From: an uncultured Gemmatimonadales bacterium
GTDB lineage: Bacteria > Gemmatimonadota > Gemmatimonadetes > Longimicrobiales > RSA9
NCBI GenBank assembly: GCA_963798845.1
Contig: CAWCUS010000006.1
Location: 64,001-128,000 of the forward strand
Direction of reading: 5' to 3'
DNA: 64,000 nucleotides
Notes under the pieces: model-generated
The model's input: only the letters and a program-made list of their open reading frames with translations
Database searches by the model: none
What the model was told of the DNA's origin: nothing
Translations under genes and position numbers: made by a program
Shown: in pieces, positions 1 through 64,000 of the stretch
Numbering within the stretch: the stretch's first letter is position 1
How the letters are laid out: every line of letters starts with the position of its first letter

Positions 1-66
1 CGCGGCGCTCCGACCACGCCCCCGGCCCCGCGTGCCGGGAGCCGTGAATGAGCCGCCCGGCTCCGC

Positions 67-1476
67 TCAGGCGAAGCCGAACAGCGGCGGGAAGAGAAGG
101 GCGACCACGGTCGCCCAGCCGGCGATGACGTAGAGGTAGGACATCTGCCATCCCCACAGGCGCGTGAACGCCGATTCCCCACGAAGGAACCGGGCCTGCA
201 GGAACGCCGAGCCGGCGAGATTCACGAGCAGCACCCCGTTCATGCCCAGCGCCGCCAGCCGGTTGGGAGTCGAGCCGAACTCCGATATCCGTGCCCCGAT
301 GGCCCACAGCGCGAGGGCGTCGACGAGCAACGCGGTGCAGACCAGCGTGAGCTGGATCCAGTCGAGGAGGCCGGGCGCGGCCACGGGATCCCGGGCGGAC
401 ATCGAGTAGAGCAGAAGACCGAACACCACCACCAGCAGGAGGTCGACCGCGATCAGGATCTCCCGCTCCACGTCGATCCCCCTCCCGGTCGCCGCCATGG
501 TCACGACGAAGGAGAGGAGCACCAGCGCGAAGAGGGGGATGAAGATGCGAGCCAGGACCGGCGCCATGTTCTCGATCACCGCCTGCTTCGCTTCCACGAG
601 CCACGTGGCCACCACGGTGGCCCCCGCGAACCCGCAGGGCACGATCCACGTCTGGGCCAGGCGCTCCACGTCAATGCCGATGGCCTGGAACAACGCCAGG
701 GTCAGACCGATGAGCACGCCCCCGCCCAGGGCGATCAGGACGAAGTAGATGAAGAGCTCCCCCGTGAAACGGACGAAGTCCATCCGCCTCTCGCTCCCCC
801 GCCACCGCCCGCCCACGTACGCCACACCCACCGCCAGCCAGAGCGCGATCGGCAGGTGGAGAACGGTCAGCAGCGCGGTATCCGGCTCGCTCCCCGGCGA
901 GCGGGAGAATGGGAAGGCGTTCACGACCACGGCCGCCAGGAGGAAGGCGGCGGCCAGCCACGCCCGCTTCGATGACGGCAGCGGCCGATCCCAGGCGAAG
1001 TACGCCGATATGAACGGGAGCGTGAAGAAACCGATGTTGAGCGGGTAGAAGAGGCTCGCGTCTTCATCGAAGGCGACGCCGAAGAACATGGGCACCTTGA
1101 TCGCCAGCGCCGCCGCCGCCGCGAGAGCGACGGCGACCCACATCGTCCGGGACCCGTAACCACCGGCCGACTCTTCGCCTCCAGCCCCTCCGTCTCCCGA
1201 AAGAACGAGCTGCTTCCACAGGCGATCCGAATGCTCCCGCGCGAATTCCCGGGTCAGCGCATCGATGGCCCCCATGCGCTTGACCGCCACCAGAAACGCC
1301 TCGTCGTCCGAAAGCCCCTGTTCGCCCAGCGTCGACATCTGCTCCCGGAGGTGGTCCTCCATCTCCGCCACGTCCGGCTCCGAGATCGCCCGGCTCCGGC
1401 GGAGGTGCGCACGCCAGGCCTCGACCTGCTCTTCAATGGCATGCACCGGGGGATCATCCGGGCGATTCGCGTCCAT
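67..1476 (-). CDS. Multi-pass membrane protein with N-terminal permease-prefix (HAAS-like) domain; PadR partner
   Basis: N-terminus VEAWRAHL..DVAEMEDHLREQ..GLSDDEAFLVAVKRMG followed by about 11 hydrophobic helices; starts 4 nt downstream of padR. Confidence 0.8.
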   Translation of the reverse strand: MDANRPDDPPVHAIEEQVEAWRAHLRRSRAISEPDVAEMEDHLREQMSTLGEQGLSDDEAFLVAVKRMGAIDALTREFAREHSDRLWKQLVLSGDGGAGGEESAGGYGSRTMWVAVALAAAAALAIKVPMFFGVAFDEDASLFYPLNIGFFTLPFISAYFAWDRPLPSSKRAWLAAAFLLAAVVVNAFPFSRSPGSEPDTALLTVLHLPIALWLAVGVAYVGGRWRGSERRMDFVRFTGELFIYFVLIALGGGVLIGLTLALFQAIGIDVERLAQTWIVPCGFAGATVVATWLVEAKQAVIENMAPVLARIFIPLFALVLLSFVVTMAATGRGIDVEREILIAVDLLLVVVFGLLLYSMSARDPVAAPGLLDWIQLTLVCTALLVDALALWAIGARISEFGSTPNRLAALGMNGVLLVNLAGSAFLQARFLRGESAFTRLWGWQMSYLYVIAGWATVVALLFPPLFGFA

Positions 1477-1480
1477 GTGC

Positions 1481-1861
1481 TCAGCCCTGCCGGGGGTGGG
1501 GAGCCGCTCTCCCGTTGACGCTCCGATATTCGACCATGCCCGACCAGATCTTCCGGAGCGCCTCGTCCACGGTCCGCCACTGGTGGCGCTCCTCTGCCAG
1601 CTGCGCCCGTCCGGCCTTCGTCAGCCTGTAGTACTTCCGCCGCCTCCCCGCTTCCGACTTCTGCCACCGGGATTCCACCAGGCTGGACCGCTCGAGTCGA
1701 TGCAGGACCGGATACAGCATTCCGTCCGTCCACTCCAGCGCCCCGCCGGACAGCTCACGAACCCGCTGCAATATGGCGTAGCCGTAACTGTCGCCCTCGG
1801 CGAGGATCGCCAGAACCAGCGGCGTCGACGACGCGGCTACGAGCTCCCTGTTGATGCTCAT
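1481..1861 (-). CDS. PadR family transcriptional regulator
   Basis: SYGYAILQRVRELSGG..GMLYPVLHRLE..RRRKYYRLT winged-helix signature. Confidence 0.95.
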   Translation of the reverse strand: MSINRELVAASSTPLVLAILAEGDSYGYAILQRVRELSGGALEWTDGMLYPVLHRLERSSLVESRWQKSEAGRRRKYYRLTKAGRAQLAEERHQWRTVDEALRKIWSGMVEYRSVNGRAAPHPRQG

Positions 1862-1953
1862 GAAATCCGCGCCATGCTCCGGCCACGACCGCTGCCCGCA
1901 CCGCCGTGGAACGCCCCGTCCGCGTCGGCCCGGGCTGGAGGCGAGGTTCTATA

Positions 1954-1968
1954 CATAGTGGAACTATG
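1954..1968. promoter_or_regulatory. Putative PadR operator palindrome
   Basis: Perfect inverted repeat CATAGT-GGA-ACTATG in an AT-rich patch about 90 nt upstream of padR. Confidence 0.65.
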
Positions 1969-2131
1969 CATTGAAGGCCTACGCTTCGCAAGCACCTTTC
2001 CGCCACTCGCACCACAGAAATGAGGCGAACGCGTCACGAGCGTCTTGTTCGACCGGAGGAACCGTAGCAATTTGTTGTAATCTCCGGCTTCTGCTGCTGC
2101 CCGGCCGACACGCGACCCACCATGATCGGCT

Positions 2132-3832
2132 GTGGCTCAGCGGTACGTCGTCGCGTCTCCAGGGCCGGAGAGTCCTTTGCAATCCACGACGCTCGGTGGC
2201 GGAGACCTGGCTTCGGCAGCCTCGGAACGGACCCGGTTTCGGATCCCGTTGCGTGACAGCGCACCCCTCTTCGTGCTCTCCCTTTGTGCACGTTTTCTGG
2301 CGCTCCGTTTCTCCACGATCGAGTCGGGCGATTCGGCAGCGCGGGTCTGGCTGGGGTGGCGCTGGCTGGATCACCCGTTCTTCATGACGGACGGGGTATG
2401 GGGTCCGCTTCATTTCTACCTCATCGGCGGCGCTCTCTTCCTGTGGCCGGATCCTGTCTGGGGTCCGACGCTGCTCCACGTCGTCATGGGCGCGAGCGTG
2501 CCGGTCGCGGTCTACGGGCTGAGTCGCGAGATCTTCGACGATCGTCGATCCGCCCTGCTTGCGGGCACCGCGGCAGCCGTCTACCCGACGGCTGTGGCGA
2601 TCAGCGTGGTGGCGGCGTCCGAAACGCCGTTCGTGCTGTTCCTGTCCGTCGGCATGCTCTTCATCGCGCGCACCAGGGCCTCGTCGAGCGCCGTTCGGGA
2701 CCCACTAGTCGCGGGCCTCGCGATCGGGCTGGCGTCGATGCTACGGTACGAGGCCTGGATGCTGCTCCCGTTTCTGACGCTGTTGCTGATCCGGCGGCCG
2801 GCACAGGCAGCGCTCTTCCTCGGTGTCGCCCTGGTTCACCCGGTCGTCTGGATGGCGGGCAATTACCTCGCGCACGGCGACCCGCTCTTCAGCTTCGCGT
2901 GGGCGGCGAGGTACGAGCGGGACCTTATGGGTCACGCCGAGGCGGTCACGCTGACCGGCGTAGCGAGGACCATCGGCCGGCTTGTCTGGACGATCCAGCG
3001 CGGCCTGAGCCTTCCCCTGAGCGCGCTGGCTTTGGTCGGCATCGCGGGGAGCCTGCGTCGTCGCGAGGGGGTCGCGGTCTGGCTGCTCCTCCCTGCGGGG
3101 CTGTTCGTGCTCTACGTCGTGGCGGCGGCCCGTGGATCATTGTTGCTGAAGTGGGAATACACGGTGACGTACGGCATATTGCTCATGCCGCTGGTCGCCG
3201 AGTCGTCTCGTGTGCTGGGCATGAACCGGTGGTCCCGCCCCCGGTTCGTCGGTACGATGACGCTCCTGGTCCTGGCTGTCGGTCTCAGCGCGTACGAGCC
3301 CGCCTGGCAGGTGCTTCCCGGGCGGCGCTTCTTCTTCGCGGACGCGACCCCCGGATTCTTCAAGGAAGCGGAGGCGAAGAGGGTGCTGGAACTCGTGAAC
3401 GCAGGTCGAGCGACCGGTCACGACGCCGCCGTCATTGACTTCTTCGGATGGTCTCCCTCGGCCTACGTTGCGCTCCACACCGGACTCCACCCGAGTCGGC
3501 TCTGCAAGACGAGCGGGGCGCCCAACATCAACCTGGATCCCGCCGACTTCGCACGGTTCGTGGCCGCGAACCCGAAGGGGGTGATGATCACGCGCGATCA
3601 TGGACGCCTCGATTCCATGCTCCAGCGGAAGACGGACGAGGTGGCGCAGCTGGACGATCTGCTGCTCCGGATCAGTCCGGTGGGGGTGGTTCCCTGGACC
3701 ACTGCCCCCGGTGGAGAGCGGGAATCCCTTCACGTGGACCGCTACGAGCTGATCTCCGGGTCGACCGGAACCTCGAGACGGGGCGGCCGGTGCATCTCCT
3801 CCTGCGTCCCGGACTTCTGCGCGGACGAGTGA
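2132..3832 (+). CDS. GT-C fold membrane glycosyltransferase (family 39 / ArnT / PMT-like)
   Basis: ESGDSAAR, WGPLHFYL, ASETPF and MLRYEAW motifs in a multi-TM protein with a soluble C-terminal tail; start uncertain. Confidence 0.7.
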   Translation: MAQRYVVASPGPESPLQSTTLGGGDLASAASERTRFRIPLRDSAPLFVLSLCARFLALRFSTIESGDSAARVWLGWRWLDHPFFMTDGVWGPLHFYLIGGALFLWPDPVWGPTLLHVVMGASVPVAVYGLSREIFDDRRSALLAGTAAAVYPTAVAISVVAASETPFVLFLSVGMLFIARTRASSSAVRDPLVAGLAIGLASMLRYEAWMLLPFLTLLLIRRPAQAALFLGVALVHPVVWMAGNYLAHGDPLFSFAWAARYERDLMGHAEAVTLTGVARTIGRLVWTIQRGLSLPLSALALVGIAGSLRRREGVAVWLLLPAGLFVLYVVAAARGSLLLKWEYTVTYGILLMPLVAESSRVLGMNRWSRPRFVGTMTLLVLAVGLSAYEPAWQVLPGRRFFFADATPGFFKEAEAKRVLELVNAGRATGHDAAVIDFFGWSPSAYVALHTGLHPSRLCKTSGAPNINLDPADFARFVAANPKGVMITRDHGRLDSMLQRKTDEVAQLDDLLLRISPVGVVPWTTAPGGERESLHVDRYELISGSTGTSRRGGRCISSCVPDFCADE

Positions 3833-4161
3833 CGTCGGGCGTATGCGGGATGGCATGGATCGGGCCGTGGGCCCGCGGCCCGAGGCCCGCGTCATGAGGA
3901 GTGCGCTGGCGTTAGCGACAGGGTCCACGGGTCCGCAGCCGTAGACCACGCTCATGCCTCGTGCCCCGGGACCCTCCTGTCGTTCATGACCGAGAGCTTC
4001 CGCCGCACCGTTTGCAGGTCCATCCCGCAGGGAGCGCTCGCCGTGATCCGCACGTTGATCCGGCGGCGGTTGGAGCATCCGCCCCGGAGCGCGGACCGGC
4101 GAAGTGGATTGTGCGCCGACTCGTACTTGCGATATTGAGCCCACCCCGGATGGGAGCCCAC

Positions 4162-5184
4162 GTGTACAGCACCTGCCTCTTCTGCAACTCGGACCTCGGG
4201 ACGAACGGAGTCGTCGAAGCCTTCCCGGTGGGCCGCCGCCTCGCCTTCGATCCACATCGCGGTCGGCTCTGGGTCGTGTGCAGGCGGTGCGAGCGGTGGA
4301 ACCTGTCGCCGCTCGAAGAGCGGTGGGAAGCCATGGAGACGCTCGAAGGGATGTACCGGAGCACGCGCGTCCGCGTATCCACCGAACACGTCGGCCTGGC
4401 CCGACACCCTGAAGGGCTGGAGATGGTGCGGATCGGCAAGCCGCTGAGGCCCGAGTTCGCGGCGTGGCGCTACGGCGACCAGTTCGGCCGGCGACGCAGG
4501 CGCGCGATCCTTTACGGAGTGGGAGGCGCCGCCGTGTTCCTGGGCGTGGTCGTCGGTGGAACGGTCACGGGCGTCATCAGCGGAGGTCTCATCGCGCAAT
4601 CCGGCAACTTCGTCAACATGTGGACCAACCTGCGGACGCGGGTGAAGCTCCGCACGGCGGACGGTGACGTGCTCCGTCTCAAGAACCCCGACCTGCTCGG
4701 GACCCGAATCCGACCCGCCGGGGATGACGTCGGCTTCGCCATCGAGGTGCGCAAGGGCAGGCGAAAGCAGTGGTTCAAGGGCGAGGAGGCACGTCGTGTC
4801 GCGGGGCTGATCCTGCCGAAGATGAACGCCGCGGGTGGGAAGCGCACCACCGTGCTCGACGCTGTCACCCAGATCGAGACCCACACTCACCCGGATGCGT
4901 TCCTCCGGGCCATCGCCGAGGGCCAGCGTTTCACTGACAGGAAGGGCGTGCCGGGCTACGTCAACAAGATGCCAGGAGGCACGAAGCTGGCCGTCGAGAT
5001 GGCGCTCCACGAGGAGTCGGAGCGGCGGGCGCTGGAAGGGGAGCTCTGGCGGCTGGAGCAGGCCTGGCAGGCCGCCGAAGAGATCGCGGCCATTGCCGAC
5101 GACCTCCTCGTTCCCGAGGCAGCCCGCCGGTTCCTCGCCGACGCCGCGGCACGTCAGGCACGCGGAGGGATCGGGCGGCGATGA
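4162..5184 (+). CDS. Hypothetical protein with N-terminal Zn-ribbon-like region and central TM segment
   Basis: MYSTCLFC..VVCRRCERWNL (two CxxC pairs); GGAG upstream of GTG at 4162; good coding bias. Confidence 0.75.
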   Translation: MYSTCLFCNSDLGTNGVVEAFPVGRRLAFDPHRGRLWVVCRRCERWNLSPLEERWEAMETLEGMYRSTRVRVSTEHVGLARHPEGLEMVRIGKPLRPEFAAWRYGDQFGRRRRRAILYGVGGAAVFLGVVVGGTVTGVISGGLIAQSGNFVNMWTNLRTRVKLRTADGDVLRLKNPDLLGTRIRPAGDDVGFAIEVRKGRRKQWFKGEEARRVAGLILPKMNAAGGKRTTVLDAVTQIETHTHPDAFLRAIAEGQRFTDRKGVPGYVNKMPGGTKLAVEMALHEESERRALEGELWRLEQAWQAAEEIAAIADDLLVPEAARRFLADAAARQARGGIGRR

Positions 5185-5265
5185 TCGGGCGGCTGCCTTC
5201 TTGCACAGTCAGAATAGGCGTCGGTCCGTTCACCACCGCCGCCGCCGGTTCATCGAGGGCAGATC

Positions 5266-8200
5266 ATGCCACAACCTGAAACCGTGCCGGATTCGCCTCG
5301 GCCGGACGGCCCGCACGTCCGGCTGGTGGGAATCGGGGCCTCCGCGGGAGGGGTCCGGGCGCTGGGGGAGTTCTTCCGCGCCCTACCCGAGCGGCCGGGC
5401 ATGGCGTTCGTGGTGGTGATGCACCTCTCGCCCGAGCACGACAGCCAGCTCGCGGAGGTGCTCCAGAAGGATTCGAAGATCCCCGTCCGCCAGGTTCAGG
5501 GCCGCACCCGGCTCGAGCGGGATCACGTGTACGTCATTCCGCCGAACCGCAGCCTCGAGCTGACCGACGGCCATCTCGAGCTGTTCGAGTTCACCGAGCC
5601 GCGGGGGCACCGATCGCCCATCGACACCTTCTTCCGCGGGCTGGCTGCGGTCCACCCGGACGGAATCGGCATCCTGCTCTCCGGCTCGGGCACCGACGGG
5701 GTGGTCGGTCTCAAGGCGATCAAGGAGGGGGGCGGGATCATCCTGGCCCAGTCGCCGGAAGATGCCGAATACGACACGATGCCAAGGAGCGCCATCGCGA
5801 CGGGGCTGGTGGACTTCGTGCTGCCGGCGGGGAGGCTGGCCGGGAAGGTGCTGGAGATCCAATCGGCCAAGGCGGCCTGGCAGCTCCCGGACCCCGAAGG
5901 CCTTCAGGCGGATGAAGCGGAGGCGCTGCGCTCGATCCTGTCGCACCTCCAGGCCCGCACCGGCCGTGACTTCCGCGGCTACAAGAAGAGCACCGTGCTG
6001 CGACGGATCGGCCGTCGCATGCAGGTGCACGGAGCGGAGAACTTCGACCAGTACCTGGACGTGCTGCGGGCAAATCCCACCGAGCCGCGGGCGCTGCTGA
6101 AGGACCTCCTGATCAGCGTCACGACCTTCTTCCGGGATCCGGATGCGTTCGCGGCGCTCGAGAACACGGTCCTGCCTGCCCTCTTTCGTGGTGGGCAGCA
6201 TGCGCCGGAGGAGATCCGCGTGTGGGTGCCCGGCTGCGCCACGGGCGAGGAGGCCTACTCGCTGGCCATGCTCGTGGCGGAGCAGGCCGAGCGGCGGGGC
6301 GGCGGCGTGGAATTGCAGGTGTTCGCGTCGGATCTCGACGCCGATGCCCTCGCCTACGCCCGGGAAGGGCTGTACCCGGACGCCATCGCCGGCGACGTGG
6401 GCATGGATCGTCTGAGCCGCTTTTTCCGCCGAGAGGGCGCCTACTACCGGGTGCGCAACGAGCTCCGCGAGATCGTGCTCTTCGCCGAGCACGACCTGCT
6501 CCGGGACCCGCCGTTCTCGCGCCTCGACCTGCTCACCTGCCGGAACCTCCTGATCTACCTCGAGCGCGGCCTCCAGGAGCGGGTGGCGGAGGTCTTCCGC
6601 TATGCGCTCCGCGCTGGCGGGTTCCTGTTCCTGGGCAGCTCCGAGACGCCGCCGGACGACGGCGGCTTCCGGCCCGTCGACAAGCAGTACCGGATCTACC
6701 GGCGAATCGGCGCCGCGGAGCAGTCCGATCGGCTGCCGGCCATGCCCCTCCTTCCCGGGCCTCGACCGCGATCGCCAGGAGACCGGGTGCCACCCCTCTC
6801 TCCGCAGCAGGAGATCGCTGACGCCGCCATGCACCGCCAGGCCCTGGAGGCGCACGCGCCGCCGAGCGTTCTGGTGGACGCGGAGCACACCATTGTCCAT
6901 GTCTCTCCCCGCGCCCGCCGCTACCTCCAGTTCCCGGCTGGCAGCCCGTCGTCGAACCTCCTCAAGGTCGGTCGCCCGGAGCTGCGCTTCGAGCTCCGCA
7001 GCGTCCTGTACCACGCCCTGGAAAAGGAGGAGGCCGCGCGTTCCGGATGGGTGCCCGTGGAGATCGACGGCGAGGCGCGGCAGGTCCAGGTCCACGCGGC
7101 GCCCGCGCCCGTGGCCGATGACCTGCGCCTCGCCCTGGTGACGTTCCTCGAAGCGCCCGCCGAGGGGCGGGGAGAGGGAGAGGGAGAGGGAGAGGGGGAG
7201 GGGGAGGGGGAGGGGGAGGGGGACCGGGCGCGTGGGCGGGCAGAAGACGTGGCCGGCGCGTCACGGCGGCTGTCGGAGATGGAGGCGGAGCTCGAGAACT
7301 CCCGGACGCGCCTCCAGGAGATGGTGGAGACTTCGGAAACCCGTCAGGAGGAGCTTCGCGCCGCCAACGAGGAGCTCCAGTCCATCAACGAGGAATACAA
7401 GTCGACTCTGGAGGAGCTGGAGACGAGCCGGGAGGAGCTCCAATCGTCCAACGAGGAGCTTCGGACGGTGAACGAGGAGCTGAACCGGAAGGTCGCCGAG
7501 CTGGCCAACGCGAACGACGACCTCCGCAACCTCATGGCGGCGACGGAGGTGCCGACCCTGTTCGTGGACCGGTTGCTCCGCGTCCAGCGGTTCACCCCGG
7601 CGCTCCAGGACGTCTTCAACATCATGCCTGTGGACGAGGGGCGGCCGCTGGACCACCTGACCCACAAGCTCGACTACCCGCAGCTCCGCGAAGACTGCCT
7701 GAACGTGCTGAGCCGGCTCCAGCCGAAAGAGCGCGAGGTCGGCAGCGGCAGCGGCCAATCCTGGCTCGTGCGGCTCACGCCGTACCGCTCGGAGGAGGAC
7801 CGGATCGGGGGCGTGGTGATCACGTTCACCGATGTCACGCGCGTGCGGGAGGCACAGGTTTCGGTCCGCGAGAGCGAGGAGCGCTTCCGTGCGCTGGTGG
7901 AAGCGACCGCCGAGATCGTCTGGACAGCCGATCCCGAAGGCGTCGTGGTGCGGGACTCCCCCAGCTGGCGGGCGTTCACCGGGCAGGCCGTGGAGGACCG
8001 GCTGGAATGGGGCTGGCTCGACGTCGTCCACCCGGAGGAACGGGAGTCGGCCCGGGCCGCGTGGCAGCGAGCGGTCTCCGAAGGCCGTGCGCTGGACAGT
8101 GAGGTCCGCCTCTGGCACGCGCCCTCACAGAGCTGGCGGCTGACGGCGGTCCGGGCGGTTCCGGTCCTCGACTCCGACGGCCGGACCCGGGAGTGGGTGG

Positions 8201-8988
8201 GCATGAACACGGACATCACCGAGGAGCGGGAACGGCAGGAAGACCTCCGTCAGGCGAAAGCTGCCGCCGAGCGGGCGGCCGAGGTGAAGAGCCAGTTCCT
8301 GGCCACCATGAGCCACGAGCTCAGGACGCCGCTGACGGCGGTGATCGGGATGGCGGACCTCATGGAGACCGAGGTGGTCGGCCCCATGAACGAGACGCAG
8401 AAGAAACACCTCCAGCGCATGAAGAAGGCGGCCTGGCACCTGGTCAACATCATCGAGGAAGTGCTGGCCTTCTCCCGTTCGGAAGCCGGGCGAACGCAGC
8501 TCCATCGGACCACCATCGACCTCGCCGCCATCGCCAGAGAGGTCGTGGACGTGCTGGCGGTCGAAGCGGACGAGAAGGGGCTCCGGCTGAGGATCGAGGG
8601 GGCCGACCGTCCCGAGTTCCTGTTCGGCGACGGGGGCAAGGTCCGGCAGGTCGTCACCAACCTCGTCGGCAACGCCCTCAAGTTCACCGATGACGGTGAG
8701 GTCGTGGTCCGGATCGAGCTCCGGGACCGGGACGCCATCGCGCTGACGGTGGCGGACACCGGCCCCGGGATTCCGCCCGAGGTGCGAGAGGAGGTCTTCG
8801 AGCCTTTCCGGCAGGGTGACAACACCGCGACCCGTTCGAAGGGCGGCGTGGGTCTGGGACTGGCGGTGTCCCGCCGCCTCGCGCGCCTGATGGGCGGCGA
8901 CATCGAGCTGGAGAGCCTGCCGCGGGACGGCGCGACCTTCACGCTGACCCTGCCGCGCGAGCCGGACGTCGGCGGCGACCGGGAATAG
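5266..8988 (+). CDS. CheB methylesterase-CheR methyltransferase-PAS-histidine kinase fusion
   Basis: GIGASAGG/VMHL/GTDG (CheB), VTTFFRD/WVPGCATGEEAYS/CRNLLIY (CheR), coiled coil EELQSSNEEL, PAS domains, SHELRTPL H-box, NALKFT/DTGPG/GLGL HATPase. Confidence 0.95.
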   Translation: MPQPETVPDSPRPDGPHVRLVGIGASAGGVRALGEFFRALPERPGMAFVVVMHLSPEHDSQLAEVLQKDSKIPVRQVQGRTRLERDHVYVIPPNRSLELTDGHLELFEFTEPRGHRSPIDTFFRGLAAVHPDGIGILLSGSGTDGVVGLKAIKEGGGIILAQSPEDAEYDTMPRSAIATGLVDFVLPAGRLAGKVLEIQSAKAAWQLPDPEGLQADEAEALRSILSHLQARTGRDFRGYKKSTVLRRIGRRMQVHGAENFDQYLDVLRANPTEPRALLKDLLISVTTFFRDPDAFAALENTVLPALFRGGQHAPEEIRVWVPGCATGEEAYSLAMLVAEQAERRGGGVELQVFASDLDADALAYAREGLYPDAIAGDVGMDRLSRFFRREGAYYRVRNELREIVLFAEHDLLRDPPFSRLDLLTCRNLLIYLERGLQERVAEVFRYALRAGGFLFLGSSETPPDDGGFRPVDKQYRIYRRIGAAEQSDRLPAMPLLPGPRPRSPGDRVPPLSPQQEIADAAMHRQALEAHAPPSVLVDAEHTIVHVSPRARRYLQFPAGSPSSNLLKVGRPELRFELRSVLYHALEKEEAARSGWVPVEIDGEARQVQVHAAPAPVADDLRLALVTFLEAPAEGRGEGEGEGEGEGEGEGEGDRARGRAEDVAGASRRLSEMEAELENSRTRLQEMVETSETRQEELRAANEELQSINEEYKSTLEELETSREELQSSNEELRTVNEELNRKVAELANANDDLRNLMAATEVPTLFVDRLLRVQRFTPALQDVFNIMPVDEGRPLDHLTHKLDYPQLREDCLNVLSRLQPKEREVGSGSGQSWLVRLTPYRSEEDRIGGVVITFTDVTRVREAQVSVRESEERFRALVEATAEIVWTADPEGVVVRDSPSWRAFTGQAVEDRLEWGWLDVVHPEERESARAAWQRAVSEGRALDSEVRLWHAPSQSWRLTAVRAVPVLDSDGRTREWVGMNTDITEERERQEDLRQAKAAAERAAEVKSQFLATMSHELRTPLTAVIGMADLMETEVVGPMNETQKKHLQRMKKAAWHLVNIIEEVLAFSRSEAGRTQLHRTTIDLAAIAREVVDVLAVEADEKGLRLRIEGADRPEFLFGDGGKVRQVVTNLVGNALKFTDDGEVVVRIELRDRDAIALTVADTGPGIPPEVREEVFEPFRQGDNTATRSKGGVGLGLAVSRRLARLMGGDIELESLPRDGATFTLTLPREPDVGGDRE
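7171..7224 (+). repeat. Hexanucleotide microsatellite (GGAGAG)4(GGGGAG)4 encoding (GE)8-GD
   Basis: Read directly from the sequence; lies in the linker between PAS and coiled coil. Confidence 0.9.
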
Positions 8989-8998
8989 CCTCCGGATC

Positions 8999-9694
8999 GT
9001 GTCCACCATCACCTCCGACCTCTCGCCCGATCCGCAGCTCCAGGCACTGGCCCGCGAAGCACTGGCGCTGCTCAGAGATCATCTCCACGTCCGGCATTTC
9101 CGAAAGGGCAATCTGCTCTGGCGCGAGGGGGACACGTCCGGGATGCTGGTGTCCCTGCGCTCGGGGCGCGTGAAGATCTACCGGCGTCTGGGCGGCGATC
9201 GGGAAGCCACCCTCTTCCTCTTCGGGCCCGGCGACCTGTTCGGGTTCCTGCCGTTCATCGACGGTGAGGCGTATCCGGCCTCAGCCCGCGCCATGGACGA
9301 TGTGGAAGCGGACGTCATGGCCCGGTCCGCGCTCCTGGAAGTGCTGAGAGCGCAGCCGGAGCTGGGGATCACCCTCATCGGGCTCCTGGGCGGGCGCCTG
9401 CGTGCCTCCTTCGACCTGATTCGCTCGCTCTCGACCCCCAGCGCCCGCGTCCGGGTAGCGCGAGCGCTGCTCGAACAGATCCAGCATTCCACCTCAGGAT
9501 CGGCACACCCCCTCATCACGCTCCCCGTCTCCAACCAGGAGTTTGCCAGCGCACTGGGGATCGTGCCCGAGACTCTGTCCCGCACCCTGACCGGCCTGGT
9601 CGAGGGCGGCGTGCTGGAGCGCACAGGCTCCGGCGACTACCGGGTCCTGGACCTGGCCGGACTCACGCGCGCTTCCGAGCCTGCGGCGGAGTAG
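8999..9694 (+). CDS. Crp/Fnr family transcriptional regulator
   Basis: cNMP-binding-like domain (SGRVKIY, PGDLFG, YPASARA) and HTH with PETLSR; no Cys residues. Confidence 0.92.
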   Translation: MSTITSDLSPDPQLQALAREALALLRDHLHVRHFRKGNLLWREGDTSGMLVSLRSGRVKIYRRLGGDREATLFLFGPGDLFGFLPFIDGEAYPASARAMDDVEADVMARSALLEVLRAQPELGITLIGLLGGRLRASFDLIRSLSTPSARVRVARALLEQIQHSTSGSAHPLITLPVSNQEFASALGIVPETLSRTLTGLVEGGVLERTGSGDYRVLDLAGLTRASEPAAE

Positions 9695-9699
9695 AGCCC

Positions 9700-9760
9700 G
9701 CCCGGCCAGTGCGCCGTGGGATGGCCGCCCGGCCAGGGCGCCGTGGCATGGCCACCCGGC
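9700..9760 (+). repeat. 27-bp intergenic tandem repeat, two copies plus a partial
   Basis: GCCCGGCCAGTGCGCCGTGGGATGGCC / GCCCGGCCAGGGCGCCGTGGCATGGCC / ACCCGGC; the two full copies match at 25 of 27 positions. Confidence 0.8.
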
Positions 9761-9796
9761 TGCGCCGCGAAGGGCCCCGGCCGCCACTCACCACGG

Positions 9797-9810
9797 TTGA
9801 TCCCGGTCAA
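9797..9810. promoter_or_regulatory. FNR/DNR-type binding box
   Basis: TTGAT-CCCG-GTCAA versus consensus TTGAT-N4-ATCAA; lies between the crp/fnr gene and fmdE. Confidence 0.8.
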
Positions 9811-9934
9811 TGCGTGTCCGCCCCACGACCGCCAGGTTCGTGTGCACGGGCCGAGCGGCGGCCCGGCGGGAGCGACTCGCGTTGCGGGCGAGGCCCGCTT
9901 CCGTTGATCCGGAGGACGACGTGGAGGAGCGACA

Positions 9935-10552
9935 ATGGTGGATCCAGAGGAATATCTCGAAGCCGGACTGAAGCTGCACGGCCACAGGTGTCCGGCGATG
10001 CCCATGGGGCTGCGCGCGGCGGCCATTGCCATGAACCGGCTGGGTGTGGAGCGCTCGGGCGCCAAGACCCTGGTGGCACTGGTCGAGCTCGGCGACGGCC
10101 ACTGCGCGCATTGCTTCGGCGACGGCGTCCAGACCGTCTCGGGCTGCACGTTCGGAAAGGGCAACATACAGAAGCTGGGCTATGGCAAGTTCGGCCTCAC
10201 GCTCGTGGACAGGGAGACGGGACGCGCCGTCCGGGTCGTCCCCCGGGGAGAGGCGCAGATGCGGATGAAGCAGACTCCGTTCTTCAAGGAGTACCGGATG
10301 AAGGGGATCCCACCGACGGAAGTGCCGGAGGAAGTCGTGGACCCGCTCATCCGCAGGGTCCTGTCCGGCCCCGAGGACGAGATGTTCAAGGTGAGCGACG
10401 TCTTCACCCACGCGCTCGCGCCCCAGGAAGAGGACTTCGCCTCCTTCGTGTGCGAGCGGTGCGGTGACATGGTGGTGGAACGCTACGGCCGCGTGGTGGG
10501 AGAGGCCAAGGTGTGCATCCCCTGTCAGGAAGCCCTGCTGGCCGACAGGTAG
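9935..10552 (+). CDS. FmdE (formylmethanofuran dehydrogenase subunit E) family protein with C-terminal zinc finger
   Basis: HGHRCPAMPMG, CFGDGVQTVSGCTFGKGN, CERCGD..CIPC; SD GGAGG. Confidence 0.9.
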   Translation: MVDPEEYLEAGLKLHGHRCPAMPMGLRAAAIAMNRLGVERSGAKTLVALVELGDGHCAHCFGDGVQTVSGCTFGKGNIQKLGYGKFGLTLVDRETGRAVRVVPRGEAQMRMKQTPFFKEYRMKGIPPTEVPEEVVDPLIRRVLSGPEDEMFKVSDVFTHALAPQEEDFASFVCERCGDMVVERYGRVVGEAKVCIPCQEALLADR

Positions 10553-10554
10553 CC

Positions 10555-11304
10555 ATGCTCCACGCATCGATCGCGGTGGCGTTTGTCGGCGCGTCGTTCC
10601 TGTTCTCGATGCTCGGCCTGGGCGGCGCGCTCGTCTACGTCCCCGTCCTGACGTGGGCCGGCTTCCCGGTCAGGGAGGTGGCCATTCCGCTGGCCCTCCT
10701 GCTCAACGGGCTCACCACCCTGATCGCGCTCGGGTCCTATGTCCACGCCAGGCTGGTCGACTGGAGGGGTGGACTCGGCATGACGGTTGGGGCATTCGCC
10801 TTCGCGCCGGTCGGGGCGTTCGCGTCCCGGGTCGTGCCCGTACGATTCCTGCTCGGCCTCTTCGCCATCGCCGTGCTGGTGGCGGCTTTCCGGATGCTCG
10901 CCATGTCCAGGACCCCCGAGCCCGGAGATCTCATGCCGTTGCGGAGGAGGCTGATCATCGGATCCGCCGTCGGGGTCTTCGCCGGGTTCATGGCGGGACT
11001 CCTCGGGATCGGCGGCGGCTTCATCATGTCTCCCCTTCTCATGTGGATGGGGTACGAGACGAAGCAGGCCGTGGCGACGTCTGCCCTGGCCGTGACCTTC
11101 TCGTCCTTCTCCGGGTTCGGCGGACACATCGCACAGGGGCACCTCGACCTGACGCTGACGGCGCTGCTGGCCTTCGCAGTGCTGATGGGCGCTTTCGCGG
11201 GAAGCCGATTCATGGTGACGAAGGCGAAATCGGCGAGGGTCAAGCAGGTGTTCGCCCTCGTGCTCTTCGCCATCGCCGCCAAGCTGCTGGTGGGGGTGCT
11301 CTGA
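10555..11304 (+). CDS. TauE/SafE (TSUP) family sulfite/organosulfur exporter
   Basis: Duplicated MLGLGGA..VP and LLGIGGG..SP motifs; about 8 TM helices; 2 nt after fmdE. Confidence 0.9.
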   Translation: MLHASIAVAFVGASFLFSMLGLGGALVYVPVLTWAGFPVREVAIPLALLLNGLTTLIALGSYVHARLVDWRGGLGMTVGAFAFAPVGAFASRVVPVRFLLGLFAIAVLVAAFRMLAMSRTPEPGDLMPLRRRLIIGSAVGVFAGFMAGLLGIGGGFIMSPLLMWMGYETKQAVATSALAVTFSSFSGFGGHIAQGHLDLTLTALLAFAVLMGAFAGSRFMVTKAKSARVKQVFALVLFAIAAKLLVGVL

Positions 11305-11370
11305 GGGGCCTCGGCGCGGCCGTCGTGAGTCGTACGCGGGAGTCGGCTCCGCCCGGCCGGGCCGCCCCGA

Positions 11371-12486
11371 TCAGGACCCCGGCCTCAAGCCTGCCGGGAC
11401 GACGCAGTTCGACACCGACGCCAGCTCCGCCTCCGCCGCCGGGAAGTACTTCCGCCTCCACCACAACGCCACGTTGACCAGACCGATCAGGACCGGCACT
11501 TCCACGAGCGGGCCGATCACGGCCGCGAACGCGGCCCCGTGTGCGATCCCGAACGTGCCCACCGCCACCGCGATGGCCAGCTCGAAGTTGTTCGACGCGG
11601 CCGTGAACGACAGCGTGGCCGTCTGCGGGTACGTGGCGCCCACCGCCCGGCTCATGAAGAAGGTGACGGCGAACATGACCAGGAAATAGACGAGCAGCGG
11701 GATCGCCACCAGGACCACCTGCGACGGCTGCTCGACGATCGCGCGCCCCTGGATCGAGAACATCACCACGATCGTGAACAGCAGCGCCACCAGCGTTAGC
11801 GGGCTGATCTTCGGGACGAACCGCTCGTGGTACCACGTCTTTCCCCTGGCCTTCACCAGCGCGAATCGCGTCAGCATGCCGGCCAGGAACGGGATGCCGA
11901 GGTAGACGAACACGCTCTCCGCGATGCGCCCCATGGTGATGTCCACCACCGTCCGCTCGAGCCCCAGCCACCCCGGAACGACGGTGATGAAGGCCCACGC
12001 ATAGACCGAGTAGAACAGCACCTGGAAGATCGAGTTGAAGGCGACGAGCCCCGCGGCGTACTCGTTGTCCCCCTCCGCCAGCTCGTTCCAGACGATCACC
12101 ATGGCGATGCAGCGCGCCAGCCCGATCAGGATCAGGCCGACCATCAGCTCCGGGTGGTGGCGCAGGAAGAGCACGGCCAGGCCGAACATGAGCAGCGGAC
12201 CGATGATCCAGTTCTGGACCAGCGAAAGGCCCAGCACCTTCCAGTCCCGGAAGACGTCGCCGAGCTCCTCGTAGCGCACCTTGGCAAGCGGCGGGTACAT
12301 CATGAGGATGAGCCCCGCGGCGATGGGGATCGAGGTCGTCCCGACCTGCGTCGCCTGGTTGATCGCCGTCACCGGCTCAGGCCACAGGTATCCGAGCCCC
12401 ACGCCCACCCCCATCGCCAGGCCGATCCATGCCGTCAGGTACCGGTCCAGGAACGACATCCGCCGCCCGACACCGCCCGCGGTCAT
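11371..12486 (-). CDS. acr3: ACR3 family arsenite efflux transporter
   Basis: [48 protein letters not shown]. Confidence 0.97.
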
Positions 12487-13256
12487 CCGGTGTCCGCCGT
12501 CCGCGTGGTCGGCATCCCGCCCGTCTCCAGGTACACGGCGAACTCGTCCGGAAGCTCGCTCTCGCCGATCGCCGCCATCGTCCGCTCCAGCTCGTACTCG
12601 ACGCGGACGAACTCGACCCCCACCCGTTCGCCGTCCAGCTCCACCAGCACGTAGCCCGCGCGCCAGTCGCCGTCCTTCGGCCGCCCGACGGACCCCGTGT
12701 TCACGAGATGGATCCCGTCCACCGTCCGCGTCCATGGCCTGTGCGTGTGACCGAACGCCACCACATCGCCCGCCCTGGCGCCGAGCTGCTCCGCCATCTG
12801 CCGGCAGAACCTGTCCGAACGATCTTCGGTCCAGTAGACCGTGTTCAGCACCGGGTTGCCGTGCACCAGGATGAGCCGGGGCCCGGCGACATGGCCGCCC
12901 AGCGGCCGGATGTCGATGCGGAACGGCAGGCTCCCCAGCCAGCGCTTCGTACCGGCGGTCACGTTGGCGCGAGTCCACGCGTAGCTGAGATGGCTCAGCG
13001 CCTCCTGCCGCGCGTCTTCATACCTGCATCCGCAGTGCTCGTAGTCGGTGGCCGTGGTCGAGTCGTAGTTCCCGGCCACGCCGGGGATGGCCCGATCGCG
13101 GAGCGCCGCCACCACCTCCTCCGGCCATGGCGCGTATCCCACCAGGTCGCCGAGGTGGTAGACGCCGGTCAGGTCGCTCCGGGAGTCAATGTCGGCCAGC
13201 ACCGCCTCCAGGGCGGGCAGGTTCCCGTGGATGTCGCTGATGAGCGCGTACTTCAT
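12483..13256 (-). CDS. Metallophosphoesterase (calcineurin-like), ars-operon associated
   Basis: DIHGN, GDLVGY, GNYD, VHG, FGHTH, NTGSVG motifs; ATGA overlaps on both sides. Confidence 0.92.
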
Positions 13257-13768
13257 GGCGCACCTCGCAGTGTCGTCGCCCGGCCGCTGCCGGGCACCGG
13301 ATCGAGGACCATCGCGACCGCCGAAGCCGGGCACGCTTCCCGGAACTCCACGGACTGCTGAACGTCCGGCGGTGCCGCGCTTCGTTCGATCCGACGGAAG
13401 CCGAACCGGGGGAAGTACTCCTCCGCCGTGGTCGTCAGGAGGTACAGGCGACGGAGCCCCCCCTCGCGCGCACCCGCCAGAGCCCTTCTCGTCAGCTCGC
13501 CGCCCAGGCCGGTCCCCCGACGCCCCGCCACCACCGCCACGGAGCGCAGCACCCCGTCCCGGCCGTGTGTCTCGACCCCCGCGACGCCCAGCAGCGCCTC
13601 GCCCTCCTCCGCCACGACGAAACCGGGCAGGTGCTCGGCCACCCCCGCCCCAGGCAAGCTGGCACCCTCGAGGAGCCCCAGGACCGCCGGGAGGTCAGAA
13701 TCCCTCGCCGGCCGGAGCACCACCCCGTCCGACTCGCCCGGCGTCGCTCTCGCCACAGTCTCAGCCAC
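13253..13768 (-). CDS. arsN2: Arsenic resistance GNAT N-acetyltransferase (ArsN2 type)
   Basis: LRSVAV..RGTGLG, LYLLTTTAEEYFPRFGF, EFREACPASA; start is GTG at 13768 or 13756. Confidence 0.88.
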   Translation of the reverse strand: MAETVARATPGESDGVVLRPARDSDLPAVLGLLEGASLPGAGVAEHLPGFVVAEEGEALLGVAGVETHGRDGVLRSVAVVAGRRGTGLGGELTRRALAGAREGGLRRLYLLTTTAEEYFPRFGFRRIERSAAPPDVQQSVEFREACPASAVAMVLDPVPGSGRATTLRGAP

Positions 13769-14675
13769 AGCAGCCGGGCCCGCAGCAGGGCTCCTCCACG
13801 GCGGCCACGGCGGCTCCCGCCGGCGACGGCTCAGCGGCCGCCGCCGGTTTCCTGGCCCGCACGAACGCCGACAGGATCCGCCCGCGCACCGCCTCCGCCA
13901 TGGCGCCCACATCCAAACCCGCCTCCTCCAGGAACGAGCGCGCATCCTCCGGCTCGTACACCCGCGTCGGCTCCAGCGAAGGAGCCTCGAACCCGACATC
14001 CCGGAGCAGCTTTTCGAACTCGTCCATGTCCAGCGCCCCCGCGACACAGCCGACCCACAGCGCCATGCTCTTCCGCACCTCCGCCGGGATCTCCCCACGC
14101 GTCACCACGTCCGACACCGCGAAGCGGCCGCCCGGCTTCAGCACCCGGTATGCCTCGCCCAGGACCTTCCGCTTGTCCGCCGACAGGTTGATCACGCAGT
14201 TGCTGATGATCACGTCCACCGACGCGTCCGGCAGCGGGATGGTCTCGATGTCGCCCCTCAGGAACTCCACGTTCGTCGCCCCCGCCTCCGCCGCGTTCCG
14301 CCGCGCCAGCGCCAGCATCTCGTCCGTCATGTCCAGCCCGTACGCTCTCCCCGTCGGGCCCACCCGCTTCGCGCTCAGCAGGACGTCGATTCCACCCCCG
14401 CTCCCCAGGTCGAGCACCACCTCTCCCGCCTTCAGCTCCGCCAGCGCCGTCGGATTCCCGCACCCCAGTGATGCCAGCACAGCCGCTTCCGGCAGCGACG
14501 AAGCCGTCACCGCGTCGTACAGGTCTCGCGTGATCGGGTCCCTGAACCCCCCGTCCGCCTTCGTCTCCCCGCACCCGCACTTCGTCCCGCAGCACGTCGA
14601 TGGCTCGCCGCTCACCACCCGCAGCGCCGCCTCCCCGTACTTCTGCCGCACCACCGACTTCACGTCCCCGCTCAT
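13761..14675 (-). CDS. arsM: Arsenite S-adenosylmethionine methyltransferase
   Basis: SLGCGNP, VLDLGSGGGID, ISNCVINL, WVGCVAGA; Cys-rich N- and C-termini. Confidence 0.96.
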   Translation of the reverse strand: MSGDVKSVVRQKYGEAALRVVSGEPSTCCGTKCGCGETKADGGFRDPITRDLYDAVTASSLPEAAVLASLGCGNPTALAELKAGEVVLDLGSGGGIDVLLSAKRVGPTGRAYGLDMTDEMLALARRNAAEAGATNVEFLRGDIETIPLPDASVDVIISNCVINLSADKRKVLGEAYRVLKPGGRFAVSDVVTRGEIPAEVRKSMALWVGCVAGALDMDEFEKLLRDVGFEAPSLEPTRVYEPEDARSFLEEAGLDVGAMAEAVRGRILSAFVRARKPAAAAEPSPAGAAVAAVEEPCCGPGCCG

Positions 14676-14689
14676 GTCATCCTCCGGCG

Positions 14690-14705
14690 ATCAACATCGA
14701 TTGAT
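14690..14705. promoter_or_regulatory. Putative ArsR operator, copy 2 (upstream of arsM)
   Basis: ATCAA-CATCGA-TTGAT inverted repeat; 14 of 16 identical to the site at 15100-15115. Confidence 0.75.
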
Positions 14706-14756
14706 GCTTTGGCCCAAAAAAACTCCGCACTCGCGGCCCACCCCACGAACACCTGG

Positions 14757-15086
14757 TCAGCCACAGCAGTCCCCACGCCGCGCCACCGGCAGCCAACCCG
14801 ACTCCGGCTTCACCTCGCCCAGGAACGACCTCATCTCCTCCAGCGCCTCCGGGACGAGTGAATAGTACACCCACCGGCCGTCCCGCCGGTCCGACACCAC
14901 CCCGGCATCCTTCAGCTTCTTCAGGTGGAAGGACAGCCGCGACTGTGCCGCCCCCATCTCGTCCTGGAGCTCACAAACGCACCGCTCTCCCCCGGTCAGC
15001 AGCTGGATCACCCTGAACCGGGTCTCCTCCGCCACGGCCTGGAAGCGCTGCAGCAGCGCCTCGTTCTGCACGGTCTGGTTCGTCAT
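14757..15086 (-). CDS. arsR: ArsR/SmtB family As(III)-responsive repressor
   Basis: ERCVCEL metal site, QSRLSFHLKKLK HTH, DGRWVYYSL, C-terminal CC. Confidence 0.95.
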   Translation of the reverse strand: MTNQTVQNEALLQRFQAVAEETRFRVIQLLTGGERCVCELQDEMGAAQSRLSFHLKKLKDAGVVSDRRDGRWVYYSLVPEALEEMRSFLGEVKPESGWLPVARRGDCCG

Positions 15087-15092
15087 GGCCCA

Positions 15093-15122
15093 ACGATACA
15101 TCAACATCCATAGATACGTCAA
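15093..15122 (-). promoter_or_regulatory. sigma70-type arsR promoter with the operator in its spacer
   Basis: TTGACG-N18-TATCGT on the minus strand, ending 6 nt before the ATG; ATCAACATCCATAGAT at 15100-15115. Confidence 0.65.
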
Positions 15123-15236
15123 CCCCGCCCCAGCCGGCGGGGCGGCGTGCTTCCGCCCGGTCGCCGGCCCCGCGCCCTGCACACCATGCTCCCGGCAGGA
15201 TTCGACTGTGAGGCCGGCGTGTCCCTATCTTGTGGC

Positions 15237-15689
15237 ATGAAGATCTGGATCGACGCGGACGCCGCCCCGAAGGACGTGAAGGAGATCGTCTTCCGGGCCT
15301 CGGCCCGACTGGAGCTCGCGGCCGCGCTGGTTGCGAACCGTCGGCTCTCCACGCCGGCCGACAACCCGCTCATCGAGTCAGTGATCGTGCCGGGCGGGCC
15401 CGATGTGGCCGACCAGCACATCATCGATCACGCCCGGGAGGGCGACCTGGCGATCACTTCCGACATCCCGCTGGCCGCGGCACTCGTGGAGAAGGGGGTC
15501 CTCGTTCTGGACCCGCGGGGCGAGCGGTACACCGAGGCGAACGTCCGCGAGCGCCTGTCCATCCGGGACTTCATGGACTCGCTCCGGAGCAGCGGCGTAG
15601 ACACGGGCGGGCCGAAGCCGTACGGCAAGCAGGAGAAACAGGGCTTCGCCAACGCGCTGGACCGGCTGCTGACGAGACACCTGGGGTAG
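15237..15689 (+). CDS. YaiI/YqxD (UPF0178) family protein
   Basis: MKIWIDADAAP, ITSDIPLA, LSIRDFMDSLR..GGP. Confidence 0.93.
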   Translation: MKIWIDADAAPKDVKEIVFRASARLELAAALVANRRLSTPADNPLIESVIVPGGPDVADQHIIDHAREGDLAITSDIPLAAALVEKGVLVLDPRGERYTEANVRERLSIRDFMDSLRSSGVDTGGPKPYGKQEKQGFANALDRLLTRHLG

Positions 15690-15741
15690 TCGGCTCCCCT
15701 TCGGCACGACCACGGGAGATTCTCCCCATGACCAGAGGGAT

Positions 15742-16266
15742 GTGACCATGGCGTTTTCCAACCGTGCCACGGCGGCGATTGCGGCGCTGAGCGCCCTCGC
15801 TGCGGCGGCCGTGACGGCTGGTGCGTTCTCCTGGAACGGCACGCGCGGCGCTCCTCCTTCGGAGCGCGCCCACCAGGTCCACGAAATGGCGGGTACGGTC
15901 ATGCCGTTCGCCCTCGACCGGACCACCCACGTCTTCGAGATGACCGACAGTGGCGGGATCCAGGACGTGGTGGCGAAAGAGCCCGGAGACACCGCCACCA
16001 TCCGGCTCATCCGGCAGCACCTCATGCACGAGTCGGAGCTCTTCCGCCGCGGCAGCTTCCGCGACCCCATGGCGCTCCACGGCAGGGACATGCCGGGACT
16101 GACGGAGCTGGCCGCAGGCTCGGACAGGCTGCGCGTGGCGTTTCAGGCGCTCTCCGACGGTGCCCGGATCACCTTCAGCACGGACGATCCACTCCTTCTC
16201 ACGGCGGTGCATCGCTGGTTCGGCGCCCAGCTCTCCGACCACGCCGCGGACGCCACGTACCGATAA
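15742..16266 (+). CDS. Exported conserved hypothetical protein
   Basis: Signal-like N-terminus; VMPFALDRTTHVF, IRLIRQHL, LHGRDMPGL, WFGAQLSDH. Confidence 0.75.
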   Translation: MTMAFSNRATAAIAALSALAAAAVTAGAFSWNGTRGAPPSERAHQVHEMAGTVMPFALDRTTHVFEMTDSGGIQDVVAKEPGDTATIRLIRQHLMHESELFRRGSFRDPMALHGRDMPGLTELAAGSDRLRVAFQALSDGARITFSTDDPLLLTAVHRWFGAQLSDHAADATYR

Positions 16267-16389
16267 AGCCGCCAGGTAGAGGATCGCCACGCACAGAGGC
16301 GGGGACTCGGGCGGACGCGGCGCTGCGCGGCCGGGATCGGCGGGGTCGGTCCGCTGCCCTGCATTCGTCGTCGAGCCCGTGTCCTCGCC

Positions 16390-17895
16390 TCAGGTCGTGA
16401 CCTCCTTGGTGACGGCTTCCGCCACCGCCGCTTCCTCCCACGGTCCTTCGCTCACGGCTGACAGCTTCTTCATCGTCGGGATCACCGCGGCGGCGATCAG
16501 CGTTCCGGCCACGGCCACGATACCCAGCCTGGTGAAGAGGCTGGTGTAGAGCGGGAGCGTGGCGACCGGATCGGTCACGTTCTGGGGCACGCTGGCGAAG
16601 GTGGCGACGTAGCTCCCCACGTACTGCGAGATCCCGGTGGCGAGGAACCAGACGCCCATGATGAACCCGCGCAGCGACGGTCCGACGTAGCGCGCCACGA
16701 CTGCGAGGCCGAGGCCGCTGATGAGGAGCTCTCCCAGCGACTGGAATCCGTAGCCGGTGATCATCCACCAGAACGAGACCTTGCCGGCGCTGGCGAAGTG
16801 ACCGCTGAAGCCGTAGGTGAAGAACCCGAGGCTCAGTACCGCGAAGCCCATGGCGAACTTCGTGGAGATGTGGAAGTCCCCGCCTTTGCCCTTCCCGAGG
16901 TGCGTATAGAGCCAGGCGAGACCCGGGCTCAGGACGAAGACCCAGATCGGGTTCAGCGCCTGGACCTGCCCCGCGGGGACGTGGTACCCGAACAAGCCGA
17001 GGTCGACGTTCCGGAGCGAGAAGAGCGTGAGCGAGGTCGACATCTGCTGGTAGAAGATGAAGAACAGCATGCCCAGCCCGGTCAGGATCAGCACGGCGAT
17101 GAGACCCTTTCGCTCGCGCTCGCTGCCCCGTCGCATCATGATTCCGAAGATGCCGAGCATCGTGAAGAACCCGAGGATGACGGTGCCCCGAGCAACGGTG
17201 CGGTTCTGGACGATGAACGTCACGAGAACGATGCCGACGGCGATCCCGATGAGGACCTGAACGAGGCGCTTCACGTCGAGGGGCCGGAAGTCGGGCTCGG
17301 AGCCCACGTGCCGGAGGTACCGGCTCATGGCGAAGTAGTTGAGGATGCCGACGACGAGCCCGCCCGCGGAGACTGCGAACGCAGCGTGCCACCCGAACCT
17401 GATCGCGATGAGCGGCGTCGCGATCTGCGATGCGGTCGCACCGATGTTGACGGCCATGTAGTACATGGTGAACGCGCTGTCGATCTTCGCGGGATCTCCC
17501 TCGTAGAGCTTGGAGATCATGTTGGCGGGATTCGCCTTGAAGATGCCGCCGCCGACCGCCACGAGCGCCAGCGCCGGGAAGAGAAGGCCCGGATGATCCG
17601 GAATCGCGAGCCCGATGTATCCCAGGGCGAGGATCAGCGCGCCGAGGACCATGGTGCGGCGGCTCCCGAGGAGCTTGTCGCCGATCCAGCCGCCGAGCGC
17701 CGGAACGGTGTAGGCGAGCGCCGCGAACGCGCCGAACGTGAGGGTGGCGCGGTCGTCGGTGTACCCGAGCTTCTGCACCATGAAGAGCACGACGACGGCC
17801 GTCATGCCGTAGTAGCCGAACCTCTCCCAGAGCTCGATGAGGAAGAGGGTGGTGAATCCCTTGGTTCGCGAAGGCGTCAGCGCCTGGGTCGTCAT
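16390..17895 (-). CDS. POT/PTR family proton-dependent oligopeptide transporter
   Basis: ELWERFGYYG (ExxERFxYY), GGWIGDKLLG, FTMYYMAVNIG, QALNP, LGELLIS. Confidence 0.95.
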   Translation of the reverse strand: MTTQALTPSRTKGFTTLFLIELWERFGYYGMTAVVVLFMVQKLGYTDDRATLTFGAFAALAYTVPALGGWIGDKLLGSRRTMVLGALILALGYIGLAIPDHPGLLFPALALVAVGGGIFKANPANMISKLYEGDPAKIDSAFTMYYMAVNIGATASQIATPLIAIRFGWHAAFAVSAGGLVVGILNYFAMSRYLRHVGSEPDFRPLDVKRLVQVLIGIAVGIVLVTFIVQNRTVARGTVILGFFTMLGIFGIMMRRGSERERKGLIAVLILTGLGMLFFIFYQQMSTSLTLFSLRNVDLGLFGYHVPAGQVQALNPIWVFVLSPGLAWLYTHLGKGKGGDFHISTKFAMGFAVLSLGFFTYGFSGHFASAGKVSFWWMITGYGFQSLGELLISGLGLAVVARYVGPSLRGFIMGVWFLATGISQYVGSYVATFASVPQNVTDPVATLPLYTSLFTRLGIVAVAGTLIAAAVIPTMKKLSAVSEGPWEEAAVAEAVTKEVTT

Positions 17896-17998
17896 GGTCG
17901 TTTCCTGGATCCGTGAATCTCGGCGGGTCGCCCACTATTATCCCTTGCGCGACGCGGTCGCGCCACTGCCACACACGATCACATTGCCGGGAGTCCCC

Positions 17999-19264
17999 AT
18001 GGTCGCTTTCGATGACCCGTCCGTGGTCCTGAGCCGGACCCGTATCGTGGAGCGCTTCCTCGAATACGTGCGCTTCGACACCCAGTCGGACGAAACCAGC
18101 GACACGTGCCCGAGCACCGCCAGGCAGCTCGAGCTGGCGCGCCAGCTGGTGGCCGAGCTGAATGAGATGGGACTCCAGGGTGTGGGCGACGCCCACGTCG
18201 CCATGGACGAGAACGGCTACGTCCTCGCGGAGCTCCCCGGGACTGCTCCGGGCCGCGTGGGCCTCTGCGCTCACATGGACACGGCGCCGGCGTTCACCGG
18301 GTCCGGCGTGAGCCCGCGGCTGGTGGAGGGCTACGACGGTGGCGCCATCGACGTGGGCCACGGCGTGGTCCTGGACCCCGCCGACACGCCCGAGCTCGGG
18401 GAGTGCGTCGGCGACACGATCATCACCACCGACGGGCGCACGCTCCTGGGCGCCGACGACAAGGCGGGGATCGCGGCGATCATGGGCGCCCTGGAGATCC
18501 TGGTGCAGGAGCCGGAGATCCGGCGGCCAACGGTGCGTGTCTGCTTCAACCCGGACGAGGAGATCGGTCGCGGCGCCGACCGCTTCCCCCTGGCGCGCTT
18601 CGACTGTCCCGTCGCCTTCACGGTCGACGGGAGCTTCACGGGGGAGATCAACGTCGAGACCTTTTCCGCCGACAAGGCAGTGGTCACCTTCACCGGCGTC
18701 TCGGTCCACCCCGGCACGGCCCGGGGAAAGATGGTCAACGCCCTCACCTGGATGGGGAAGCTTCTGGACCGGCTGCCCATGGCTGAGGCGCCCGAGACGA
18801 CCGACGGGCGTGAAGGCTTCTACCACCCCGTCACGGCGTCGGGCGACGCCGCCTCCTGCACGCTGCAGCTCATCCTCCGGGATTTCGACACCGACGTCCT
18901 GGAGGAGCGCGGCCGCAGGCTGGAGCGTATGTGCGCCGGGCTCATGGCCGAGGAGCCCGACCTCGACGTGAAGGTAGAGATCGCGAAGCAGTACCGGAAC
19001 ATGTACGACGTGCTGAGCCGCCACCCCGACGTCACCGCGAAGCTGGAGGCGGCGGTTCAGGCCGCCGGGATCACCCCACGGCTCGAGCCCATCCGCGGCG
19101 GGACGGACGGCTCACGGCTCACCGAGCTCGGGATGCCCACGCCCAACGTCTTTGCCGGAGGTGTCAACTTCCACGGACCTTCGGAGTGGATCTCCACCCG
19201 CGTGCTCGCCCAATCGGCGTGCACGATCCTGAACCTCGTGCAGCTCTTCGCCGACGGGGGCTGA
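17999..19264 (+). CDS. pepT: Peptidase T (M20B tripeptide aminopeptidase)
   Basis: AHMDT, LLGADDKAG, PDEEIGRG, HPGTARGKMVNA, IRGGTDG, NFHG. Confidence 0.95.
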   Translation: MVAFDDPSVVLSRTRIVERFLEYVRFDTQSDETSDTCPSTARQLELARQLVAELNEMGLQGVGDAHVAMDENGYVLAELPGTAPGRVGLCAHMDTAPAFTGSGVSPRLVEGYDGGAIDVGHGVVLDPADTPELGECVGDTIITTDGRTLLGADDKAGIAAIMGALEILVQEPEIRRPTVRVCFNPDEEIGRGADRFPLARFDCPVAFTVDGSFTGEINVETFSADKAVVTFTGVSVHPGTARGKMVNALTWMGKLLDRLPMAEAPETTDGREGFYHPVTASGDAASCTLQLILRDFDTDVLEERGRRLERMCAGLMAEEPDLDVKVEIAKQYRNMYDVLSRHPDVTAKLEAAVQAAGITPRLEPIRGGTDGSRLTELGMPTPNVFAGGVNFHGPSEWISTRVLAQSACTILNLVQLFADGG

Positions 19265-19353
19265 GCACGGCGCCCCCGGGGGGGCACCGATCGCCCCGGT
19301 CGTCCGCTCAGCGGCGGAGCACGATGAGAAACGGCCGCACGCGGGCGCCCTCC

Positions 19354-20640
19354 CTAGCCGCCGATCCTCACCAGCTCGACGCGCCGGTTCTGCTGCTTCC
19401 CTTCGGGCGTGTCGTTGCCCGCCACGGGCCGGGCCTCGCCGAATCCGGCGGTCTCCAGCCGGGAGGCGTCGATGCCGTAGCTCTCGACGAGGTAGTCGCG
19501 CACGCTCCCGGCACGCTCACCGGACAGCTGCTGGTTGTAGGCTTCGTCGCCGTCCGAGTCGGTGTGGCCTTCGATCGTGAGGCGCAGCTCGGGATGGTCC
19601 CGGAGCATGGTCCCGATCTGCTCGAGCGTGGGCGTCGACTCCGGACGGATGCGCGCGCTGTTCGTCCCGAAATAGATGCCGCGCGTGGCGACGCGGCCGT
19701 TCTCCGCGAGCGCGTCGTACAGGTCGCGGCCTCCCGCGGCGACCCGGATCGGCCCGATGAGCATCGGGTGCTCCTCGTCCGCCGAGTACGTGTTCTCGAG
19801 GTAGATCCACTCCGTGCGCGCAAGCTCCGCGTTGGGCACGTTCGCCACTCGCCGCTCGTTGACGTAGACCTTCACGTAGCGGCCATCCGCCATGATGCGG
19901 ATGGCCGTCAGCGCCTCGTCCACCGTCCCGGTCACCCGGTTCAGAGCCTCGACGGACGCGCCCTGCCCCTTCTTCACTCCCGTCCCGTTGCGGGCGATCT
20001 GAAACCAGTTGCCCGCGAGCTCGCCCACGTTGCGCTCGGCTCGCTCAGTGGTGACTGCGAGCTGCTGGTTCACCTCCGGGAAGTACACCTCCGTCTCGAT
20101 CGTGAACCGTTCGGGAAGCGCTTCCGGAAGGTGGATGGCGACGGCGCCGTGCCTCGGCCCCGTGTGCCTCAGAAGCCGTCGCCCCTGCCACTCGACGATG
20201 TCCCAGTTGCCGCGCACCAGCTCGACACGGCGGGGGAAGTCTCCCACCTGGTCGGCCGACCAGTCATCGGCGAACAGCACCCGCTCCCCGGGGATGAAGT
20301 CGTAGTTCGCCCACGCCCCCTCGCCGGGCTTCGGAGCCGTGGCCGCCGGCGCCGCCCCGGGATCGGTGATCGGCGCGCCATCCTCGTCGGTGAGCAACGT
20401 TCCGCTGTCGTCCGTCAGGACCACTTCCTTGCCGTCCGCCTGCGCCTGCTCGAGACAGACCGGGTCGTCGAACACGCAGCGCACCTTGCCGCGCACCAGC
20501 TGGTCGATCTGGCTGAGCGTCTCATCCTCCGCCGCCTTCTTCACCGTCTCCTTCACCTTCTTCCAGATCTGCGCGTGCGACGGTGCCGGGGCGAGAAGCG
20601 TCGCGACGATCACGAGCGAAAACGGAATCCGGACGGTCAT
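19354..20640 (-). CDS. OmpA-family peptidoglycan-binding domain protein with signal peptide
   Basis: IYFGTNS, IEGHTDSDG..NQQLSGERA, GFGEARP, NRRVEL; SD GGAGGAG. Confidence 0.92.
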   Translation of the reverse strand: MTVRIPFSLVIVATLLAPAPSHAQIWKKVKETVKKAAEDETLSQIDQLVRGKVRCVFDDPVCLEQAQADGKEVVLTDDSGTLLTDEDGAPITDPGAAPAATAPKPGEGAWANYDFIPGERVLFADDWSADQVGDFPRRVELVRGNWDIVEWQGRRLLRHTGPRHGAVAIHLPEALPERFTIETEVYFPEVNQQLAVTTERAERNVGELAGNWFQIARNGTGVKKGQGASVEALNRVTGTVDEALTAIRIMADGRYVKVYVNERRVANVPNAELARTEWIYLENTYSADEEHPMLIGPIRVAAGGRDLYDALAENGRVATRGIYFGTNSARIRPESTPTLEQIGTMLRDHPELRLTIEGHTDSDGDEAYNQQLSGERAGSVRDYLVESYGIDASRLETAGFGEARPVAGNDTPEGKQQNRRVELVRIGG

Positions 20641-20872
20641 GGCTCCTCCACGGTGAACCAATGCAAGGCGAGCGTACATGCCAAGCGCGAAAACCCGGAC
20701 GAACCCGACAGCCGCCACGGGAGGGGAGCCGCTGGCAGCGCGATGCTCCGCCGGCGTCAGCCGGCGCTTTCCGGCTGACAACCGCTCCGCCATGCCAGCC
20801 TTGCTCGCTCGCCGGTCGGCTCCTACGGTGTCCACCATCCCGGCAAGCGCGTTCTCACCCCCGGAGTCATCG

Positions 20873-22336
20873 ATGAGCCCACTGCGTCGCACGCTGCTGC
20901 CGCTTCTGCTCCTGTTCGGGGGCACCGCCCCCGCGCTCGCCCAGGTCCCGGGCACGCCTGCCAGGCCTGCCACGGCGGAGGCCCGGCAGGCGGCGGTGGC
21001 GACCGGGCTGGAGCGCGCGATCCAGGTGGCGGGGCGCGAGCCGGAGCGGTGGACGATTCAGCAGCGCATGGAAGTCTACGGCGTGCCCGCGGTGAGCGTG
21101 GCGGTGGTGCACGACGGGCGCCTCGACTGGGCGCGGGCGTGGGGGTGGGCGGACGTGGCGTCGAAGCGGGAGGCGACGCCGTCGACGCTGTTCCAGGCGG
21201 CGTCCATGAGCAAGTCCGTGGCGGCGCTGGGTGCGCTGACGATGGTGGAGGACGGGCTGCTGTCGCTGGACGGCGACGTGAACGACGCCCTCGTCGCCTG
21301 GAAGGTGCCGGAGAACGCGTTCACCGCGGCGCGCCCGGTGACGCTGCGGGCGCTGCTGTCGCATACCGCAGGGACCACGGTGCACGGCTTCCCGGGCTAC
21401 GCGGCGGGGGAGCCGGTGCCCACGACGGTCCAGGTGCTGGAGGGGGCGGGCAACACGGCGGCGATCGTCGTGGACACGGTGCCGGGCGCCGTCTACCGGT
21501 ACTCGGGTGGGGGCTACACCATCGCGCAGCTGCTCATGGCCGAGCGGGCCGGGCGGCCGTTCGCCGAGCTGATGCGGGAGCGCGTCCTCGACCCGCTCGG
21601 GATGGAGGAGAGCACGTACCGTCAGCCGCTCCCCGCGGCGATGCGGGAGCAGGCGGCCACGGGGTACCGCCAGGTCGGCCAGCCGGTGAAGGGGCTCTAC
21701 CACACGTACCCGGAGATGGCCGCCGCCGGGCTGTGGACCACACCGTCCGACTACGCGCGCTACGTCATGGGCGTCCAGGCCGCGTACGCGGAGCGGCCGG
21801 GGTCGCTGGTCTCGCGGGACGTCGCCGTCACCATGCTCACGCCCGTGCTCGGCGACTACGGGCTCGGCCTGGGGATCGCCGGCGCGGCCGACTCGCTCCG
21901 CTTCGCCCACGGCGGCGCCAACGAGGGCTTCCGCAGCCAGTTCGTCGGCTATGCCGGGAGCGGCGAGGGCGTGGTGGTGATGACGAACAGCGACACCGGC
22001 TCCCCGCTGGCGCAGGAGGTCATCCTGGCCGTGGCCCGGGTGTACGGGTGGCCGGGGCTGGCGCCCCGGGTGGTCACGGCCGTCCCCGTCGACCCCGCCA
22101 CGCTCGCCCACTACGCCGGAACCTACACCGTCGGCGGCACGCGGCTGGACGTCACCGTGGAAGGAGACCGCCTCATGCTGGCCGAGGACGGCGGCACGCC
22201 GCTGGAGCTGGTGCCCACGGGGGAGGACGCGTTCGTGTACGTGGGCGGCGGCATCGCGCTGACGTTCGAGCGGGACGCCGCGGGTGCGGTCACGGCGATC
22301 CGCGCCGGCAACGCGCGGGCGGAGCGGAGCCCGTGA
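20873..22336 (+). CDS. Serine hydrolase, beta-lactamase class C-like fold, exported, with C-terminal extension
   Basis: Signal peptide ending ALA-Q; SMSK (SxxK), LLSHTAG, YSGGGY, HGG. Confidence 0.9.
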
Positions 22337-22998
22337 CGGGCGGACCGTTCGTTCCGCTCCCGGACTATCGCGAGTACCCGCCCGAGGAGATGCTGGCGCG
22401 CAGCCGGGCGTTCCTGGCCGAGATGCAGCGGCGGCGGACCACGCGGCACTTCAGCGACAGGCCGGTCGCGCGGGAGGTGATCGAAGCGTGCGTGAGGACG
22501 GCGGGCACCGCGCCGAGCGGGGCACACATGCAGCCGTGGCACTTCGTGGTCGTGGGCGATGCGGAGACGAAGCGGCGGATCCGGGCCGCGGCGGAAGCGG
22601 CGGAGGCGGAGTTCTATGCGACGGCGCCCGAGGAGTGGCTGGCCGCGCTGGCCCCGCTGGGGACCGACGCCCGCAAGCCGTACCTGGAAGCGGCGCCATT
22701 CATCATCGCGGTCTTCGCGCAGCGCTACGGGATCGGCCACGACGGCGAGCGCCGGACGCACTACTACGTGAGCGAGTCCGTGGGGATCGCGTGCGGCTTC
22801 CTGATCGCCGCGCTGCACCACGCCGGACTGGCCGCGCTCACGCACACGCCCAGCCCCATGGGCTTCCTCGGCGAGCTGCTGGGCAGGCCAGAGAACGAGC
22901 GGGCCGTGATGCTGGTGGTGGCCGGCTACCCGGCGGAGGACGCCCGGGTGCCGGACCTCACACGCAAGCCGCTGGACGACATCGCGACGTTCGTCTGA
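22333..22998 (+). CDS. Nitroreductase-superfamily flavoprotein, iodotyrosine deiodinase (IYD)-like
   Basis: [59 protein letters not shown] overlap with the hydrolase. Confidence 0.85.
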
Positions 22999-23038
22999 TC
23001 CCGGCCATCGGGGCGCCCCCGCCGCCGCCCGCGCGGGG

Positions 23039-23620
23039 TCACCCTTCCGCCGCCTCGCCGTTGCCCGCCGTGCGCGCGGCCGCCCGGAACAGCAGTCCCG
23101 ATCCGGCCCACAGGGCGATGAACATCCCGTTGACCGCCACGACTTCCGCCGCTCCGCCCTTCGCGCTCGGCGCGTACCCGGCGGCGAGGGCGATCGCGGT
23201 GACGGCGGCCTGGGCGAGGGCCGTGGCGAACAGCGTCCACATCATCCCCTTGGGCTGGAAGCGGGCGGCGAGGGCGCCGACTACGGCGACCGCGAGCACG
23301 CCGAGGTACATGCCGTTGGCGGGGTTGTCCTCGCTCCCGATGACGCCCACGGCGAGGTTCGCCCAGATGAGGAAAAGGGCCGTCCCGGCCCAGAGCGCCG
23401 TGGCCCACCGGTAGGTCGTTCCGGCGCGCCTTCTCGCCGCCACCACCAGCACGTACACCAGGCCCGTTCCCGCCAGCAGGACCCCGGCCAACGCGAAATC
23501 GGCCCCGGTCCACGCCACTTCATCGGTCAGCTGCATGGCCACGAGGGGCACGAGGAGGAGAGCCGCCGTGGCGCCGAGCACGCCCATGACGGGCCGGGAC
23601 ACGCTGATTGCCGCCTTCAT
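23039..23620 (-). CDS. Hypothetical membrane protein
   Basis: LLLVPLVAMQLTDEVAWT..WANLAVGVIGSEDNPAN; about 6 TM helices. Confidence 0.75.
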   Translation of the reverse strand: MKAAISVSRPVMGVLGATAALLLVPLVAMQLTDEVAWTGADFALAGVLLAGTGLVYVLVVAARRRAGTTYRWATALWAGTALFLIWANLAVGVIGSEDNPANGMYLGVLAVAVVGALAARFQPKGMMWTLFATALAQAAVTAIALAAGYAPSAKGGAAEVVAVNGMFIALWAGSGLLFRAAARTAGNGEAAEG

Positions 23621-23667
23621 TGAAGACTCCACGGTCGAGTGTTGCGGTTCATGTGGTCCAGGGGATC

Positions 23668-26295
23668 CTATTCCGCCCGGAGCGCGTCGGTGGGCTGGAT
23701 CCGGAGCGCCCGCACGGCCGGCACGCTCGCACCGAGCGCACCCACCACCAGCATGGAGAGGGACACGGCGGCCACGAGCAGGAGGCCGCGGGGCTCGCCG
23801 GCGAGGGCGAAGCCCACGAGCACGGCGCCTAGGGCAATGCCCAGGCCGATCTGGAGCATCGCCCGGGAGAAGATGGCGGTGAGGAGCCGGCCCGGGCTGG
23901 CACCGAGAGCCTGGCGGATGCCGATCTCTCTCGCCCGTCGCTCCACGGTGAACGCGGTGAGCGCGTAGATCCCCATGAGGGCGAAGAAGATGATGACGGC
24001 GGCGACTGCGGCCAGGCCGGCCAGGAGGAAGACGTTGCCCCGCTGGACAGGCCGCCAGACCGCGTCGAGCGGCTCCAGCTCCGCCATCCCGAGCTCCGGG
24101 TCCACCCCCTCCACCAGGTCGTGCACCCGCGGGATGAGGGCGTCGGGCCGGCCGCCGGTGCGCACGAAGAAGTGGAGCGACGCATGGCGATCCGGGTGGA
24201 GCGGGCGGTACACGCCCACCGGCTGGCCGGGGCCGATGGCGGGCTCCATTCCGTCCACCACGCCCACCACCTCGTGCCAGCGGCCGGCGGACCCATCCCC
24301 GGAATCCGAGAGGACGCGGATCCTGCGCCCGATGGGGTTCGCCCCTCCGAACAGAACCTCGACGGATGCGTGGTCCACGATGGCGACGGGAGCGTCGGCG
24401 GCCCGGTCGCTCTCCCGGAACCCGCGCCCGCTCACGATCCGCGCACCCATGACGTAGAAGAAGTCCGGGTCCACCTCGAGGACTCTCCGGCGGATCACCG
24501 CCGAGTCGCCTTCCACTTCCACGGCCGAGGTGACGTGGTTGAAGCCCGGGAGCCAGCTGGCGCGCGTCGCCGCCAGCACACCGGGCTCGTCGCGCAGCCG
24601 ACGGAAGACCTCGTCGAACCCCGCCGCCCCCTCCGCCTGGCCACCCAGACCGTCGTCTCCGCCTCGCTGCGACTGGTGCTCCCGCGTGAGTCGACCATAC
24701 AGGAAGTGATCCGCCGGGAACTCCGCGTTCGCCCGCCCGGGTATCGCCTCCATCGCCCGGGCGAACGCCAGCGGCACGAACGCGACGGTGAGGGCCACCT
24801 GGACCACGATCACGGCGGTGGCCAGGGCGCCGAAGCGCATCGAGGAGAGCCCGGTGCCCGTGCTGGTGAGCCGGCTGCGCAGCTCGCCCCGCGTCGCCCG
24901 GAGGGCCGGCAGCCCGCCGATGATCAGCGCGGCCACCACGGCCAGCACGAGGACGTAGACCACGCCGCGGATGGACAGGCTGGTGTGGAACCAGAAGGGA
25001 GCTCGCGCCTGCTGGACCTCGAAGAAGAGCGACATGGCTCGCCCGAACGCCCAGCGGGCGACAACCAGGCCCAGCACGGCCGCCGTCAGCGTCAGCACCA
25101 GCGCCTCGCCCGCCATCTGGAGCACGATGCGCCGCCGGCTCGCCCCGAGCGCCGTCCGCATGGCGATCTCGCCCTCACGGGTGGCCGTCCGGGCGAAGAG
25201 GAGCGTGGCGACGTTGGCGCTCACCACGACCAGAAAGAGAAGGAACGGGAGGTTCAGCAGCCCGGCGAACGCGGCCGCCGGGCCGAACATGCTGGGCCGG
25301 TAGACCTGGGGATGCAGGTGCTCGTGGGTCGCGGGGTAGGCGGCGGCGACCCGTCGCCCGACGACGTCCAGCTCCGCCTGCGCCTGGCCGAGCGACACGC
25401 CCGGCCCGAGCCGGCCGAAGACCGTGAGGGAGGGGCCCTGGCGCGGCCCGACGTCCACCCCCCGCGCCCGGAGCGGAAGCCAGATCTCCTGGTCCACCGG
25501 GAACCCGAAGCCCTGGGGCATCACCCCGACCACCGTGACGGTCTCCGAGCCCACGCGCAGCGTGCGCCCGATCGCGCCGGGATCCGCGTCGAACAGCCGC
25601 GTCCAGGCCGAGTGGGCCAGCACTGCCACGGCGGGCGAGCCCGCGTCAGCGTCGTCCGGCCGGAGCGGGCGTCCATACACCGGCCGCAGCTTCGAGAACG
25701 GGAACATGGATGGCGTGGTCCTCGCCCCCTGCAGCGTCGCGTACCGGTCGTCCGCTGTCCGGACGACGACCTCGACCGTCGTGACGGCGCCCAGGTCGTT
25801 CACCGTCCGGAGCTCGTCCCGCCACAGCTCGAAGTCCTGCAGCGCACGCCGCTCCTGGGCCCCGCTCTCCTCGTCCTGGAGCCGGAGCAGGACGATCCGG
25901 TCGGCGTCCGGAAGCGGGATCCGCGGCCGGCTCATGTTCGACATGAACTCGAACCAGCACACCGCCAGCGTCACCGCCAGCGCCAGCGCAATCACGCTCG
26001 TGCCCGTCAGCACGGGGTACTTCGCCAGCATCCGCGCGCCCAGCTTCAGGTCGAGCCGCACCCCGGACAGCCACGCGAGCCCCCGGCCCTCCCGCAGCTC
26101 CTCCTTCGTCCGCTCGACACCCCCGAACGACACCAGCGCGCGACGCCGCGCTTCCGCCGCATCGAGACCCTCCTCCCGCTCCAGCCGCTCCGCTTCCATG
26201 TCCACATGGAACGCGATCTCCTCCCTCATGCGCGACTCCGCCTCATCACTCCGCAACAGGCGAAGCCGCGCACCGAGCCCCCTCAGCCACCCCAT
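23668..26295 (-). CDS. ADOP-type duplicated ABC permease (MacB-PCD/FtsX x2) with N-terminal prefix domain
   Basis: EEIAFHVDME..RRALVSFGG prefix, ANVATLLFAR..EIAMRTALGA, REIGIRQALGA, IQPTDALRAE; TGATG overlap with padR. Confidence 0.92.
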   Translation of the reverse strand: MGWLRGLGARLRLLRSDEAESRMREEIAFHVDMEAERLEREEGLDAAEARRRALVSFGGVERTKEELREGRGLAWLSGVRLDLKLGARMLAKYPVLTGTSVIALALAVTLAVCWFEFMSNMSRPRIPLPDADRIVLLRLQDEESGAQERRALQDFELWRDELRTVNDLGAVTTVEVVVRTADDRYATLQGARTTPSMFPFSKLRPVYGRPLRPDDADAGSPAVAVLAHSAWTRLFDADPGAIGRTLRVGSETVTVVGVMPQGFGFPVDQEIWLPLRARGVDVGPRQGPSLTVFGRLGPGVSLGQAQAELDVVGRRVAAAYPATHEHLHPQVYRPSMFGPAAAFAGLLNLPFLLFLVVVSANVATLLFARTATREGEIAMRTALGASRRRIVLQMAGEALVLTLTAAVLGLVVARWAFGRAMSLFFEVQQARAPFWFHTSLSIRGVVYVLVLAVVAALIIGGLPALRATRGELRSRLTSTGTGLSSMRFGALATAVIVVQVALTVAFVPLAFARAMEAIPGRANAEFPADHFLYGRLTREHQSQRGGDDGLGGQAEGAAGFDEVFRRLRDEPGVLAATRASWLPGFNHVTSAVEVEGDSAVIRRRVLEVDPDFFYVMGARIVSGRGFRESDRAADAPVAIVDHASVEVLFGGANPIGRRIRVLSDSGDGSAGRWHEVVGVVDGMEPAIGPGQPVGVYRPLHPDRHASLHFFVRTGGRPDALIPRVHDLVEGVDPELGMAELEPLDAVWRPVQRGNVFLLAGLAAVAAVIIFFALMGIYALTAFTVERRAREIGIRQALGASPGRLLTAIFSRAMLQIGLGIALGAVLVGFALAGEPRGLLLVAAVSLSMLVVGALGASVPAVRALRIQPTDALRAE

Positions 26296-26630
26296 CAGCC
26301 GGTGCTCAGCACGGATTCCAGCCCCCGGGCGAACCGTCGCCAGCTCTCCAGCTCCTCTCCGAGCGCCTGCCGCCCCGTCCGCGTCAGCTCGTAGTACCGG
26401 GCCCGGCGGTTGTTCTCCGTCTTCCCCCACTCGCTCGCGATCAATCCCTCCTTCTCCAGCCGCTGGAGCGCCGGGTACAGCGAGCCCTGGTTCACTTCCA
26501 GAACCCCGTCCGAGATCTGCTGAACCCGCTGGCTGATCCCCCACCCGTGCATCGGCCCCAGCGACAGCGTCTTGAGGACGAGAAGGTCGAGTGAGCCCCG
26601 CAGGGCGTCGGACTGTGATCGTGAGGACAT
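26295..26630 (-). CDS. PadR family regulator (acidobacterial ADOP-associated type)
   Basis: GSLDLLVLKTL..MHGWGI..QGSLYPALQRLE..ENNRRARYY. Confidence 0.95.
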   Translation of the reverse strand: MSSRSQSDALRGSLDLLVLKTLSLGPMHGWGISQRVQQISDGVLEVNQGSLYPALQRLEKEGLIASEWGKTENNRRARYYELTRTGRQALGEELESWRRFARGLESVLSTG

Positions 26631-26648
26631 GGCCGTCTCCGCGTTTCA

Positions 26649-26696
26649 TGTAGCCGTCTACAAGAGTCTCGCGGATGGTCCTCTAGCTGTCAAGAG
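26649..26696 (-). promoter_or_regulatory. padR promoter with two palindromic operator-like sites
   Basis: TTGACA at 26693-26688 lies inside CTCT-N8-AGAG; a second inverted repeat TGTAG-CCGT-CTACA is at 26649-26662. Confidence 0.6.
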
Positions 26697-26761
26697 AAGG
26701 ACGCGCAGCCTCAGGCCGGAGCACGCGCCGAACTGGGCTGGGGGAGGGTGAGCGGCCGCTG

Positions 26762-29700
26762 CTAGTACCGCCACTTCTTGAACAGGAAGAGGCTGAGGGC
26801 GCGGGTCTGGTCCGCGGTCTGACTGGTTCCGAGCGTGGGGAGGAGCGGCAGGTAGCGCGGCTCCCACGAGCTCGTCAGTCGGAACCCGGAGGGCGTCCGG
26901 TACTCGGCCCGGAGACCGGGCCAGGCTTCGGTGGTGGTCCGACCGCGGGCTGCGACGAACAGCTGCGGGGTCAGGTATTTCCCGGCCTCGACCTGGGTGC
27001 CGCGCAGCACGTTCTGGAAATAGCTGTCGAAGGCCAGCTCGTCGGGGAGCTCGGTGGCGGAGATGCGGAGCACGTCGAGCCCGTAGCGGCCCGGCCGCGC
27101 TTCGACGCCCTGGAACGTGCGCTGGAAGAGGGAGCCGAGGGCGACGCTGGCGAGCTGCTGGCTCGCGAGGGCGCCGAGCTGGCCGGCGCTGCCACCGGCG
27201 AGGCCGGACCCGCTCGCGGGCATGATCGAGCCGGAGGCCGAGCCGAAGACCAGGAACGATATGAGGTCGGTCTGGGAGAGCGGCGGCTGCGCGTTGCTGC
27301 TCAACGTGACCACCGGCTGCTGGAGGTGACCGCCGACCGTGATCTGGATCTCGAGAGGGTCCTGGCCGGGGCGAACGACATCGTGCACCGCGGTGAGCTG
27401 GAGCTGCGGATCCAGCTCCGCGGTCTGGAGGAACGTGGCGGTGCCGGTGGTGAGCTCGAATCGTTTGCCGGCGAACGTCCACTCGCCTCGCTCCGCGTGC
27501 ACCACGCCGTCCAGGACCGGCAGGCCGCGGGCGCCGGAGTAGCGGATCGCCAGCGGGGCGCCGTCGTCCGGCGTGTAGATTTCGACGGTTCCGTCGAGCG
27601 CGCGCACCCACGTGTTGCGATCCACGCGGAGCGAGACGTCCGCGCGGAGTCCCTGGAGAACGGAGTTGTGGGGCGGGACCGCGCGCTTGACCACGTCCGA
27701 GGCCGCAATGGCGGTCTGGGCCTCCGCTCCCGAGAGGTCGAGCGCGTTGCCGCGGTCGAGCGGGACGTGAATGATCCCTCCGCGCACGCGAGCGGTGCCG
27801 GTCACGGCGAGGGACGAGATCGGACCGAACAGGTGGAGGTCGGCGTCGGCGTGGAGGTTCTCGGCGAGGTCGTTGTTCATGACGAGCGCGTCCTCGGCCC
27901 TGAGCTGGAGGTCGGCCGCGGGGCCGTTTTCGCCATCGAGCTCGACCGTCCCGGCCACACGCGTGCGGCCGCCGCCGCTGAGGGCGGTGAGAGAGTCCAG
28001 GAAGAGGCGCGTCCCGTCCAGGCGCAGCCGTCCGGTCACCTCCCTGAGCGGGACTCCGGGCTGCGTGATGTCCAGCCGCCCCAGGTCGAGATCGACGGCG
28101 CCCGAGAGGACGGGATCATCCAGCGTGCCGGCGACCCGCACGTCGCCGCGGACCCGGCCCCGGACGTCCGACACGGCATCCGTGAAGCTGGGCAGCGATT
28201 CCAGTGGAAGGCTGTCCGCCCGAACCGTGAGGTCCAGGCGCCGGGGACCCGCGGGGCCGGCCAGGTCCACGTGGCCGCGGACGGTGGCGAGGACGGTGCC
28301 CGCGGCGGCGGTGTGGACGCCGGACGCGGCGAGAGTGAGGTCGGACTCGAGGGTGCCGCCGGCCCACCCCAGGCTGCCGTCGATGCGGGGGAGGACGGTC
28401 CCCCGGAACGTGGCGTCGGTGAGGGAGACGGTGGCCTCGGCCCGGGGTTCGGACATGGTGCCCTGCACGCGGGCCTGGAGGTCCAGGATGCCGGTGGCGT
28501 CCAGCGTGTCCTGGACGAGCCCGATCAGCTGAGCGACCTGGAGGCGCCGGATCTCGACCACCAGCCCCTCGCCGGCCGCTCGCCCCTCGCCCGCGGACCC
28601 GCCCTCGCCCGGAAGCCGACCCTCCGCATAGATGCGCGCGCCGTGGTCGCTCACCAGCTCCAGGTGGTCCAGCGCGACGCCACCCCGTCCCCACGTGATG
28701 GCGCTGGGCGCGGTGGACCGCCAGTAGGTGGTATCGAAGCGAAGCGCGAGGGAGTCGAGCCGCACGGAGCGCCGGTCGAGGGCCAGCTCGTACGCCGCGT
28801 TCAGCCGGTAGTCACGGTCGGGGTCCTGGCGGATGGCAAGCCGGACCGACCCCTCTCCCTCGGTGAGGCCGCCGGCGTGCTCGACGTGGGCGTGAAGCGA
28901 GTCGAACGCGAACCCCGCGGCCTGGACGGAGTCGAGGTCGGCGTCGAGCCGGACCGCCAGCCGTCCAGCCGCCGGCTCTCCGACCGGCCGGGGGTTCGCC
29001 GGCGAAGCTGGCTGTGCCGACGGCGCCGATGGCCCGGCAAGGGCGAGCCCCTCGGCGTCCAGCGTGAGCTTGCCTCCGCCGACCCGGTATCCCAGCGCCA
29101 CGACGTCCTCGAGCGTGGCGCCGAGGTGCGCCGCGAGCCGGTGCAGCCCGCCGCTGGCGGTGCCCGCGAGCCGGACGCTGCCGGAGAGGGAGTCGCTGGG
29201 GATGGGCGGGAGCGTGTCCACCTCCAGCGCGGGCTCGGGCGGCCGGCCGGTGGCGGCGCGCTGCACGGCGGTGGCCTGGGCGCGCCGGATCGAGTCTTCT
29301 CGGGCGATGGCGAGCCGTCGCGCCTGTATCGCGGGACGGAGCCCCGGCGCCGGCCGCGCCGCTGTGTCTTCGGGGACGAAGGCGGCAAAATCGGAAAGCG
29401 AATCGATCCGCAGGGTGTAGTGGAGCGAGCCGCTGGCGTGCGGGCCCAGTCCGAGAGTGCCCTCGATCGACGCGGTGGCGGAGGCCACGCGGATGTCTGC
29501 CTGGCGGATGTCGGCGACGCCGTCCGCGACCCGGGCCCGGATCTGCGCCCCGCCACCCCGGACATCTCCCCGGGCCCGCCTCTCGGAGAGCGAATCCACG
29601 AGCGTCACATCAATGTCGGCCCGGAGCGTCGCCGGGTCGGTGCCGGCGCCGACCACCGACGCCGTGCCCCACAGCTCCGTCCCGGGCGCGCGCGCAGAGA

Positions 29701-31657
29701 AGGCTGCGGCATCGAAAGCGGTGAAGCGGGTGTCCAGGTCGTAGCGGCGGCCGGGGTGCGCGGCGTCGAGCGAGCCCTCGAGCGCGACGTTGCCGCCGCC
29801 GGGGGTTGCCAGATCCAGGTCCACGCCAAGGCGGTCGAGCGGGCCGCGGGCGACGAGGGTAGCCGAACCGGAGCCGCGGAGCGCCGCCGCGGGGATGAAC
29901 CGCCCCACCGTCGCCAGGGCGAGGGATGGCGCGCGAAGCCGTGCGTCCAGGACCCGCCCGGGTCCGCCGGGTTCCAGCCGGACGGAGCCGGTGACGTGGC
30001 TGACGCCGGTGGTGTCGCGGTGCACCACGTCCAGGTCGGCTGACAGCGCAGCGCCGGGCGAGCCGTTGATCGTGGCCCGGCCGGTCACGATGCCGCCGAC
30101 CGGCAGCGGGCTGGCCAGCGCCTCCACCAGGGCGAGTCGGAGCGGCTCCATGCGGACCACCAGGTCGCGAGCCGCGACGCCGTTGCCCAGGTCGATCCCG
30201 CCGCGGGCGAGGACGTGAGATCGGCCTGTGGCGGCGCCGTTGTGGATCACGTCCGCGTCCACGGCGAGACGGCCGTGGACGCTGCCATCGAGAGACACCG
30301 TGCCCGTCACCGTGCCGTCCACCGTGAGCGACGGGGCCACGTCCCGGGCCAGCGACAGGTCGAGCGGGTCGAACCGCGCCGTGACGGCGTCGAGGACGAT
30401 GTCGCCGCCGAACGCCACCCGGCCATCCGCCGTCACGTGGCTGGTCACACCGTCCGGGCGACGGCGGAACCGCACGTCCGCGTCGAGCGCCAGCGCCTCG
30501 CCGGCGGTGGCCGAGTCCAGCCGCACGCGTCCGGCGGCCGTGCCTTCCACCGGCAGCGCCGCCCCGGGCGAGAGGCGCTCGAGGAGCCGGGTGTCCACGC
30601 CCTCGAAGCGGACGTCGGCCGGGCCGGCGGTGAAGGTGTCGCCCAGGGCGAGGACGCCCCCGCCTCGCACGCGCGCATCCTGGAGCCGGGCGTCCAGGTC
30701 GGTCACCGTCAGGCGGGTTTCGCCGGCCGTGCGGGTCCCGGCGATCCTCGCGCGCAGGCGGCCGTCCTCGGGGAGCGACGGGCGGAGCCACAGGAGGTCA
30801 CGGGTGAGCACGTCCGCGTCGATGCGCCCTTCCACTTCGCGCGACCCGAGCGCCACCACCCCCTCCCCCGTCACGTTCGAGGATGGCAGCTCGAGCCGGA
30901 GACCGCCGACGCGCAGCGTGTCGTGGGCGAGGGTGAAGCGGCCGCGGAGGTCCTGCACGCGGAGCGGGGGGGCGTCGTACAGGCGGGCCACCGCAGAGAG
31001 GGAAGCGAGCCGGCCGGAGAGCGGGGCGCCGGGGTCCGCCAGCACCAGGTGACGGAGCTCGGCGTCGAGGTCGCGGATTTCGCGCACCACCATCTTGCGC
31101 CCGTTCACTTCCACGGCCCGCAGGCGTGCGGTGTCCGGGGCGGGCGCGTCGGGCCACGGCTGGCGCAGCGTCGCCTCGCCATCGCGTAGGGTGGCCCGGC
31201 TCACCCGGACCCAGGAGCCGAAGCCGGGGGCGAGGGTGTCGCCCGACGGCGGCGAGGGGATCCACAGGTCGGAGACGTTCAGGGACCCATCCGGCCGCTG
31301 CACGAGAGTGACGCGGGGCCGCACGAGCTCCAGGCCAGTGAGGACGATCCGCTGGCGAAGCAGCGCAGCGAGCGAGAACCTGGCCCGGACCGCATCGACG
31401 GCGAGCACGGTGGTCCCGGCCGAGTCCTGCACGGTGACGTCGTGGAGCGTGAAGCGGCCGAGCAGGCTGCCGTCGATCTCGCCGATGCCGACGGTGCCGT
31501 TCACCCTGTCGGCGACGGCGCCGATCAGGCGGGTGCGGGCCTGCTTGAGCGCCCAGTCGCTCTGCGCGAGCCACACCACCCCGAGCGCAACGACGACGAC
31601 CAGTCCCGCGACGGCCAGGAGCCCGCGAACCAGCCAGCGCTGCCAGCGGCGGGGCAT
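26762..31657 (-). CDS. tamB: Translocation and assembly module TamB-like protein
   Basis: N-terminal TM anchor, long beta-taco-like body, C-terminal DUF490-like segment (LSSNAQPPLSQTDLISFLVFG, VEAGKYL). Confidence 0.85.
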   Translation of the reverse strand: MPRRWQRWLVRGLLAVAGLVVVVALGVVWLAQSDWALKQARTRLIGAVADRVNGTVGIGEIDGSLLGRFTLHDVTVQDSAGTTVLAVDAVRARFSLAALLRQRIVLTGLELVRPRVTLVQRPDGSLNVSDLWIPSPPSGDTLAPGFGSWVRVSRATLRDGEATLRQPWPDAPAPDTARLRAVEVNGRKMVVREIRDLDAELRHLVLADPGAPLSGRLASLSAVARLYDAPPLRVQDLRGRFTLAHDTLRVGGLRLELPSSNVTGEGVVALGSREVEGRIDADVLTRDLLWLRPSLPEDGRLRARIAGTRTAGETRLTVTDLDARLQDARVRGGGVLALGDTFTAGPADVRFEGVDTRLLERLSPGAALPVEGTAAGRVRLDSATAGEALALDADVRFRRRPDGVTSHVTADGRVAFGGDIVLDAVTARFDPLDLSLARDVAPSLTVDGTVTGTVSLDGSVHGRLAVDADVIHNGAATGRSHVLARGGIDLGNGVAARDLVVRMEPLRLALVEALASPLPVGGIVTGRATINGSPGAALSADLDVVHRDTTGVSHVTGSVRLEPGGPGRVLDARLRAPSLALATVGRFIPAAALRGSGSATLVARGPLDRLGVDLDLATPGGGNVALEGSLDAAHPGRRYDLDTRFTAFDAAAFSARAPGTELWGTASVVGAGTDPATLRADIDVTLVDSLSERRARGDVRGGGAQIRARVADGVADIRQADIRVASATASIEGTLGLGPHASGSLHYTLRIDSLSDFAAFVPEDTAARPAPGLRPAIQARRLAIAREDSIRRAQATAVQRAATGRPPEPALEVDTLPPIPSDSLSGSVRLAGTASGGLHRLAAHLGATLEDVVALGYRVGGGKLTLDAEGLALAGPSAPSAQPASPANPRPVGEPAAGRLAVRLDADLDSVQAAGFAFDSLHAHVEHAGGLTEGEGSVRLAIRQDPDRDYRLNAAYELALDRRSVRLDSLALRFDTTYWRSTAPSAITWGRGGVALDHLELVSDHGARIYAEGRLPGEGGSAGEGRAAGEGLVVEIRRLQVAQLIGLVQDTLDATGILDLQARVQGTMSEPRAEATVSLTDATFRGTVLPRIDGSLGWAGGTLESDLTLAASGVHTAAAGTVLATVRGHVDLAGPAGPRRLDLTVRADSLPLESLPSFTDAVSDVRGRVRGDVRVAGTLDDPVLSGAVDLDLGRLDITQPGVPLREVTGRLRLDGTRLFLDSLTALSGGGRTRVAGTVELDGENGPAADLQLRAEDALVMNNDLAENLHADADLHLFGPISSLAVTGTARVRGGIIHVPLDRGNALDLSGAEAQTAIAASDVVKRAVPPHNSVLQGLRADVSLRVDRNTWVRALDGTVEIYTPDDGAPLAIRYSGARGLPVLDGVVHAERGEWTFAGKRFELTTGTATFLQTAELDPQLQLTAVHDVVRPGQDPLEIQITVGGHLQQPVVTLSSNAQPPLSQTDLISFLVFGSASGSIMPASGSGLAGGSAGQLGALASQQLASVALGSLFQRTFQGVEARPGRYGLDVLRISATELPDELAFDSYFQNVLRGTQVEAGKYLTPQLFVAARGRTTTEAWPGLRAEYRTPSGFRLTSSWEPRYLPLLPTLGTSQTADQTRALSLFLFKKWRY

Positions 31658-33990
31658 CAGAACGCTTGCCCGATGCTGAGGTGGAGCACCAGCCGCTCCA
31701 GGATCTGGCGCAGGAAGCTCCCGGATCCGGCCACCGGGTCGTAGCGTCGGGTCCTGTCCAGGGTGATCAGCCGATCCTCCCCCGGCACGCGCGTCACGAC
31801 CCGCAGGTCTTCGGCCAGCGTCGGGCGGATGCCCAGGTCCGCGCGCACCATTCCGACCGGGGATGGGTAGCGGACGCCGAAACCGGGCGTGAGCGCGGCA
31901 CGGGAGCGGGCGCTCACGTTCAGCTGACTCGCCCCGACCCAGCCGGCATCCACGAACACGGCGGTCGCGAGGCCGAAGATGGGGAACCGGTACTCGAGGC
32001 TGCCCTCCACCAGCGCGTCGCCGCCGAGCGGCCGGGGCGCGAACCGGTCCACCGGCACGCTCGAGGGGTCGCACGAGCCGTCCAGCACCGACGCCTCGGT
32101 GCACGCCGCCGGCTGATCACCCTTCGCATCGGTGAGCGCGGACAGGGGCACGGTCAGGATGCGCGGGCCGAGCTGGTTCTCCGCGTACCCCCGCACCGAG
32201 CGGGCCCCGCCGGCGAAGAACCGCTTGCGCGGGTGGAGCACGCCCGCATCTCCGCCCCCGGCCCAGACGCGTCCCGCGTGCAGGCGGGCGGCGAAGACCC
32301 CCTGACCGAGCTTCCAGTAGCGGGTCGCGTCACCGGAGACCCGGGTGTAGCCGTAATCGGACCCGGTGTAGGTGGAGGCGTGCTCGACGTCCATCCTGGC
32401 GGAGATCCCGGAGATCGGGTTGAGCGGCTCCTCGATGCGACGCAGGACGCCGGTGAGCTGGAGGGGGGAGAGTCGCTGCGAGGTCCGCAGCGTCGCGATG
32501 GTCTCCGCCTGGCAGACACCGAAGTTCACGCAGAAATACACGTCCCCGGCGTCGACACGGGTCTCCTCGAAACGGTAGGACAGCGTCACGTCGAGGGAAT
32601 CGGCGAGGTTGCGCGTGAGCGAGGCGCTGACGCCGGTGGTCCGGTCCACCACCACTCCCGGCACCACGCGGCGGTTGGCCTGCGCCGTCAGACCCAGCTC
32701 GTTGCGCGGCGACAGGAACCACGGCTGCGTGAACGTGATCGCCACGCTCCAGGTGGGGTCGAGGAACACCGCCTCCGGCTTCCCCTCCACCCCTGCCGGG
32801 ACGGCCGCGCCGAAGATCGACCGGTCGTAGAGCTGCGGCGCCAGCAGGTTGCCCATGCCCGCCGTGATGTCGAGACGGCGGGCGCCGCCCAGGAAGTCGT
32901 ACCGCGTGTGGCGCGCCTGCACCTGCCCGAACTCGACCGAGCTCACTCCCACGCCGAGCTCGAGCTCCTGGTCCGGAGCTTCGATCACGCTCACCACCAC
33001 CGGCCGGGCCGTGTCCGGCAGCGCTGCCGCCAGTCGAGCCACCACGTCGCGCGCGGAGTCGGTGGCGGTGTGCGTCGCCTCGGGCGCCCCCTGCAGCGGG
33101 TCCAGTGACACGCTGTCGCTCCACGCTCCCTGCACCACCGAGCGCCGGAACAGCCCCGACGCGAACAGCCGCCGCTGCGCCTCCTCCAGGTCCGCGCGCC
33201 GGTACAGCTGCCCCGTCCGCAGGTTGACCAGCCGCCGGATCGTTCGGTCGCTCACGTCCCGGTTCCCGAGCACCTCGATCGCGCCGATCGTCACCGGCCG
33301 TCCGCTCCGGAGCACGATCCGCACATCCGCGCCGTAATCGCCGGTCGGACCGGCCGCGGAATCCACCTCCACGGTGTCCCGCACGGTCGCGTCCGCGTAG
33401 CCTCGCTCCTGCATGTCCGCCAGCAGCAGCGACGACGCCAGCCGGAGCCGGATCATGTCCACCGGCTCACCTTCCTCCGGCAGCCGCGCGACGGTCAGGT
33501 CGAGGTCGGAGAGCAGCGAGGTGTCCTGGACGACGTCCACCGAGCGGGCCACCGTGGCCGGTCCCTCGTCCACGGTGAAGCGCACCTCCACGCCGTCGCC
33601 CCGGGCGATCACGTCGGGCGAGACACTGGCGCTGCGATAGCCGCGCAGCCAGTAGAACACCTGCGCCCGCAGCGCGTCCCGGGGCAGCTCCGCCGGGTCC
33701 AGCCGCGGCCGCACCTGGAAGAACGACCCCTGGCTGACCAGGCAGAACGGCTTGAAGAGCAGCGTTCGGCAATGGATGCCTCGGATCGCGAGCGACGACG
33801 CCAGGTCCCCCTCGTCCACTGCGTCGACCCCCTTGAACGTCACCTCCCGGACCAGCGGATGCGGCCCCACGCCTTCCGGCAGCTGCTGGCCGCCGAGCGC
33901 ACCGGGGAGGGTGGCGAGGAGAAGGACGGATATGAGCCCGACGGTTCGAATCGGGCGCGCCCGAAAGGCGCGCCCCAGCGCTTGGTTCAT
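31657..33990 (-). CDS. tamA: Omp85 family outer membrane protein (TamA/BamA-like)
   Basis: POTRA-like repeats, FFAGGARSVRGY loop, C-terminal IGQAF; TGATG overlap with tamB. Confidence 0.88.
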   Translation of the reverse strand: MNQALGRAFRARPIRTVGLISVLLLATLPGALGGQQLPEGVGPHPLVREVTFKGVDAVDEGDLASSLAIRGIHCRTLLFKPFCLVSQGSFFQVRPRLDPAELPRDALRAQVFYWLRGYRSASVSPDVIARGDGVEVRFTVDEGPATVARSVDVVQDTSLLSDLDLTVARLPEEGEPVDMIRLRLASSLLLADMQERGYADATVRDTVEVDSAAGPTGDYGADVRIVLRSGRPVTIGAIEVLGNRDVSDRTIRRLVNLRTGQLYRRADLEEAQRRLFASGLFRRSVVQGAWSDSVSLDPLQGAPEATHTATDSARDVVARLAAALPDTARPVVVSVIEAPDQELELGVGVSSVEFGQVQARHTRYDFLGGARRLDITAGMGNLLAPQLYDRSIFGAAVPAGVEGKPEAVFLDPTWSVAITFTQPWFLSPRNELGLTAQANRRVVPGVVVDRTTGVSASLTRNLADSLDVTLSYRFEETRVDAGDVYFCVNFGVCQAETIATLRTSQRLSPLQLTGVLRRIEEPLNPISGISARMDVEHASTYTGSDYGYTRVSGDATRYWKLGQGVFAARLHAGRVWAGGGDAGVLHPRKRFFAGGARSVRGYAENQLGPRILTVPLSALTDAKGDQPAACTEASVLDGSCDPSSVPVDRFAPRPLGGDALVEGSLEYRFPIFGLATAVFVDAGWVGASQLNVSARSRAALTPGFGVRYPSPVGMVRADLGIRPTLAEDLRVVTRVPGEDRLITLDRTRRYDPVAGSGSFLRQILERLVLHLSIGQAF

Positions 33991-34166
33991 CGGGCCATGC
34001 AGCCACCGGGAATGAGTTCGTGGCGGAGGCGGGGGGGAAGATCCGTGCCAGCTCCGCGGTGACCACCGTGGCGGTGCGGGGCGAGGATTCGGCGGAAGCC
34101 CCGCTCGCAATGGTTGCACCGGTGGCGCCGCATCCTCATCGTGACATACCCTGTCCAGGAGGCGCG

Positions 34167-34745
34167 TTGACCCCACGGGAGGAAATTCCCCAGCTCGTGG
34201 AGCAGTGGAGCGCCGGCAGCCAGCAGGCGTTCGACCGATTGGTCGAGCTGCTCTATGATGACCTGCGGGACCTCGCCCACGCGCTGCTGCGGCGCGAGCG
34301 CCCCGACCACACACTCGAAACGACGGCCCTGGTCCACGAAGCGTACGCGCAGCTCGTCGGCCGCGCGGGTCCGGCGTGGCGGGGGCGGCCGCGGTTCTTC
34401 GCTTTCCTTTCCAGAGTGATGCGACACGTGCTCGTGGACTACGCGCGGCGGCGCAACGCGGGCAAGCGCGGTGGCGGTGCGGTGCGGGTATCGCTGCGCT
34501 CCGCGGACGCTTCGGTCGAGCCGGCCACGGTGGATCTGCTCGCGCTGGACGAGGCGCTCGGAGAGCTGGCCGAGAAGGACCCGCAGCTCGCGAGCATTGT
34601 CGAGTGCCGCTTCTTCGGCGGCCTCACCGAAGCGGAGATCGCCGAAGCCCTCGGGGTGTCCGAGCGGACGGTCGAGCGGGGCTGGCAGCGAGCTCGCGCA
34701 TACCTGTTCCGACTGCTGGCCGCGGACGCGATCGAAGCCGAGTAG
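34167..34745 (+). CDS. ECF sigma factor, Ser/Thr-kinase-associated type
   Basis: HTLETTALVHEAY, MRHVLVDYAR, VECRFFGGLT, VERGWQRARA; TTG start after AGGAGG. Confidence 0.92.
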   Translation: MTPREEIPQLVEQWSAGSQQAFDRLVELLYDDLRDLAHALLRRERPDHTLETTALVHEAYAQLVGRAGPAWRGRPRFFAFLSRVMRHVLVDYARRRNAGKRGGGAVRVSLRSADASVEPATVDLLALDEALGELAEKDPQLASIVECRFFGGLTEAEIAEALGVSERTVERGWQRARAYLFRLLAADAIEAE

Positions 34746-34777
34746 CACGGCGAACCCGGAACTCGAACCGGACGGAA

Positions 34778-37453
34778 ATGCAAGTCAGCGATCCCGGGTG
34801 GCGGCGCTGGGACGAGGTCGATCGGGTGTTCTCGAACGCCCTCGAGCAGCCGACGGAGCAGCGCGAAACGTATGTCGAAGGCGCGTGCGCCGGTGACTTC
34901 GAGCTCCGGGACGCCGTGCTGTCTCTGCTGCGGGCGGAGCGGGAGTCGGAGGGGCTGTTCGAGCGGCCGGACGCGGCCACGGCGAGAGAGGCGCTGCGGG
35001 CGCTCGTCGAGGCGGGAGGGTCGGATACGGCTGGCGACGCCCCGCTCCGGCCCGTGGGTGCCTACCGCCTCCTGCGGCAGATCGGCCGCGGAGGCATGGG
35101 GTCCGTCTTCCTGGCCGAGCGCGCGGACGCCGACTTCGAGCAGTCTGTGGCGGTCAAGCTGCTCCGCCGCGGCGTGGACACCGAGGACATCCTGCGCCGC
35201 TTTCTGGTCGAGCGCCGGATCCTGGCGCGGCTCACCCACCCGAACATCGCGCGCCTCTACGACGGCGGCTCGACGGGGGACGGGCGGCCGTTCCTCGTCA
35301 TGGAGCACGTGGACGGCCTGCCGATCACGGAGTACTGCGACGCGGCCCGGCTGCCCGTGGCCCGTCGCCTGGAGCTGTTCCTGAAGGTCGCTGACGCGGT
35401 CAGCTACGCCCACGCGCAGCTCGTCGTACACCGGGACCTCAAGCCGTCGAACATCATGGTCACCCGCGATGGCCGGGTGAAGCTGCTGGACTTCGGGATC
35501 GCGAAGATCCTGGGCGGCGACGAGGGAGACGAAGCGGATGTCACGCGGACCGGCCTTCGCGTCATGACGCCGGAGTACGCGAGCCCCGAGCAGCTCCGGG
35601 GTGAAGCGATCACCACGGCATCGGACGTCTATCAGCTCGGGATCCTGCTCTTCGTCCTGCTGACGGGAGAGCGGCCCACCCCGCGGGAGCGTCCCGACTC
35701 GGAGCCCACGACCGGCCCGCTCGATCTCACGGGCGTGCGCGCGAGCTCACGGGTCGAGCCCGGGGAGAGCGGAGCGCGCGTCGCCGAGCTGCGCGCCACC
35801 ACCCCCGAGCGGCTGCGACGGGCGTTGCGGGGTGATCTCGACACGATCCTCCTGAAGGCGCTGCGGCCGGAGCCCGAGCGACGGTACGCGTCGGCGGCGC
35901 AGCTGGCGGACGACGTCCGGCGCCACCTGGACGGCCGCCCCGTGGCCGCACGGCCGGACCGGCTGTCCTACCGCGCCGTCAAGTTCTTCCGCCGGCACCG
36001 CTGGGTCGCGCCCGCCGCGCTGGCCGTGCTCCTCTTCGCGGGCACCTACGTGGCCACCACCATCCGGCACGCGGCACGGCTGGAGCGGGAGCGCGCGGCC
36101 GCCAACGCGCAGGCGGAGCGGGCGGAGCAGGTGCAGCGCTTCCTCGTCGAGTTGTTCCGCAGCCCCGATCCGTTCGCCCCGGCGGACCCGGAGCGCGGGC
36201 GCAGCATCACCGTGGTGGAGGCGCTGGACATCGGCGCGCGCCGGGTTCTCTCCGATCTCTCCGACCGGCCCCGGATCGAGGCGAACCTGCTCGATGCCAT
36301 CGTGGAAGTCTACACGAACCTGGGCGCGGCGAGCCGCGCCGTTCCGCTGGCCGAGCGGGCGCTGGCTCTGCACGAGCGGCTGGACGGCGCCTCGTCCGCG
36401 GCCTACCGCAACGCCCTCGGGCAGCTCGGGATCGCGGAGGGCGCGCTCCGGGCCGACACCGCCTACTCCCTGCTCCGGCGCCGGCTCCAGCTCGTCCTCG
36501 CCGATCCCTCCGCAGAGGCGGCCGAGGTGGTGCAGGCGCGTGCCGACGTCGCCACGCACCTGACGGATGTCCTTGGCCGACCCACCGAAGCCGAGGCGGA
36601 GTTCCGGCGCGCGCTCGCGCTGGCCGACTCCGCCGCGGTTTCGCCGGACCGGCTGAGCACGCTTCACCTGGGACTGGCGGGGGTGCTGGCGGGACTGGGG
36701 CGGCCCGTCGAGGCGGAGCCCCACGCCCGCCGCGCTCTCGCCCTGGAGGCCGAGCTGTCGGGAAAGGAATCGGCCAACGCCGCGATCGCCCACGAGACGC
36801 TCGCCAAGGTCCTCGGCGCAGAGGGGCGCACGGCCGACGCGGCCCGCGAGTTCGAGCGGGCGATCGACATCCTGGACCGCACGCTCGGGCCGGAAAACAA
36901 CAACACCCTGAACACGGTGAACAACTACTCGCTGCTCCTTTGGCAGAGCGGCGACCTGGCTGGCGCCGAGCGGTTGCTCCGCCGGCTGCTCGAGGCCCGC
37001 ACCCGGCTGCTGGGGCCGGAGGACCGGGAGGTGGGGAACACGTACCAGAACCTGGGCGCCCTGCTCTACGGCCTCGGCCGCCTGGACGAGGCAGCCGCGA
37101 TGCATCGCAAGGCCGCGGCCATCTACGAGGCGGACCTCCAGCCCGGCAACTACGTCCTGGCCTACCCGCACCTCTCCCTCGCCGGAGTCGAGCTCGCGCG
37201 CGGCCGCTTCCCCCAGGCGGAGGCCTCGTCCCGACGCGCGCTGGACATCCTCAGAGAGGCGTTGCCGCCCGGCCACTTCGCCACCGCTGTCGCCCGCTGC
37301 CGGCTCGGGCGCGCGCTCATCGGCGAAGGCCGAACGGCCGCAGGCCGCGCCGAGCTCGAGGCGGCCGCGCCGGTGCTCCGCGCGAGCCCGCAAGCCGCCG
37401 CCTACCGGCAGGAGTGCCTCGACGCCCTGCTGGACGCGAACGAAGGCGGTTGA
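34778..37453 (+). CDS. Membrane Ser/Thr protein kinase with extracytoplasmic TPR array
   Basis: GRGGMG, VAVK, HRDLKPSN, DFG, YASPEQ; one TM helix; TPR repeats. Confidence 0.95.
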   Translation: MQVSDPGWRRWDEVDRVFSNALEQPTEQRETYVEGACAGDFELRDAVLSLLRAERESEGLFERPDAATAREALRALVEAGGSDTAGDAPLRPVGAYRLLRQIGRGGMGSVFLAERADADFEQSVAVKLLRRGVDTEDILRRFLVERRILARLTHPNIARLYDGGSTGDGRPFLVMEHVDGLPITEYCDAARLPVARRLELFLKVADAVSYAHAQLVVHRDLKPSNIMVTRDGRVKLLDFGIAKILGGDEGDEADVTRTGLRVMTPEYASPEQLRGEAITTASDVYQLGILLFVLLTGERPTPRERPDSEPTTGPLDLTGVRASSRVEPGESGARVAELRATTPERLRRALRGDLDTILLKALRPEPERRYASAAQLADDVRRHLDGRPVAARPDRLSYRAVKFFRRHRWVAPAALAVLLFAGTYVATTIRHAARLERERAAANAQAERAEQVQRFLVELFRSPDPFAPADPERGRSITVVEALDIGARRVLSDLSDRPRIEANLLDAIVEVYTNLGAASRAVPLAERALALHERLDGASSAAYRNALGQLGIAEGALRADTAYSLLRRRLQLVLADPSAEAAEVVQARADVATHLTDVLGRPTEAEAEFRRALALADSAAVSPDRLSTLHLGLAGVLAGLGRPVEAEPHARRALALEAELSGKESANAAIAHETLAKVLGAEGRTADAAREFERAIDILDRTLGPENNNTLNTVNNYSLLLWQSGDLAGAERLLRRLLEARTRLLGPEDREVGNTYQNLGALLYGLGRLDEAAAMHRKAAAIYEADLQPGNYVLAYPHLSLAGVELARGRFPQAEASSRRALDILREALPPGHFATAVARCRLGRALIGEGRTAAGRAELEAAAPVLRASPQAAAYRQECLDALLDANEGG

Positions 37454-37506
37454 GCCGGGCCGTCCTCCACCGCGCGCGCCCGCCGTCGACCACGGCCCGG
37501 GCCGCC

Positions 37507-37533
37507 GTGAACCTTTTCCTCTCCCCTGCGACT
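37507..37533 (+). promoter_or_regulatory. Putative ECF-type autoregulatory promoter
   Basis: GTGAACC-N15-CGACT just upstream of the ECF gene; resembles the generic GAAC/CGT pattern. Confidence 0.4.
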
Positions 37534-37570
37534 CCCCCGGGTGAGAGACATCCCGGGAGGAGCGATCAGA

Positions 37571-38137
37571 TTGCCCATAGCCGAACAGGATCTGCGCACG
37601 CTGTCCGACGAGCTGCTCGCTCTGCGCTGCCAGCTCGGCGAGCTGGATGCAGTGGACGAGCTGGTCGAACGCTGGAACGAGCCCCTGTGGCGGTACATCC
37701 GCCGGATGTGCGACGGCGACGACGACGCCTCCGAGACGTCGCAGGACGCCTGGCTGCGCATCCTGCGCGCGCTCCCCGGGCTGCGGCAGCCGGACCGGCT
37801 GCGGGCGTGGCTGTTCGGAATCGCGCGCCGCGCCGTCATGGACCGCTTGCGTAGCCGGTACGCCCGTGCCGCGGAGGACGCGGCGCTCGCGGATGATGTA
37901 GCAGTCGACGAGCCGGTGGACTTCCCCGACGAGGAAGTCGACCTGATGCGCGAAGAGCTGCAGGCCATGCCCCTCGTCGAGCGCGAGGTGCTGGTCCTGT
38001 TCTACCTCCGGGAGCTACGGCTCGACCAGGTGGCGAACGTCCTGGAGGTGCCCGTCGGCACGGTGAAGTCCAGGCTGTTCCGCGCCCGGTCCATGCTCCG
38101 TGAACGACTCCAGAAGAGAGGCCTGACCCATGACTGA
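37571..38137 (+). CDS. ECF sigma-70 family factor
   Basis: QDAWLRI..AWLFGIAR (region 2), VPVGTVKSRLFRAR (region 4); start TTG 37571 or GTG 37541. Confidence 0.92.
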   Translation: MPIAEQDLRTLSDELLALRCQLGELDAVDELVERWNEPLWRYIRRMCDGDDDASETSQDAWLRILRALPGLRQPDRLRAWLFGIARRAVMDRLRSRYARAAEDAALADDVAVDEPVDFPDEEVDLMREELQAMPLVEREVLVLFYLRELRLDQVANVLEVPVGTVKSRLFRARSMLRERLQKRGLTHD

Positions 38138-38639
38138 CCGCCCCCGGTTCCCCGCGCCGCAGCCATCCACCGAGGACCTGCGACGGCGCCTCGCCTCCGA
38201 GCTCGCCATGCCCTCGCGCCTGGGGCACACGGCCCTGCTCCTCGCCGGCCTCGCCGCCGCGGCGGTGGCCGGGTCCCTGGTCGCCACCGAGCCCGCTCTC
38301 CCCGCGGCCACGCAGCTCGCGTTTGGCGTCATGACCCTGATCGGCCTCGCGTGGGCGGCATTCGCCGCGTGGGTCCTCGCCCGACGGCGCGTGCTGTTCG
38401 CCGCCCACCGCGTGATCGCCGCCCGGATGGCCGTGGCGTTCACCGCTCTGTTCTCGGCCGGATCGCTGGCGGTCTGGGTCGCGGGCGGCCGCCAGGCTGC
38501 GGGCGCGCTGGGCGCCGCCGCCACCGGTGCGGTGATGCTGGCTGCCGCCGTTCTCGTGCTTTCGCACGCCCGCCGACGCGTCCGGCAGATCACTGCCCGG
38601 AAAGAGGCGATCGAGCGACAGCTGAGGGAGGCACGATGA
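38130..38639 (+). CDS. Four-TM membrane protein, candidate anti-sigma factor
   Basis: Overlaps the ECF stop codon; four hydrophobic helices. Confidence 0.7.
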   Translation: MTDRPRFPAPQPSTEDLRRRLASELAMPSRLGHTALLLAGLAAAAVAGSLVATEPALPAATQLAFGVMTLIGLAWAAFAAWVLARRRVLFAAHRVIAARMAVAFTALFSAGSLAVWVAGGRQAAGALGAAATGAVMLAAAVLVLSHARRRVRQITARKEAIERQLREAR

Positions 38640-38710
38640 AGCGGCGCGTGGGAACCCCGGTGGCGCTCGGCGTCACTGCGGACGTCCTGAGCGGGCTCAC
38701 GGGCGCGGGA

Positions 38711-39496
38711 TCAGGTCACCAGCGTCAGCACCACCGCGGCGGCCACCAGCACGCCGCCGGCCAGCAGCAGCGCGCGCCCCCGTCGGATGGGCACGACGCG
38801 GGTGGCCGGCCCGAGCCCCGCGCGCACCAGACCGCCAACCCGCGACAGCGCCAGCCCGCCGACGATCCAGACCACGCCCGTGACGCCGGCGGCGACGGCG
38901 CTCGTCGCCAGCCAGTAGCTCCCCGAGCGCGGCGGGCCCGCGTCGCCTGTGCGCGCGACGAGGAAGCCCTCCAGCAGGCCGCCGATCTGCGCCGAGGCCC
39001 ACACCAGGACCGCGGGGGCGCAGAGGATCGCCAGCGCTGCCACGCCCGCACCGAGCTGCCACAGGAGCCGCACCAGTCGCCCCGGGGCATTCCCCGGCGT
39101 GCCCGTGGACGGCAGTGCCAGCCGCGCGCCCAGCAGGCTCGCCAGCAGCAGCGCCCACCCCGCAAGCGCGGAGCGTGTGGGGACGAGGGCGATCCCGGCC
39201 AGCGCCATCAGGAGGATCGCAGCCGCTGTCCCCGTGCTGATCACGGCGGCGGGTTCCGTTGCATTCTCCCCGCCGGCACTGGCGATCGCGGACGGCGATC
39301 CCAGCGCTTCCAGGATATCGGCCACGTCCTCCGCGGTGGCAGGGGCCGCGCCCCGCGCGGCCAGCTCGGCTTCCACGTGCTCGCGGATCCCGGCCACCAC
39401 CTCTCTCGCGTCCACGTCCCGACGTCCTTCGAGCGACGCCTCCACCCGCGCCAGGTACGCCTCGAGATCCTCTCGCCCGCGTGCGGTCAGGGTCAT
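38711..39496 (-). CDS. Membrane protein with N-terminal HAAS-like domain
   Basis: LEAYLARVEASL..EVVAGIREHVEAEL..ILEALGSPSAIA followed by about 5 TM helices. Confidence 0.78.
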   Translation of the reverse strand: MTLTARGREDLEAYLARVEASLEGRRDVDAREVVAGIREHVEAELAARGAAPATAEDVADILEALGSPSAIASAGGENATEPAAVISTGTAAAILLMALAGIALVPTRSALAGWALLLASLLGARLALPSTGTPGNAPGRLVRLLWQLGAGVAALAILCAPAVLVWASAQIGGLLEGFLVARTGDAGPPRSGSYWLATSAVAAGVTGVVWIVGGLALSRVGGLVRAGLGPATRVVPIRRGRALLLAGGVLVAAAVVLTLVT

Positions 39497-40575
39497 TTCG
39501 GGTCCTCGCCGAATACCGAGTGCAGCAGGTCGAGGGATCCCTGCAACGCCGGCCCGACCGTATCCCCGGACACGTTGGTCAACAGCGCGATGGACAGCTC
39601 CCGCGAGGTGTCCACGAGCAGGAACGCCGTCCCGCCAACGCCCACCCCCTGGGCCAGATAGGTGTCGCCGCCCTTCAGGAACAGCTGCATGCCCCGCGGC
39701 GAGACCAGCTCCCCGCCGCCCAGCGCCGCGCCGAACCTCGCCACGTCCGCGGCCGTAGCCAGGAATGCCCCCGCCCCCCACTTGCACGTGTTGTCCACCC
39801 CCTGCGCCGGCCGCAGCCTGCCGCCGCTCTCCTCGTAGTACGCCGCCCGGTTCGGAACGGCCGAGCGCGGGTCATCGATCGTCATGGCGGTCATCTCCGC
39901 CGGCTCGAATACCAGCCGCTCCATCGCATCCACGTACGGGGCGCCCGCCGCGCCCGAGATCACCGCGCTCAGCAGCACGTACCCCCACGACGAGTAGGTC
40001 TCCGCCGCGCCCGGTGCGTGCACCAGCGGGTCGCTCTCGAAGATCTCGAGGGCATCCTGAAGCGTGGCGCAGTGCCTCGCGCTGTTCGCCTCAGCCGGTC
40101 CGCTGTAGTGGCGGATCCCCGACGTGTGCATCCCCAGCTGCATGGCCGTGATGGCTGCCCCCTTGTCCGGAAACGACGGCACGTACGTCTGGACCGGCGC
40201 GCTCGGGTCCAGCTTCCGCCGCTCCATCAGGCGCACGCCCGCCGCCGCCGTCATGGGCTTCGCGACGCTGTAGATCCGGAACAGCGTCCGCTCCGGCGCC
40301 ACCGGCGTGCGCGCCGAGCGGTCCGCGTAGCCGAGGCCTTCCACCCACACCGGCTCGTTCCCCCGATAGACCGCCACGCCCACGCCTGCTCCCGCCGCAG
40401 CGATCCCCCGCAGCGCCGCTCGCGCCGAGTCGATCGCCCCCGCAAACGCGGCGGAGGCCACCTCCGTCACCACCGGAACGCTCTCCTCGGAGCGCGCCCG
40501 GGCCGCGCTGGCACAGCCGACGATCCCCAGCAGAGACGCGATCGCGCTCATTGTGCTCGGACGACCCACGTTCAT
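39493..40575 (-). CDS. Serine hydrolase (beta-lactamase-like), probably exported or lipoprotein
   Basis: SVAK (SxxK), HTSGIRHY, YSSWGY; LLGIVGC near the N-terminus. Confidence 0.88.
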   Translation of the reverse strand: MNVGRPSTMSAIASLLGIVGCASAARARSEESVPVVTEVASAAFAGAIDSARAALRGIAAAGAGVGVAVYRGNEPVWVEGLGYADRSARTPVAPERTLFRIYSVAKPMTAAAGVRLMERRKLDPSAPVQTYVPSFPDKGAAITAMQLGMHTSGIRHYSGPAEANSARHCATLQDALEIFESDPLVHAPGAAETYSSWGYVLLSAVISGAAGAPYVDAMERLVFEPAEMTAMTIDDPRSAVPNRAAYYEESGGRLRPAQGVDNTCKWGAGAFLATAADVARFGAALGGGELVSPRGMQLFLKGGDTYLAQGVGVGGTAFLLVDTSRELSIALLTNVSGDTVGPALQGSLDLLHSVFGEDPK

Positions 40576-40943
40576 GACGCCTCTCCGGACTCCACGGTCA
40601 GGTTCGGGTTGGACCTCAGCGCTGCCACCGCCCGGACGATCTCGTCCCACCCCTCGTTGATCCGCTCCAGCGCCGCCTCGCCGTCCACACTCAGCCGGTA
40701 GTACTTCCGCGCCGGACCTTCCGGCGACGCCTCCAGCGACGACGTCACGAGCCCTTCCTTCTCCATTCGGCTCATCAGCGGATAGATCGTCCCTTCCACC
40801 ACGCTCACTCCCCGGAACGACTGCAGCCGCTTCGCGATCTCGTACCCGTACATCCGCTCGCCCCGCAGCGCGTTCAGCACCGCGAGCTCCAGCACGCCCT
40901 TCCGTGCCTGCGTCTGCCAGTTCCCCACGAATCGCGAAGGCAT
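40572..40943 (-). CDS. PadR family transcriptional regulator
   Basis: QARKGVLELAVL..YGYEI..EGTIYPLMSR..GPARKYY. Confidence 0.95.
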   Translation of the reverse strand: MPSRFVGNWQTQARKGVLELAVLNALRGERMYGYEIAKRLQSFRGVSVVEGTIYPLMSRMEKEGLVTSSLEASPEGPARKYYRLSVDGEAALERINEGWDEIVRAVAALRSNPNLTVESGEAS

Positions 40944-40978
40944 AGGGACACTATGATGCATAAACAGGTAGCTGTCAA
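40941..40978 (-). promoter_or_regulatory. sigma70 promoter (probably leaderless) with PadR operator
   Basis: TTGACA-N17-CATAGT-N6-ATG; palindrome CATAG-GGACA-CTATG at 40941-40955 covers the -10 and the start codon. Confidence 0.72.
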
Positions 40979-41059
40979 TACATGGACGGGCCGCACCGGC
41001 GACGGCTCCGCCCAGGACGGCGGCAGCACAGGCATGACAGGGGCAGCGCGTCGAGGCGG

Positions 41060-41515
41060 TCAGGTCGGCTTGAGGACCATCGCCCAGAGCGCCGACAGCA
41101 GGATCAGGACGTTCAGCGCCAGCAGGCCCCGGTGTCGGCGGAGTAGTCCGCGCAGCTCGTCCGGGTTGGCGCCGCTCTCCGCCCCCGCCTGGAGCCGGGC
41201 CAGCGTCGGGCGCATCGTCGCAATGCCCACCAGGCTGAAGAGCACCACCGCGAGCATGCCCCACACGTTCCACGCCTGCAACGGCACGTGGCCGACGAGC
41301 ATGCCGCCGATCCCGCTCAGGATGGCCAGGCCGGAGGCCGGTCCGACCAGGCGGGCGCCGAGCAGGGTCCCCTGCTCGGCGAACAGCGCGACGTCCTTCG
41401 GCTCGGCGCGCCGGCTGGCGAGCACGTTCATCAGGCCGATGGCCGCGAACCCGCCCAGCCAGCCGGCGACCGAGGCCACGTGAATGAACTTGAGCCAGGC
41501 GTACACCTGGAACAT
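41060..41515 (-). CDS. DUF2269-like four-TM membrane protein
   Basis: LKFIHV..WLGG N-terminus and MVLKP C-terminus; SD GAGGAGG. Confidence 0.8.
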   Translation of the reverse strand: MFQVYAWLKFIHVASVAGWLGGFAAIGLMNVLASRRAEPKDVALFAEQGTLLGARLVGPASGLAILSGIGGMLVGHVPLQAWNVWGMLAVVLFSLVGIATMRPTLARLQAGAESGANPDELRGLLRRHRGLLALNVLILLSALWAMVLKPT

Positions 41516-41538
41516 GGCGCCTCCTCGCCGGGGTTCCG

Positions 41539-42960
41539 TCAATCGAAGCACTCGCGCAGCAGCGCGAGGCCCTCCTCCATCCGTTCGATCTCGACGCCGC
41601 CGTAGCCGAGCATGAGCCCCGCGCGCGCGGCGTCGCCGAGGCTGAATCGGCTGAGCAGCTGCACCTGCACGCCGCGGTCGGCGGCGCGTTCCACCACGGC
41701 CTGCAGCGCGGGGACGTCCAGGCGAAGCGCCAGCGCGGACACGTGTAATCCGGCGTCCGCGGGGACCGGCGCGAGGTGCTCGGAGAAGTCGCGGCGCAGC
41801 ACGCGGAGCAGCAGCCGGTGGCGCCGCTCGTACACGCGGTTCATGCGCCGGATGTGGGTGGCGAATCCGCCATCGTCGATGAACGCGGCGAGGGCGCGCT
41901 GCATCAGCACCGGCGAGTGCCAGTCGGCGAGGAACTTGGCACGGCGCAGCGCCGTTCGGAGTGATGGCGGCGCGATGACGAAGCCGAGTCGCAGCGCGGG
42001 CAGCGTGGTCTTCGAGAACGACCCGACGTAGATGACGCGGCCGGTCTCGTCCAGCGTGCAGAGCGGCTCGATCGGCCTGCCCTGGATGCGGAACTCGCTG
42101 TCGTAGTCGTCCTCGACGATGGCCGCGCCCGTTCGTTCCGCCCACTCCAGCAGACGGAGCCGCCGCGGCAGCGACTGCGCCATCCCGAGCGGGTACTGAT
42201 GGGACGGCGTGGTGTAGAGCAGCCGGACGTCCTCGGGCAGTCCGTCCACCACCACCCCCTCGTCGTCCACCGGGGCAGTCACCACATCCAGCCCCAGCGA
42301 CTCGAACAGCCACGCGATAGGCGTGTAGCCGGGGTCCTCCATCGCCACGCGCTCACCCGGGGCCGCCAGCACGCGCGCCAGCACGTCCATCGCCTGCTGC
42401 GTGCCGTTCGTCACGAGGACGTCCTCCGCCGAGGCCACCACGCCTCGCGAGACGCCGACGTGGCGCACGATCGCCTGCCGCAGCGATGGCTCACCCTCCG
42501 GTGCGCCGTACTTCCCCGCCTCCGCGTCCGTCCGCCGCAGCTGCTGCCCCACCAGCCGCCGCCACGCCCCGTGAGGGAACAACGAGGCATCGGGAACCCC
42601 TGTGCGGAAATCGAAGCGCGCCTCACGCTCGAACCCGCTCCGCACCGGGAGCCTGTCCCATACCGCCCGGGGCCGCAGCGGACCCTCCTCGCCCGGCCGC
42701 GCCGGACCCCGCCCCCGCGCCACCTCAGCCGTCACGAACGTCCCGGCGCCGACCCGGGATTCCGCGAAGCCGCCCGCCCTCAGCCGGTCGTACGCCACGC
42801 TCACCGTCGTGCGCGACACGCTCAGCCGCCGCGCCAGCTCCCGCGTCGCCGGAAGCCGGTCTCCCGTCCGCAAACGCCCGTCCAGGATCGCCTGGCGAAG
42901 CTGACGGTAGATCTCGGAGGCCAGGTTGCGCCGGCCGACCAGACTGACGTGCACCTCCAT
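41539..42960 (-). CDS. MocR/GabR family regulator (GntR HTH plus PLP aminotransferase domain)
   Basis: RLPATRELARRLSVSRTTV, TPSHQYPLG, EDDYDSEF, GSFSK. Confidence 0.95.
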   Translation of the reverse strand: MEVHVSLVGRRNLASEIYRQLRQAILDGRLRTGDRLPATRELARRLSVSRTTVSVAYDRLRAGGFAESRVGAGTFVTAEVARGRGPARPGEEGPLRPRAVWDRLPVRSGFEREARFDFRTGVPDASLFPHGAWRRLVGQQLRRTDAEAGKYGAPEGEPSLRQAIVRHVGVSRGVVASAEDVLVTNGTQQAMDVLARVLAAPGERVAMEDPGYTPIAWLFESLGLDVVTAPVDDEGVVVDGLPEDVRLLYTTPSHQYPLGMAQSLPRRLRLLEWAERTGAAIVEDDYDSEFRIQGRPIEPLCTLDETGRVIYVGSFSKTTLPALRLGFVIAPPSLRTALRRAKFLADWHSPVLMQRALAAFIDDGGFATHIRRMNRVYERRHRLLLRVLRRDFSEHLAPVPADAGLHVSALALRLDVPALQAVVERAADRGVQVQLLSRFSLGDAARAGLMLGYGGVEIERMEEGLALLRECFD

Positions 42961-43128
42961 CGCTACTCCGGTCGCCTCCTCCACTCGGCGTCGTTCATCA
43001 TCAGGATCGGCCGGATCTCGATGGCCCCGCGGGCGCACGGCGTGTCCGAACGACAGCTCCACCACTTCGACTGGTAGCCACTCCTCCTCCCAGGTCCGGC
43101 TCCGTTCGAGGAAGCTAAGGAAACCCAC

Positions 43129-43174
43129 CGGACCAGTGTAGGATCCAATTCCTGGACAATCGAGTGGTCCACTC
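43129..43174 (-). promoter_or_regulatory. Putative MocR-type operator array
   Basis: Minus strand AGTGGACC, ATTGTCC, ATTGGATC and ACTGGTCC at roughly one-helical-turn spacing; includes the inverted repeat GAGTGG-T-CCACTC. Confidence 0.5.
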
Positions 43175-43359
43175 CGCAACCGCCCCGGGACCCGGCGGAC
43201 CACGTTCGACGGGCCGAATTGGCCTCCTGACGCGGCGCGAACGCGTCCGTAGCTTGAATGCTATGCCCGCCGCCGGACCCGGCCGAGCCGCCCCGGACGA
43301 CTCGGCGCTGGCGGAGCTCCGCCCCGGCAACCGGGTGGGCCGGGCCACGGAAGGAAGCG

Positions 43360-43857
43360 ATGGCCGAAACAGGACGAACCTACGGGCGAGGATCTGCGTG
43401 GCGCGCGATCCTCGCCGCTGGCGGGCTGGCGGGCACGCTGGACATCGTGTTCGCGTGCGTCTTCTGGGCGCTGCGAGACGTGGCGCCGCAGCGGATCCTC
43501 CAGTCCGTCGCGGCCGGATTGCTGGGGCGGGCCAGCTTCGAGGGCGGGCCGGCCACGGCGGCGCTCGGCCTCGCGCTCCAGTACGTGATCTCGACGTCGA
43601 TGGCCGCGGCGTTCTGCCTCGTCTCGAGCCGGTGGACGGGGCTCCGGCGCCGGCCGCTGTGGAGCGGCGCCGCGTACGGTCTCCTTCTGTACGTCGTGAT
43701 GAACCAGGTGGTGGTGCCCCTTTCGGCGGCCAACCCGGGCTCCCGCGACCCGCTGTGGGTCTGGATGAGCGTCCTTGCCCACCTGGTGCTCGTGGGGATC
43801 CCCATCGCCCTGGTGTGCTCCCGGGGCGATGAAACACGGCGGCTCCGAACCCCGTAG
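43360..43857 (+). CDS. Hypothetical four-TM membrane protein
   Basis: AGTLDIVFA, ILQSVAAGLLG, GAAYGLLLYVVMNQVVVPLS, HLVLVGIPIA. Confidence 0.8.
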   Translation: MAETGRTYGRGSAWRAILAAGGLAGTLDIVFACVFWALRDVAPQRILQSVAAGLLGRASFEGGPATAALGLALQYVISTSMAAAFCLVSSRWTGLRRRPLWSGAAYGLLLYVVMNQVVVPLSAANPGSRDPLWVWMSVLAHLVLVGIPIALVCSRGDETRRLRTP

Positions 43858-43892
43858 GGGCGGCCCACCACCCCGCACCCTGGAACAGCCCC

Positions 43893-46322
43893 GTGATCCC
43901 ACTCCTGCAGTCGTTCCGCTTCGCCGGCCGCTCTCTGGCGAAGCGGCCGGCCTTTACGGCCATCGCGGTCCTCTCCATCGCTCTCGGCGTCGGCTTCAAC
44001 ACGGCGATCGTCAGTGCGGCCAACGCGCTGCTGCTGCGCCCCGTCGCGGGGGTGCGCGACCCGGACCGGGTGGTGGAGGTGGGGCGGACCCAACATGGTG
44101 AGGGCTTCGACACGTTCGGCTACCCGGAGTTCGTGGCGTTCCGCGACGACGCCCGCACGCTGGACGCGGTGGGGGCGTGGACGTCGAGGCCCCTCAGCTT
44201 CGGGGGCCGCGACGGCGGCGAGCGGGTGAGCGGCATGGCCGTGTCGCCGGGCTATTTCCGCGCTCTGGGGGCGGTTGCCGCGCTGGGCAGGCTGTTCGGG
44301 AGCGAGGAGGGGGCGCGATCGGCGCCCGCCGTGGCGGTGGTGAGTCACGCGTTCTGGCGGGACCGTCTGGGCGGGGACGCCGACGTCGTCGGGTCCACGA
44401 TCGAGGTCAACCGGCAGCGGGTGACGGTGGTGGGCGTCGCCGAGCCGGGCTTCGGCGGGCACCTCCCCATGCTGGGAACGGACATCTGGCTCCCCATCAC
44501 CCGGTCCGACGTGGCGAACCCGAACTTCGAAGACGGCCTGTTCGACGGTCGTGGGGCGTCCTGGCTCATGATCCTGGCCCGGCTGGCGCCGGGCGCCACG
44601 GTGTCGCAGGCCGACGGCGAGGTCCGTGCGATGATGGCGAGCCTCGAGGCAGCGTATCCGGAGAGCAACACCGACCGTGGCGGCCGCGTGATCCCGCTGG
44701 GGCCGATCCCGGGAGGCGGGCGGTCCATGGTGCGGGCCTTCCTCGGCGTGCTGCTCGCGCTCGTCGCCCTGATCCTCCTCACCGCCGCCGCCAACGTAGC
44801 CGGCATGCTGCTCGCCAGCGCCGCTTCCCGGGAGAAGGAGATCGCGGTGCGCATGGCCCTCGGCGCGGGCCGTCTGCGCGTGGCGGGGCAGCTCGTGGCG
44901 GAATCCCTGCTGCTGTTCCTCGGCGGCGGCGTCGGAGGGTTCGCCCTCGCGTGGTGGGGGACGTCCCTGTTCACTCGCCTGCCACTCCCCTCCCCGCAGC
45001 CGATCCTCCTGGACCTGAGCCCCGACGCCGCGGTGCTCGGCTTCGCGCTCGGGGTGGCGCTCGCGACGGGGCTGGTCTTCGGCCTCCTCCCTGCGCTCCA
45101 GTCCACCCGCCCGGACCTGGTTCCGGCGCTCCGGACCGGCGGAGGCGCCGGCCTCCGCCGATCCGGGCTGCGGCGGGCGTTCGCCGCCGCCCAGGTGGGC
45201 GTGTCCCTCGTCCTCCTGGCGTCGGCCGGGCTGTTCCTCCGGTCGCTCCAGCACGCCGGCCGCGTGGACGCCCACTTCAGCGCCGGCGGCGTCGAAGTGG
45301 CGTCGTTGGACCTCGCACTGGACGGCTACGACGACGAGGCCGGTCCCGTGTTCCAGCGCGAGCTGCTCCGCCAGCTTCGCAGCGCACCGGGCGTGGACGC
45401 CGCCGCCCTGGCCATCGACCTGCCGATGGACCTTTCCGCCAACGGCACGCCCGTGTGGCCGGAAGGGTGGCGTGACCCGAATGGCAGGGGGCTGAGCGCG
45501 GACTTCAACGTGGTGTCGCCCGGCTACTTCGAGGCGCTCCGGATCCCCGTGCTGCGGGGGCGGGCGTTCTCGGAGGCGGACCGCGACGGCGCGCCGCTGA
45601 CGGTGATGATCAACGCGGCCATGGCGCGCGCGGTCTGGGGCGATCAGGACCCGGTGGGAAAGCGGCTGCGTTTCGGCGGCCCCGACAGCGAGCTCCGCAC
45701 CGTGGTGGGCGTGGTGCCGGACGTGAAGAACCAGACGCTGGGCGAGACGGTCGAGCCCATGACCTATCTCCCTCTGGGGCAGTATTACCGCTCTTCCGGC
45801 TACGTCCTGGTGCGTGGCCCCGGGATCGGCGCCCGGGAGCTCCGTGGCGCGGTCCTGGCTGCCGACCCGAAGCTGTCGCTGGGCCAGGTGCAGCCGCTCG
45901 AGGAGCTCGCTGGTGTCGGGCTCCTCCCCCAGCGCGTGGCCGCGGTCCTGTCCACCGCCCTCGGCGCCCTCGCCCTGTTCCTCGCCGTGCTCGGCGTGTA
46001 CGGCGTCGTCTCCTTCGCCGTCGCCCGGCGACGCCGCGAGATGGGGATCCGCACGGCGGTCGGGGCCACGGCCGGGGAGCTGGTCCGGCTGGTGGTGCGC
46101 GGTGGGCTCCGCGCCGCCGCTCCCGGCCTCGGGCTCGGGCTCCTCGCCGCACTGGCGGTCGGGCGCCTCGCCCGCGGGTTCCTGTTCGGCATCTCCCCCC
46201 TGGACCCGGTCACGTTCGGGGCGGTGGCCGCGGTCCTGCTGCTGGCGGTCGTGGCCGCGAGCTGGATCCCGGCGCGGCGCGCGGCTGCGCTGGATCCGGT
46301 GGAGGCGCTTCGGAGCGACTAG
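43893..46322 (+). CDS. ADOP-type duplicated ABC permease
   Basis: ALGVGFNTAI, ANVAGMLLA..EIAVRMALGA, REMGIRTAVGA, DPVEALRSD. Confidence 0.93.
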   Translation: MIPLLQSFRFAGRSLAKRPAFTAIAVLSIALGVGFNTAIVSAANALLLRPVAGVRDPDRVVEVGRTQHGEGFDTFGYPEFVAFRDDARTLDAVGAWTSRPLSFGGRDGGERVSGMAVSPGYFRALGAVAALGRLFGSEEGARSAPAVAVVSHAFWRDRLGGDADVVGSTIEVNRQRVTVVGVAEPGFGGHLPMLGTDIWLPITRSDVANPNFEDGLFDGRGASWLMILARLAPGATVSQADGEVRAMMASLEAAYPESNTDRGGRVIPLGPIPGGGRSMVRAFLGVLLALVALILLTAAANVAGMLLASAASREKEIAVRMALGAGRLRVAGQLVAESLLLFLGGGVGGFALAWWGTSLFTRLPLPSPQPILLDLSPDAAVLGFALGVALATGLVFGLLPALQSTRPDLVPALRTGGGAGLRRSGLRRAFAAAQVGVSLVLLASAGLFLRSLQHAGRVDAHFSAGGVEVASLDLALDGYDDEAGPVFQRELLRQLRSAPGVDAAALAIDLPMDLSANGTPVWPEGWRDPNGRGLSADFNVVSPGYFEALRIPVLRGRAFSEADRDGAPLTVMINAAMARAVWGDQDPVGKRLRFGGPDSELRTVVGVVPDVKNQTLGETVEPMTYLPLGQYYRSSGYVLVRGPGIGARELRGAVLAADPKLSLGQVQPLEELAGVGLLPQRVAAVLSTALGALALFLAVLGVYGVVSFAVARRRREMGIRTAVGATAGELVRLVVRGGLRAAAPGLGLGLLAALAVGRLARGFLFGISPLDPVTFGAVAAVLLLAVVAASWIPARRAAALDPVEALRSD

Positions 46323-46406
46323 GCTGCGGGTCGGGCGTTTGCGGCACCGCCGCGGCTGCCCGGGGCGGATCTCGCGGACACGATCGGGCGGTCCCGGGAT
46401 CCCCGC

Positions 46407-47534
46407 TCAGTGAACGGCCACCGGACCGGGGCTGGGGGGTGGCGCGCCCAGCACCTTCAACATGCGAACGTGGGACGCGATCGCCGCGAGAAGCGTCGGG
46501 TGGCTGTGGTACGGGATCCGGTGCTTCCGGGCGACTTCCTCCACGATCGGGCTGATCGCCGGATAGTGGATGCTGCAGACGCGCGGGAAAAGGTGGTGCT
46601 CGATCTGGAAATTGAGACCGCCCACGTACCAGCACAGGAGTCGATTGCCCCGTCCGAAATCGGAGGTCGTCTTCATCTCGTGGACGAGCCAGCTGTCCTC
46701 CATGAGGTCGTCGGACGGGGTCACGAAATGCTCCGGCCCCTCCACCACGTGAGCCAGCTGGAACACGAGTCCCAGAATGAGGCCGGCGGTGAGGTGCATC
46801 GCCAGCAACCCGATGGCGACCTGCCACCAGGCCAGGTCGAGCACCACCAGCGGGACCACGATGGTGTAGCCGTAGTACACCAGCTTCATCGCGATCAGCT
46901 TGGCCACCTCGCCTGTCGGATGCCGGATGTCCCGGTACGGTCCCAGGTCCTTCTGGAGCATGTACTTGTAGTCCTTGACGAACACCCAGAAGAGCGTCGA
47001 CAGGCTGTACGTCGCCAGGCCGTAGATGTGCTGGTAGCGGTGGATCCAGCGGTGCTCCGAGGTGGGCGAAAGGCGCAGGAGCGGCGACACTTCCAGGTCC
47101 TCGTCGATGCCCTGGATGTTGGTGTACGTGTGATGGATGATGTTGTGCGTGATCTTCCACAGGTAGCCGTTCGCGCCCATCAGATCGAAGCTGAGGCCCA
47201 GCCACGCATTGACCCGGCGGTTCGACGAGTAGGCACCGTGCAACGCGTCGTGGGCGATGCTGAAGCCGACTCCTGCCGTCCCCACGCCCATGAGCATCGC
47301 CAGGCCGAGCATCGACCACGGCGAGAACCAGCCGCTCAGGATGAGCGCGTAGGGGACGAACGTGAGCGCCAGAACCAGCACGGTCTTCCGGACCATGCGA
47401 CCGTCCGCCTTGTCCGAGATCCCGGACTCCTCGAAATACGCGCCCACACGCTGCTTCAGCTCGTGCATGAAGCTCTTCTCCGGATCGGTTGCGAACTTCA
47501 CCCGGCGGGTGGCAGAGCTGGCAGCTTCACTCAT
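46407..47534 (-). CDS. Membrane fatty acid (acyl-CoA/lipid) desaturase
   Basis: Three His boxes: HDALH, HNIIHH, QIEHH. Confidence 0.95.
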   Translation of the reverse strand: MSEAASSATRRVKFATDPEKSFMHELKQRVGAYFEESGISDKADGRMVRKTVLVLALTFVPYALILSGWFSPWSMLGLAMLMGVGTAGVGFSIAHDALHGAYSSNRRVNAWLGLSFDLMGANGYLWKITHNIIHHTYTNIQGIDEDLEVSPLLRLSPTSEHRWIHRYQHIYGLATYSLSTLFWVFVKDYKYMLQKDLGPYRDIRHPTGEVAKLIAMKLVYYGYTIVVPLVVLDLAWWQVAIGLLAMHLTAGLILGLVFQLAHVVEGPEHFVTPSDDLMEDSWLVHEMKTTSDFGRGNRLLCWYVGGLNFQIEHHLFPRVCSIHYPAISPIVEEVARKHRIPYHSHPTLLAAIASHVRMLKVLGAPPPSPGPVAVH

Positions 47535-47802
47535 CTTCGTATGGGGCTAGGGGACGAGCCGGCGAGGTTCGGTCAATGAGGCATACCCGCCGCCGTACGA
47601 CTTGTGCCGGGGCTGTGCGCAGCGGACGACGCGCATCGGGAAGTCACCAGCCCCTCGTTCCCGCGCGGTGGGCTCCGGGTCGACCTCGTCGGGCGGCTGC
47701 CGGTACAGCCGCGGGCCGGATGGCGCGCGCGTCAGGGTTACTCCGTTCCTTCTTACAGCGGGGGCCCGTCCGGGGCGCCCGGACCCAGCCGCGGAGCCAA
47801 CC

Positions 47803-50800
47803 ATGTGCCGCAGAAGCCCCACGACCGTCCACCCTCCTTCGCTCCACACGCTTCACCGACTCGCCAGCATCGCTCTGATCGTCGGGGTGGGCGCGGCCGC
47901 GTGCGACCGGACGAGCACCGCCCCGCCCGAGGGGGGCCTCGCGCCGGACCTGCCGGCGGCGGCGATCACGCTCCCGGCCACCACGGTCGCCATCGCTCCG
48001 AACGGGACCTCCACCACGGGGGTCCCGTACATGACGCTGCCGACCGGCTTCTCAATCGTCGCCATCAACGATCACCACGTCGTGCTTGGGACCGGCATAT
48101 CCCCGAGCCACGGCTTCGACTCGCCCATGACCTGGAGCGGCGGCTCCACCCTGACCGACCTGATGCCCGTGAAGGTGTACGATGCGGGTGCGCGCGGGCA
48201 GGACATCAACAACGCGAACCTGGTGACCGGCTACGGCACCTCGGGGTCCGGCGTCACCGCCGCCTGGGTCTGGGACGGGGGGACCACGACCACGCTCCCC
48301 GACCCGCCGAACTTCCGCTCCAACTCCGAGGGCGCCGCGATCGGGGAGTCCGGGTCCGTCCTGGTCAAGTACGAGCGGAACAGCCCGTTCGGCGATGCGG
48401 CCGCCCTGCTCCCCCCGCCATACACGGCCACCGACTATACCGTCCCGGAGCTGCCGGCCGGAACCGACTACAATCTCATCGCGAGAGACTTCGCGGACGG
48501 CCTGGTGGTGGGGCAGTGGTCCGGCATGGCCTGGGTCTCCAGCGGGGGTGACGGCCCGGTGAATCTCATCACCGGGCTCGGCGCGGACGCCACCAACGGC
48601 ACGCTGGTCGCCGGTCGGGCCAGCTTCGATGGGAGCATCCATGCCGCCCTCCTCGACGTCCTCGGCGGGGCGCCCCAGGACCTCGGCACCCTCGGCGGGA
48701 GCTTCAGCGTCCCCACCGCCATGAACGCCAACGGCTGGATCGCAGGGTACGGCCCCCCGGCGGTCGGCGCCAACCACGGGTTCGCGTGGCGGCCGGCGGA
48801 CGGGCTCACGGACCTCGGGACGATCCCCGGCCACACCCTCAGCCAGGCGTACGACATCGACGTCCACGGCCACGTCCTGGGCTTCAGCCAGACCACGGCC
48901 GCGGACCGCGTGCCCGTGATCTGGTTCCCCTACGGCACAGCGACGAACCAGCCCCCGGACGTGGAGGTCATCGGCCCCCAGACCGCGCCGGCAGGCGTGG
49001 AATACGTGCTGGTCCCGGGCGTCACCGACCCCGAGGACGACCCGTTCACCATCTCGTGGAGCGGCGACATCCCGGCCGGCGCCGTCACCGACGGCTCCTT
49101 CACCTGGACCCCCGGGATCGACGACGTCGGTGCCTACACCATCACCGTCACGGCGACCCAGGACAGTGACCCGTCGCTCTTCGACAGCGAGACCTTCCTC
49201 CTGACCGTCGAGGCGCCGGAGCTGCCCGACGCCGACCTGTCGGTCTCGATCGCGCCCGCGGCCGCCGGCCCGTCTCTGATCGGGCAGGAAGCGGGATACG
49301 TGGCGACCATCCACAACGCCGGCCCGGATCCCGTCGTCCCCGAGCTCACCGTGGCCCTGGAGTTCCGGGACCAGTCGGCGTGGGGGGCGCACCCGACCGA
49401 GGCGATCATCAACGGCATCTTCTTCCTCGAGCTCCCGGAGCTCGCGGTCGGAGCATCTGCCGACGTGCCCCTCGGCGTCCAGTTCCTGGCGTTCGGCTCC
49501 CAGCAGGTGACCGCGACCGTCGGCGGGGCGTACAACGACGCGACGTCGACGAACGACGTGTCGAGCCTGCTCCAGGCCGTGGACCTCCCGCTCGACCACG
49601 CCGACCTCGAGCCGGCGGCGCTGGCGGTGCCCGGCACCGCGACGACCGACGGCGAGCCGCTGGTGGTGGTCGGCGTCCGGGTACCGGCCGCCCTCGTCGC
49701 AGGCACCGAGCCCGGCATGCCGGACATGTTCGTGCCGATCACCATGACCCCAACGCTGGTCCCGGGAGACCAGTACGTGCCGGGCGACCAGTACCTGCCG
49801 GGCGACCAGTACCTGCCGGGCGACATGTACGTGCCGGGTGACCAGTACGTCCCGGGCGACATGTACGTACCGGGTGACCAGTACGTGCCGGGCGACCAGT
49901 ACGTCCCGGGCGACCAGTACGTACCCGGCGATCAATACATCCCCGCACGCAACCTATGGGTCGCCGGGATCGCTCGCCTCTCGGACGGCACGACTCCCCC
50001 GGGCCGGGTGCTGCTCCAGGGCAGCGACGGGACCGACCTGCTGGTGTCCGCTCCGGGCGACACGGAGCTGACGGTCGGGATCCGGGACGACGGCGTGCTC
50101 GCCCTGGCGGCGTCGGGCGGCACCATGGACGCGTCGCTCCTGCTCTGCGGCGGCGATTTCGCCGTGTCCATGGGCGGCGGCGACGCGGGCTCGCTGGCGT
50201 GCGGCTCCCTCACGGTCGAGACGCTGGCGGGCGAGATCGTCGTGGAAACGCTGGACGGAACGCTGGTGGCGGTCGCCGCCGGCGCGGCCGTGAGGATCTT
50301 CGAGGCGGTGGGAGGCGGCTGGGAAGCTGAGATCCTCGCCGGCACCTCCGACGACGTGACCATCACTCCGCCGGCTTCGAACGCGCCACCGACAGCCGCG
50401 CCGGGCGGGCCCTACGTCGCCGCCATCGGGACGGCGCTCACCGTGGACGGGACCGGGTCGTCCGATCCCGATGGCGACGCCCTCACGTACGACTGGCACT
50501 TCGATGACGGGAGCGCCGGCGGCATCACGGCCACGGGGCCGACGCCGTCGCTGCCGATGCCGTCCGAGCCCGGGCTGTACACCCTGTCGCTCACGGTTGA
50601 GGACCCTGATGGCGCTTCGTCGACCGCGGCGACGGAGGTCGCCGTGTACGACCCCGACGGGGGCTCGGTGACCGGGGCCGGGTGGTTCGACTCGCCGCCG
50701 GGGGCCATGGCGGCCGATCCGACGGTGGAGGGCCGCGCCACGTTCGGCTTCCACGTCCGGTACAGGAAGGGCCGGTCCACGCCCGAAGGCCACGCGCGGC

Positions 50801-51042
50801 TCACCTTCCAGGCCGGCGACCTCGCCCTGGCGAGCGACCTGTTCGACTGGCTCGTCGTGGGTGGAAGCATGGCGCGTTTCCGGGGCGAGGGGTACCTGGA
50901 AGGCCGCGCCGATCCGGTTCGGTTCGAGATCATCGGCCGGGACCCTGACGAGCTCCGCGTCCGGATCTGGGACGCGGCGGGGGCGATCTACGACAGCGGC
51001 GACGTGGTGCTCGGCGGAGGGCGCATCGTGGTGAAGGACTGA
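47803..51042 (+). CDS. Large exported lipoprotein: HAF-type repeats, Ig-like, DUF11-like, PGDQY repeat tract, PKD and C-terminal beta domain
   Basis: Lipobox-like GAAAC; DLGTLGG..AMNANG repeats; ADLSVSI..NAGPD; NAPPTAAPGGPY..SSDPDGDALTYDW; start uncertain. Confidence 0.85.
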   Translation: MCRRSPTTVHPPSLHTLHRLASIALIVGVGAAACDRTSTAPPEGGLAPDLPAAAITLPATTVAIAPNGTSTTGVPYMTLPTGFSIVAINDHHVVLGTGISPSHGFDSPMTWSGGSTLTDLMPVKVYDAGARGQDINNANLVTGYGTSGSGVTAAWVWDGGTTTTLPDPPNFRSNSEGAAIGESGSVLVKYERNSPFGDAAALLPPPYTATDYTVPELPAGTDYNLIARDFADGLVVGQWSGMAWVSSGGDGPVNLITGLGADATNGTLVAGRASFDGSIHAALLDVLGGAPQDLGTLGGSFSVPTAMNANGWIAGYGPPAVGANHGFAWRPADGLTDLGTIPGHTLSQAYDIDVHGHVLGFSQTTAADRVPVIWFPYGTATNQPPDVEVIGPQTAPAGVEYVLVPGVTDPEDDPFTISWSGDIPAGAVTDGSFTWTPGIDDVGAYTITVTATQDSDPSLFDSETFLLTVEAPELPDADLSVSIAPAAAGPSLIGQEAGYVATIHNAGPDPVVPELTVALEFRDQSAWGAHPTEAIINGIFFLELPELAVGASADVPLGVQFLAFGSQQVTATVGGAYNDATSTNDVSSLLQAVDLPLDHADLEPAALAVPGTATTDGEPLVVVGVRVPAALVAGTEPGMPDMFVPITMTPTLVPGDQYVPGDQYLPGDQYLPGDMYVPGDQYVPGDMYVPGDQYVPGDQYVPGDQYVPGDQYIPARNLWVAGIARLSDGTTPPGRVLLQGSDGTDLLVSAPGDTELTVGIRDDGVLALAASGGTMDASLLLCGGDFAVSMGGGDAGSLACGSLTVETLAGEIVVETLDGTLVAVAAGAAVRIFEAVGGGWEAEILAGTSDDVTITPPASNAPPTAAPGGPYVAAIGTALTVDGTGSSDPDGDALTYDWHFDDGSAGGITATGPTPSLPMPSEPGLYTLSLTVEDPDGASSTAATEVAVYDPDGGSVTGAGWFDSPPGAMAADPTVEGRATFGFHVRYRKGRSTPEGHARLTFQAGDLALASDLFDWLVVGGSMARFRGEGYLEGRADPVRFEIIGRDPDELRVRIWDAAGAIYDSGDVVLGGGRIVVKD
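49762..49941 (+). repeat. 10 x 18-bp coding tandem repeat, PGD[QM]Y[VLI]
   Basis: Counted directly; synonymous codon variation between units. Confidence 0.97.
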
Positions 51043-51059
51043 CCCCCGGATCGCCGTCG

Positions 51060-51102
51060 ACGCGCGGCCCGGCCGTCCTCTTCCGGCGGCCGGGCCGCGC
51101 GT
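51060..51102. terminator. Strong hairpin between convergent genes (possible bidirectional terminator)
   Basis: Perfect 16-bp stem ACGCGCGGCCCGGCCG / CGGCCGGGCCGCGCGT with an 11-nt loop; no U tract. Confidence 0.6.
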
Positions 51103-51116
51103 GCGTCGAGGATCCC

Positions 51117-53660
51117 TCAGCGAGCGGCAGTACCTGCCGCCTCCGACGCCAGTACGCACTCCTCCAGGTACTTGGGCGGCGCGTGCGGGTCGGCCCTCAG
51201 GAGCGCCAGTCCGGTCCGGAGCTGGGAGTCCCCCTCCGGCCCGGTGCCGGTCCGCGCCAGCGCCGCTCCCAGCCGGCACCGCGCCACGCCGATGGCGTAG
51301 TGCTCCGCGGGCAGCGCAGCCTCGAGGATGTCGAGCGCGCCGCGGGCCACCTCCGCCGCTTCCGTCGGCCGGTCCAGCTTCAGCAGGATCCCGGCCCGGG
51401 TAAGAAGCGGGTATGCGCGCACCGGATGGCCGGGCGCGGTGGTCCGGAGGAAGATCTGGTGGGCGCGGGCGGCGAGGGAGTCGGCCTCGGACAGCGCGCC
51501 CAGATCCTGGAGGGCGCTCGCGAGGTTCTGCATGCTGTCGCCGACGCCGGTGTTCCAGTCTGTACCGGCCATCCGCCGCCGAGCCCGCAGAAGGGCCCGG
51601 TGGACCTCGACGGCCTCGAGGGTCCTGCCGGCCTTCTGATAGGTCGTGGCAAGGTTGTTGAGCGTGGTGAGGGTCTGGTTGTGGTCGGGCCCGGCTGTAC
51701 GCTCGAGGACGGGCAGCGCGGTCCGGTACAGACGGATGGCCTCATCGTAGAGGAGCCGCTTGTCGAGCACCGCAGCGAGCTGGACCGCCGCGAGGGCGGT
51801 GCTCGGGTGGGCCTCGCCCCGGTCCGTGCGCGTGATCTCGAGCGCTTCCCGGGCCGCCCGCTCGGCGGCGTCCAGCCTTCCCTCCACGGCGTACCCGTAG
51901 GCGAGGTGTCCCAGCACACCGGCGACTTCCGCCCGGTACCGCGGACCCGCCGACCGGTAGATGGAAAGAGCCTCCTCGCCCAGGGCGGGATCGGCCGGCG
52001 GCAGCCGGGTCAGCTGCAGCCACATCAGCTCCCCCAGCGCCTCCGCGAGTCGCGGGTCGTCCGCGGGAACGGAGCTCCGGAGCGTTCCGACCGCGCGCCT
52101 CAGCAGGACGGCGGCCGAGTCCCAGTTCTCCCCCCGGAGCGTCGCGGCCAACGTCAGGAGGTCGGACGCGAACTCGGGCGTGGCCTCCAGCCCGGCCGCG
52201 CTCCGGATGGCCACCGCCTCCTCGATCACGAGCCGGGCGCGTCCCGGCCGGTCGATGCTGTACAGCACGGAAGCCACCGCCGCCAGAAGATCGGCGCGGG
52301 CCACGGGATCGTCCCGGAGGTCGGTCCTGATGCGGTCCACTGCGGGGTCGAGGGCTTCGGCTACTGTCAGGTCGGGTCGCGCCGGGTCCTCGCTCTTGAA
52401 CGGATCTGCGCTTCGGAACAGGTCGACCAGGAACCCCTTTATGCGCTCGGCCCGTTCCGCCTGGACACTCGCCGCGTTCCGCTCCCGCTCCAGCCGCTGG
52501 ATGCCGACGACCAGCGTCCCGACATACGAGGTGAGGCCCAGGAGCAGGAGCGCGGCCACGGGCGGCGCCCAGCGGTTCCGCCGCGCCCATTTCCAGACAC
52601 GCAGCCATCCCGGGGTGGGCCGGGCCGTGATCGGCCGCCCCTCGCGGTGGCGGCGGATGTCCTCGGCGAGGGCCTCCACGGACGCATAACGGTCGCCGGG
52701 CTCGAGAGCCAGCGCCTTGAGGACCACGGTGTCGAGCTCCCCGGTGAGCCCCGTCGTGTCGCCGGCTTCACGGTCCAGGGGCCCGCCGCCGGTGAGAAGG
52801 GCGTGGAGCACCAGCCCCAGCTGGTACACGTCGGAAGCCGTCGTAACGGTCCCGCCGCGGCGCTGTTCCGGGCTCGCCCATCGTCTCGTCTGGGGAGCCG
52901 CGCCGACCTCCGTCAGGTCGGCCGCGGCACGGGGGTCCAGGACCTTGGCGATGCCGAAGTCCAGCAGCTTCACGCGCCCGGAGGCGTCCACGAGGATGTT
53001 CGCGGGCTTCAGGTCGCGGTGGACCACGAGGTGCCGGTGCGCCTCTCCCACCGCGGCGGCCACCTGAAGGAAGAGATTCAACCGGGCCGGCTGCGACAGC
53101 TCCCGTTCGGCCGCCCACCGGGTGATGGCCACGCCGTCGACCTTCTCCATCACGAAATAGGGGCGGCCATCCTCCGTCGCCCCCCCGTCCAGCATGCGCG
53201 CGACGTTGGGGTGTGCGAAGTCCGAGAGGATCTGCCGCTCGGCGAGGAAGCGCTCCACGACCCGGTCCGTGTCGAGGCCACGCCGTAGGACCTTGAGTGC
53301 GACGACCTGCCGGTACGCCCCGTCGATCCGCTCGGCCTCGTAGACGGTCGCCATGCCGCCGACGCCCAGCTCTCCGACGACGCGGTAGCGGTCCACCACG
53401 TCCCCGACCGACAACGCACCGCTGGCGACCGGGTCGGAAGCCAGTGCCGCGGCCACGAGCTGCGGCCCCGGGCGCGATCCGCGTTCGTCGCCCGTCTCGA
53501 GCGCGGCCAGGAGGCGGTGCACGGCCGCCGCGAGGGCTTCGTCATCGCCGCAGCGAAGCCGAAGCAGACGCTCACGGTCGGCCGGAAGGTGGTCCAGGAC
53601 CTCCTCGAACACACGATCGACCTCTTCCCATCGCGACCAGATGGTGTCTCGCTCGGCCAT
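51117..53660 (-). CDS. Membrane Ser/Thr protein kinase with TPR array
   Basis: GVGGMA, VALK, HRDLKPAN, DFG, WASPEQ; TM helix; TPRs; paralogue of 34778-37453. Confidence 0.95.
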   Translation of the reverse strand: MAERDTIWSRWEEVDRVFEEVLDHLPADRERLLRLRCGDDEALAAAVHRLLAALETGDERGSRPGPQLVAAALASDPVASGALSVGDVVDRYRVVGELGVGGMATVYEAERIDGAYRQVVALKVLRRGLDTDRVVERFLAERQILSDFAHPNVARMLDGGATEDGRPYFVMEKVDGVAITRWAAERELSQPARLNLFLQVAAAVGEAHRHLVVHRDLKPANILVDASGRVKLLDFGIAKVLDPRAAADLTEVGAAPQTRRWASPEQRRGGTVTTASDVYQLGLVLHALLTGGGPLDREAGDTTGLTGELDTVVLKALALEPGDRYASVEALAEDIRRHREGRPITARPTPGWLRVWKWARRNRWAPPVAALLLLGLTSYVGTLVVGIQRLERERNAASVQAERAERIKGFLVDLFRSADPFKSEDPARPDLTVAEALDPAVDRIRTDLRDDPVARADLLAAVASVLYSIDRPGRARLVIEEAVAIRSAAGLEATPEFASDLLTLAATLRGENWDSAAVLLRRAVGTLRSSVPADDPRLAEALGELMWLQLTRLPPADPALGEEALSIYRSAGPRYRAEVAGVLGHLAYGYAVEGRLDAAERAAREALEITRTDRGEAHPSTALAAVQLAAVLDKRLLYDEAIRLYRTALPVLERTAGPDHNQTLTTLNNLATTYQKAGRTLEAVEVHRALLRARRRMAGTDWNTGVGDSMQNLASALQDLGALSEADSLAARAHQIFLRTTAPGHPVRAYPLLTRAGILLKLDRPTEAAEVARGALDILEAALPAEHYAIGVARCRLGAALARTGTGPEGDSQLRTGLALLRADPHAPPKYLEECVLASEAAGTAAR

Positions 53661-53709
53661 CGCTCTTCGTGGATAGGGGACGGGTTACACGGTGGCGGGA
53701 CCTGGCCGG

Positions 53710-54303
53710 TCAGTGCGCCGGTTGCGTCCCCTCGGGCCCGGGCACCGGATCCAGCGCCGCCAGCAGATACGCTCGCGCCCGCGTCCATTCCCGGACGACC
53801 GTGCGCGGAGAGGCTCCGATCGCCTCGGCGGTCTCGTCAATGGAAAGCCCCCCGTAGAAACGGCACTCGACGACCTTCGCCATCCGCTCGCTACGGGCGG
53901 CGAGGGCGTCCAGAGCCGCCTCGACCTGGAGGATGTCGACCGCCTGGCCATCCGCGACATCCTCCGCCTCCGCGAGGGGAACCCTGACGCGCGTTCCGCC
54001 CCTCTTCTCCGCGGCCCGCGTGCGCGCGTAATCGATCAGGATCCGCCTCATGACCTTCGAGCAGAAGGCGAAGAAGTGGGCCCGGCTGGGCCACACGCCC
54101 TCGTGACCCCCCGCCAGGCGGAGGTACGCCTCGTGGACCAGCGCCGTCGCGTCGATCGTCGGATCCGCGCCGTCCAGCCGCACGTGCCGTCGGGCCAGTC
54201 GCCGCAGCTTCGGGTATGTCAGCGCCATCAGCTGTTCGAACGCGGCGTCATCGCCGTCACTCCAGCGCTGCGCTAGCTCCGTGATGTCGTCCATCGGGGC
54301 CAT
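53710..54303 (-). CDS. ECF sigma factor, Ser/Thr-kinase-associated type
   Basis: TIDATALVHEAYLRL, MRRILIDYAR, VECRFYGGL, VVREWTRARA. Confidence 0.93.
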   Translation of the reverse strand: MAPMDDITELAQRWSDGDDAAFEQLMALTYPKLRRLARRHVRLDGADPTIDATALVHEAYLRLAGGHEGVWPSRAHFFAFCSKVMRRILIDYARTRAAEKRGGTRVRVPLAEAEDVADGQAVDILQVEAALDALAARSERMAKVVECRFYGGLSIDETAEAIGASPRTVVREWTRARAYLLAALDPVPGPEGTQPAH

Positions 54304-54407
54304 GCACTCGCTCGCTCCTTCCCGCGCCGCGAGGGGCTCAGAGTCCGGGAAAGTCTGCCCCCGGCAGCGTCACCGAGGACCGGCGTCAGGCGGTCGAGCC
54401 GCGCACG

Positions 54408-56390
54408 TCAGCGCACGATAGAGCTCATCACGCGCTCGTAATGGAGCCCACGGATCGCGGCTTCGAACGCCTTCTTAAGCTTGATCCCGGGGAACCTGTG
54501 CTGGCGCGCACGCGCTTCGAAATAGCGGCGGGCCTCCTCGCAGACCATGCGCACGTCCGCCACCGTCGGCCGCCCGGCGGCTGCGCGCTCCCGGATTCTG
54601 GCGATCCTCTCCTTCACCTCCGCCATGCTCAGGTCGGGGCGGAAGCGCACCAGGTATTCCTGGGCGAGCCCGGCGAGCTCCCCCACGCGCTGCGCGTCCG
54701 GGAGCCAGCGGCCGACGCCGTCATCCCGGAGGCGGCGGGCCAGGCGGCCAAGGCCTCGCGCCTCACGGCGCGACGCCCGGCCAAGGCGCACGTCGAGCCG
54801 TGACGCCGACCAGAGGAGAGCGAAGTAGCGCCGGTCCAGGCGCGCGATGCCCTGCATCCAGACGGACGCCGCTGCGCCCTTGAGATAGCCCAGGTCCAGC
54901 TTCATGGGTGCGAACAGGTGGTGCCGCACGGTCGACACGGTGTCATACGCGCGACGGTAGATCTCCACTGAGTTGAAGAGGCGGGAGAGGATCTCACGGA
55001 TGCCCGTCTCCAGCTCCGCCGCGCTCATTCGACGCGGCTCCAGCTGGACCGCGTCGTCGGTGTTGTTCCCGGTGAACTCCGCCTGACGCAGCCGTCCCTC
55101 CCGCTTGAGCCGCTCGTACAGCGGGGTGAACGGCACCGGCGTCAGCATGCCGGTCATGGCCGTGAAGATCCGGGTGCGCTTGACGAACTCCACGATCCGG
55201 TCCACCGTGGACGGCGTGTCCTCGTCCCCCCCGAGGATGAAGCCGGCGAACACCTCGATGCCGGAGGCCTGGAGCGTGCGGATGCTCCCGGGCACGTCCA
55301 CCTTGATGTTCTGCTTCTTGTTCATCTGCCGGAGCGCGTCGGGATCGGGATTCTCGATCCCCAGGAACACGGCCTGGAAGCCCGCCAGCCGCATCTTCTC
55401 GACCAGGTGCGCCAGCTTCGGCGTCCCGAGGTTGACGCTCGCCTGCGTGAGGAAGGCGAACGGATAGCCGTGCTCGTGCTGGAAGTCGATCATGGCGTCC
55501 AGCACCGCGGAGATCCCCTCGGGCGAGCCGATGAAGTTGTCGTCCACGCTGAACACGCCGCCACGGAAGCCCGTCGCGAGGATCGCCTCCAGCTCGCGCC
55601 GTACCACCGCCGGCGGCTTCGGTCTGTTGAACCCGCCATTGAACTGGACGATGTCACAGAAGTCGCACCGGAACGGGCAGCCGGCGGTGGTCTGGATCAT
55701 CATGGACTCGTAGTCGCTCACCCGCACCAGGTCCCAGCGCGGCAGCGGCACATCGTCCAGCGGCAGGAAGATGGAGCGGTCGTTGAGGTACTCCCGGGAC
55801 CCGGGCTCCACCCGCGCGACGGCCTCCGGGATCAGCAGCCGGGGCGCCCCCGCCTCGTGCGTCGGAGCGCCGTCCAGCCACTGCATCAGCGAACCGATCG
55901 CGCCACCCGCCTCGCCCCATACCAGCACGTCCAGTGCTTCGTGGAGGGTCCGGTCCGACTCCGAGGTCGGGTGCAGGATCTCCTCCCTGTAGGACGACGC
56001 CAGTGGGCCGCCCAGCACGACCGGCGTTCCCGTCCCCCGGGCCGGGCCCTCCAGCACTCGCACCAGCGACCTCTTCTGGATCGACATGGCGCTGGCGAAC
56101 ACCACGTCGGCCGCGGCGATCTTCCGGCGCAGCTCCGAATCGGATGGCACCCCGACGTTCAGATCCACCAGCTCCAGCTCCCACGATTCCGGCAGGTAGC
56201 CCGCGAACGCGAGCAGTCCCAGCGGCGGGAAGGTGGCCTTGCGGCCGATCAGCCGAAGGATGTACCTGAAGCTCCAGAACGAGTCGTACGGGAACTCGGG
56301 GACCAGGAGGAGAGCCCGCTTCGAATCGGGGCGCTCGGAGCGCTCCGGTTCACGGGTTTCCCGGCTGGCCGGACTCGCCGGTGTCGGCAC
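54408..56390 (-). CDS. Cobalamin-binding radical SAM enzyme (class B; DUF4070/HpnP-like architecture)
   Basis: SFWSF..FPPLGLL..LVDLNV and VLGGP (B12-binding domain), GCPFRCDFC (CxxxCxxC), VDDNFIG, FLGIE, GFILGGD; GTG start inferred. Confidence 0.92.
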   Translation of the reverse strand: MPTPASPASRETREPERSERPDSKRALLLVPEFPYDSFWSFRYILRLIGRKATFPPLGLLAFAGYLPESWELELVDLNVGVPSDSELRRKIAAADVVFASAMSIQKRSLVRVLEGPARGTGTPVVLGGPLASSYREEILHPTSESDRTLHEALDVLVWGEAGGAIGSLMQWLDGAPTHEAGAPRLLIPEAVARVEPGSREYLNDRSIFLPLDDVPLPRWDLVRVSDYESMMIQTTAGCPFRCDFCDIVQFNGGFNRPKPPAVVRRELEAILATGFRGGVFSVDDNFIGSPEGISAVLDAMIDFQHEHGYPFAFLTQASVNLGTPKLAHLVEKMRLAGFQAVFLGIENPDPDALRQMNKKQNIKVDVPGSIRTLQASGIEVFAGFILGGDEDTPSTVDRIVEFVKRTRIFTAMTGMLTPVPFTPLYERLKREGRLRQAEFTGNNTDDAVQLEPRRMSAAELETGIREILSRLFNSVEIYRRAYDTVSTVRHHLFAPMKLDLGYLKGAAASVWMQGIARLDRRYFALLWSASRLDVRLGRASRREARGLGRLARRLRDDGVGRWLPDAQRVGELAGLAQEYLVRFRPDLSMAEVKERIARIRERAAAGRPTVADVRMVCEEARRYFEARARQHRFPGIKLKKAFEAAIRGLHYERVMSSIVR

Positions 56391-56688
56391 GTGACCGCCT
56401 TCTGTACTCGGGTGGCTGCGCGGATCGCTCGCATGGGGCGGCGCTCCATGAACATCAGTTCCGGGCTCCGCCAGCGCAAGCGAGACCCGTCCCACTCCGA
56501 CTGCGACCCGCCGCCCCTGCCCCGGCCGCACCGCCCCCACGCCTTCAATCCTGAGCCCACGCCAGCGGGATCAGGCAGCCCAGCAGCTTCGGGGCTCTCC
56601 GGACCTGGCTCGGCTCCGGCTCTTCCAGCTCATGACCCGGCGCCACCATCCGGCGCAACCGGTTCCGGGTAGCCGATGTCGCAGCCCT

Positions 56689-56745
56689 TCTCCTTGACAA
56701 GTTAGGAGAGCGGAGCGCATCCTGTTCCCAACCTGAATAGGAGAA
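56689..56745 (+). promoter_or_regulatory. padR promoter with palindromic operator over the -35
   Basis: TCTCCT-TGACAAGTT-AGGAGA contains TTGACA; CATCCT lies 18 nt downstream; a weaker second site overlaps the SD. Confidence 0.65.
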
Positions 56746-56748
56746 CCG

Positions 56749-57090
56749 ATGGCTGAACAGGCCGACCTCCTCCCCGGCACGCTGGACCTCCTCATCCTCA
56801 AGGCCGTTTCCCTCGGGAAACTGCACGGCTACGGCGTGCTGCTCCGAATCGAACAGATCTCCGGGGGTGCGCTCGAGATCCAGCAGGGGGCGTTGTACCC
56901 GGCGCTGTACCGATTGGAGCACCAGGGGCTGATCGAGAGCGAGTGGGGGAAGTCGGAGAACAACCGGCGCGCGAAGTTCTACAGGCTGACGGCGGCGGGC
57001 CGTGGTCGGCTGGGCGAGGAGGAGGCGAGCTGGAAGCGACTGGTGGCGGCGATGACGGCGGCGCTGAACGCGACGCCACAGGAGATCTGA
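56749..57090 (+). CDS. PadR family regulator (acidobacterial ADOP-associated type)
   Basis: PGTLDLLILKAV..LHGYGV..QGALYPALYRLE..ENNRRAKFY. Confidence 0.95.
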   Translation: MAEQADLLPGTLDLLILKAVSLGKLHGYGVLLRIEQISGGALEIQQGALYPALYRLEHQGLIESEWGKSENNRRAKFYRLTAAGRGRLGEEEASWKRLVAAMTAALNATPQEI

Positions 57091-57091
57091 G

Positions 57092-59818
57092 GTGTCGATC
57101 TTCCCCTCCCGGGCCCCCGCGGGCTTCGCCGCGCGACTTCGGTCGCTCTGGCACGGTCTCCGGCGCCGGGAAGCGATCGAGGCGGAGATGAAGGAGGAGT
57201 TCCGTCACCATATCGCACTCCGGACCGAGGACCTGGTGGAGCGGGAGGGGCTGTCGTGGAAGGAGGCGTACAGACGGGCACGGCTCGAGTTCGGCCACGT
57301 GGAGGGGCACCGCGAGGACGCGCGCGCGTCTCGGGGACTGCGCTGGTTCGACGAGCTGGGGTTCTCGTGGCTCGACGTGAAGCTCGGTCTCCGGATGGTG
57401 GCGAGGAGCCCCGGCCTGACGCTCGTCTCCACGTTCGCGCTCGCCATCGGGATCCCGGTGGGGTTGGCTCCCGCACACTTCGTCGACGGTCTGCTGGCAC
57501 CGCTGCCGGTGCCCGAGGGGGAGCAGATCCGCCTGCTTCGCCTGTGGAGCCCCGCGCTGGGCCGCACGACGGCGACGACGACCCACGACTACGAGACGTG
57601 GCGGAGCTCCCTCTCCACGTTCGAGGGGATCGCCGCCTTCCGGCAAACCGCGTACAACGTCGACCTCGAGAACGGGGGCTGGACCGTGGTTCGCGGAGCG
57701 GAGGTCACGGCGTCGGCGTTCTCGATTCTACGGGTGCGCCCGCAGCTGGGACGTCCGATCCTGGCAGCGGACGAGGTGCCGGGTGAGGGGCGCGTGGTGG
57801 TGATCGGCCACGACCTCTGGCAGGCCCGGTACGGGGGCGACCCCGGGATCGTCGGACGCTCCGTCGACCTGAGCGGGGTGTCCCGGACGGTGGTGGGCGT
57901 GATGCCGCCAGGCTTCCGGTTCCCGACGCACGAGAGCGTCTGGACGCCGTTGCAGGTCGTGCCCGGTGGGCCGGCCGGATCGGCCGAGAACGTCCGGGTC
58001 TTCGGCAGGTTGGCCGACGGCGTCCCCGATGCCCGGGCCCGCACGGACCTCGCCCTGGCAGCCGAACGGTCCGCGGTGCCGGGGCGCGATCGGCGCACGG
58101 TCGCCCAGGTGAAGCCCTTCGCCTACATCGCGCTTCCGGGCCTGGGTGGCGGGCTGAGAGCGACGCCCGAGTTCCTGGGCTTCCAGAGCCTGGCGCTCCT
58201 CGTCCTCCTGGTCGCGTGCATCAACGTGGCGATGCTCGTCTTCGCGCGCACCGCCACCCGGTCGAGCGAGCTGGCCGTGCGCACGGCGCTCGGCGCGAGC
58301 CGGGCACGGATCGTCCTCCAGGTCTTCGTCGAGTGCCTGGTCCTGGCGCTGCTGGCCGCGGGCGCGGGCCTGCTCCTGCTGACCGCCGCGCTCCAGCTCA
58401 TGTGGCGGGTGATCCCGGCCTCGTGGGCGGCGGCGAGCCCCTACTGGATCCGGTGGGACATCGGTCCCGACACCGTGATCCGCGCCCTGGCGCTCGCGGG
58501 CGCCAGCGCCGTGGTTGCCGGCGTGGTCCCCGCGATACGATTCACGGGCAGACAGGTGCAGGGCACCATCCAGCGGGCCCGCGCCAGGCGCACGGGCGTC
58601 CGGTTCGGGGGCCTGCCCGGCGTGCTCCTGGTCGTGGATGTCGCCGTGGCCGTGGCCGCGGTGGGATTCGCCCTGACCGCATGGGACGTGACCCAGGGCG
58701 CCGGTTCGGCCGCAAACGGGGTGGGCATCGACGCCGACGAATACCTGGCCGCGGCGATCCGGCTCCCTTCGGACCCCGCCGAGCCCCGGGGCGCAACCGG
58801 CCCGGAGCGGGGGGCGAGCCGGCGGGCCATCGTGCAGGAGGAGCTCGTGCGGCGGCTCCGCGAGGAGCCCCGGGTGCAGGGCGTGGCGTTGGCCGACGTC
58901 CTGCCCAGGATGGACCACCCCAGTCGTCTCGTGGAGGCCGAAGGCGTGGCCGCCCCCGACGGCGGCCGGGGCGTCTCCACCCGGATCGCCCGGGTGGCCG
59001 TCGATTTCTTCGAGTCTCTGGACCAGCCCATCCTGGCCGGGCGTGATTTCGACACCGGTGACCTGGCGGACGGCAGCGGGGTCGTCATCGTGAACACCAC
59101 GTTCGTCGAGCGCGTGCTCGGAGGGCAGAACGCGGTCGGACGCAGGGTCCGGTTCGTCCCGTGGGGCGACGGCGAGCCGGGCCCATGGAAGGAGGTCGTG
59201 GGCGTGGTCGGCCACCTGGGGATGCGGGCCGTGTCGCCGGACAACGACCAGGGGGTGTACGAGCCGGTCGCCCCGGGCGAGCTGGAGACGGTGCGGCTGG
59301 GCATACACCTGGCGGATGATCCTGCCGCGTTCGCCCCGCGCCTCCGGGAGGTGGCGGGCGACGTCGCGCCGGACCTGCTCCTGTCCGCAGTGGGCCCGCT
59401 GGGCGAGGTCTTCGAGGGTGACTGGTACCTGCTCCGGGCCGTGATCCTGGGCGCCTGGCTGCTGGTGTCCGTCCTCCTTGCGCTGGCCGCGTCCGGGATC
59501 TTCGCGATCATGTCTTTCTCGGTGGCGGAGCGAACCACGGAGATCGGCATCCGTTCCGCGCTGGGCGCGAGCCGGCGCGACGTGGCCGTTTCGGTGGCAC
59601 GCCGGGCCATGGCTCAGATCGGGGTGGGAGTCCTGCTCGGGCTCCCGGTCGCCGCCCTCTTCCTGGTCGACGGCGACGGCTCGCGGTACCTGGGTGCCGG
59701 GAAGACCCTCGTCGTCGGGATCGTGGTCATGAGCGTGGTTGGCCTCGCGGCCTGCACGGGACCCACCCTCCGCGCACTGCGGATCCAGCCGCGCGAGGCA
59801 CTCAACGGAGACGGCTGA
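57092..59818 (+). CDS. ADOP-type duplicated ABC permease with N-terminal prefix domain
   Basis: EEFRHHIALR..ARLEFG, CINVAMLVFAR..ELAVRTALGA, EIGIRSALGA, IQPREAL. Confidence 0.92.
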   Translation: MSIFPSRAPAGFAARLRSLWHGLRRREAIEAEMKEEFRHHIALRTEDLVEREGLSWKEAYRRARLEFGHVEGHREDARASRGLRWFDELGFSWLDVKLGLRMVARSPGLTLVSTFALAIGIPVGLAPAHFVDGLLAPLPVPEGEQIRLLRLWSPALGRTTATTTHDYETWRSSLSTFEGIAAFRQTAYNVDLENGGWTVVRGAEVTASAFSILRVRPQLGRPILAADEVPGEGRVVVIGHDLWQARYGGDPGIVGRSVDLSGVSRTVVGVMPPGFRFPTHESVWTPLQVVPGGPAGSAENVRVFGRLADGVPDARARTDLALAAERSAVPGRDRRTVAQVKPFAYIALPGLGGGLRATPEFLGFQSLALLVLLVACINVAMLVFARTATRSSELAVRTALGASRARIVLQVFVECLVLALLAAGAGLLLLTAALQLMWRVIPASWAAASPYWIRWDIGPDTVIRALALAGASAVVAGVVPAIRFTGRQVQGTIQRARARRTGVRFGGLPGVLLVVDVAVAVAAVGFALTAWDVTQGAGSAANGVGIDADEYLAAAIRLPSDPAEPRGATGPERGASRRAIVQEELVRRLREEPRVQGVALADVLPRMDHPSRLVEAEGVAAPDGGRGVSTRIARVAVDFFESLDQPILAGRDFDTGDLADGSGVVIVNTTFVERVLGGQNAVGRRVRFVPWGDGEPGPWKEVVGVVGHLGMRAVSPDNDQGVYEPVAPGELETVRLGIHLADDPAAFAPRLREVAGDVAPDLLLSAVGPLGEVFEGDWYLLRAVILGAWLLVSVLLALAASGIFAIMSFSVAERTTEIGIRSALGASRRDVAVSVARRAMAQIGVGVLLGLPVAALFLVDGDGSRYLGAGKTLVVGIVVMSVVGLAACTGPTLRALRIQPREALNGDG

Positions 59819-60160
59819 GGGGCCCGGCCTCTCGCCACCGGCCCCGGCTCAACCCGGTACCGCCCCCATAGCGGCCCCTCTCTCGCCTTCACGGCCACCG
59901 GGGCGCCGAAATCAGCTCACCCCACTTTCCGCCAACCGACTGGTCCGTATAGTCAAGCCGCCGCCGAACTTCGCCTCGCTGGACGGGTCCGCCGCGACGC
60001 GTGCACAGAATTTCGCATCGCGGACGAACGCTGAATTTGCACGATTCTGCGGATTCCCGGTCCATGTTCCCCGCGTAGATTGGAGCCTCCGCCGGTCGTG
60101 CATGCGACCGCCGCCGTGATCCGGCCCGCCAGCTCACCGATCGCTCCACAGGAGGCCGCC

Positions 60161-60460
60161 ATGTACGTGATCCGCGAAGTCCTGAACTGCAAGCCGGGCA
60201 ACGTCCGTCCGATGGTGGAGAAGTTCAGGGTCCTGTCCGCCGCGCTGGAAGAGATGGGAGAGCCGCCGCTCCGTCTGCTGACGGACGTCTCTGGCGAGCG
60301 GTTCTGGACGCTCGTGTCCGAGGTGACCGTGGAGCGGGTGGACGATTTCTTCGCGCTCGAGGAGCAGCTCATGGCGAACAGCACCGTGCGCGAAGCCATG
60401 GCGGACTATCACGGGCTGGTGGAGCGCGGCCGGCGGGAGATCCTCCGCATCGAGGGTTGA
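60161..60460 (+). CDS. Small protein, possibly NIPSNAP-like dimeric alpha/beta barrel
   Basis: SD AGGAGG; MYVIREVLNCKPG..RLLTDVSGERFWTLVSE..LVERGRREILRIE. Confidence 0.75.
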   Translation: MYVIREVLNCKPGNVRPMVEKFRVLSAALEEMGEPPLRLLTDVSGERFWTLVSEVTVERVDDFFALEEQLMANSTVREAMADYHGLVERGRREILRIEG

Positions 60461-60732
60461 GGCTGCGGAGCGGGGGGCGAGGGACGGCGCGTCCTGGTAC
60501 GTGCCGTCCACTCCCACGATCCGGGCGCCTGATCGGCCGAGGTGGTCGACGTCAAGGGCGTGCCGCCGTCCGAGGAGCTGGGTTCCTGAGGCGTAGCTCG
60601 ACATCGGCCCCGGTCGCCTGTGGCGGGAGTCCCCGAGTTTTCTCGCTCTAATCCAGGGGCGCGACACGCTCCCTCGCCGGCCGCCTGCGCATCTCCGCGC
60701 AGGCGTCGGCCGTTGACCCGTGCGAGGAGCCC

Positions 60733-61359
60733 ATGATGCAAAGCCGCGATCCTCATGTACCGCGCAACGAGAGGAAGGCCTCCGCGATGATGGCGTGCGC
60801 TGTCGTCGTCGCCTGCCTCGTGACCTCCGTCGGCGCACCACCCGCGGTCCTTCGCGCCCAGGGCGTGGGCGTAGCGATAGGGGCCAATTTCGACAGGCAA
60901 AGCGAAATCACCAAGACCACTCAGCCGTTGGACGCCGGGGAGGTCCTCACCCGAGGACTCACGATCAGCCTCTCGGGAGAGCGGCCGGTGGACGCTCGCC
61001 TGTACGCCGTCCTGATCCGCAATCGCCGCGCCGGTGCTCCCTGGGCCTCTCATGCCTTTCGCCTGAACCCTGGGACTCACCGCCTCCCGGGCGATCAATT
61101 CATCCCGGGCGACCCATTCATCCCGGGCGACCAGTTCATCCCGGGCGATCAATTCGTCCCGGGCGATCAGTTCATCCCGGGCGACCGATTCTCCAAGGAA
61201 GCCCGCGAGATCGCCGAGACGGGGGTTGTCTTCGACGGAGCCAGAGTCGATTGGGAGAGGCAGTCCGTCCTCTATCTGGTCATCGTTCCCGCGAGTTCCG
61301 AGGAAGCCGCTGCCAGCCGGGTCCAGGCCGCCGCCTTCATCCTCGGCAACCGCCGGTGA
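60733..61359 (+). CDS. Exported hypothetical protein with PGDQF hexapeptide repeats
   Basis: GAGGAG SD; hydrophobic signal ending LRA-Q; repeat tract in frame. Confidence 0.8.
   Translation: MMQSRDPHVPRNERKASAMMACAVVVACLVTSVGAPPAVLRAQGVGVAIGANFDRQSEITKTTQPLDAGEVLTRGLTISLSGERPVDARLYAVLIRNRRAGAPWASHAFRLNPGTHRLPGDQFIPGDPFIPGDQFIPGDQFVPGDQFIPGDRFSKEAREIAETGVVFDGARVDWERQSVLYLVIVPASSEEAAASRVQAAAFILGNRR
61087..61194 (+). repeat. 6 x 18-bp coding tandem repeat, PGD[QPR]F[IVS]
   Basis: Counted directly: PGDQFI PGDPFI PGDQFI PGDQFV PGDQFI PGDRFS. Confidence 0.97.
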
Positions 61360-61574
61360 TCTTCCCGGCCACCTCCGGGTCGATCTCGCCCGTGCGCTTG
61401 TCGAACAGGCGCCTGGGGTAGCCGTCGTGGCCCTGGGAGGAGGAGTGGGGGACGAAGCTGTCGAAGCCGTTTCTCAAGGGCGACATGCGTTTCCTCACCC
61501 CGGACCGTGCGGCCGAGGCGCGGGCCTGGATCTTCCGGGACTGACGCGCTGGCCAGGCCCGCGTCGGGGAGGGG

Positions 61575-61751
61575 ATGACGGTACGGGAACGACCCACGGT
61601 GAAGAACAAGCTCGAGGTCCTCCGCGCCCAACGGGGGTTCGGTTCTCGTACGGCCTGGTCGCGACCGCCTCGCAGTGCCCTCGCCCCTACCATCCCGGCC
61701 GCGAAGACCTGCGGCGCGCGACCTGTCGGGCGGAGCGTCGCGAGCGGCTAG
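61575..61751 (+). pseudogene. N-terminal remnant of an XRE-family HTH regulator
   Basis: GGAGG-ATG; VKNKLEVLRAQRG resembles an XRE N-terminus, then the similarity is lost. Confidence 0.45.
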
Positions 61752-61992
61752 GGCAGCGACCCGACTACTCGCCACCGGCCGCGGCTTGCGCCAGCCCGTC
61801 CCCGGCAGGCGGTTGGACGCCTGCGGCGCCGACGAGGCGTCCGATGTTCGCGGCGAACCAGCGGCCCCCTCGAGCCTCGAACTCGAACGCCCGCCCCGCG
61901 GGCTCGCCGAGGCGCGAAGCGCTGACGGCGTTCGACCCTCGACACGAGAGTCGACGTGACGCGTCCGGGTCCCGACTTCGGCTGGGCTTGCC

Positions 61993-62346
61993 CTGATCGG
62001 GCTCTTCGTCGCACCGCTCGAAGCGACGGGGATCTCCTACATGGTCACCGGCGGAGTCGCCTCCGTCATCTACGGTGACCCGCGGTTCACCCGCGACGTG
62101 GACATCGTCATGGAGTTGATCCGGACCGATTCCCGCGCTGGCCTCGGCATTCGACGCAAACGCCTTCTACGTCCCGCCCTGATCCTCCGGAAGCCCTAGT
62201 ATTATGAGCAGTCCGGCTCGGACCGGCACCTGCGCGACGTGGCCATGATGCTCCGTATCAGCGGCGAGACCGTGGACACGGAGATGCGCGAGCGGCTTGA
62301 TCTGCGCCAGCCCCTGGAGCAGGCGCGCGGGTTCTCACCTGACTGA
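61993..62346 (+). pseudogene. Degraded nucleotidyltransferase-family gene
   Basis: YMVTGGVAS..PRFTRDVD; middle part (AFYVPP) in another frame; in-frame TAG at 62197; tail GSDRHLRDV; no in-frame start. Confidence 0.75.
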
Positions 62347-62706
62347 CTGCCCCAGCGCCCACGCCGCGTGCTCCCGCACCAGCGGCTCCGGGTCCTCCAA
62401 CGCAGCTCGCAGCACTGCCACGGCGTCCTCTGGTGACCTGACCGTCGAAGCCAGCCAGTTCCTCATCGCCACTGCCGCGTTCCGCTTGAACCCGGCATAC
62501 CCGGCCCGCCGGATCGCCGACCCCCGCGTCCACACGTCCCACTCTTCGCGCGTCATCCGCATGAGCGCCACCAGCGACGGCGCGTCAGTCCCCGGCAGGT
62601 CGTCCGGCACCTCCGGCCGGTCCTCCACCTCGCGCCAGTCCGATCGGTAGTCCGGCTCCTTCGGGATCTGCACGAGCTTCGCCCCGTTCCACGGGCACAC
62701 CTCCTG
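62335..62706 (-). pseudogene. queG: 3-prime remnant of epoxyqueuosine reductase
   Basis: QEVCPWN, GSAIRRAGYAGFKRNAAVAM, PLVREHAAWAL; everything upstream of the last Fe-S Cys is missing. Confidence 0.8.
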
Positions 62707-62854
62707 GGCGTTCTGCCGGTTCACCCGTTTTCGGATCCGCCTGGGGACGGGCCGCTATCGGCGGTGAAGACCATGCCCCGCCCGGCGATACAACCGTTGG
62801 CCCGTCCGGACTGTCCCACTACTCGACGCACGTTCACATTCCAAGGGGTACACC

Positions 62855-64000
62855 ATGGCCAGTATCAGGCTCGCCGTCCGCAAGCTCCTGAGGACGCCGT
62901 TCATCACGGTGATCGCCCTGCTCTCGCTGGCGCTGGGGATCGGCGCGAACGCAGCGATCTTCTCCATCTTCGACCAGATCCTGCTGCGGCCACTGCCGGT
63001 GGTGGAGCCGGACCGGCTGGTGAACCTGGAGGCGCCGGGGCCGAAGCCGGGGGGGTCGACGTGCAACCAGGCCGGCGGCTGCGAGGTCGTCTTCAGCCAC
63101 CCAATGTTCCGGGACCTGCAGGCCGCCGGAGAGACCGGGTTCGCCGGGCTGGCCGGTCACCGGACCTTCCCCGCGAACATCGCACAGGGTGACCGGACGG
63201 TGGACGGGGCCGGTGTCATGGTGTCGGGATCGTACTTCTCGCTGCTCGGACTGCGACCGGCCCTGGGCCGCCTGCTCCAACCGGCGGACGACGAGGGGGG
63301 CGGCGACCACACGGTGGCGGTCCTGAGCCACCGGTTCTGGCAGAACAACCTGGGCGGCGACCCGGGCGTGCTCAACAGTGCCATGGTGGTGAACGGCGTG
63401 ACGTTGACGGTGGTGGGCGTCGCGCCCCGGGGCTTCGATGGCACCACGCTGGGGCCGCAGCCCCACGTGTTCGTTCCGCTGACGCTGCGTGGCCAGATGG
63501 AGCCGTGGTCCGGAAACGACTTCGAGAACCGTCGCGCCTACTGGATCTACGTCTTCGGTCGTCTGGAGCCGGGGGTCACGCCGGAGCAGGCGGCGGCGAG
63601 GACCAACCAGGTGTACGCGTCGATCATCAACGAGGTCGAGGCGCCGCTCCAGGAGGGGCTGAGTGAGCAGACGCTGGCCCAGTTCCGAGAGAAGCGGGTG
63701 GCGCTGGAGCCGGGGCAGCAGGGGCAGAGCAGCGTGCACGAGGAATCCCGGACACCGCTGGTGCTCCTTCTCGGCATCACGGCGCTGGTTCTTCTGATCG
63801 CGTGCGCGAACATCGCGAACCTGCTCCTGGCCAGGGGCGCCAGCCGGAACACCGAGATGGCGGTGCGCGGGTCCATGGGGGCCACCCGTGGCCAGCTCCT
63901 GCGTCAACTGCTGACGGAAGCGATGGTGCTGGCCGTGGTCGGTGGGCTCGCGGGCCTGGCCGTGGCCCGAGCCACGCTCTGGGGAATCGCGTCGATCCTG
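62855..64000 (+). CDS. ADOP-type ABC permease (partial, runs off the window end)
   Basis: MASIRLAVRKLLRTP..LALGIGANAAIFS..LLRPLP..IACANIANLLLARG; absent from the ORF track because there is no stop in the window. Confidence 0.92.
   Translation, partial: MASIRLAVRKLLRTPFITVIALLSLALGIGANAAIFSIFDQILLRPLPVVEPDRLVNLEAPGPKPGGSTCNQAGGCEVVFSHPMFRDLQAAGETGFAGLAGHRTFPANIAQGDRTVDGAGVMVSGSYFSLLGLRPALGRLLQPADDEGGGDHTVAVLSHRFWQNNLGGDPGVLNSAMVVNGVTLTVVGVAPRGFDGTTLGPQPHVFVPLTLRGQMEPWSGNDFENRRAYWIYVFGRLEPGVTPEQAAARTNQVYASIINEVEAPLQEGLSEQTLAQFREKRVALEPGQQGQSSVHEESRTPLVLLLGITALVLLIACANIANLLLARGASRNTEMAVRGSMGATRGQLLRQLLTEAMVLAVVGGLAGLAVARATLWGIASIL

Follow-up and report, generated by a model that had tools for sequence, protein, structure and literature searches.

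Tandem PGD-x-aromatic hexapeptide arrays on exported bacterial proteins and their linkage to an ECF43-type sigma factor/Ser-Thr kinase pair

Two exported proteins encoded in one window of a Gemmatimonadota genome (the whole stretch analysed, 64 kb) carry copies of a widespread, uncurated hexapeptide motif, P-G-D-x-[F/Y]-hydrophobic, which occurs in tandem on exported or surface proteins. The conserved neighbour of these repeat carriers is an ECF/Ser-Thr kinase pair and not the radical SAM enzyme. A radical SAM system is not supported. The carriers are probably accessory envelope proteins, outputs or partners of the ECF43-type sigma/kinase switch that lies between them.

Results

Two repeat arrays in the genome

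P0001 (47803..51042, + strand) is a putative lipoprotein of ~1080 aa with the N-terminal sequence ...IVGVGAAAC. On translation, residues 654–713 form ten tandem units PGD[QM]Y[VLI], in the order PGDQYV, PGDQYL (twice), PGDMYV, PGDQYV, PGDMYV, PGDQYV (three times) and PGDQYI. The array lies at 49762..49941 (+) with the 18-bp unit CCGGGCGACCAGTACGTG, and Tandem Repeats Finder gave an 18-bp period, 9.4 copies and 86% matches. P0002 (60733..61359, +) is an exported protein of 208 aa with a Sec-type signal. Its residues 119–154 are six units PGD[QPR]F[IVS], namely PGDQFI, PGDPFI, PGDQFI, PGDQFV, PGDQFI and PGDRFS. They are encoded at 61087..61194 (+) by the unit CCGGGCGATCAATTCATC with AT-rich GAT/CAA codons (18-bp period, 5.6 copies, 89% matches). 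Translation and Tandem Repeats Finder thus confirmed the ten and six units that the initial annotation had counted. Tandem duplication, not chance, is the origin of such an array.

A six-frame regex search of the whole 4,262,375-bp genome found just these two arrays; a third was not found even with relaxed patterns. When the P0002 family was compared with P0001 by profile, the repeat alone aligned, over 52 columns, so the earlier remark that the two proteins have no other similarity stands.

The carriers and the genes between them

P0001 is a multidomain lipoprotein that bears its array between domains. A HAF repeat is matched weakly. N-terminal to the array are a He_PIG-like Ig domain (residues 389–469) and a DUF11-like region (478–588); C-terminal to it are an unassigned beta-rich region, a PKD domain (860–947) and a C-terminal domain. 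An orthologue in a related genome (G036), 56% identical across 1018 aa, also has ten units and is encoded directly downstream of an ECF-STK pair on the same strand. The family to which P0002 belongs is small and unannotated, and its members are secreted proteins with an Ig-like beta-sandwich; Pfam gave no real match in any of 26 family members, and NCBIfam gave none for P0002. In P0002 the repeat loop interrupts an Ig/FN3-like beta-sandwich. In the AF2 model the array has pLDDT <50 between confident beta-strands, and we tentatively read it as a flexible loop.

From P0001 to P0002 the genes are the kinase with TPRs (STK, 51117-53660, -), the ECF sigma factor (53710-54303, -), a B12-binding/radical SAM/DUF4070 enzyme (54408-56540, -), PadR (56749-57090, +) and an ADOP-type permease (57092-59818, +). 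This order is as previously described, with the small gene ahead of P0002 reassigned: 60080-60460 (+), with a GC3 of 0.87, is more likely the gene than 59953-60399 (-), with a GC1 of 0.49. No family was found for either frame. The window as a whole is rich in envelope genes, including TamA/TamB, OmpA and ADOP permeases.

The repeat across bacteria

Arrays of P-G-D-x-[FY]-hydrophobic were found at no fewer than 112 loci in many phyla, after two duplicate loci were taken out, and in every case the carriers are exported or surface proteins. The search pattern left the sixth residue free, and this residue is hydrophobic in 104/115 carrier ORFs from other genomes. The recurrence of the same motif, including this unrequired residue, is the non-trivial part. 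Five of the six positions are kept across phyla. Position x varies between proteins and is uniform within 101/115 of them, and arrays range from 3 to 14 units. The hosts include an Ig-like sandwich, a beta-helix, Laminin_G_3, a PQQ propeller and a PKD/HAF lipoprotein. These diverse hosts bear out the proposal that the repeat is a portable module of otherwise unrelated exported or surface proteins. It had also been said to lack a named family, and Pfam, NCBIfam and the literature searched were all empty. Among 61 related genomes, just three have any array; the carriers are therefore accessory, not core.

The ECF43-type sigma factor/kinase pair

The sigma factor (53710..54303, -) is of the ECF43 type (Pfam Sigma70_ECF PF07638, E 8e-47; TIGR02999). 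Its sigma2.2 region reads IDATALVHEAY, and the Thr marks the place where ECF43 members are phosphorylated. The kinase (51117..53660, -) is a Hanks-type protein of 847 aa with a ~90-aa N-terminal extension, a kinase domain at residues 92–303, one hydrophobic span at ~363–387 and an extracytoplasmic region with TPRs at ~560–810. Judged by their sequences, sigma factor and kinase have the published features of ECF43. All 16 carrier-linked kinase homologues have TPR_12.

With tblastn of the window's proteins, ECF was found in 20/117 and STK in 21/117 carrier loci. Both occurred together in 17/112 loci, in 13/49 loci flanked by 5 kb or more on each side and in 14/24 loci of the P0002 family (alignment A1); related lineages are non-independent, so these linkage counts overstate significance. 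The pair had been noted between the two carriers as filler; its place there is right, and the 14/24 family loci show a conserved neighbour instead. In six loci (L010, L014, L018, L020, L047 and L073) carrier and ECF/STK are adjacent or operon-like, and three genomes of 2.8–3.9 Mb (G062, G064 and G065) each have a single strong PF07638 sigma, beside the carrier. The source genome has four PF07638 sigmas and two arrays, and a single one of these sigmas has both arrays no more than 7 kb away.

The linkage is not universal. No ECF/STK lies within 10 kb in 9/24 loci of the P0002 family, where neighbours include the mraZ/dcw cluster and an FAD oxidoreductase. Carriers of Balneolales adjoin the mraZ/dcw cell-wall cluster, and flavobacterial carriers adjoin hybrid two-component or LytTR regulators rather than ECF/STK. 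In the same-genus genome G001, the carrier is on contig C1 and the sole strong ECF43 sigma on C5. The window itself has a second pair at 34020..37453 (+), in which an ECF43-type sigma (PF07638 at 34179-34712) is followed by an STK-TPR (ORF 34376-37453). The kinase domain of this ORF begins at residue 230, so its real start is later. The carriers might instead be regulated by this second pair.

A lectin-like/OmpA partner

The gene at 19357..20640 (-) encodes a protein of 428 aa with a signal peptide, a lectin-like domain (ConA-type jelly roll) and a C-terminal OmpA domain (PF00691, E 3e-25). Pfam does not match the lectin-like domain of this protein, which resembles structures of galectin-like, L-type lectin and CBM66 type (target-normalised TM 0.5–0.67). 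In other Gemmatimonadota, its orthologue stands directly before P0002-type carriers or is fused with them. Fusion of the lectin/OmpA protein to the carrier domain was found in L021 and in G001 (L124), and the carrier is directly downstream in L029, L031 (twice) and L039. The N-terminal domain of flavobacterial carriers is the same lectin-like domain (BLASTP E 4e-4 and 2e-6).

A shared ECF-like promoter motif

Some carriers share an ECF-like promoter motif, TGGCGG-N16-18-CG[CT]T; it was found within 300 nt upstream of 7/28 carriers of the P0002 family, compared with a background rate of 0.017 per 300 nt. The P0002 copy, TGGCGGGAGTCCCCGAGTTTTCTCGCTCTAA (60621..60651, +), is 112 nt upstream of the gene in the 272-nt gap following 60080-60460. 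With a PWM trained on 14 sites from other genomes only, it ranks third among ~8.5 million genome positions. The motif also stands ahead of the lectin/OmpA-carrier operons L029, L031 and L033 and ahead of the ECF gene in L033 and L039, which are the only two of 13 loci checked where it precedes that gene. It was not found upstream of either ECF in the window or near the G001 carrier.

P0001 has a candidate ECF-type promoter with one mismatch, TGGCGCG...N...CCGTTCC (47721..47752, +), in the intergenic region 82 nt ahead of the ATG. The relaxed pattern is unspecific, with 39 matches across the window, so the site alone is not significant and is only suggestive of a promoter. Another one-mismatch copy, TGTCGGGTTCGTCCGGGTTTTCGCGCTTGG (20679..20710, -), precedes the lectin/OmpA start by ~70 nt and is likewise only suggestive.

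The B12 radical SAM enzyme

In the initial annotation both carriers and the B12 radical SAM gene were joined into one candidate system, with the repeat as a possible substrate of the enzyme. The gene does lie between both carriers, directly upstream of ECF-STK on the same strand, and the 104-nt gap to the ECF gene holds no detectable terminator-like site, so co-transcription with ECF-STK is possible in this genome. The enzyme also has all three class B domains (B12-binding, Radical_SAM and DUF4070) and weak similarity to peptide and P-methylase models. The NCBIfam scores are far under cut-off: the best are those for the PhpK family (65 bits against 600), BchE (63 against 481) and the MCR Gln methylase model (31 against 360), and ApyD scores 43 against 750. 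No NCBIfam equivalog was reached, and all RiPP/peptide models fell far short.

Across genomes the proposed association was not borne out. A homologue was found by tblastn in 1/117 carrier loci, at 28% identity and ~8 kb off the array. Conversely, none of six enzyme-orthologue loci had a carrier or an ECF sigma, and no neighbour was common to the six. G036, with the ECF-STK-P0001 cassette, has no enzyme match at E<=1e-30; in G001, where a carrier is present, the enzyme is represented only by a 37% paralogue. No promoter motif was found upstream of the radical SAM gene. The carriers do not have the make-up of leader-core peptides; they are folded and bear Sec/Tat or lipoprotein signals. C-methylation or another modification of the PGDx[FY] units by this enzyme, with the carriers as RiPP-like or protein PTM substrates, is thus very improbable.

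Discussion

Starting from the observed arrays, export signals, family membership, gene linkage, fusions and shared motif, we infer from sequence that the carriers belong to the regulon of the sigma factor. An envelope cue would act on the periplasmic TPR domain of the transmembrane kinase, which would phosphorylate the region 2.2 Thr of the sigma factor, as is known in the family for EcfP/PknT and EcfK/PknS (PMC13147305, PMC8999054). The sigma factor would then transcribe the repeat carriers and the lectin-like/OmpA protein from TGGCGG-N16-18-CG[CT]T promoters, and after export these proteins would be anchored to peptidoglycan. The array may then form a flexible, multivalent brush of acidic-aromatic peptide in the periplasm and bind a partner there. 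As that partner, the TPR sensor of the kinase itself is the most attractive candidate; such binding would provide feedback.

The array could also be a mere flexible low-complexity spacer grown by replication slippage, with the sigma/kinase pair nearby through general envelope-gene clustering and no functional tie. Its pLDDT, its diverse hosts, units homogenised within a protein at 3 to 14 copies (as expected from slippage), the 9/24 family loci that lack the pair and the many envelope genes in the window all fit this. We consider it quite unlikely, because five of six positions are kept across phyla, including the sixth that was unfixed in the search, P0001 and its 56%-identical orthologue both have ten units, three genomes pair a single ECF43 sigma with a single carrier, the promoter motif is common to several phyla, and fusions with the lectin/OmpA protein are repeated. 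Alternatively, the carriers may be purely structural, the array binding peptidoglycan, outer-membrane lipid or a cation alongside lectin/OmpA, and the sigma/kinase pair would regulate them with no contact to the kinase. Fusion to or operons with OmpA peptidoglycan-binding and ConA-like lectin domains, the mraZ/dcw cluster beside Balneolales carriers, and one Asp with two hydrophobic residues per unit agree with such a role. It leaves unexplained the TPR peptide-binding sensors on all 16 linked kinases; TPRs are, however, the usual sensor of ECF43 kinases anyway, according to the PMC7826278 supplement. We regard a purely structural role as rather doubtful; it has the regulon step in common with the feedback model and differs solely in the array partner, and nothing speaks directly against it.

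Comparison with known systems

Class B (cobalamin) radical SAM methylases that act on peptides and proteins include PoyC and the MCR Gln/Arg methylases. The intervening gene has their B12-binding, radical SAM and DUF4070 domains; it differs in matching no equivalog and in not being co-conserved with the repeat. The bacterial transferase hexapeptide repeat (Pfam Hexapep) forms a left-handed beta-helix in cytoplasmic acyltransferases, and it shares with PGDx[FY] a six-residue period with one hydrophobic position. Pfam, however, gave no such match in P0001 or P0002, nor in any of the 26 family members. The unit here is Pro-Gly-Asp plus an aromatic residue, unlike the Hexapep consensus; AF2 gives a low-confidence loop instead of a helix of strands, and the hosts are exported. 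Elastin VPGVG is a Pro-Gly turn repeat of elastomeric proteins. Both have short tandem Pro-Gly units predicted to lack fixed structure, whereas PGDx[FY] has a conserved Asp and an aromatic-hydrophobic pair, in short arrays (3–14 units) that form a loop within a folded domain of a bacterial protein. Like OmpA-family proteins with ConA/LamG-type domains, the partner at 19357..20640 combines OmpA with a jelly roll; its recurrent fusion to a PGDxF-bearing Ig-like domain is not described in the sources searched.

There is also a close likeness to ECF43 sigma factors with a cognate Hanks-type kinase, namely EcfP/PknT of Vibrio parahaemolyticus and EcfK/PknS of Xanthomonas citri, as given in PMC13147305, PMC8999054 and the supplement of PMC7826278, which defines the ECF43 family. 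As here, Sigma70_ECF matches over the whole length, Thr replaces the acidic sigma2.2 motif, and the kinase gene is immediately downstream and encodes an N-terminal extension, one TM span and periplasmic TPRs. The predicted ECF43 promoter printed in that supplement, GTC at -35 and CAG at -10, is not obviously the same motif as TGGCGG-N16-18-CG[CT]T. The conserved ECF43 context listed there is limited to the kinase, an Fpg glycosylase and a transposase/fatty-acid desaturase, and the ECF43 literature searched does not mention a conserved repeat-bearing secreted protein or a lectin/OmpA partner. The signal of the PknS TPR domain is given as unknown in PMC13147305. The host here is a member of Gemmatimonadota, whereas the ECF43 classification set consists of Proteobacteria only; the kinase matches the architecture described for PknS of X. 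citri in PMC13147305.

PGD hexapeptide arrays of P0001 and P0002

The host genome of the window is 4.26 Mb with 70% G+C. Two of its proteins carry tandem PGD hexapeptides. P0001 (47803-51042, + strand) is ~1080 aa long with a lipoprotein-like N-terminus, and a Pfam profile search detected a He_PIG-like Ig domain, a DUF11-like region and a PKD domain in it. Its array, at residues 654-713, consists of ten tandem units PGD[QM]Y[VLI]. P0002 (60733-61359, + strand) is a 208-aa protein with a Sec-type signal and has six units PGD[QPR]F[IVS] at residues 119-154. At the DNA level both arrays are 18-bp tandem repeats, written in different codons: GAC CAG TAC in P0001 and GAT CAA TTC in P0002. The initial annotation had described two proteins with PGD-x-aromatic arrays and no further similarity. 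Translation, tandem repeat analysis, a whole-genome regex and profile comparison confirmed this: the repeat was the sole common part of the two proteins, and the six-frame regex found no third array in the whole genome.

The GC3 of P0002 (60733-61359) is 0.78 and that of neighbouring genes 0.86-0.93; the GAT and CAA codons of its array (61087-61194) are unusual at 70% G+C. These features could reflect recent acquisition or selection against slippage. P0001 (array 49762-49941) and its orthologue in a same-family genome, G036 (L125:9573-10475, - strand; 56% identity), have ten units each. The units of the orthologue are near-identical in DNA, with seven identical 18-mers, and those of P0001 have diverged (86% matches). 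The unit number is conserved despite homogenised units.

Between the two arrays lie genes for a Ser/Thr kinase with TPRs (51117-53660, -), an ECF sigma factor (53710-54303, -), a B12-binding/radical SAM/DUF4070 protein (54408-56540, -), a PadR regulator (56749-57090, +), an ADOP-type permease (57092-59818, +) and a 126-aa protein without family (60080-60460, +). The last ORF was preferred over 59953-60399 (-) on codon-position G+C. The true start of the radical SAM protein is probably later, since orthologues align only from residue 74. For 52000-61900 of the window, a look-up of sequencing data sets listed no RNA set and three DNA metagenome entries, all from one study, with shares of at most 0.18.

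Distribution of the repeat

We searched one-genome-per-species contigs with a degenerate DNA pattern for three units PGDx[YF]x. At least 117 stretches matched. Read in frame, they gave at least 115 carrier ORFs (three or more tandem PGDx[FY] units) in at least 112 non-duplicate loci. Among the matches listed, carriers came from Flavobacteriaceae and other Bacteroidota, Gemmatimonadota, Caulobacterales/Maricaulis, Sphingomonadales, Lysobacterales, Woeseiaceae, Balneolales, Myxococcota, Chloroflexota and Halobacteriota.

Although the pattern left position six free, the sixth residue was L, F, I or V in 104 of the 115 listed ORFs. The other 11, mostly from Actinomycetota, have units such as PGDGYD or PGDSFG and look like unrelated low complexity. 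Position x varied between listed proteins (Q 30, M 24, T 15, S 11, H 11, A 8, others) and was uniform inside 101 of the 115. The aromatic residue was F in 96 listed ORFs vs Y in 19, and their arrays had 3 to 14 units with a median of 5.

Small carriers are secreted proteins of 170-230 aa and flavobacterial carriers are 350-400 aa long; larger carriers contain Beta_helix, Laminin_G_3, PQQ propeller or DUF6517 domains. The earlier proposal of a portable module of surface proteins proved right, because the host architectures of the listed carriers, diverse as they are, are all extracytoplasmic in type.

The P0002 family

P0002 aligned over its full length with 25 small carriers at 18-33% identity. 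Their common layout begins with a Sec or twin-arginine signal; a strand-rich block terminating in ...S..F....G then leads to the array, after which come a short helix and a final strand block. By tblastn, residues 47-208 of P0002 were 55-58% identical to loci L089, L021 and L124. P0001 was tried as a family member and rejected, its alignment being limited to the repeat. Among 1.84 billion representative proteins, a profile of the family had 226 matches with E<=1e-3, of which 76 reached E<=1e-10; the matches were mostly 175-220 aa long. Pfam gave no real match for any of the 26 members and NCBIfam gave nothing for P0002. A word-index protein search with P0002 returned 7 matches, all titled "hypothetical protein", and the same search with residues 715-860 of P0001 returned none.

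The AlphaFold2 model of P0002, built from the family alignment, is an Ig/FN3-like sandwich with a mean pLDDT of 67.7. Its confident strands lie in blocks 70-120 and 170-208 (pLDDT 75-91). Array residues 128-153 have pLDDT <50 and no strands, and low confidence alone is no proof of disorder. In a fold search the nearest solved structures were generic Ig/FN3-like sandwiches with a best Z of 6.9, so no specific family follows. ESM Atlas scores were <=0.76 and uninformative.

The sigma factor and kinase pair

As described in the supplement of PMC7826278 and in passages of PMC13147305 and PMC8999054, ECF43 modules have a Sigma70_ECF domain, a Ser or Thr replacing the acidic motif and a kinase gene at +1. 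Judged from sequence, the pair between the arrays fits this published definition. The sigma factor matched PF07638 (Sigma70_ECF) between residues 4 and 184 (E-value 8e-47; positions 1-183 of 185 in the profile), as one model and not as separate sigma2 and sigma4 models, as in ECF43. TIGR02999 scored 194 bits against a cut-off of 126. Region sigma2.2 reads IDATALVHEAY, where a Thr before ALVxEAY replaces the acidic DAED as in that group; the corresponding residues in three paralogues are ETTA, STTE and HATS. One Asp is left, and EcfK, in the passage of PMC13147305 that gives its motif (QATE), likewise keeps one acidic residue. The kinase starts at 53660 on the same strand, 49 nt past the sigma stop codon (53710-53712), and thus occupies the +1 position. 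It has a Pkinase domain at 92-303, a hydrophobic span at ~363-387 and three TPR_12 matches, the one-TM, extracytoplasmic-TPR arrangement of ECF43 kinases. TPR_12 was present in all 16 carrier-linked kinases aligned, a set gathered by similarity to this kinase. Sigma factor phosphorylation by the kinase is established for the family and is assumed here by analogy.

A second ECF43-type sigma factor and TPR kinase pair lies at 34020-37453 (+), back to back with genes for a TamA-like Omp85 protein (31657-34314, -) and TamB (26762-32104, -). The identities of the window's two ECF43 paralogues to carrier-linked sigma factors are 35-57%, evenly spread and favouring neither as their orthologue. A fatty acid desaturase gene (46407-47534, -) adjoins P0001, 3.6 kb from the kinase gene; in the supplement of PMC7826278, a (transposase-fused) fatty acid desaturase is a conserved context of ECF43 subgroup 1. 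Elsewhere in the window, CheB methylesterase and CheR methyltransferase occur together with PAS domains and a histidine kinase in one 1240-aa ORF (5266-8985, +).

Linkage of carriers to the pair

Homologues of both the sigma factor and the kinase lay within 10 kb of the array in 17 of the 112 listed loci, in 13 of the 49 listed loci having at least 5 kb on either side, and in 14 of the 24 P0002-family loci. The gene order was carrier, ECF, kinase in L010 and ECF, kinase, carrier in L020 and L008; divergent pairs 190-220 nt apart occurred in L018, L047 and L073. Maricaulis alexandrii (L043) and Sphingosinithalassobacter portus (L014) are among the isolates that have the cassette. In three genomes of 2.8-3.9 Mb the sole strong PF07638 sigma factor adjoins the carrier. 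The window genome has four PF07638 sigma factors, one of which is flanked by both arrays within 7 kb. By a rough estimate, the chance of a carrier lying so near such a sigma factor would be ~1% per carrier.

Several results count against a sigma/kinase link. Only 3 of 61 related genomes had any array. Nine of the 24 P0002-family loci had no ECF or kinase homologue within 10 kb. In the same-genus genome G001, the carrier and the only strong ECF43 sigma factor are on different contigs. Among the neighbours in the family loci without the pair are the mraZ/dcw cluster in Balneolales and, directly downstream of PGDMF carriers with Tat signals, an FAD-dependent oxidoreductase.

PGDMF carriers with twin-arginine signals, each with an FAD-dependent oxidoreductase of ~320-360 aa (FAD_binding_3/DAO/Lycopene_cycl-like) next after it on the same strand, occur in L001, L018, L022, L039, L051 and L053; examples are L018:10257-11336 (+) and L039:5086-6087 (+). 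By tblastn, the oxidoreductase has no homologue in the window genome. In this clade it would make a likelier modifying enzyme than the radical SAM protein.

Flavobacterial carriers adjoin hybrid two-component or LytTR regulators and not ECF/kinase pairs (L005, L006, L007, L028, L044, L048, L055, L062, L065, L066 and L068). The hybrid sensors have Reg_prop/Y_Y_Y/HK/REC/AraC domains. One or two secreted ~300-aa proteins without Pfam family follow the carriers, and in L068 two carriers lie 5.4 kb from each other. These loci retain a sensor beside a carrier as their theme, with a different sensor.

The lectin-like/OmpA partner

In Gemmatimonadota, the carriers of L029, L031 (twice) and L039 have directly upstream a gene for a ~460-aa protein with a C-terminal OmpA domain; in L033 this gene and the carrier are convergent. 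Fusion of this protein with the carrier domain gives a single protein of 693 aa in L021 and one of 701 aa in G001, where the carrier part is 55% identical to P0002. In L014, from Sphingosinithalassobacter, an OmpA-type C-terminus ends just 5' of the ECF gene. The window has an orthologue at 19357-20640 (-), with 59% identity, 40 kb from P0002.

The AlphaFold2 model of the window protein has a pLDDT of 65.6 overall and 74-88 at residues 140-300. Foldseek with its jelly-roll domain matched structures of the ConA-like lectin fold, namely galectin-like 1oq1, Emp46/47, CBM66 and, in clostridial toxin binding domains, the lectin-like subdomain. The likeness to these lectins lies in the fold alone. 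In flavobacterial carriers this domain (GDFP...EFDAYF) makes up the N-terminal half (BLASTP E 4e-4, 2e-6). Three modules, the lectin-like domain, the OmpA domain and the array-bearing Ig-like domain, are therefore fused in some lineages and split in others. Locus L124 (G001:C1) has lectin/OmpA and the P0002-type domain in one 701-aa ORF; the window genome instead has two genes 40 kb apart with separate signal peptides. This difference points to a recent fission or fusion.

A promoter-like motif upstream of carriers

The motif TGGCGG-N16-18-CG[CT]T was found within 300 nt upstream of 7 of the 28 family carriers: P0002 (at -112), L014, L020, L021, L033, L051 and L073. The opposite strand of the same regions had it in 2 of 28, and the background rate, taken from 60 sites in 1.08 Mb, was 0.017 per 300 nt. 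A close variant precedes the carrier of L010, and L033 has four perfect sites within 6 kb. Copies also lie upstream of the lectin/OmpA-carrier operons of L029, L031 and L033, before the ECF genes of L033 and L039 and before the kinase gene of L029. With a weight matrix of 14 sites, all from other genomes, the P0002 site ranked third of ~8.5 million genome positions.

P0001 and the lectin/OmpA gene are preceded by copies with one mismatch (at 47721 and 20710, respectively), and the relaxed pattern is unspecific, with 39 matches in the window. Near the G001 carrier we found no motif. Of the 13 ECF genes checked, only 2 are preceded by the motif, and neither of the two ECF genes in the window is, which counts against sigma/kinase control. 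The other top matrix matches (C5:212438, C4:378885, others) fall in or near ORFs without family and genes for a MoxR ATPase, a histidine kinase and an FkbM methyltransferase, and no regulon could be drawn from them.

The radical SAM enzyme and other genes at the locus

The initial annotation had joined the arrays and the B12 radical SAM enzyme into one candidate system, with the repeat as a possible substrate (RiPP-like or a protein PTM tag). The association was not borne out. By tblastn, a homologue of the enzyme was present in 1 of the 117 listed carrier loci (L074, 28% identity, ~8 kb off the array). Its orthologues lie on four Gemmatimonadota contigs (65-72% identity) and in two archaeal-labelled MAGs (54-55%), and these six loci showed no array, no ECF sigma factor and no common neighbour. 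G036 keeps the P0001 orthologue beside the ECF and kinase genes and has no enzyme match at E<=1e-30; in G001, which has a carrier, the only relative of the enzyme is a 37% paralogue. The enzyme reached the level of no NCBIfam equivalog. Nor do the carriers resemble a short leader-core precursor, being 208 and ~1080 aa long with signal or lipoprotein N-termini and folded domains. This removes a tempting but unsupported radical SAM/RiPP reading.

What still speaks for the enzyme is local to the window: its gene lies upstream of the ECF gene, on one strand with it and 104 nt away. A scan for sigma-70 promoters and terminators found nothing at this junction or in the P0002 region. With this gap, the shared strand and no terminator-like site, the two genes may be co-transcribed in the window genome. 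The relatives in L122 and L123 (54-55% identity over 640 aa) come from MAGs labelled Nanoarchaeia and Methanosarcinales, which could reflect gene transfer or mis-binning.

Further candidates for parts of the system were rejected on tblastn counts: the PadR/ADOP pair was seen in 2 of the 117 listed carrier loci, and the fatty acid desaturase and a 148-aa ORF in none.

Discussion

The best-supported reading of these data is that the carriers and lectin/OmpA proteins are envelope proteins under the control of an ECF43-type sigma factor and kinase, and possibly talk back to this switch. Membership of the carriers in such a regulon is inferred from linkage and motif.

For the array itself we favour a multivalent, flexible display of short linear motifs. 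Five of the six positions are held across phyla with x free, ten units occur both in P0001 and in its 56%-identical orthologue, the array is modelled at low confidence, which we read as disorder, and the linked sensors are TPR peptide-binding domains. A purely structural array, binding peptidoglycan or membrane, seems unlikely to us, and so does an array that is a mere spacer. A more specific form of the motif display, which we regard as rather doubtful, is that PGDx[FY]-hydrophobic arrays are periplasmic ligands of the ECF43-type TPR kinases. A TPR groove would then recognise each unit as a short linear motif, and an array, having 3-14 units, would cluster or sequester the sensor domains of several kinases and so set how far the sigma factor is phosphorylated. 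Through the lectin/OmpA protein the device would be tied to peptidoglycan, so that envelope geometry or damage is reported. If true, a multivalent repeat protein would be the kinase ligand in a new kind of transmembrane signalling in bacteria, conserved from Gemmatimonadota to Proteobacteria.

The analysis defines an unannotated protein family, that of P0002, and a portable repeat motif in bacteria and haloarchaea. Neither was found in two curated libraries or in the literature that could be searched, where we also found no paper on a tandem PGD hexapeptide repeat (the matches concerned prostaglandin D synthase and similar subjects) and no recurrent tie of such carriers to ECF43 modules, lectin/OmpA proteins and a common promoter. 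Of the transferase hexapeptide repeat (left-handed beta-helix), the Hexapep profile matched neither P0001 nor P0002 at E<=0.01, nor any of the 26 P0002-family members at E<=0.1.

The sigma factor and kinase pair, by comparison, is of an already known kind. The promoter predicted for ECF43 in the supplement of PMC7826278 (GTC at -35, CAG at -10) is not clearly TGGCGG-N16-18-CG[CT]T. ECF43 is a recently established route in which sigma factors are activated by Ser/Thr phosphorylation, and the downstream phenotypes in the two studied cases are polymyxin resistance and a type VI secretion system on which resistance to amoeba predation depends. For this route the present loci point to conserved companion genes across phyla, namely a secreted Ig-like protein with a strict six-residue aromatic repeat and a lectin-like/OmpA protein, with a common promoter motif. 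These genes are concrete candidates for both the output of the pathway and its sensor partner.
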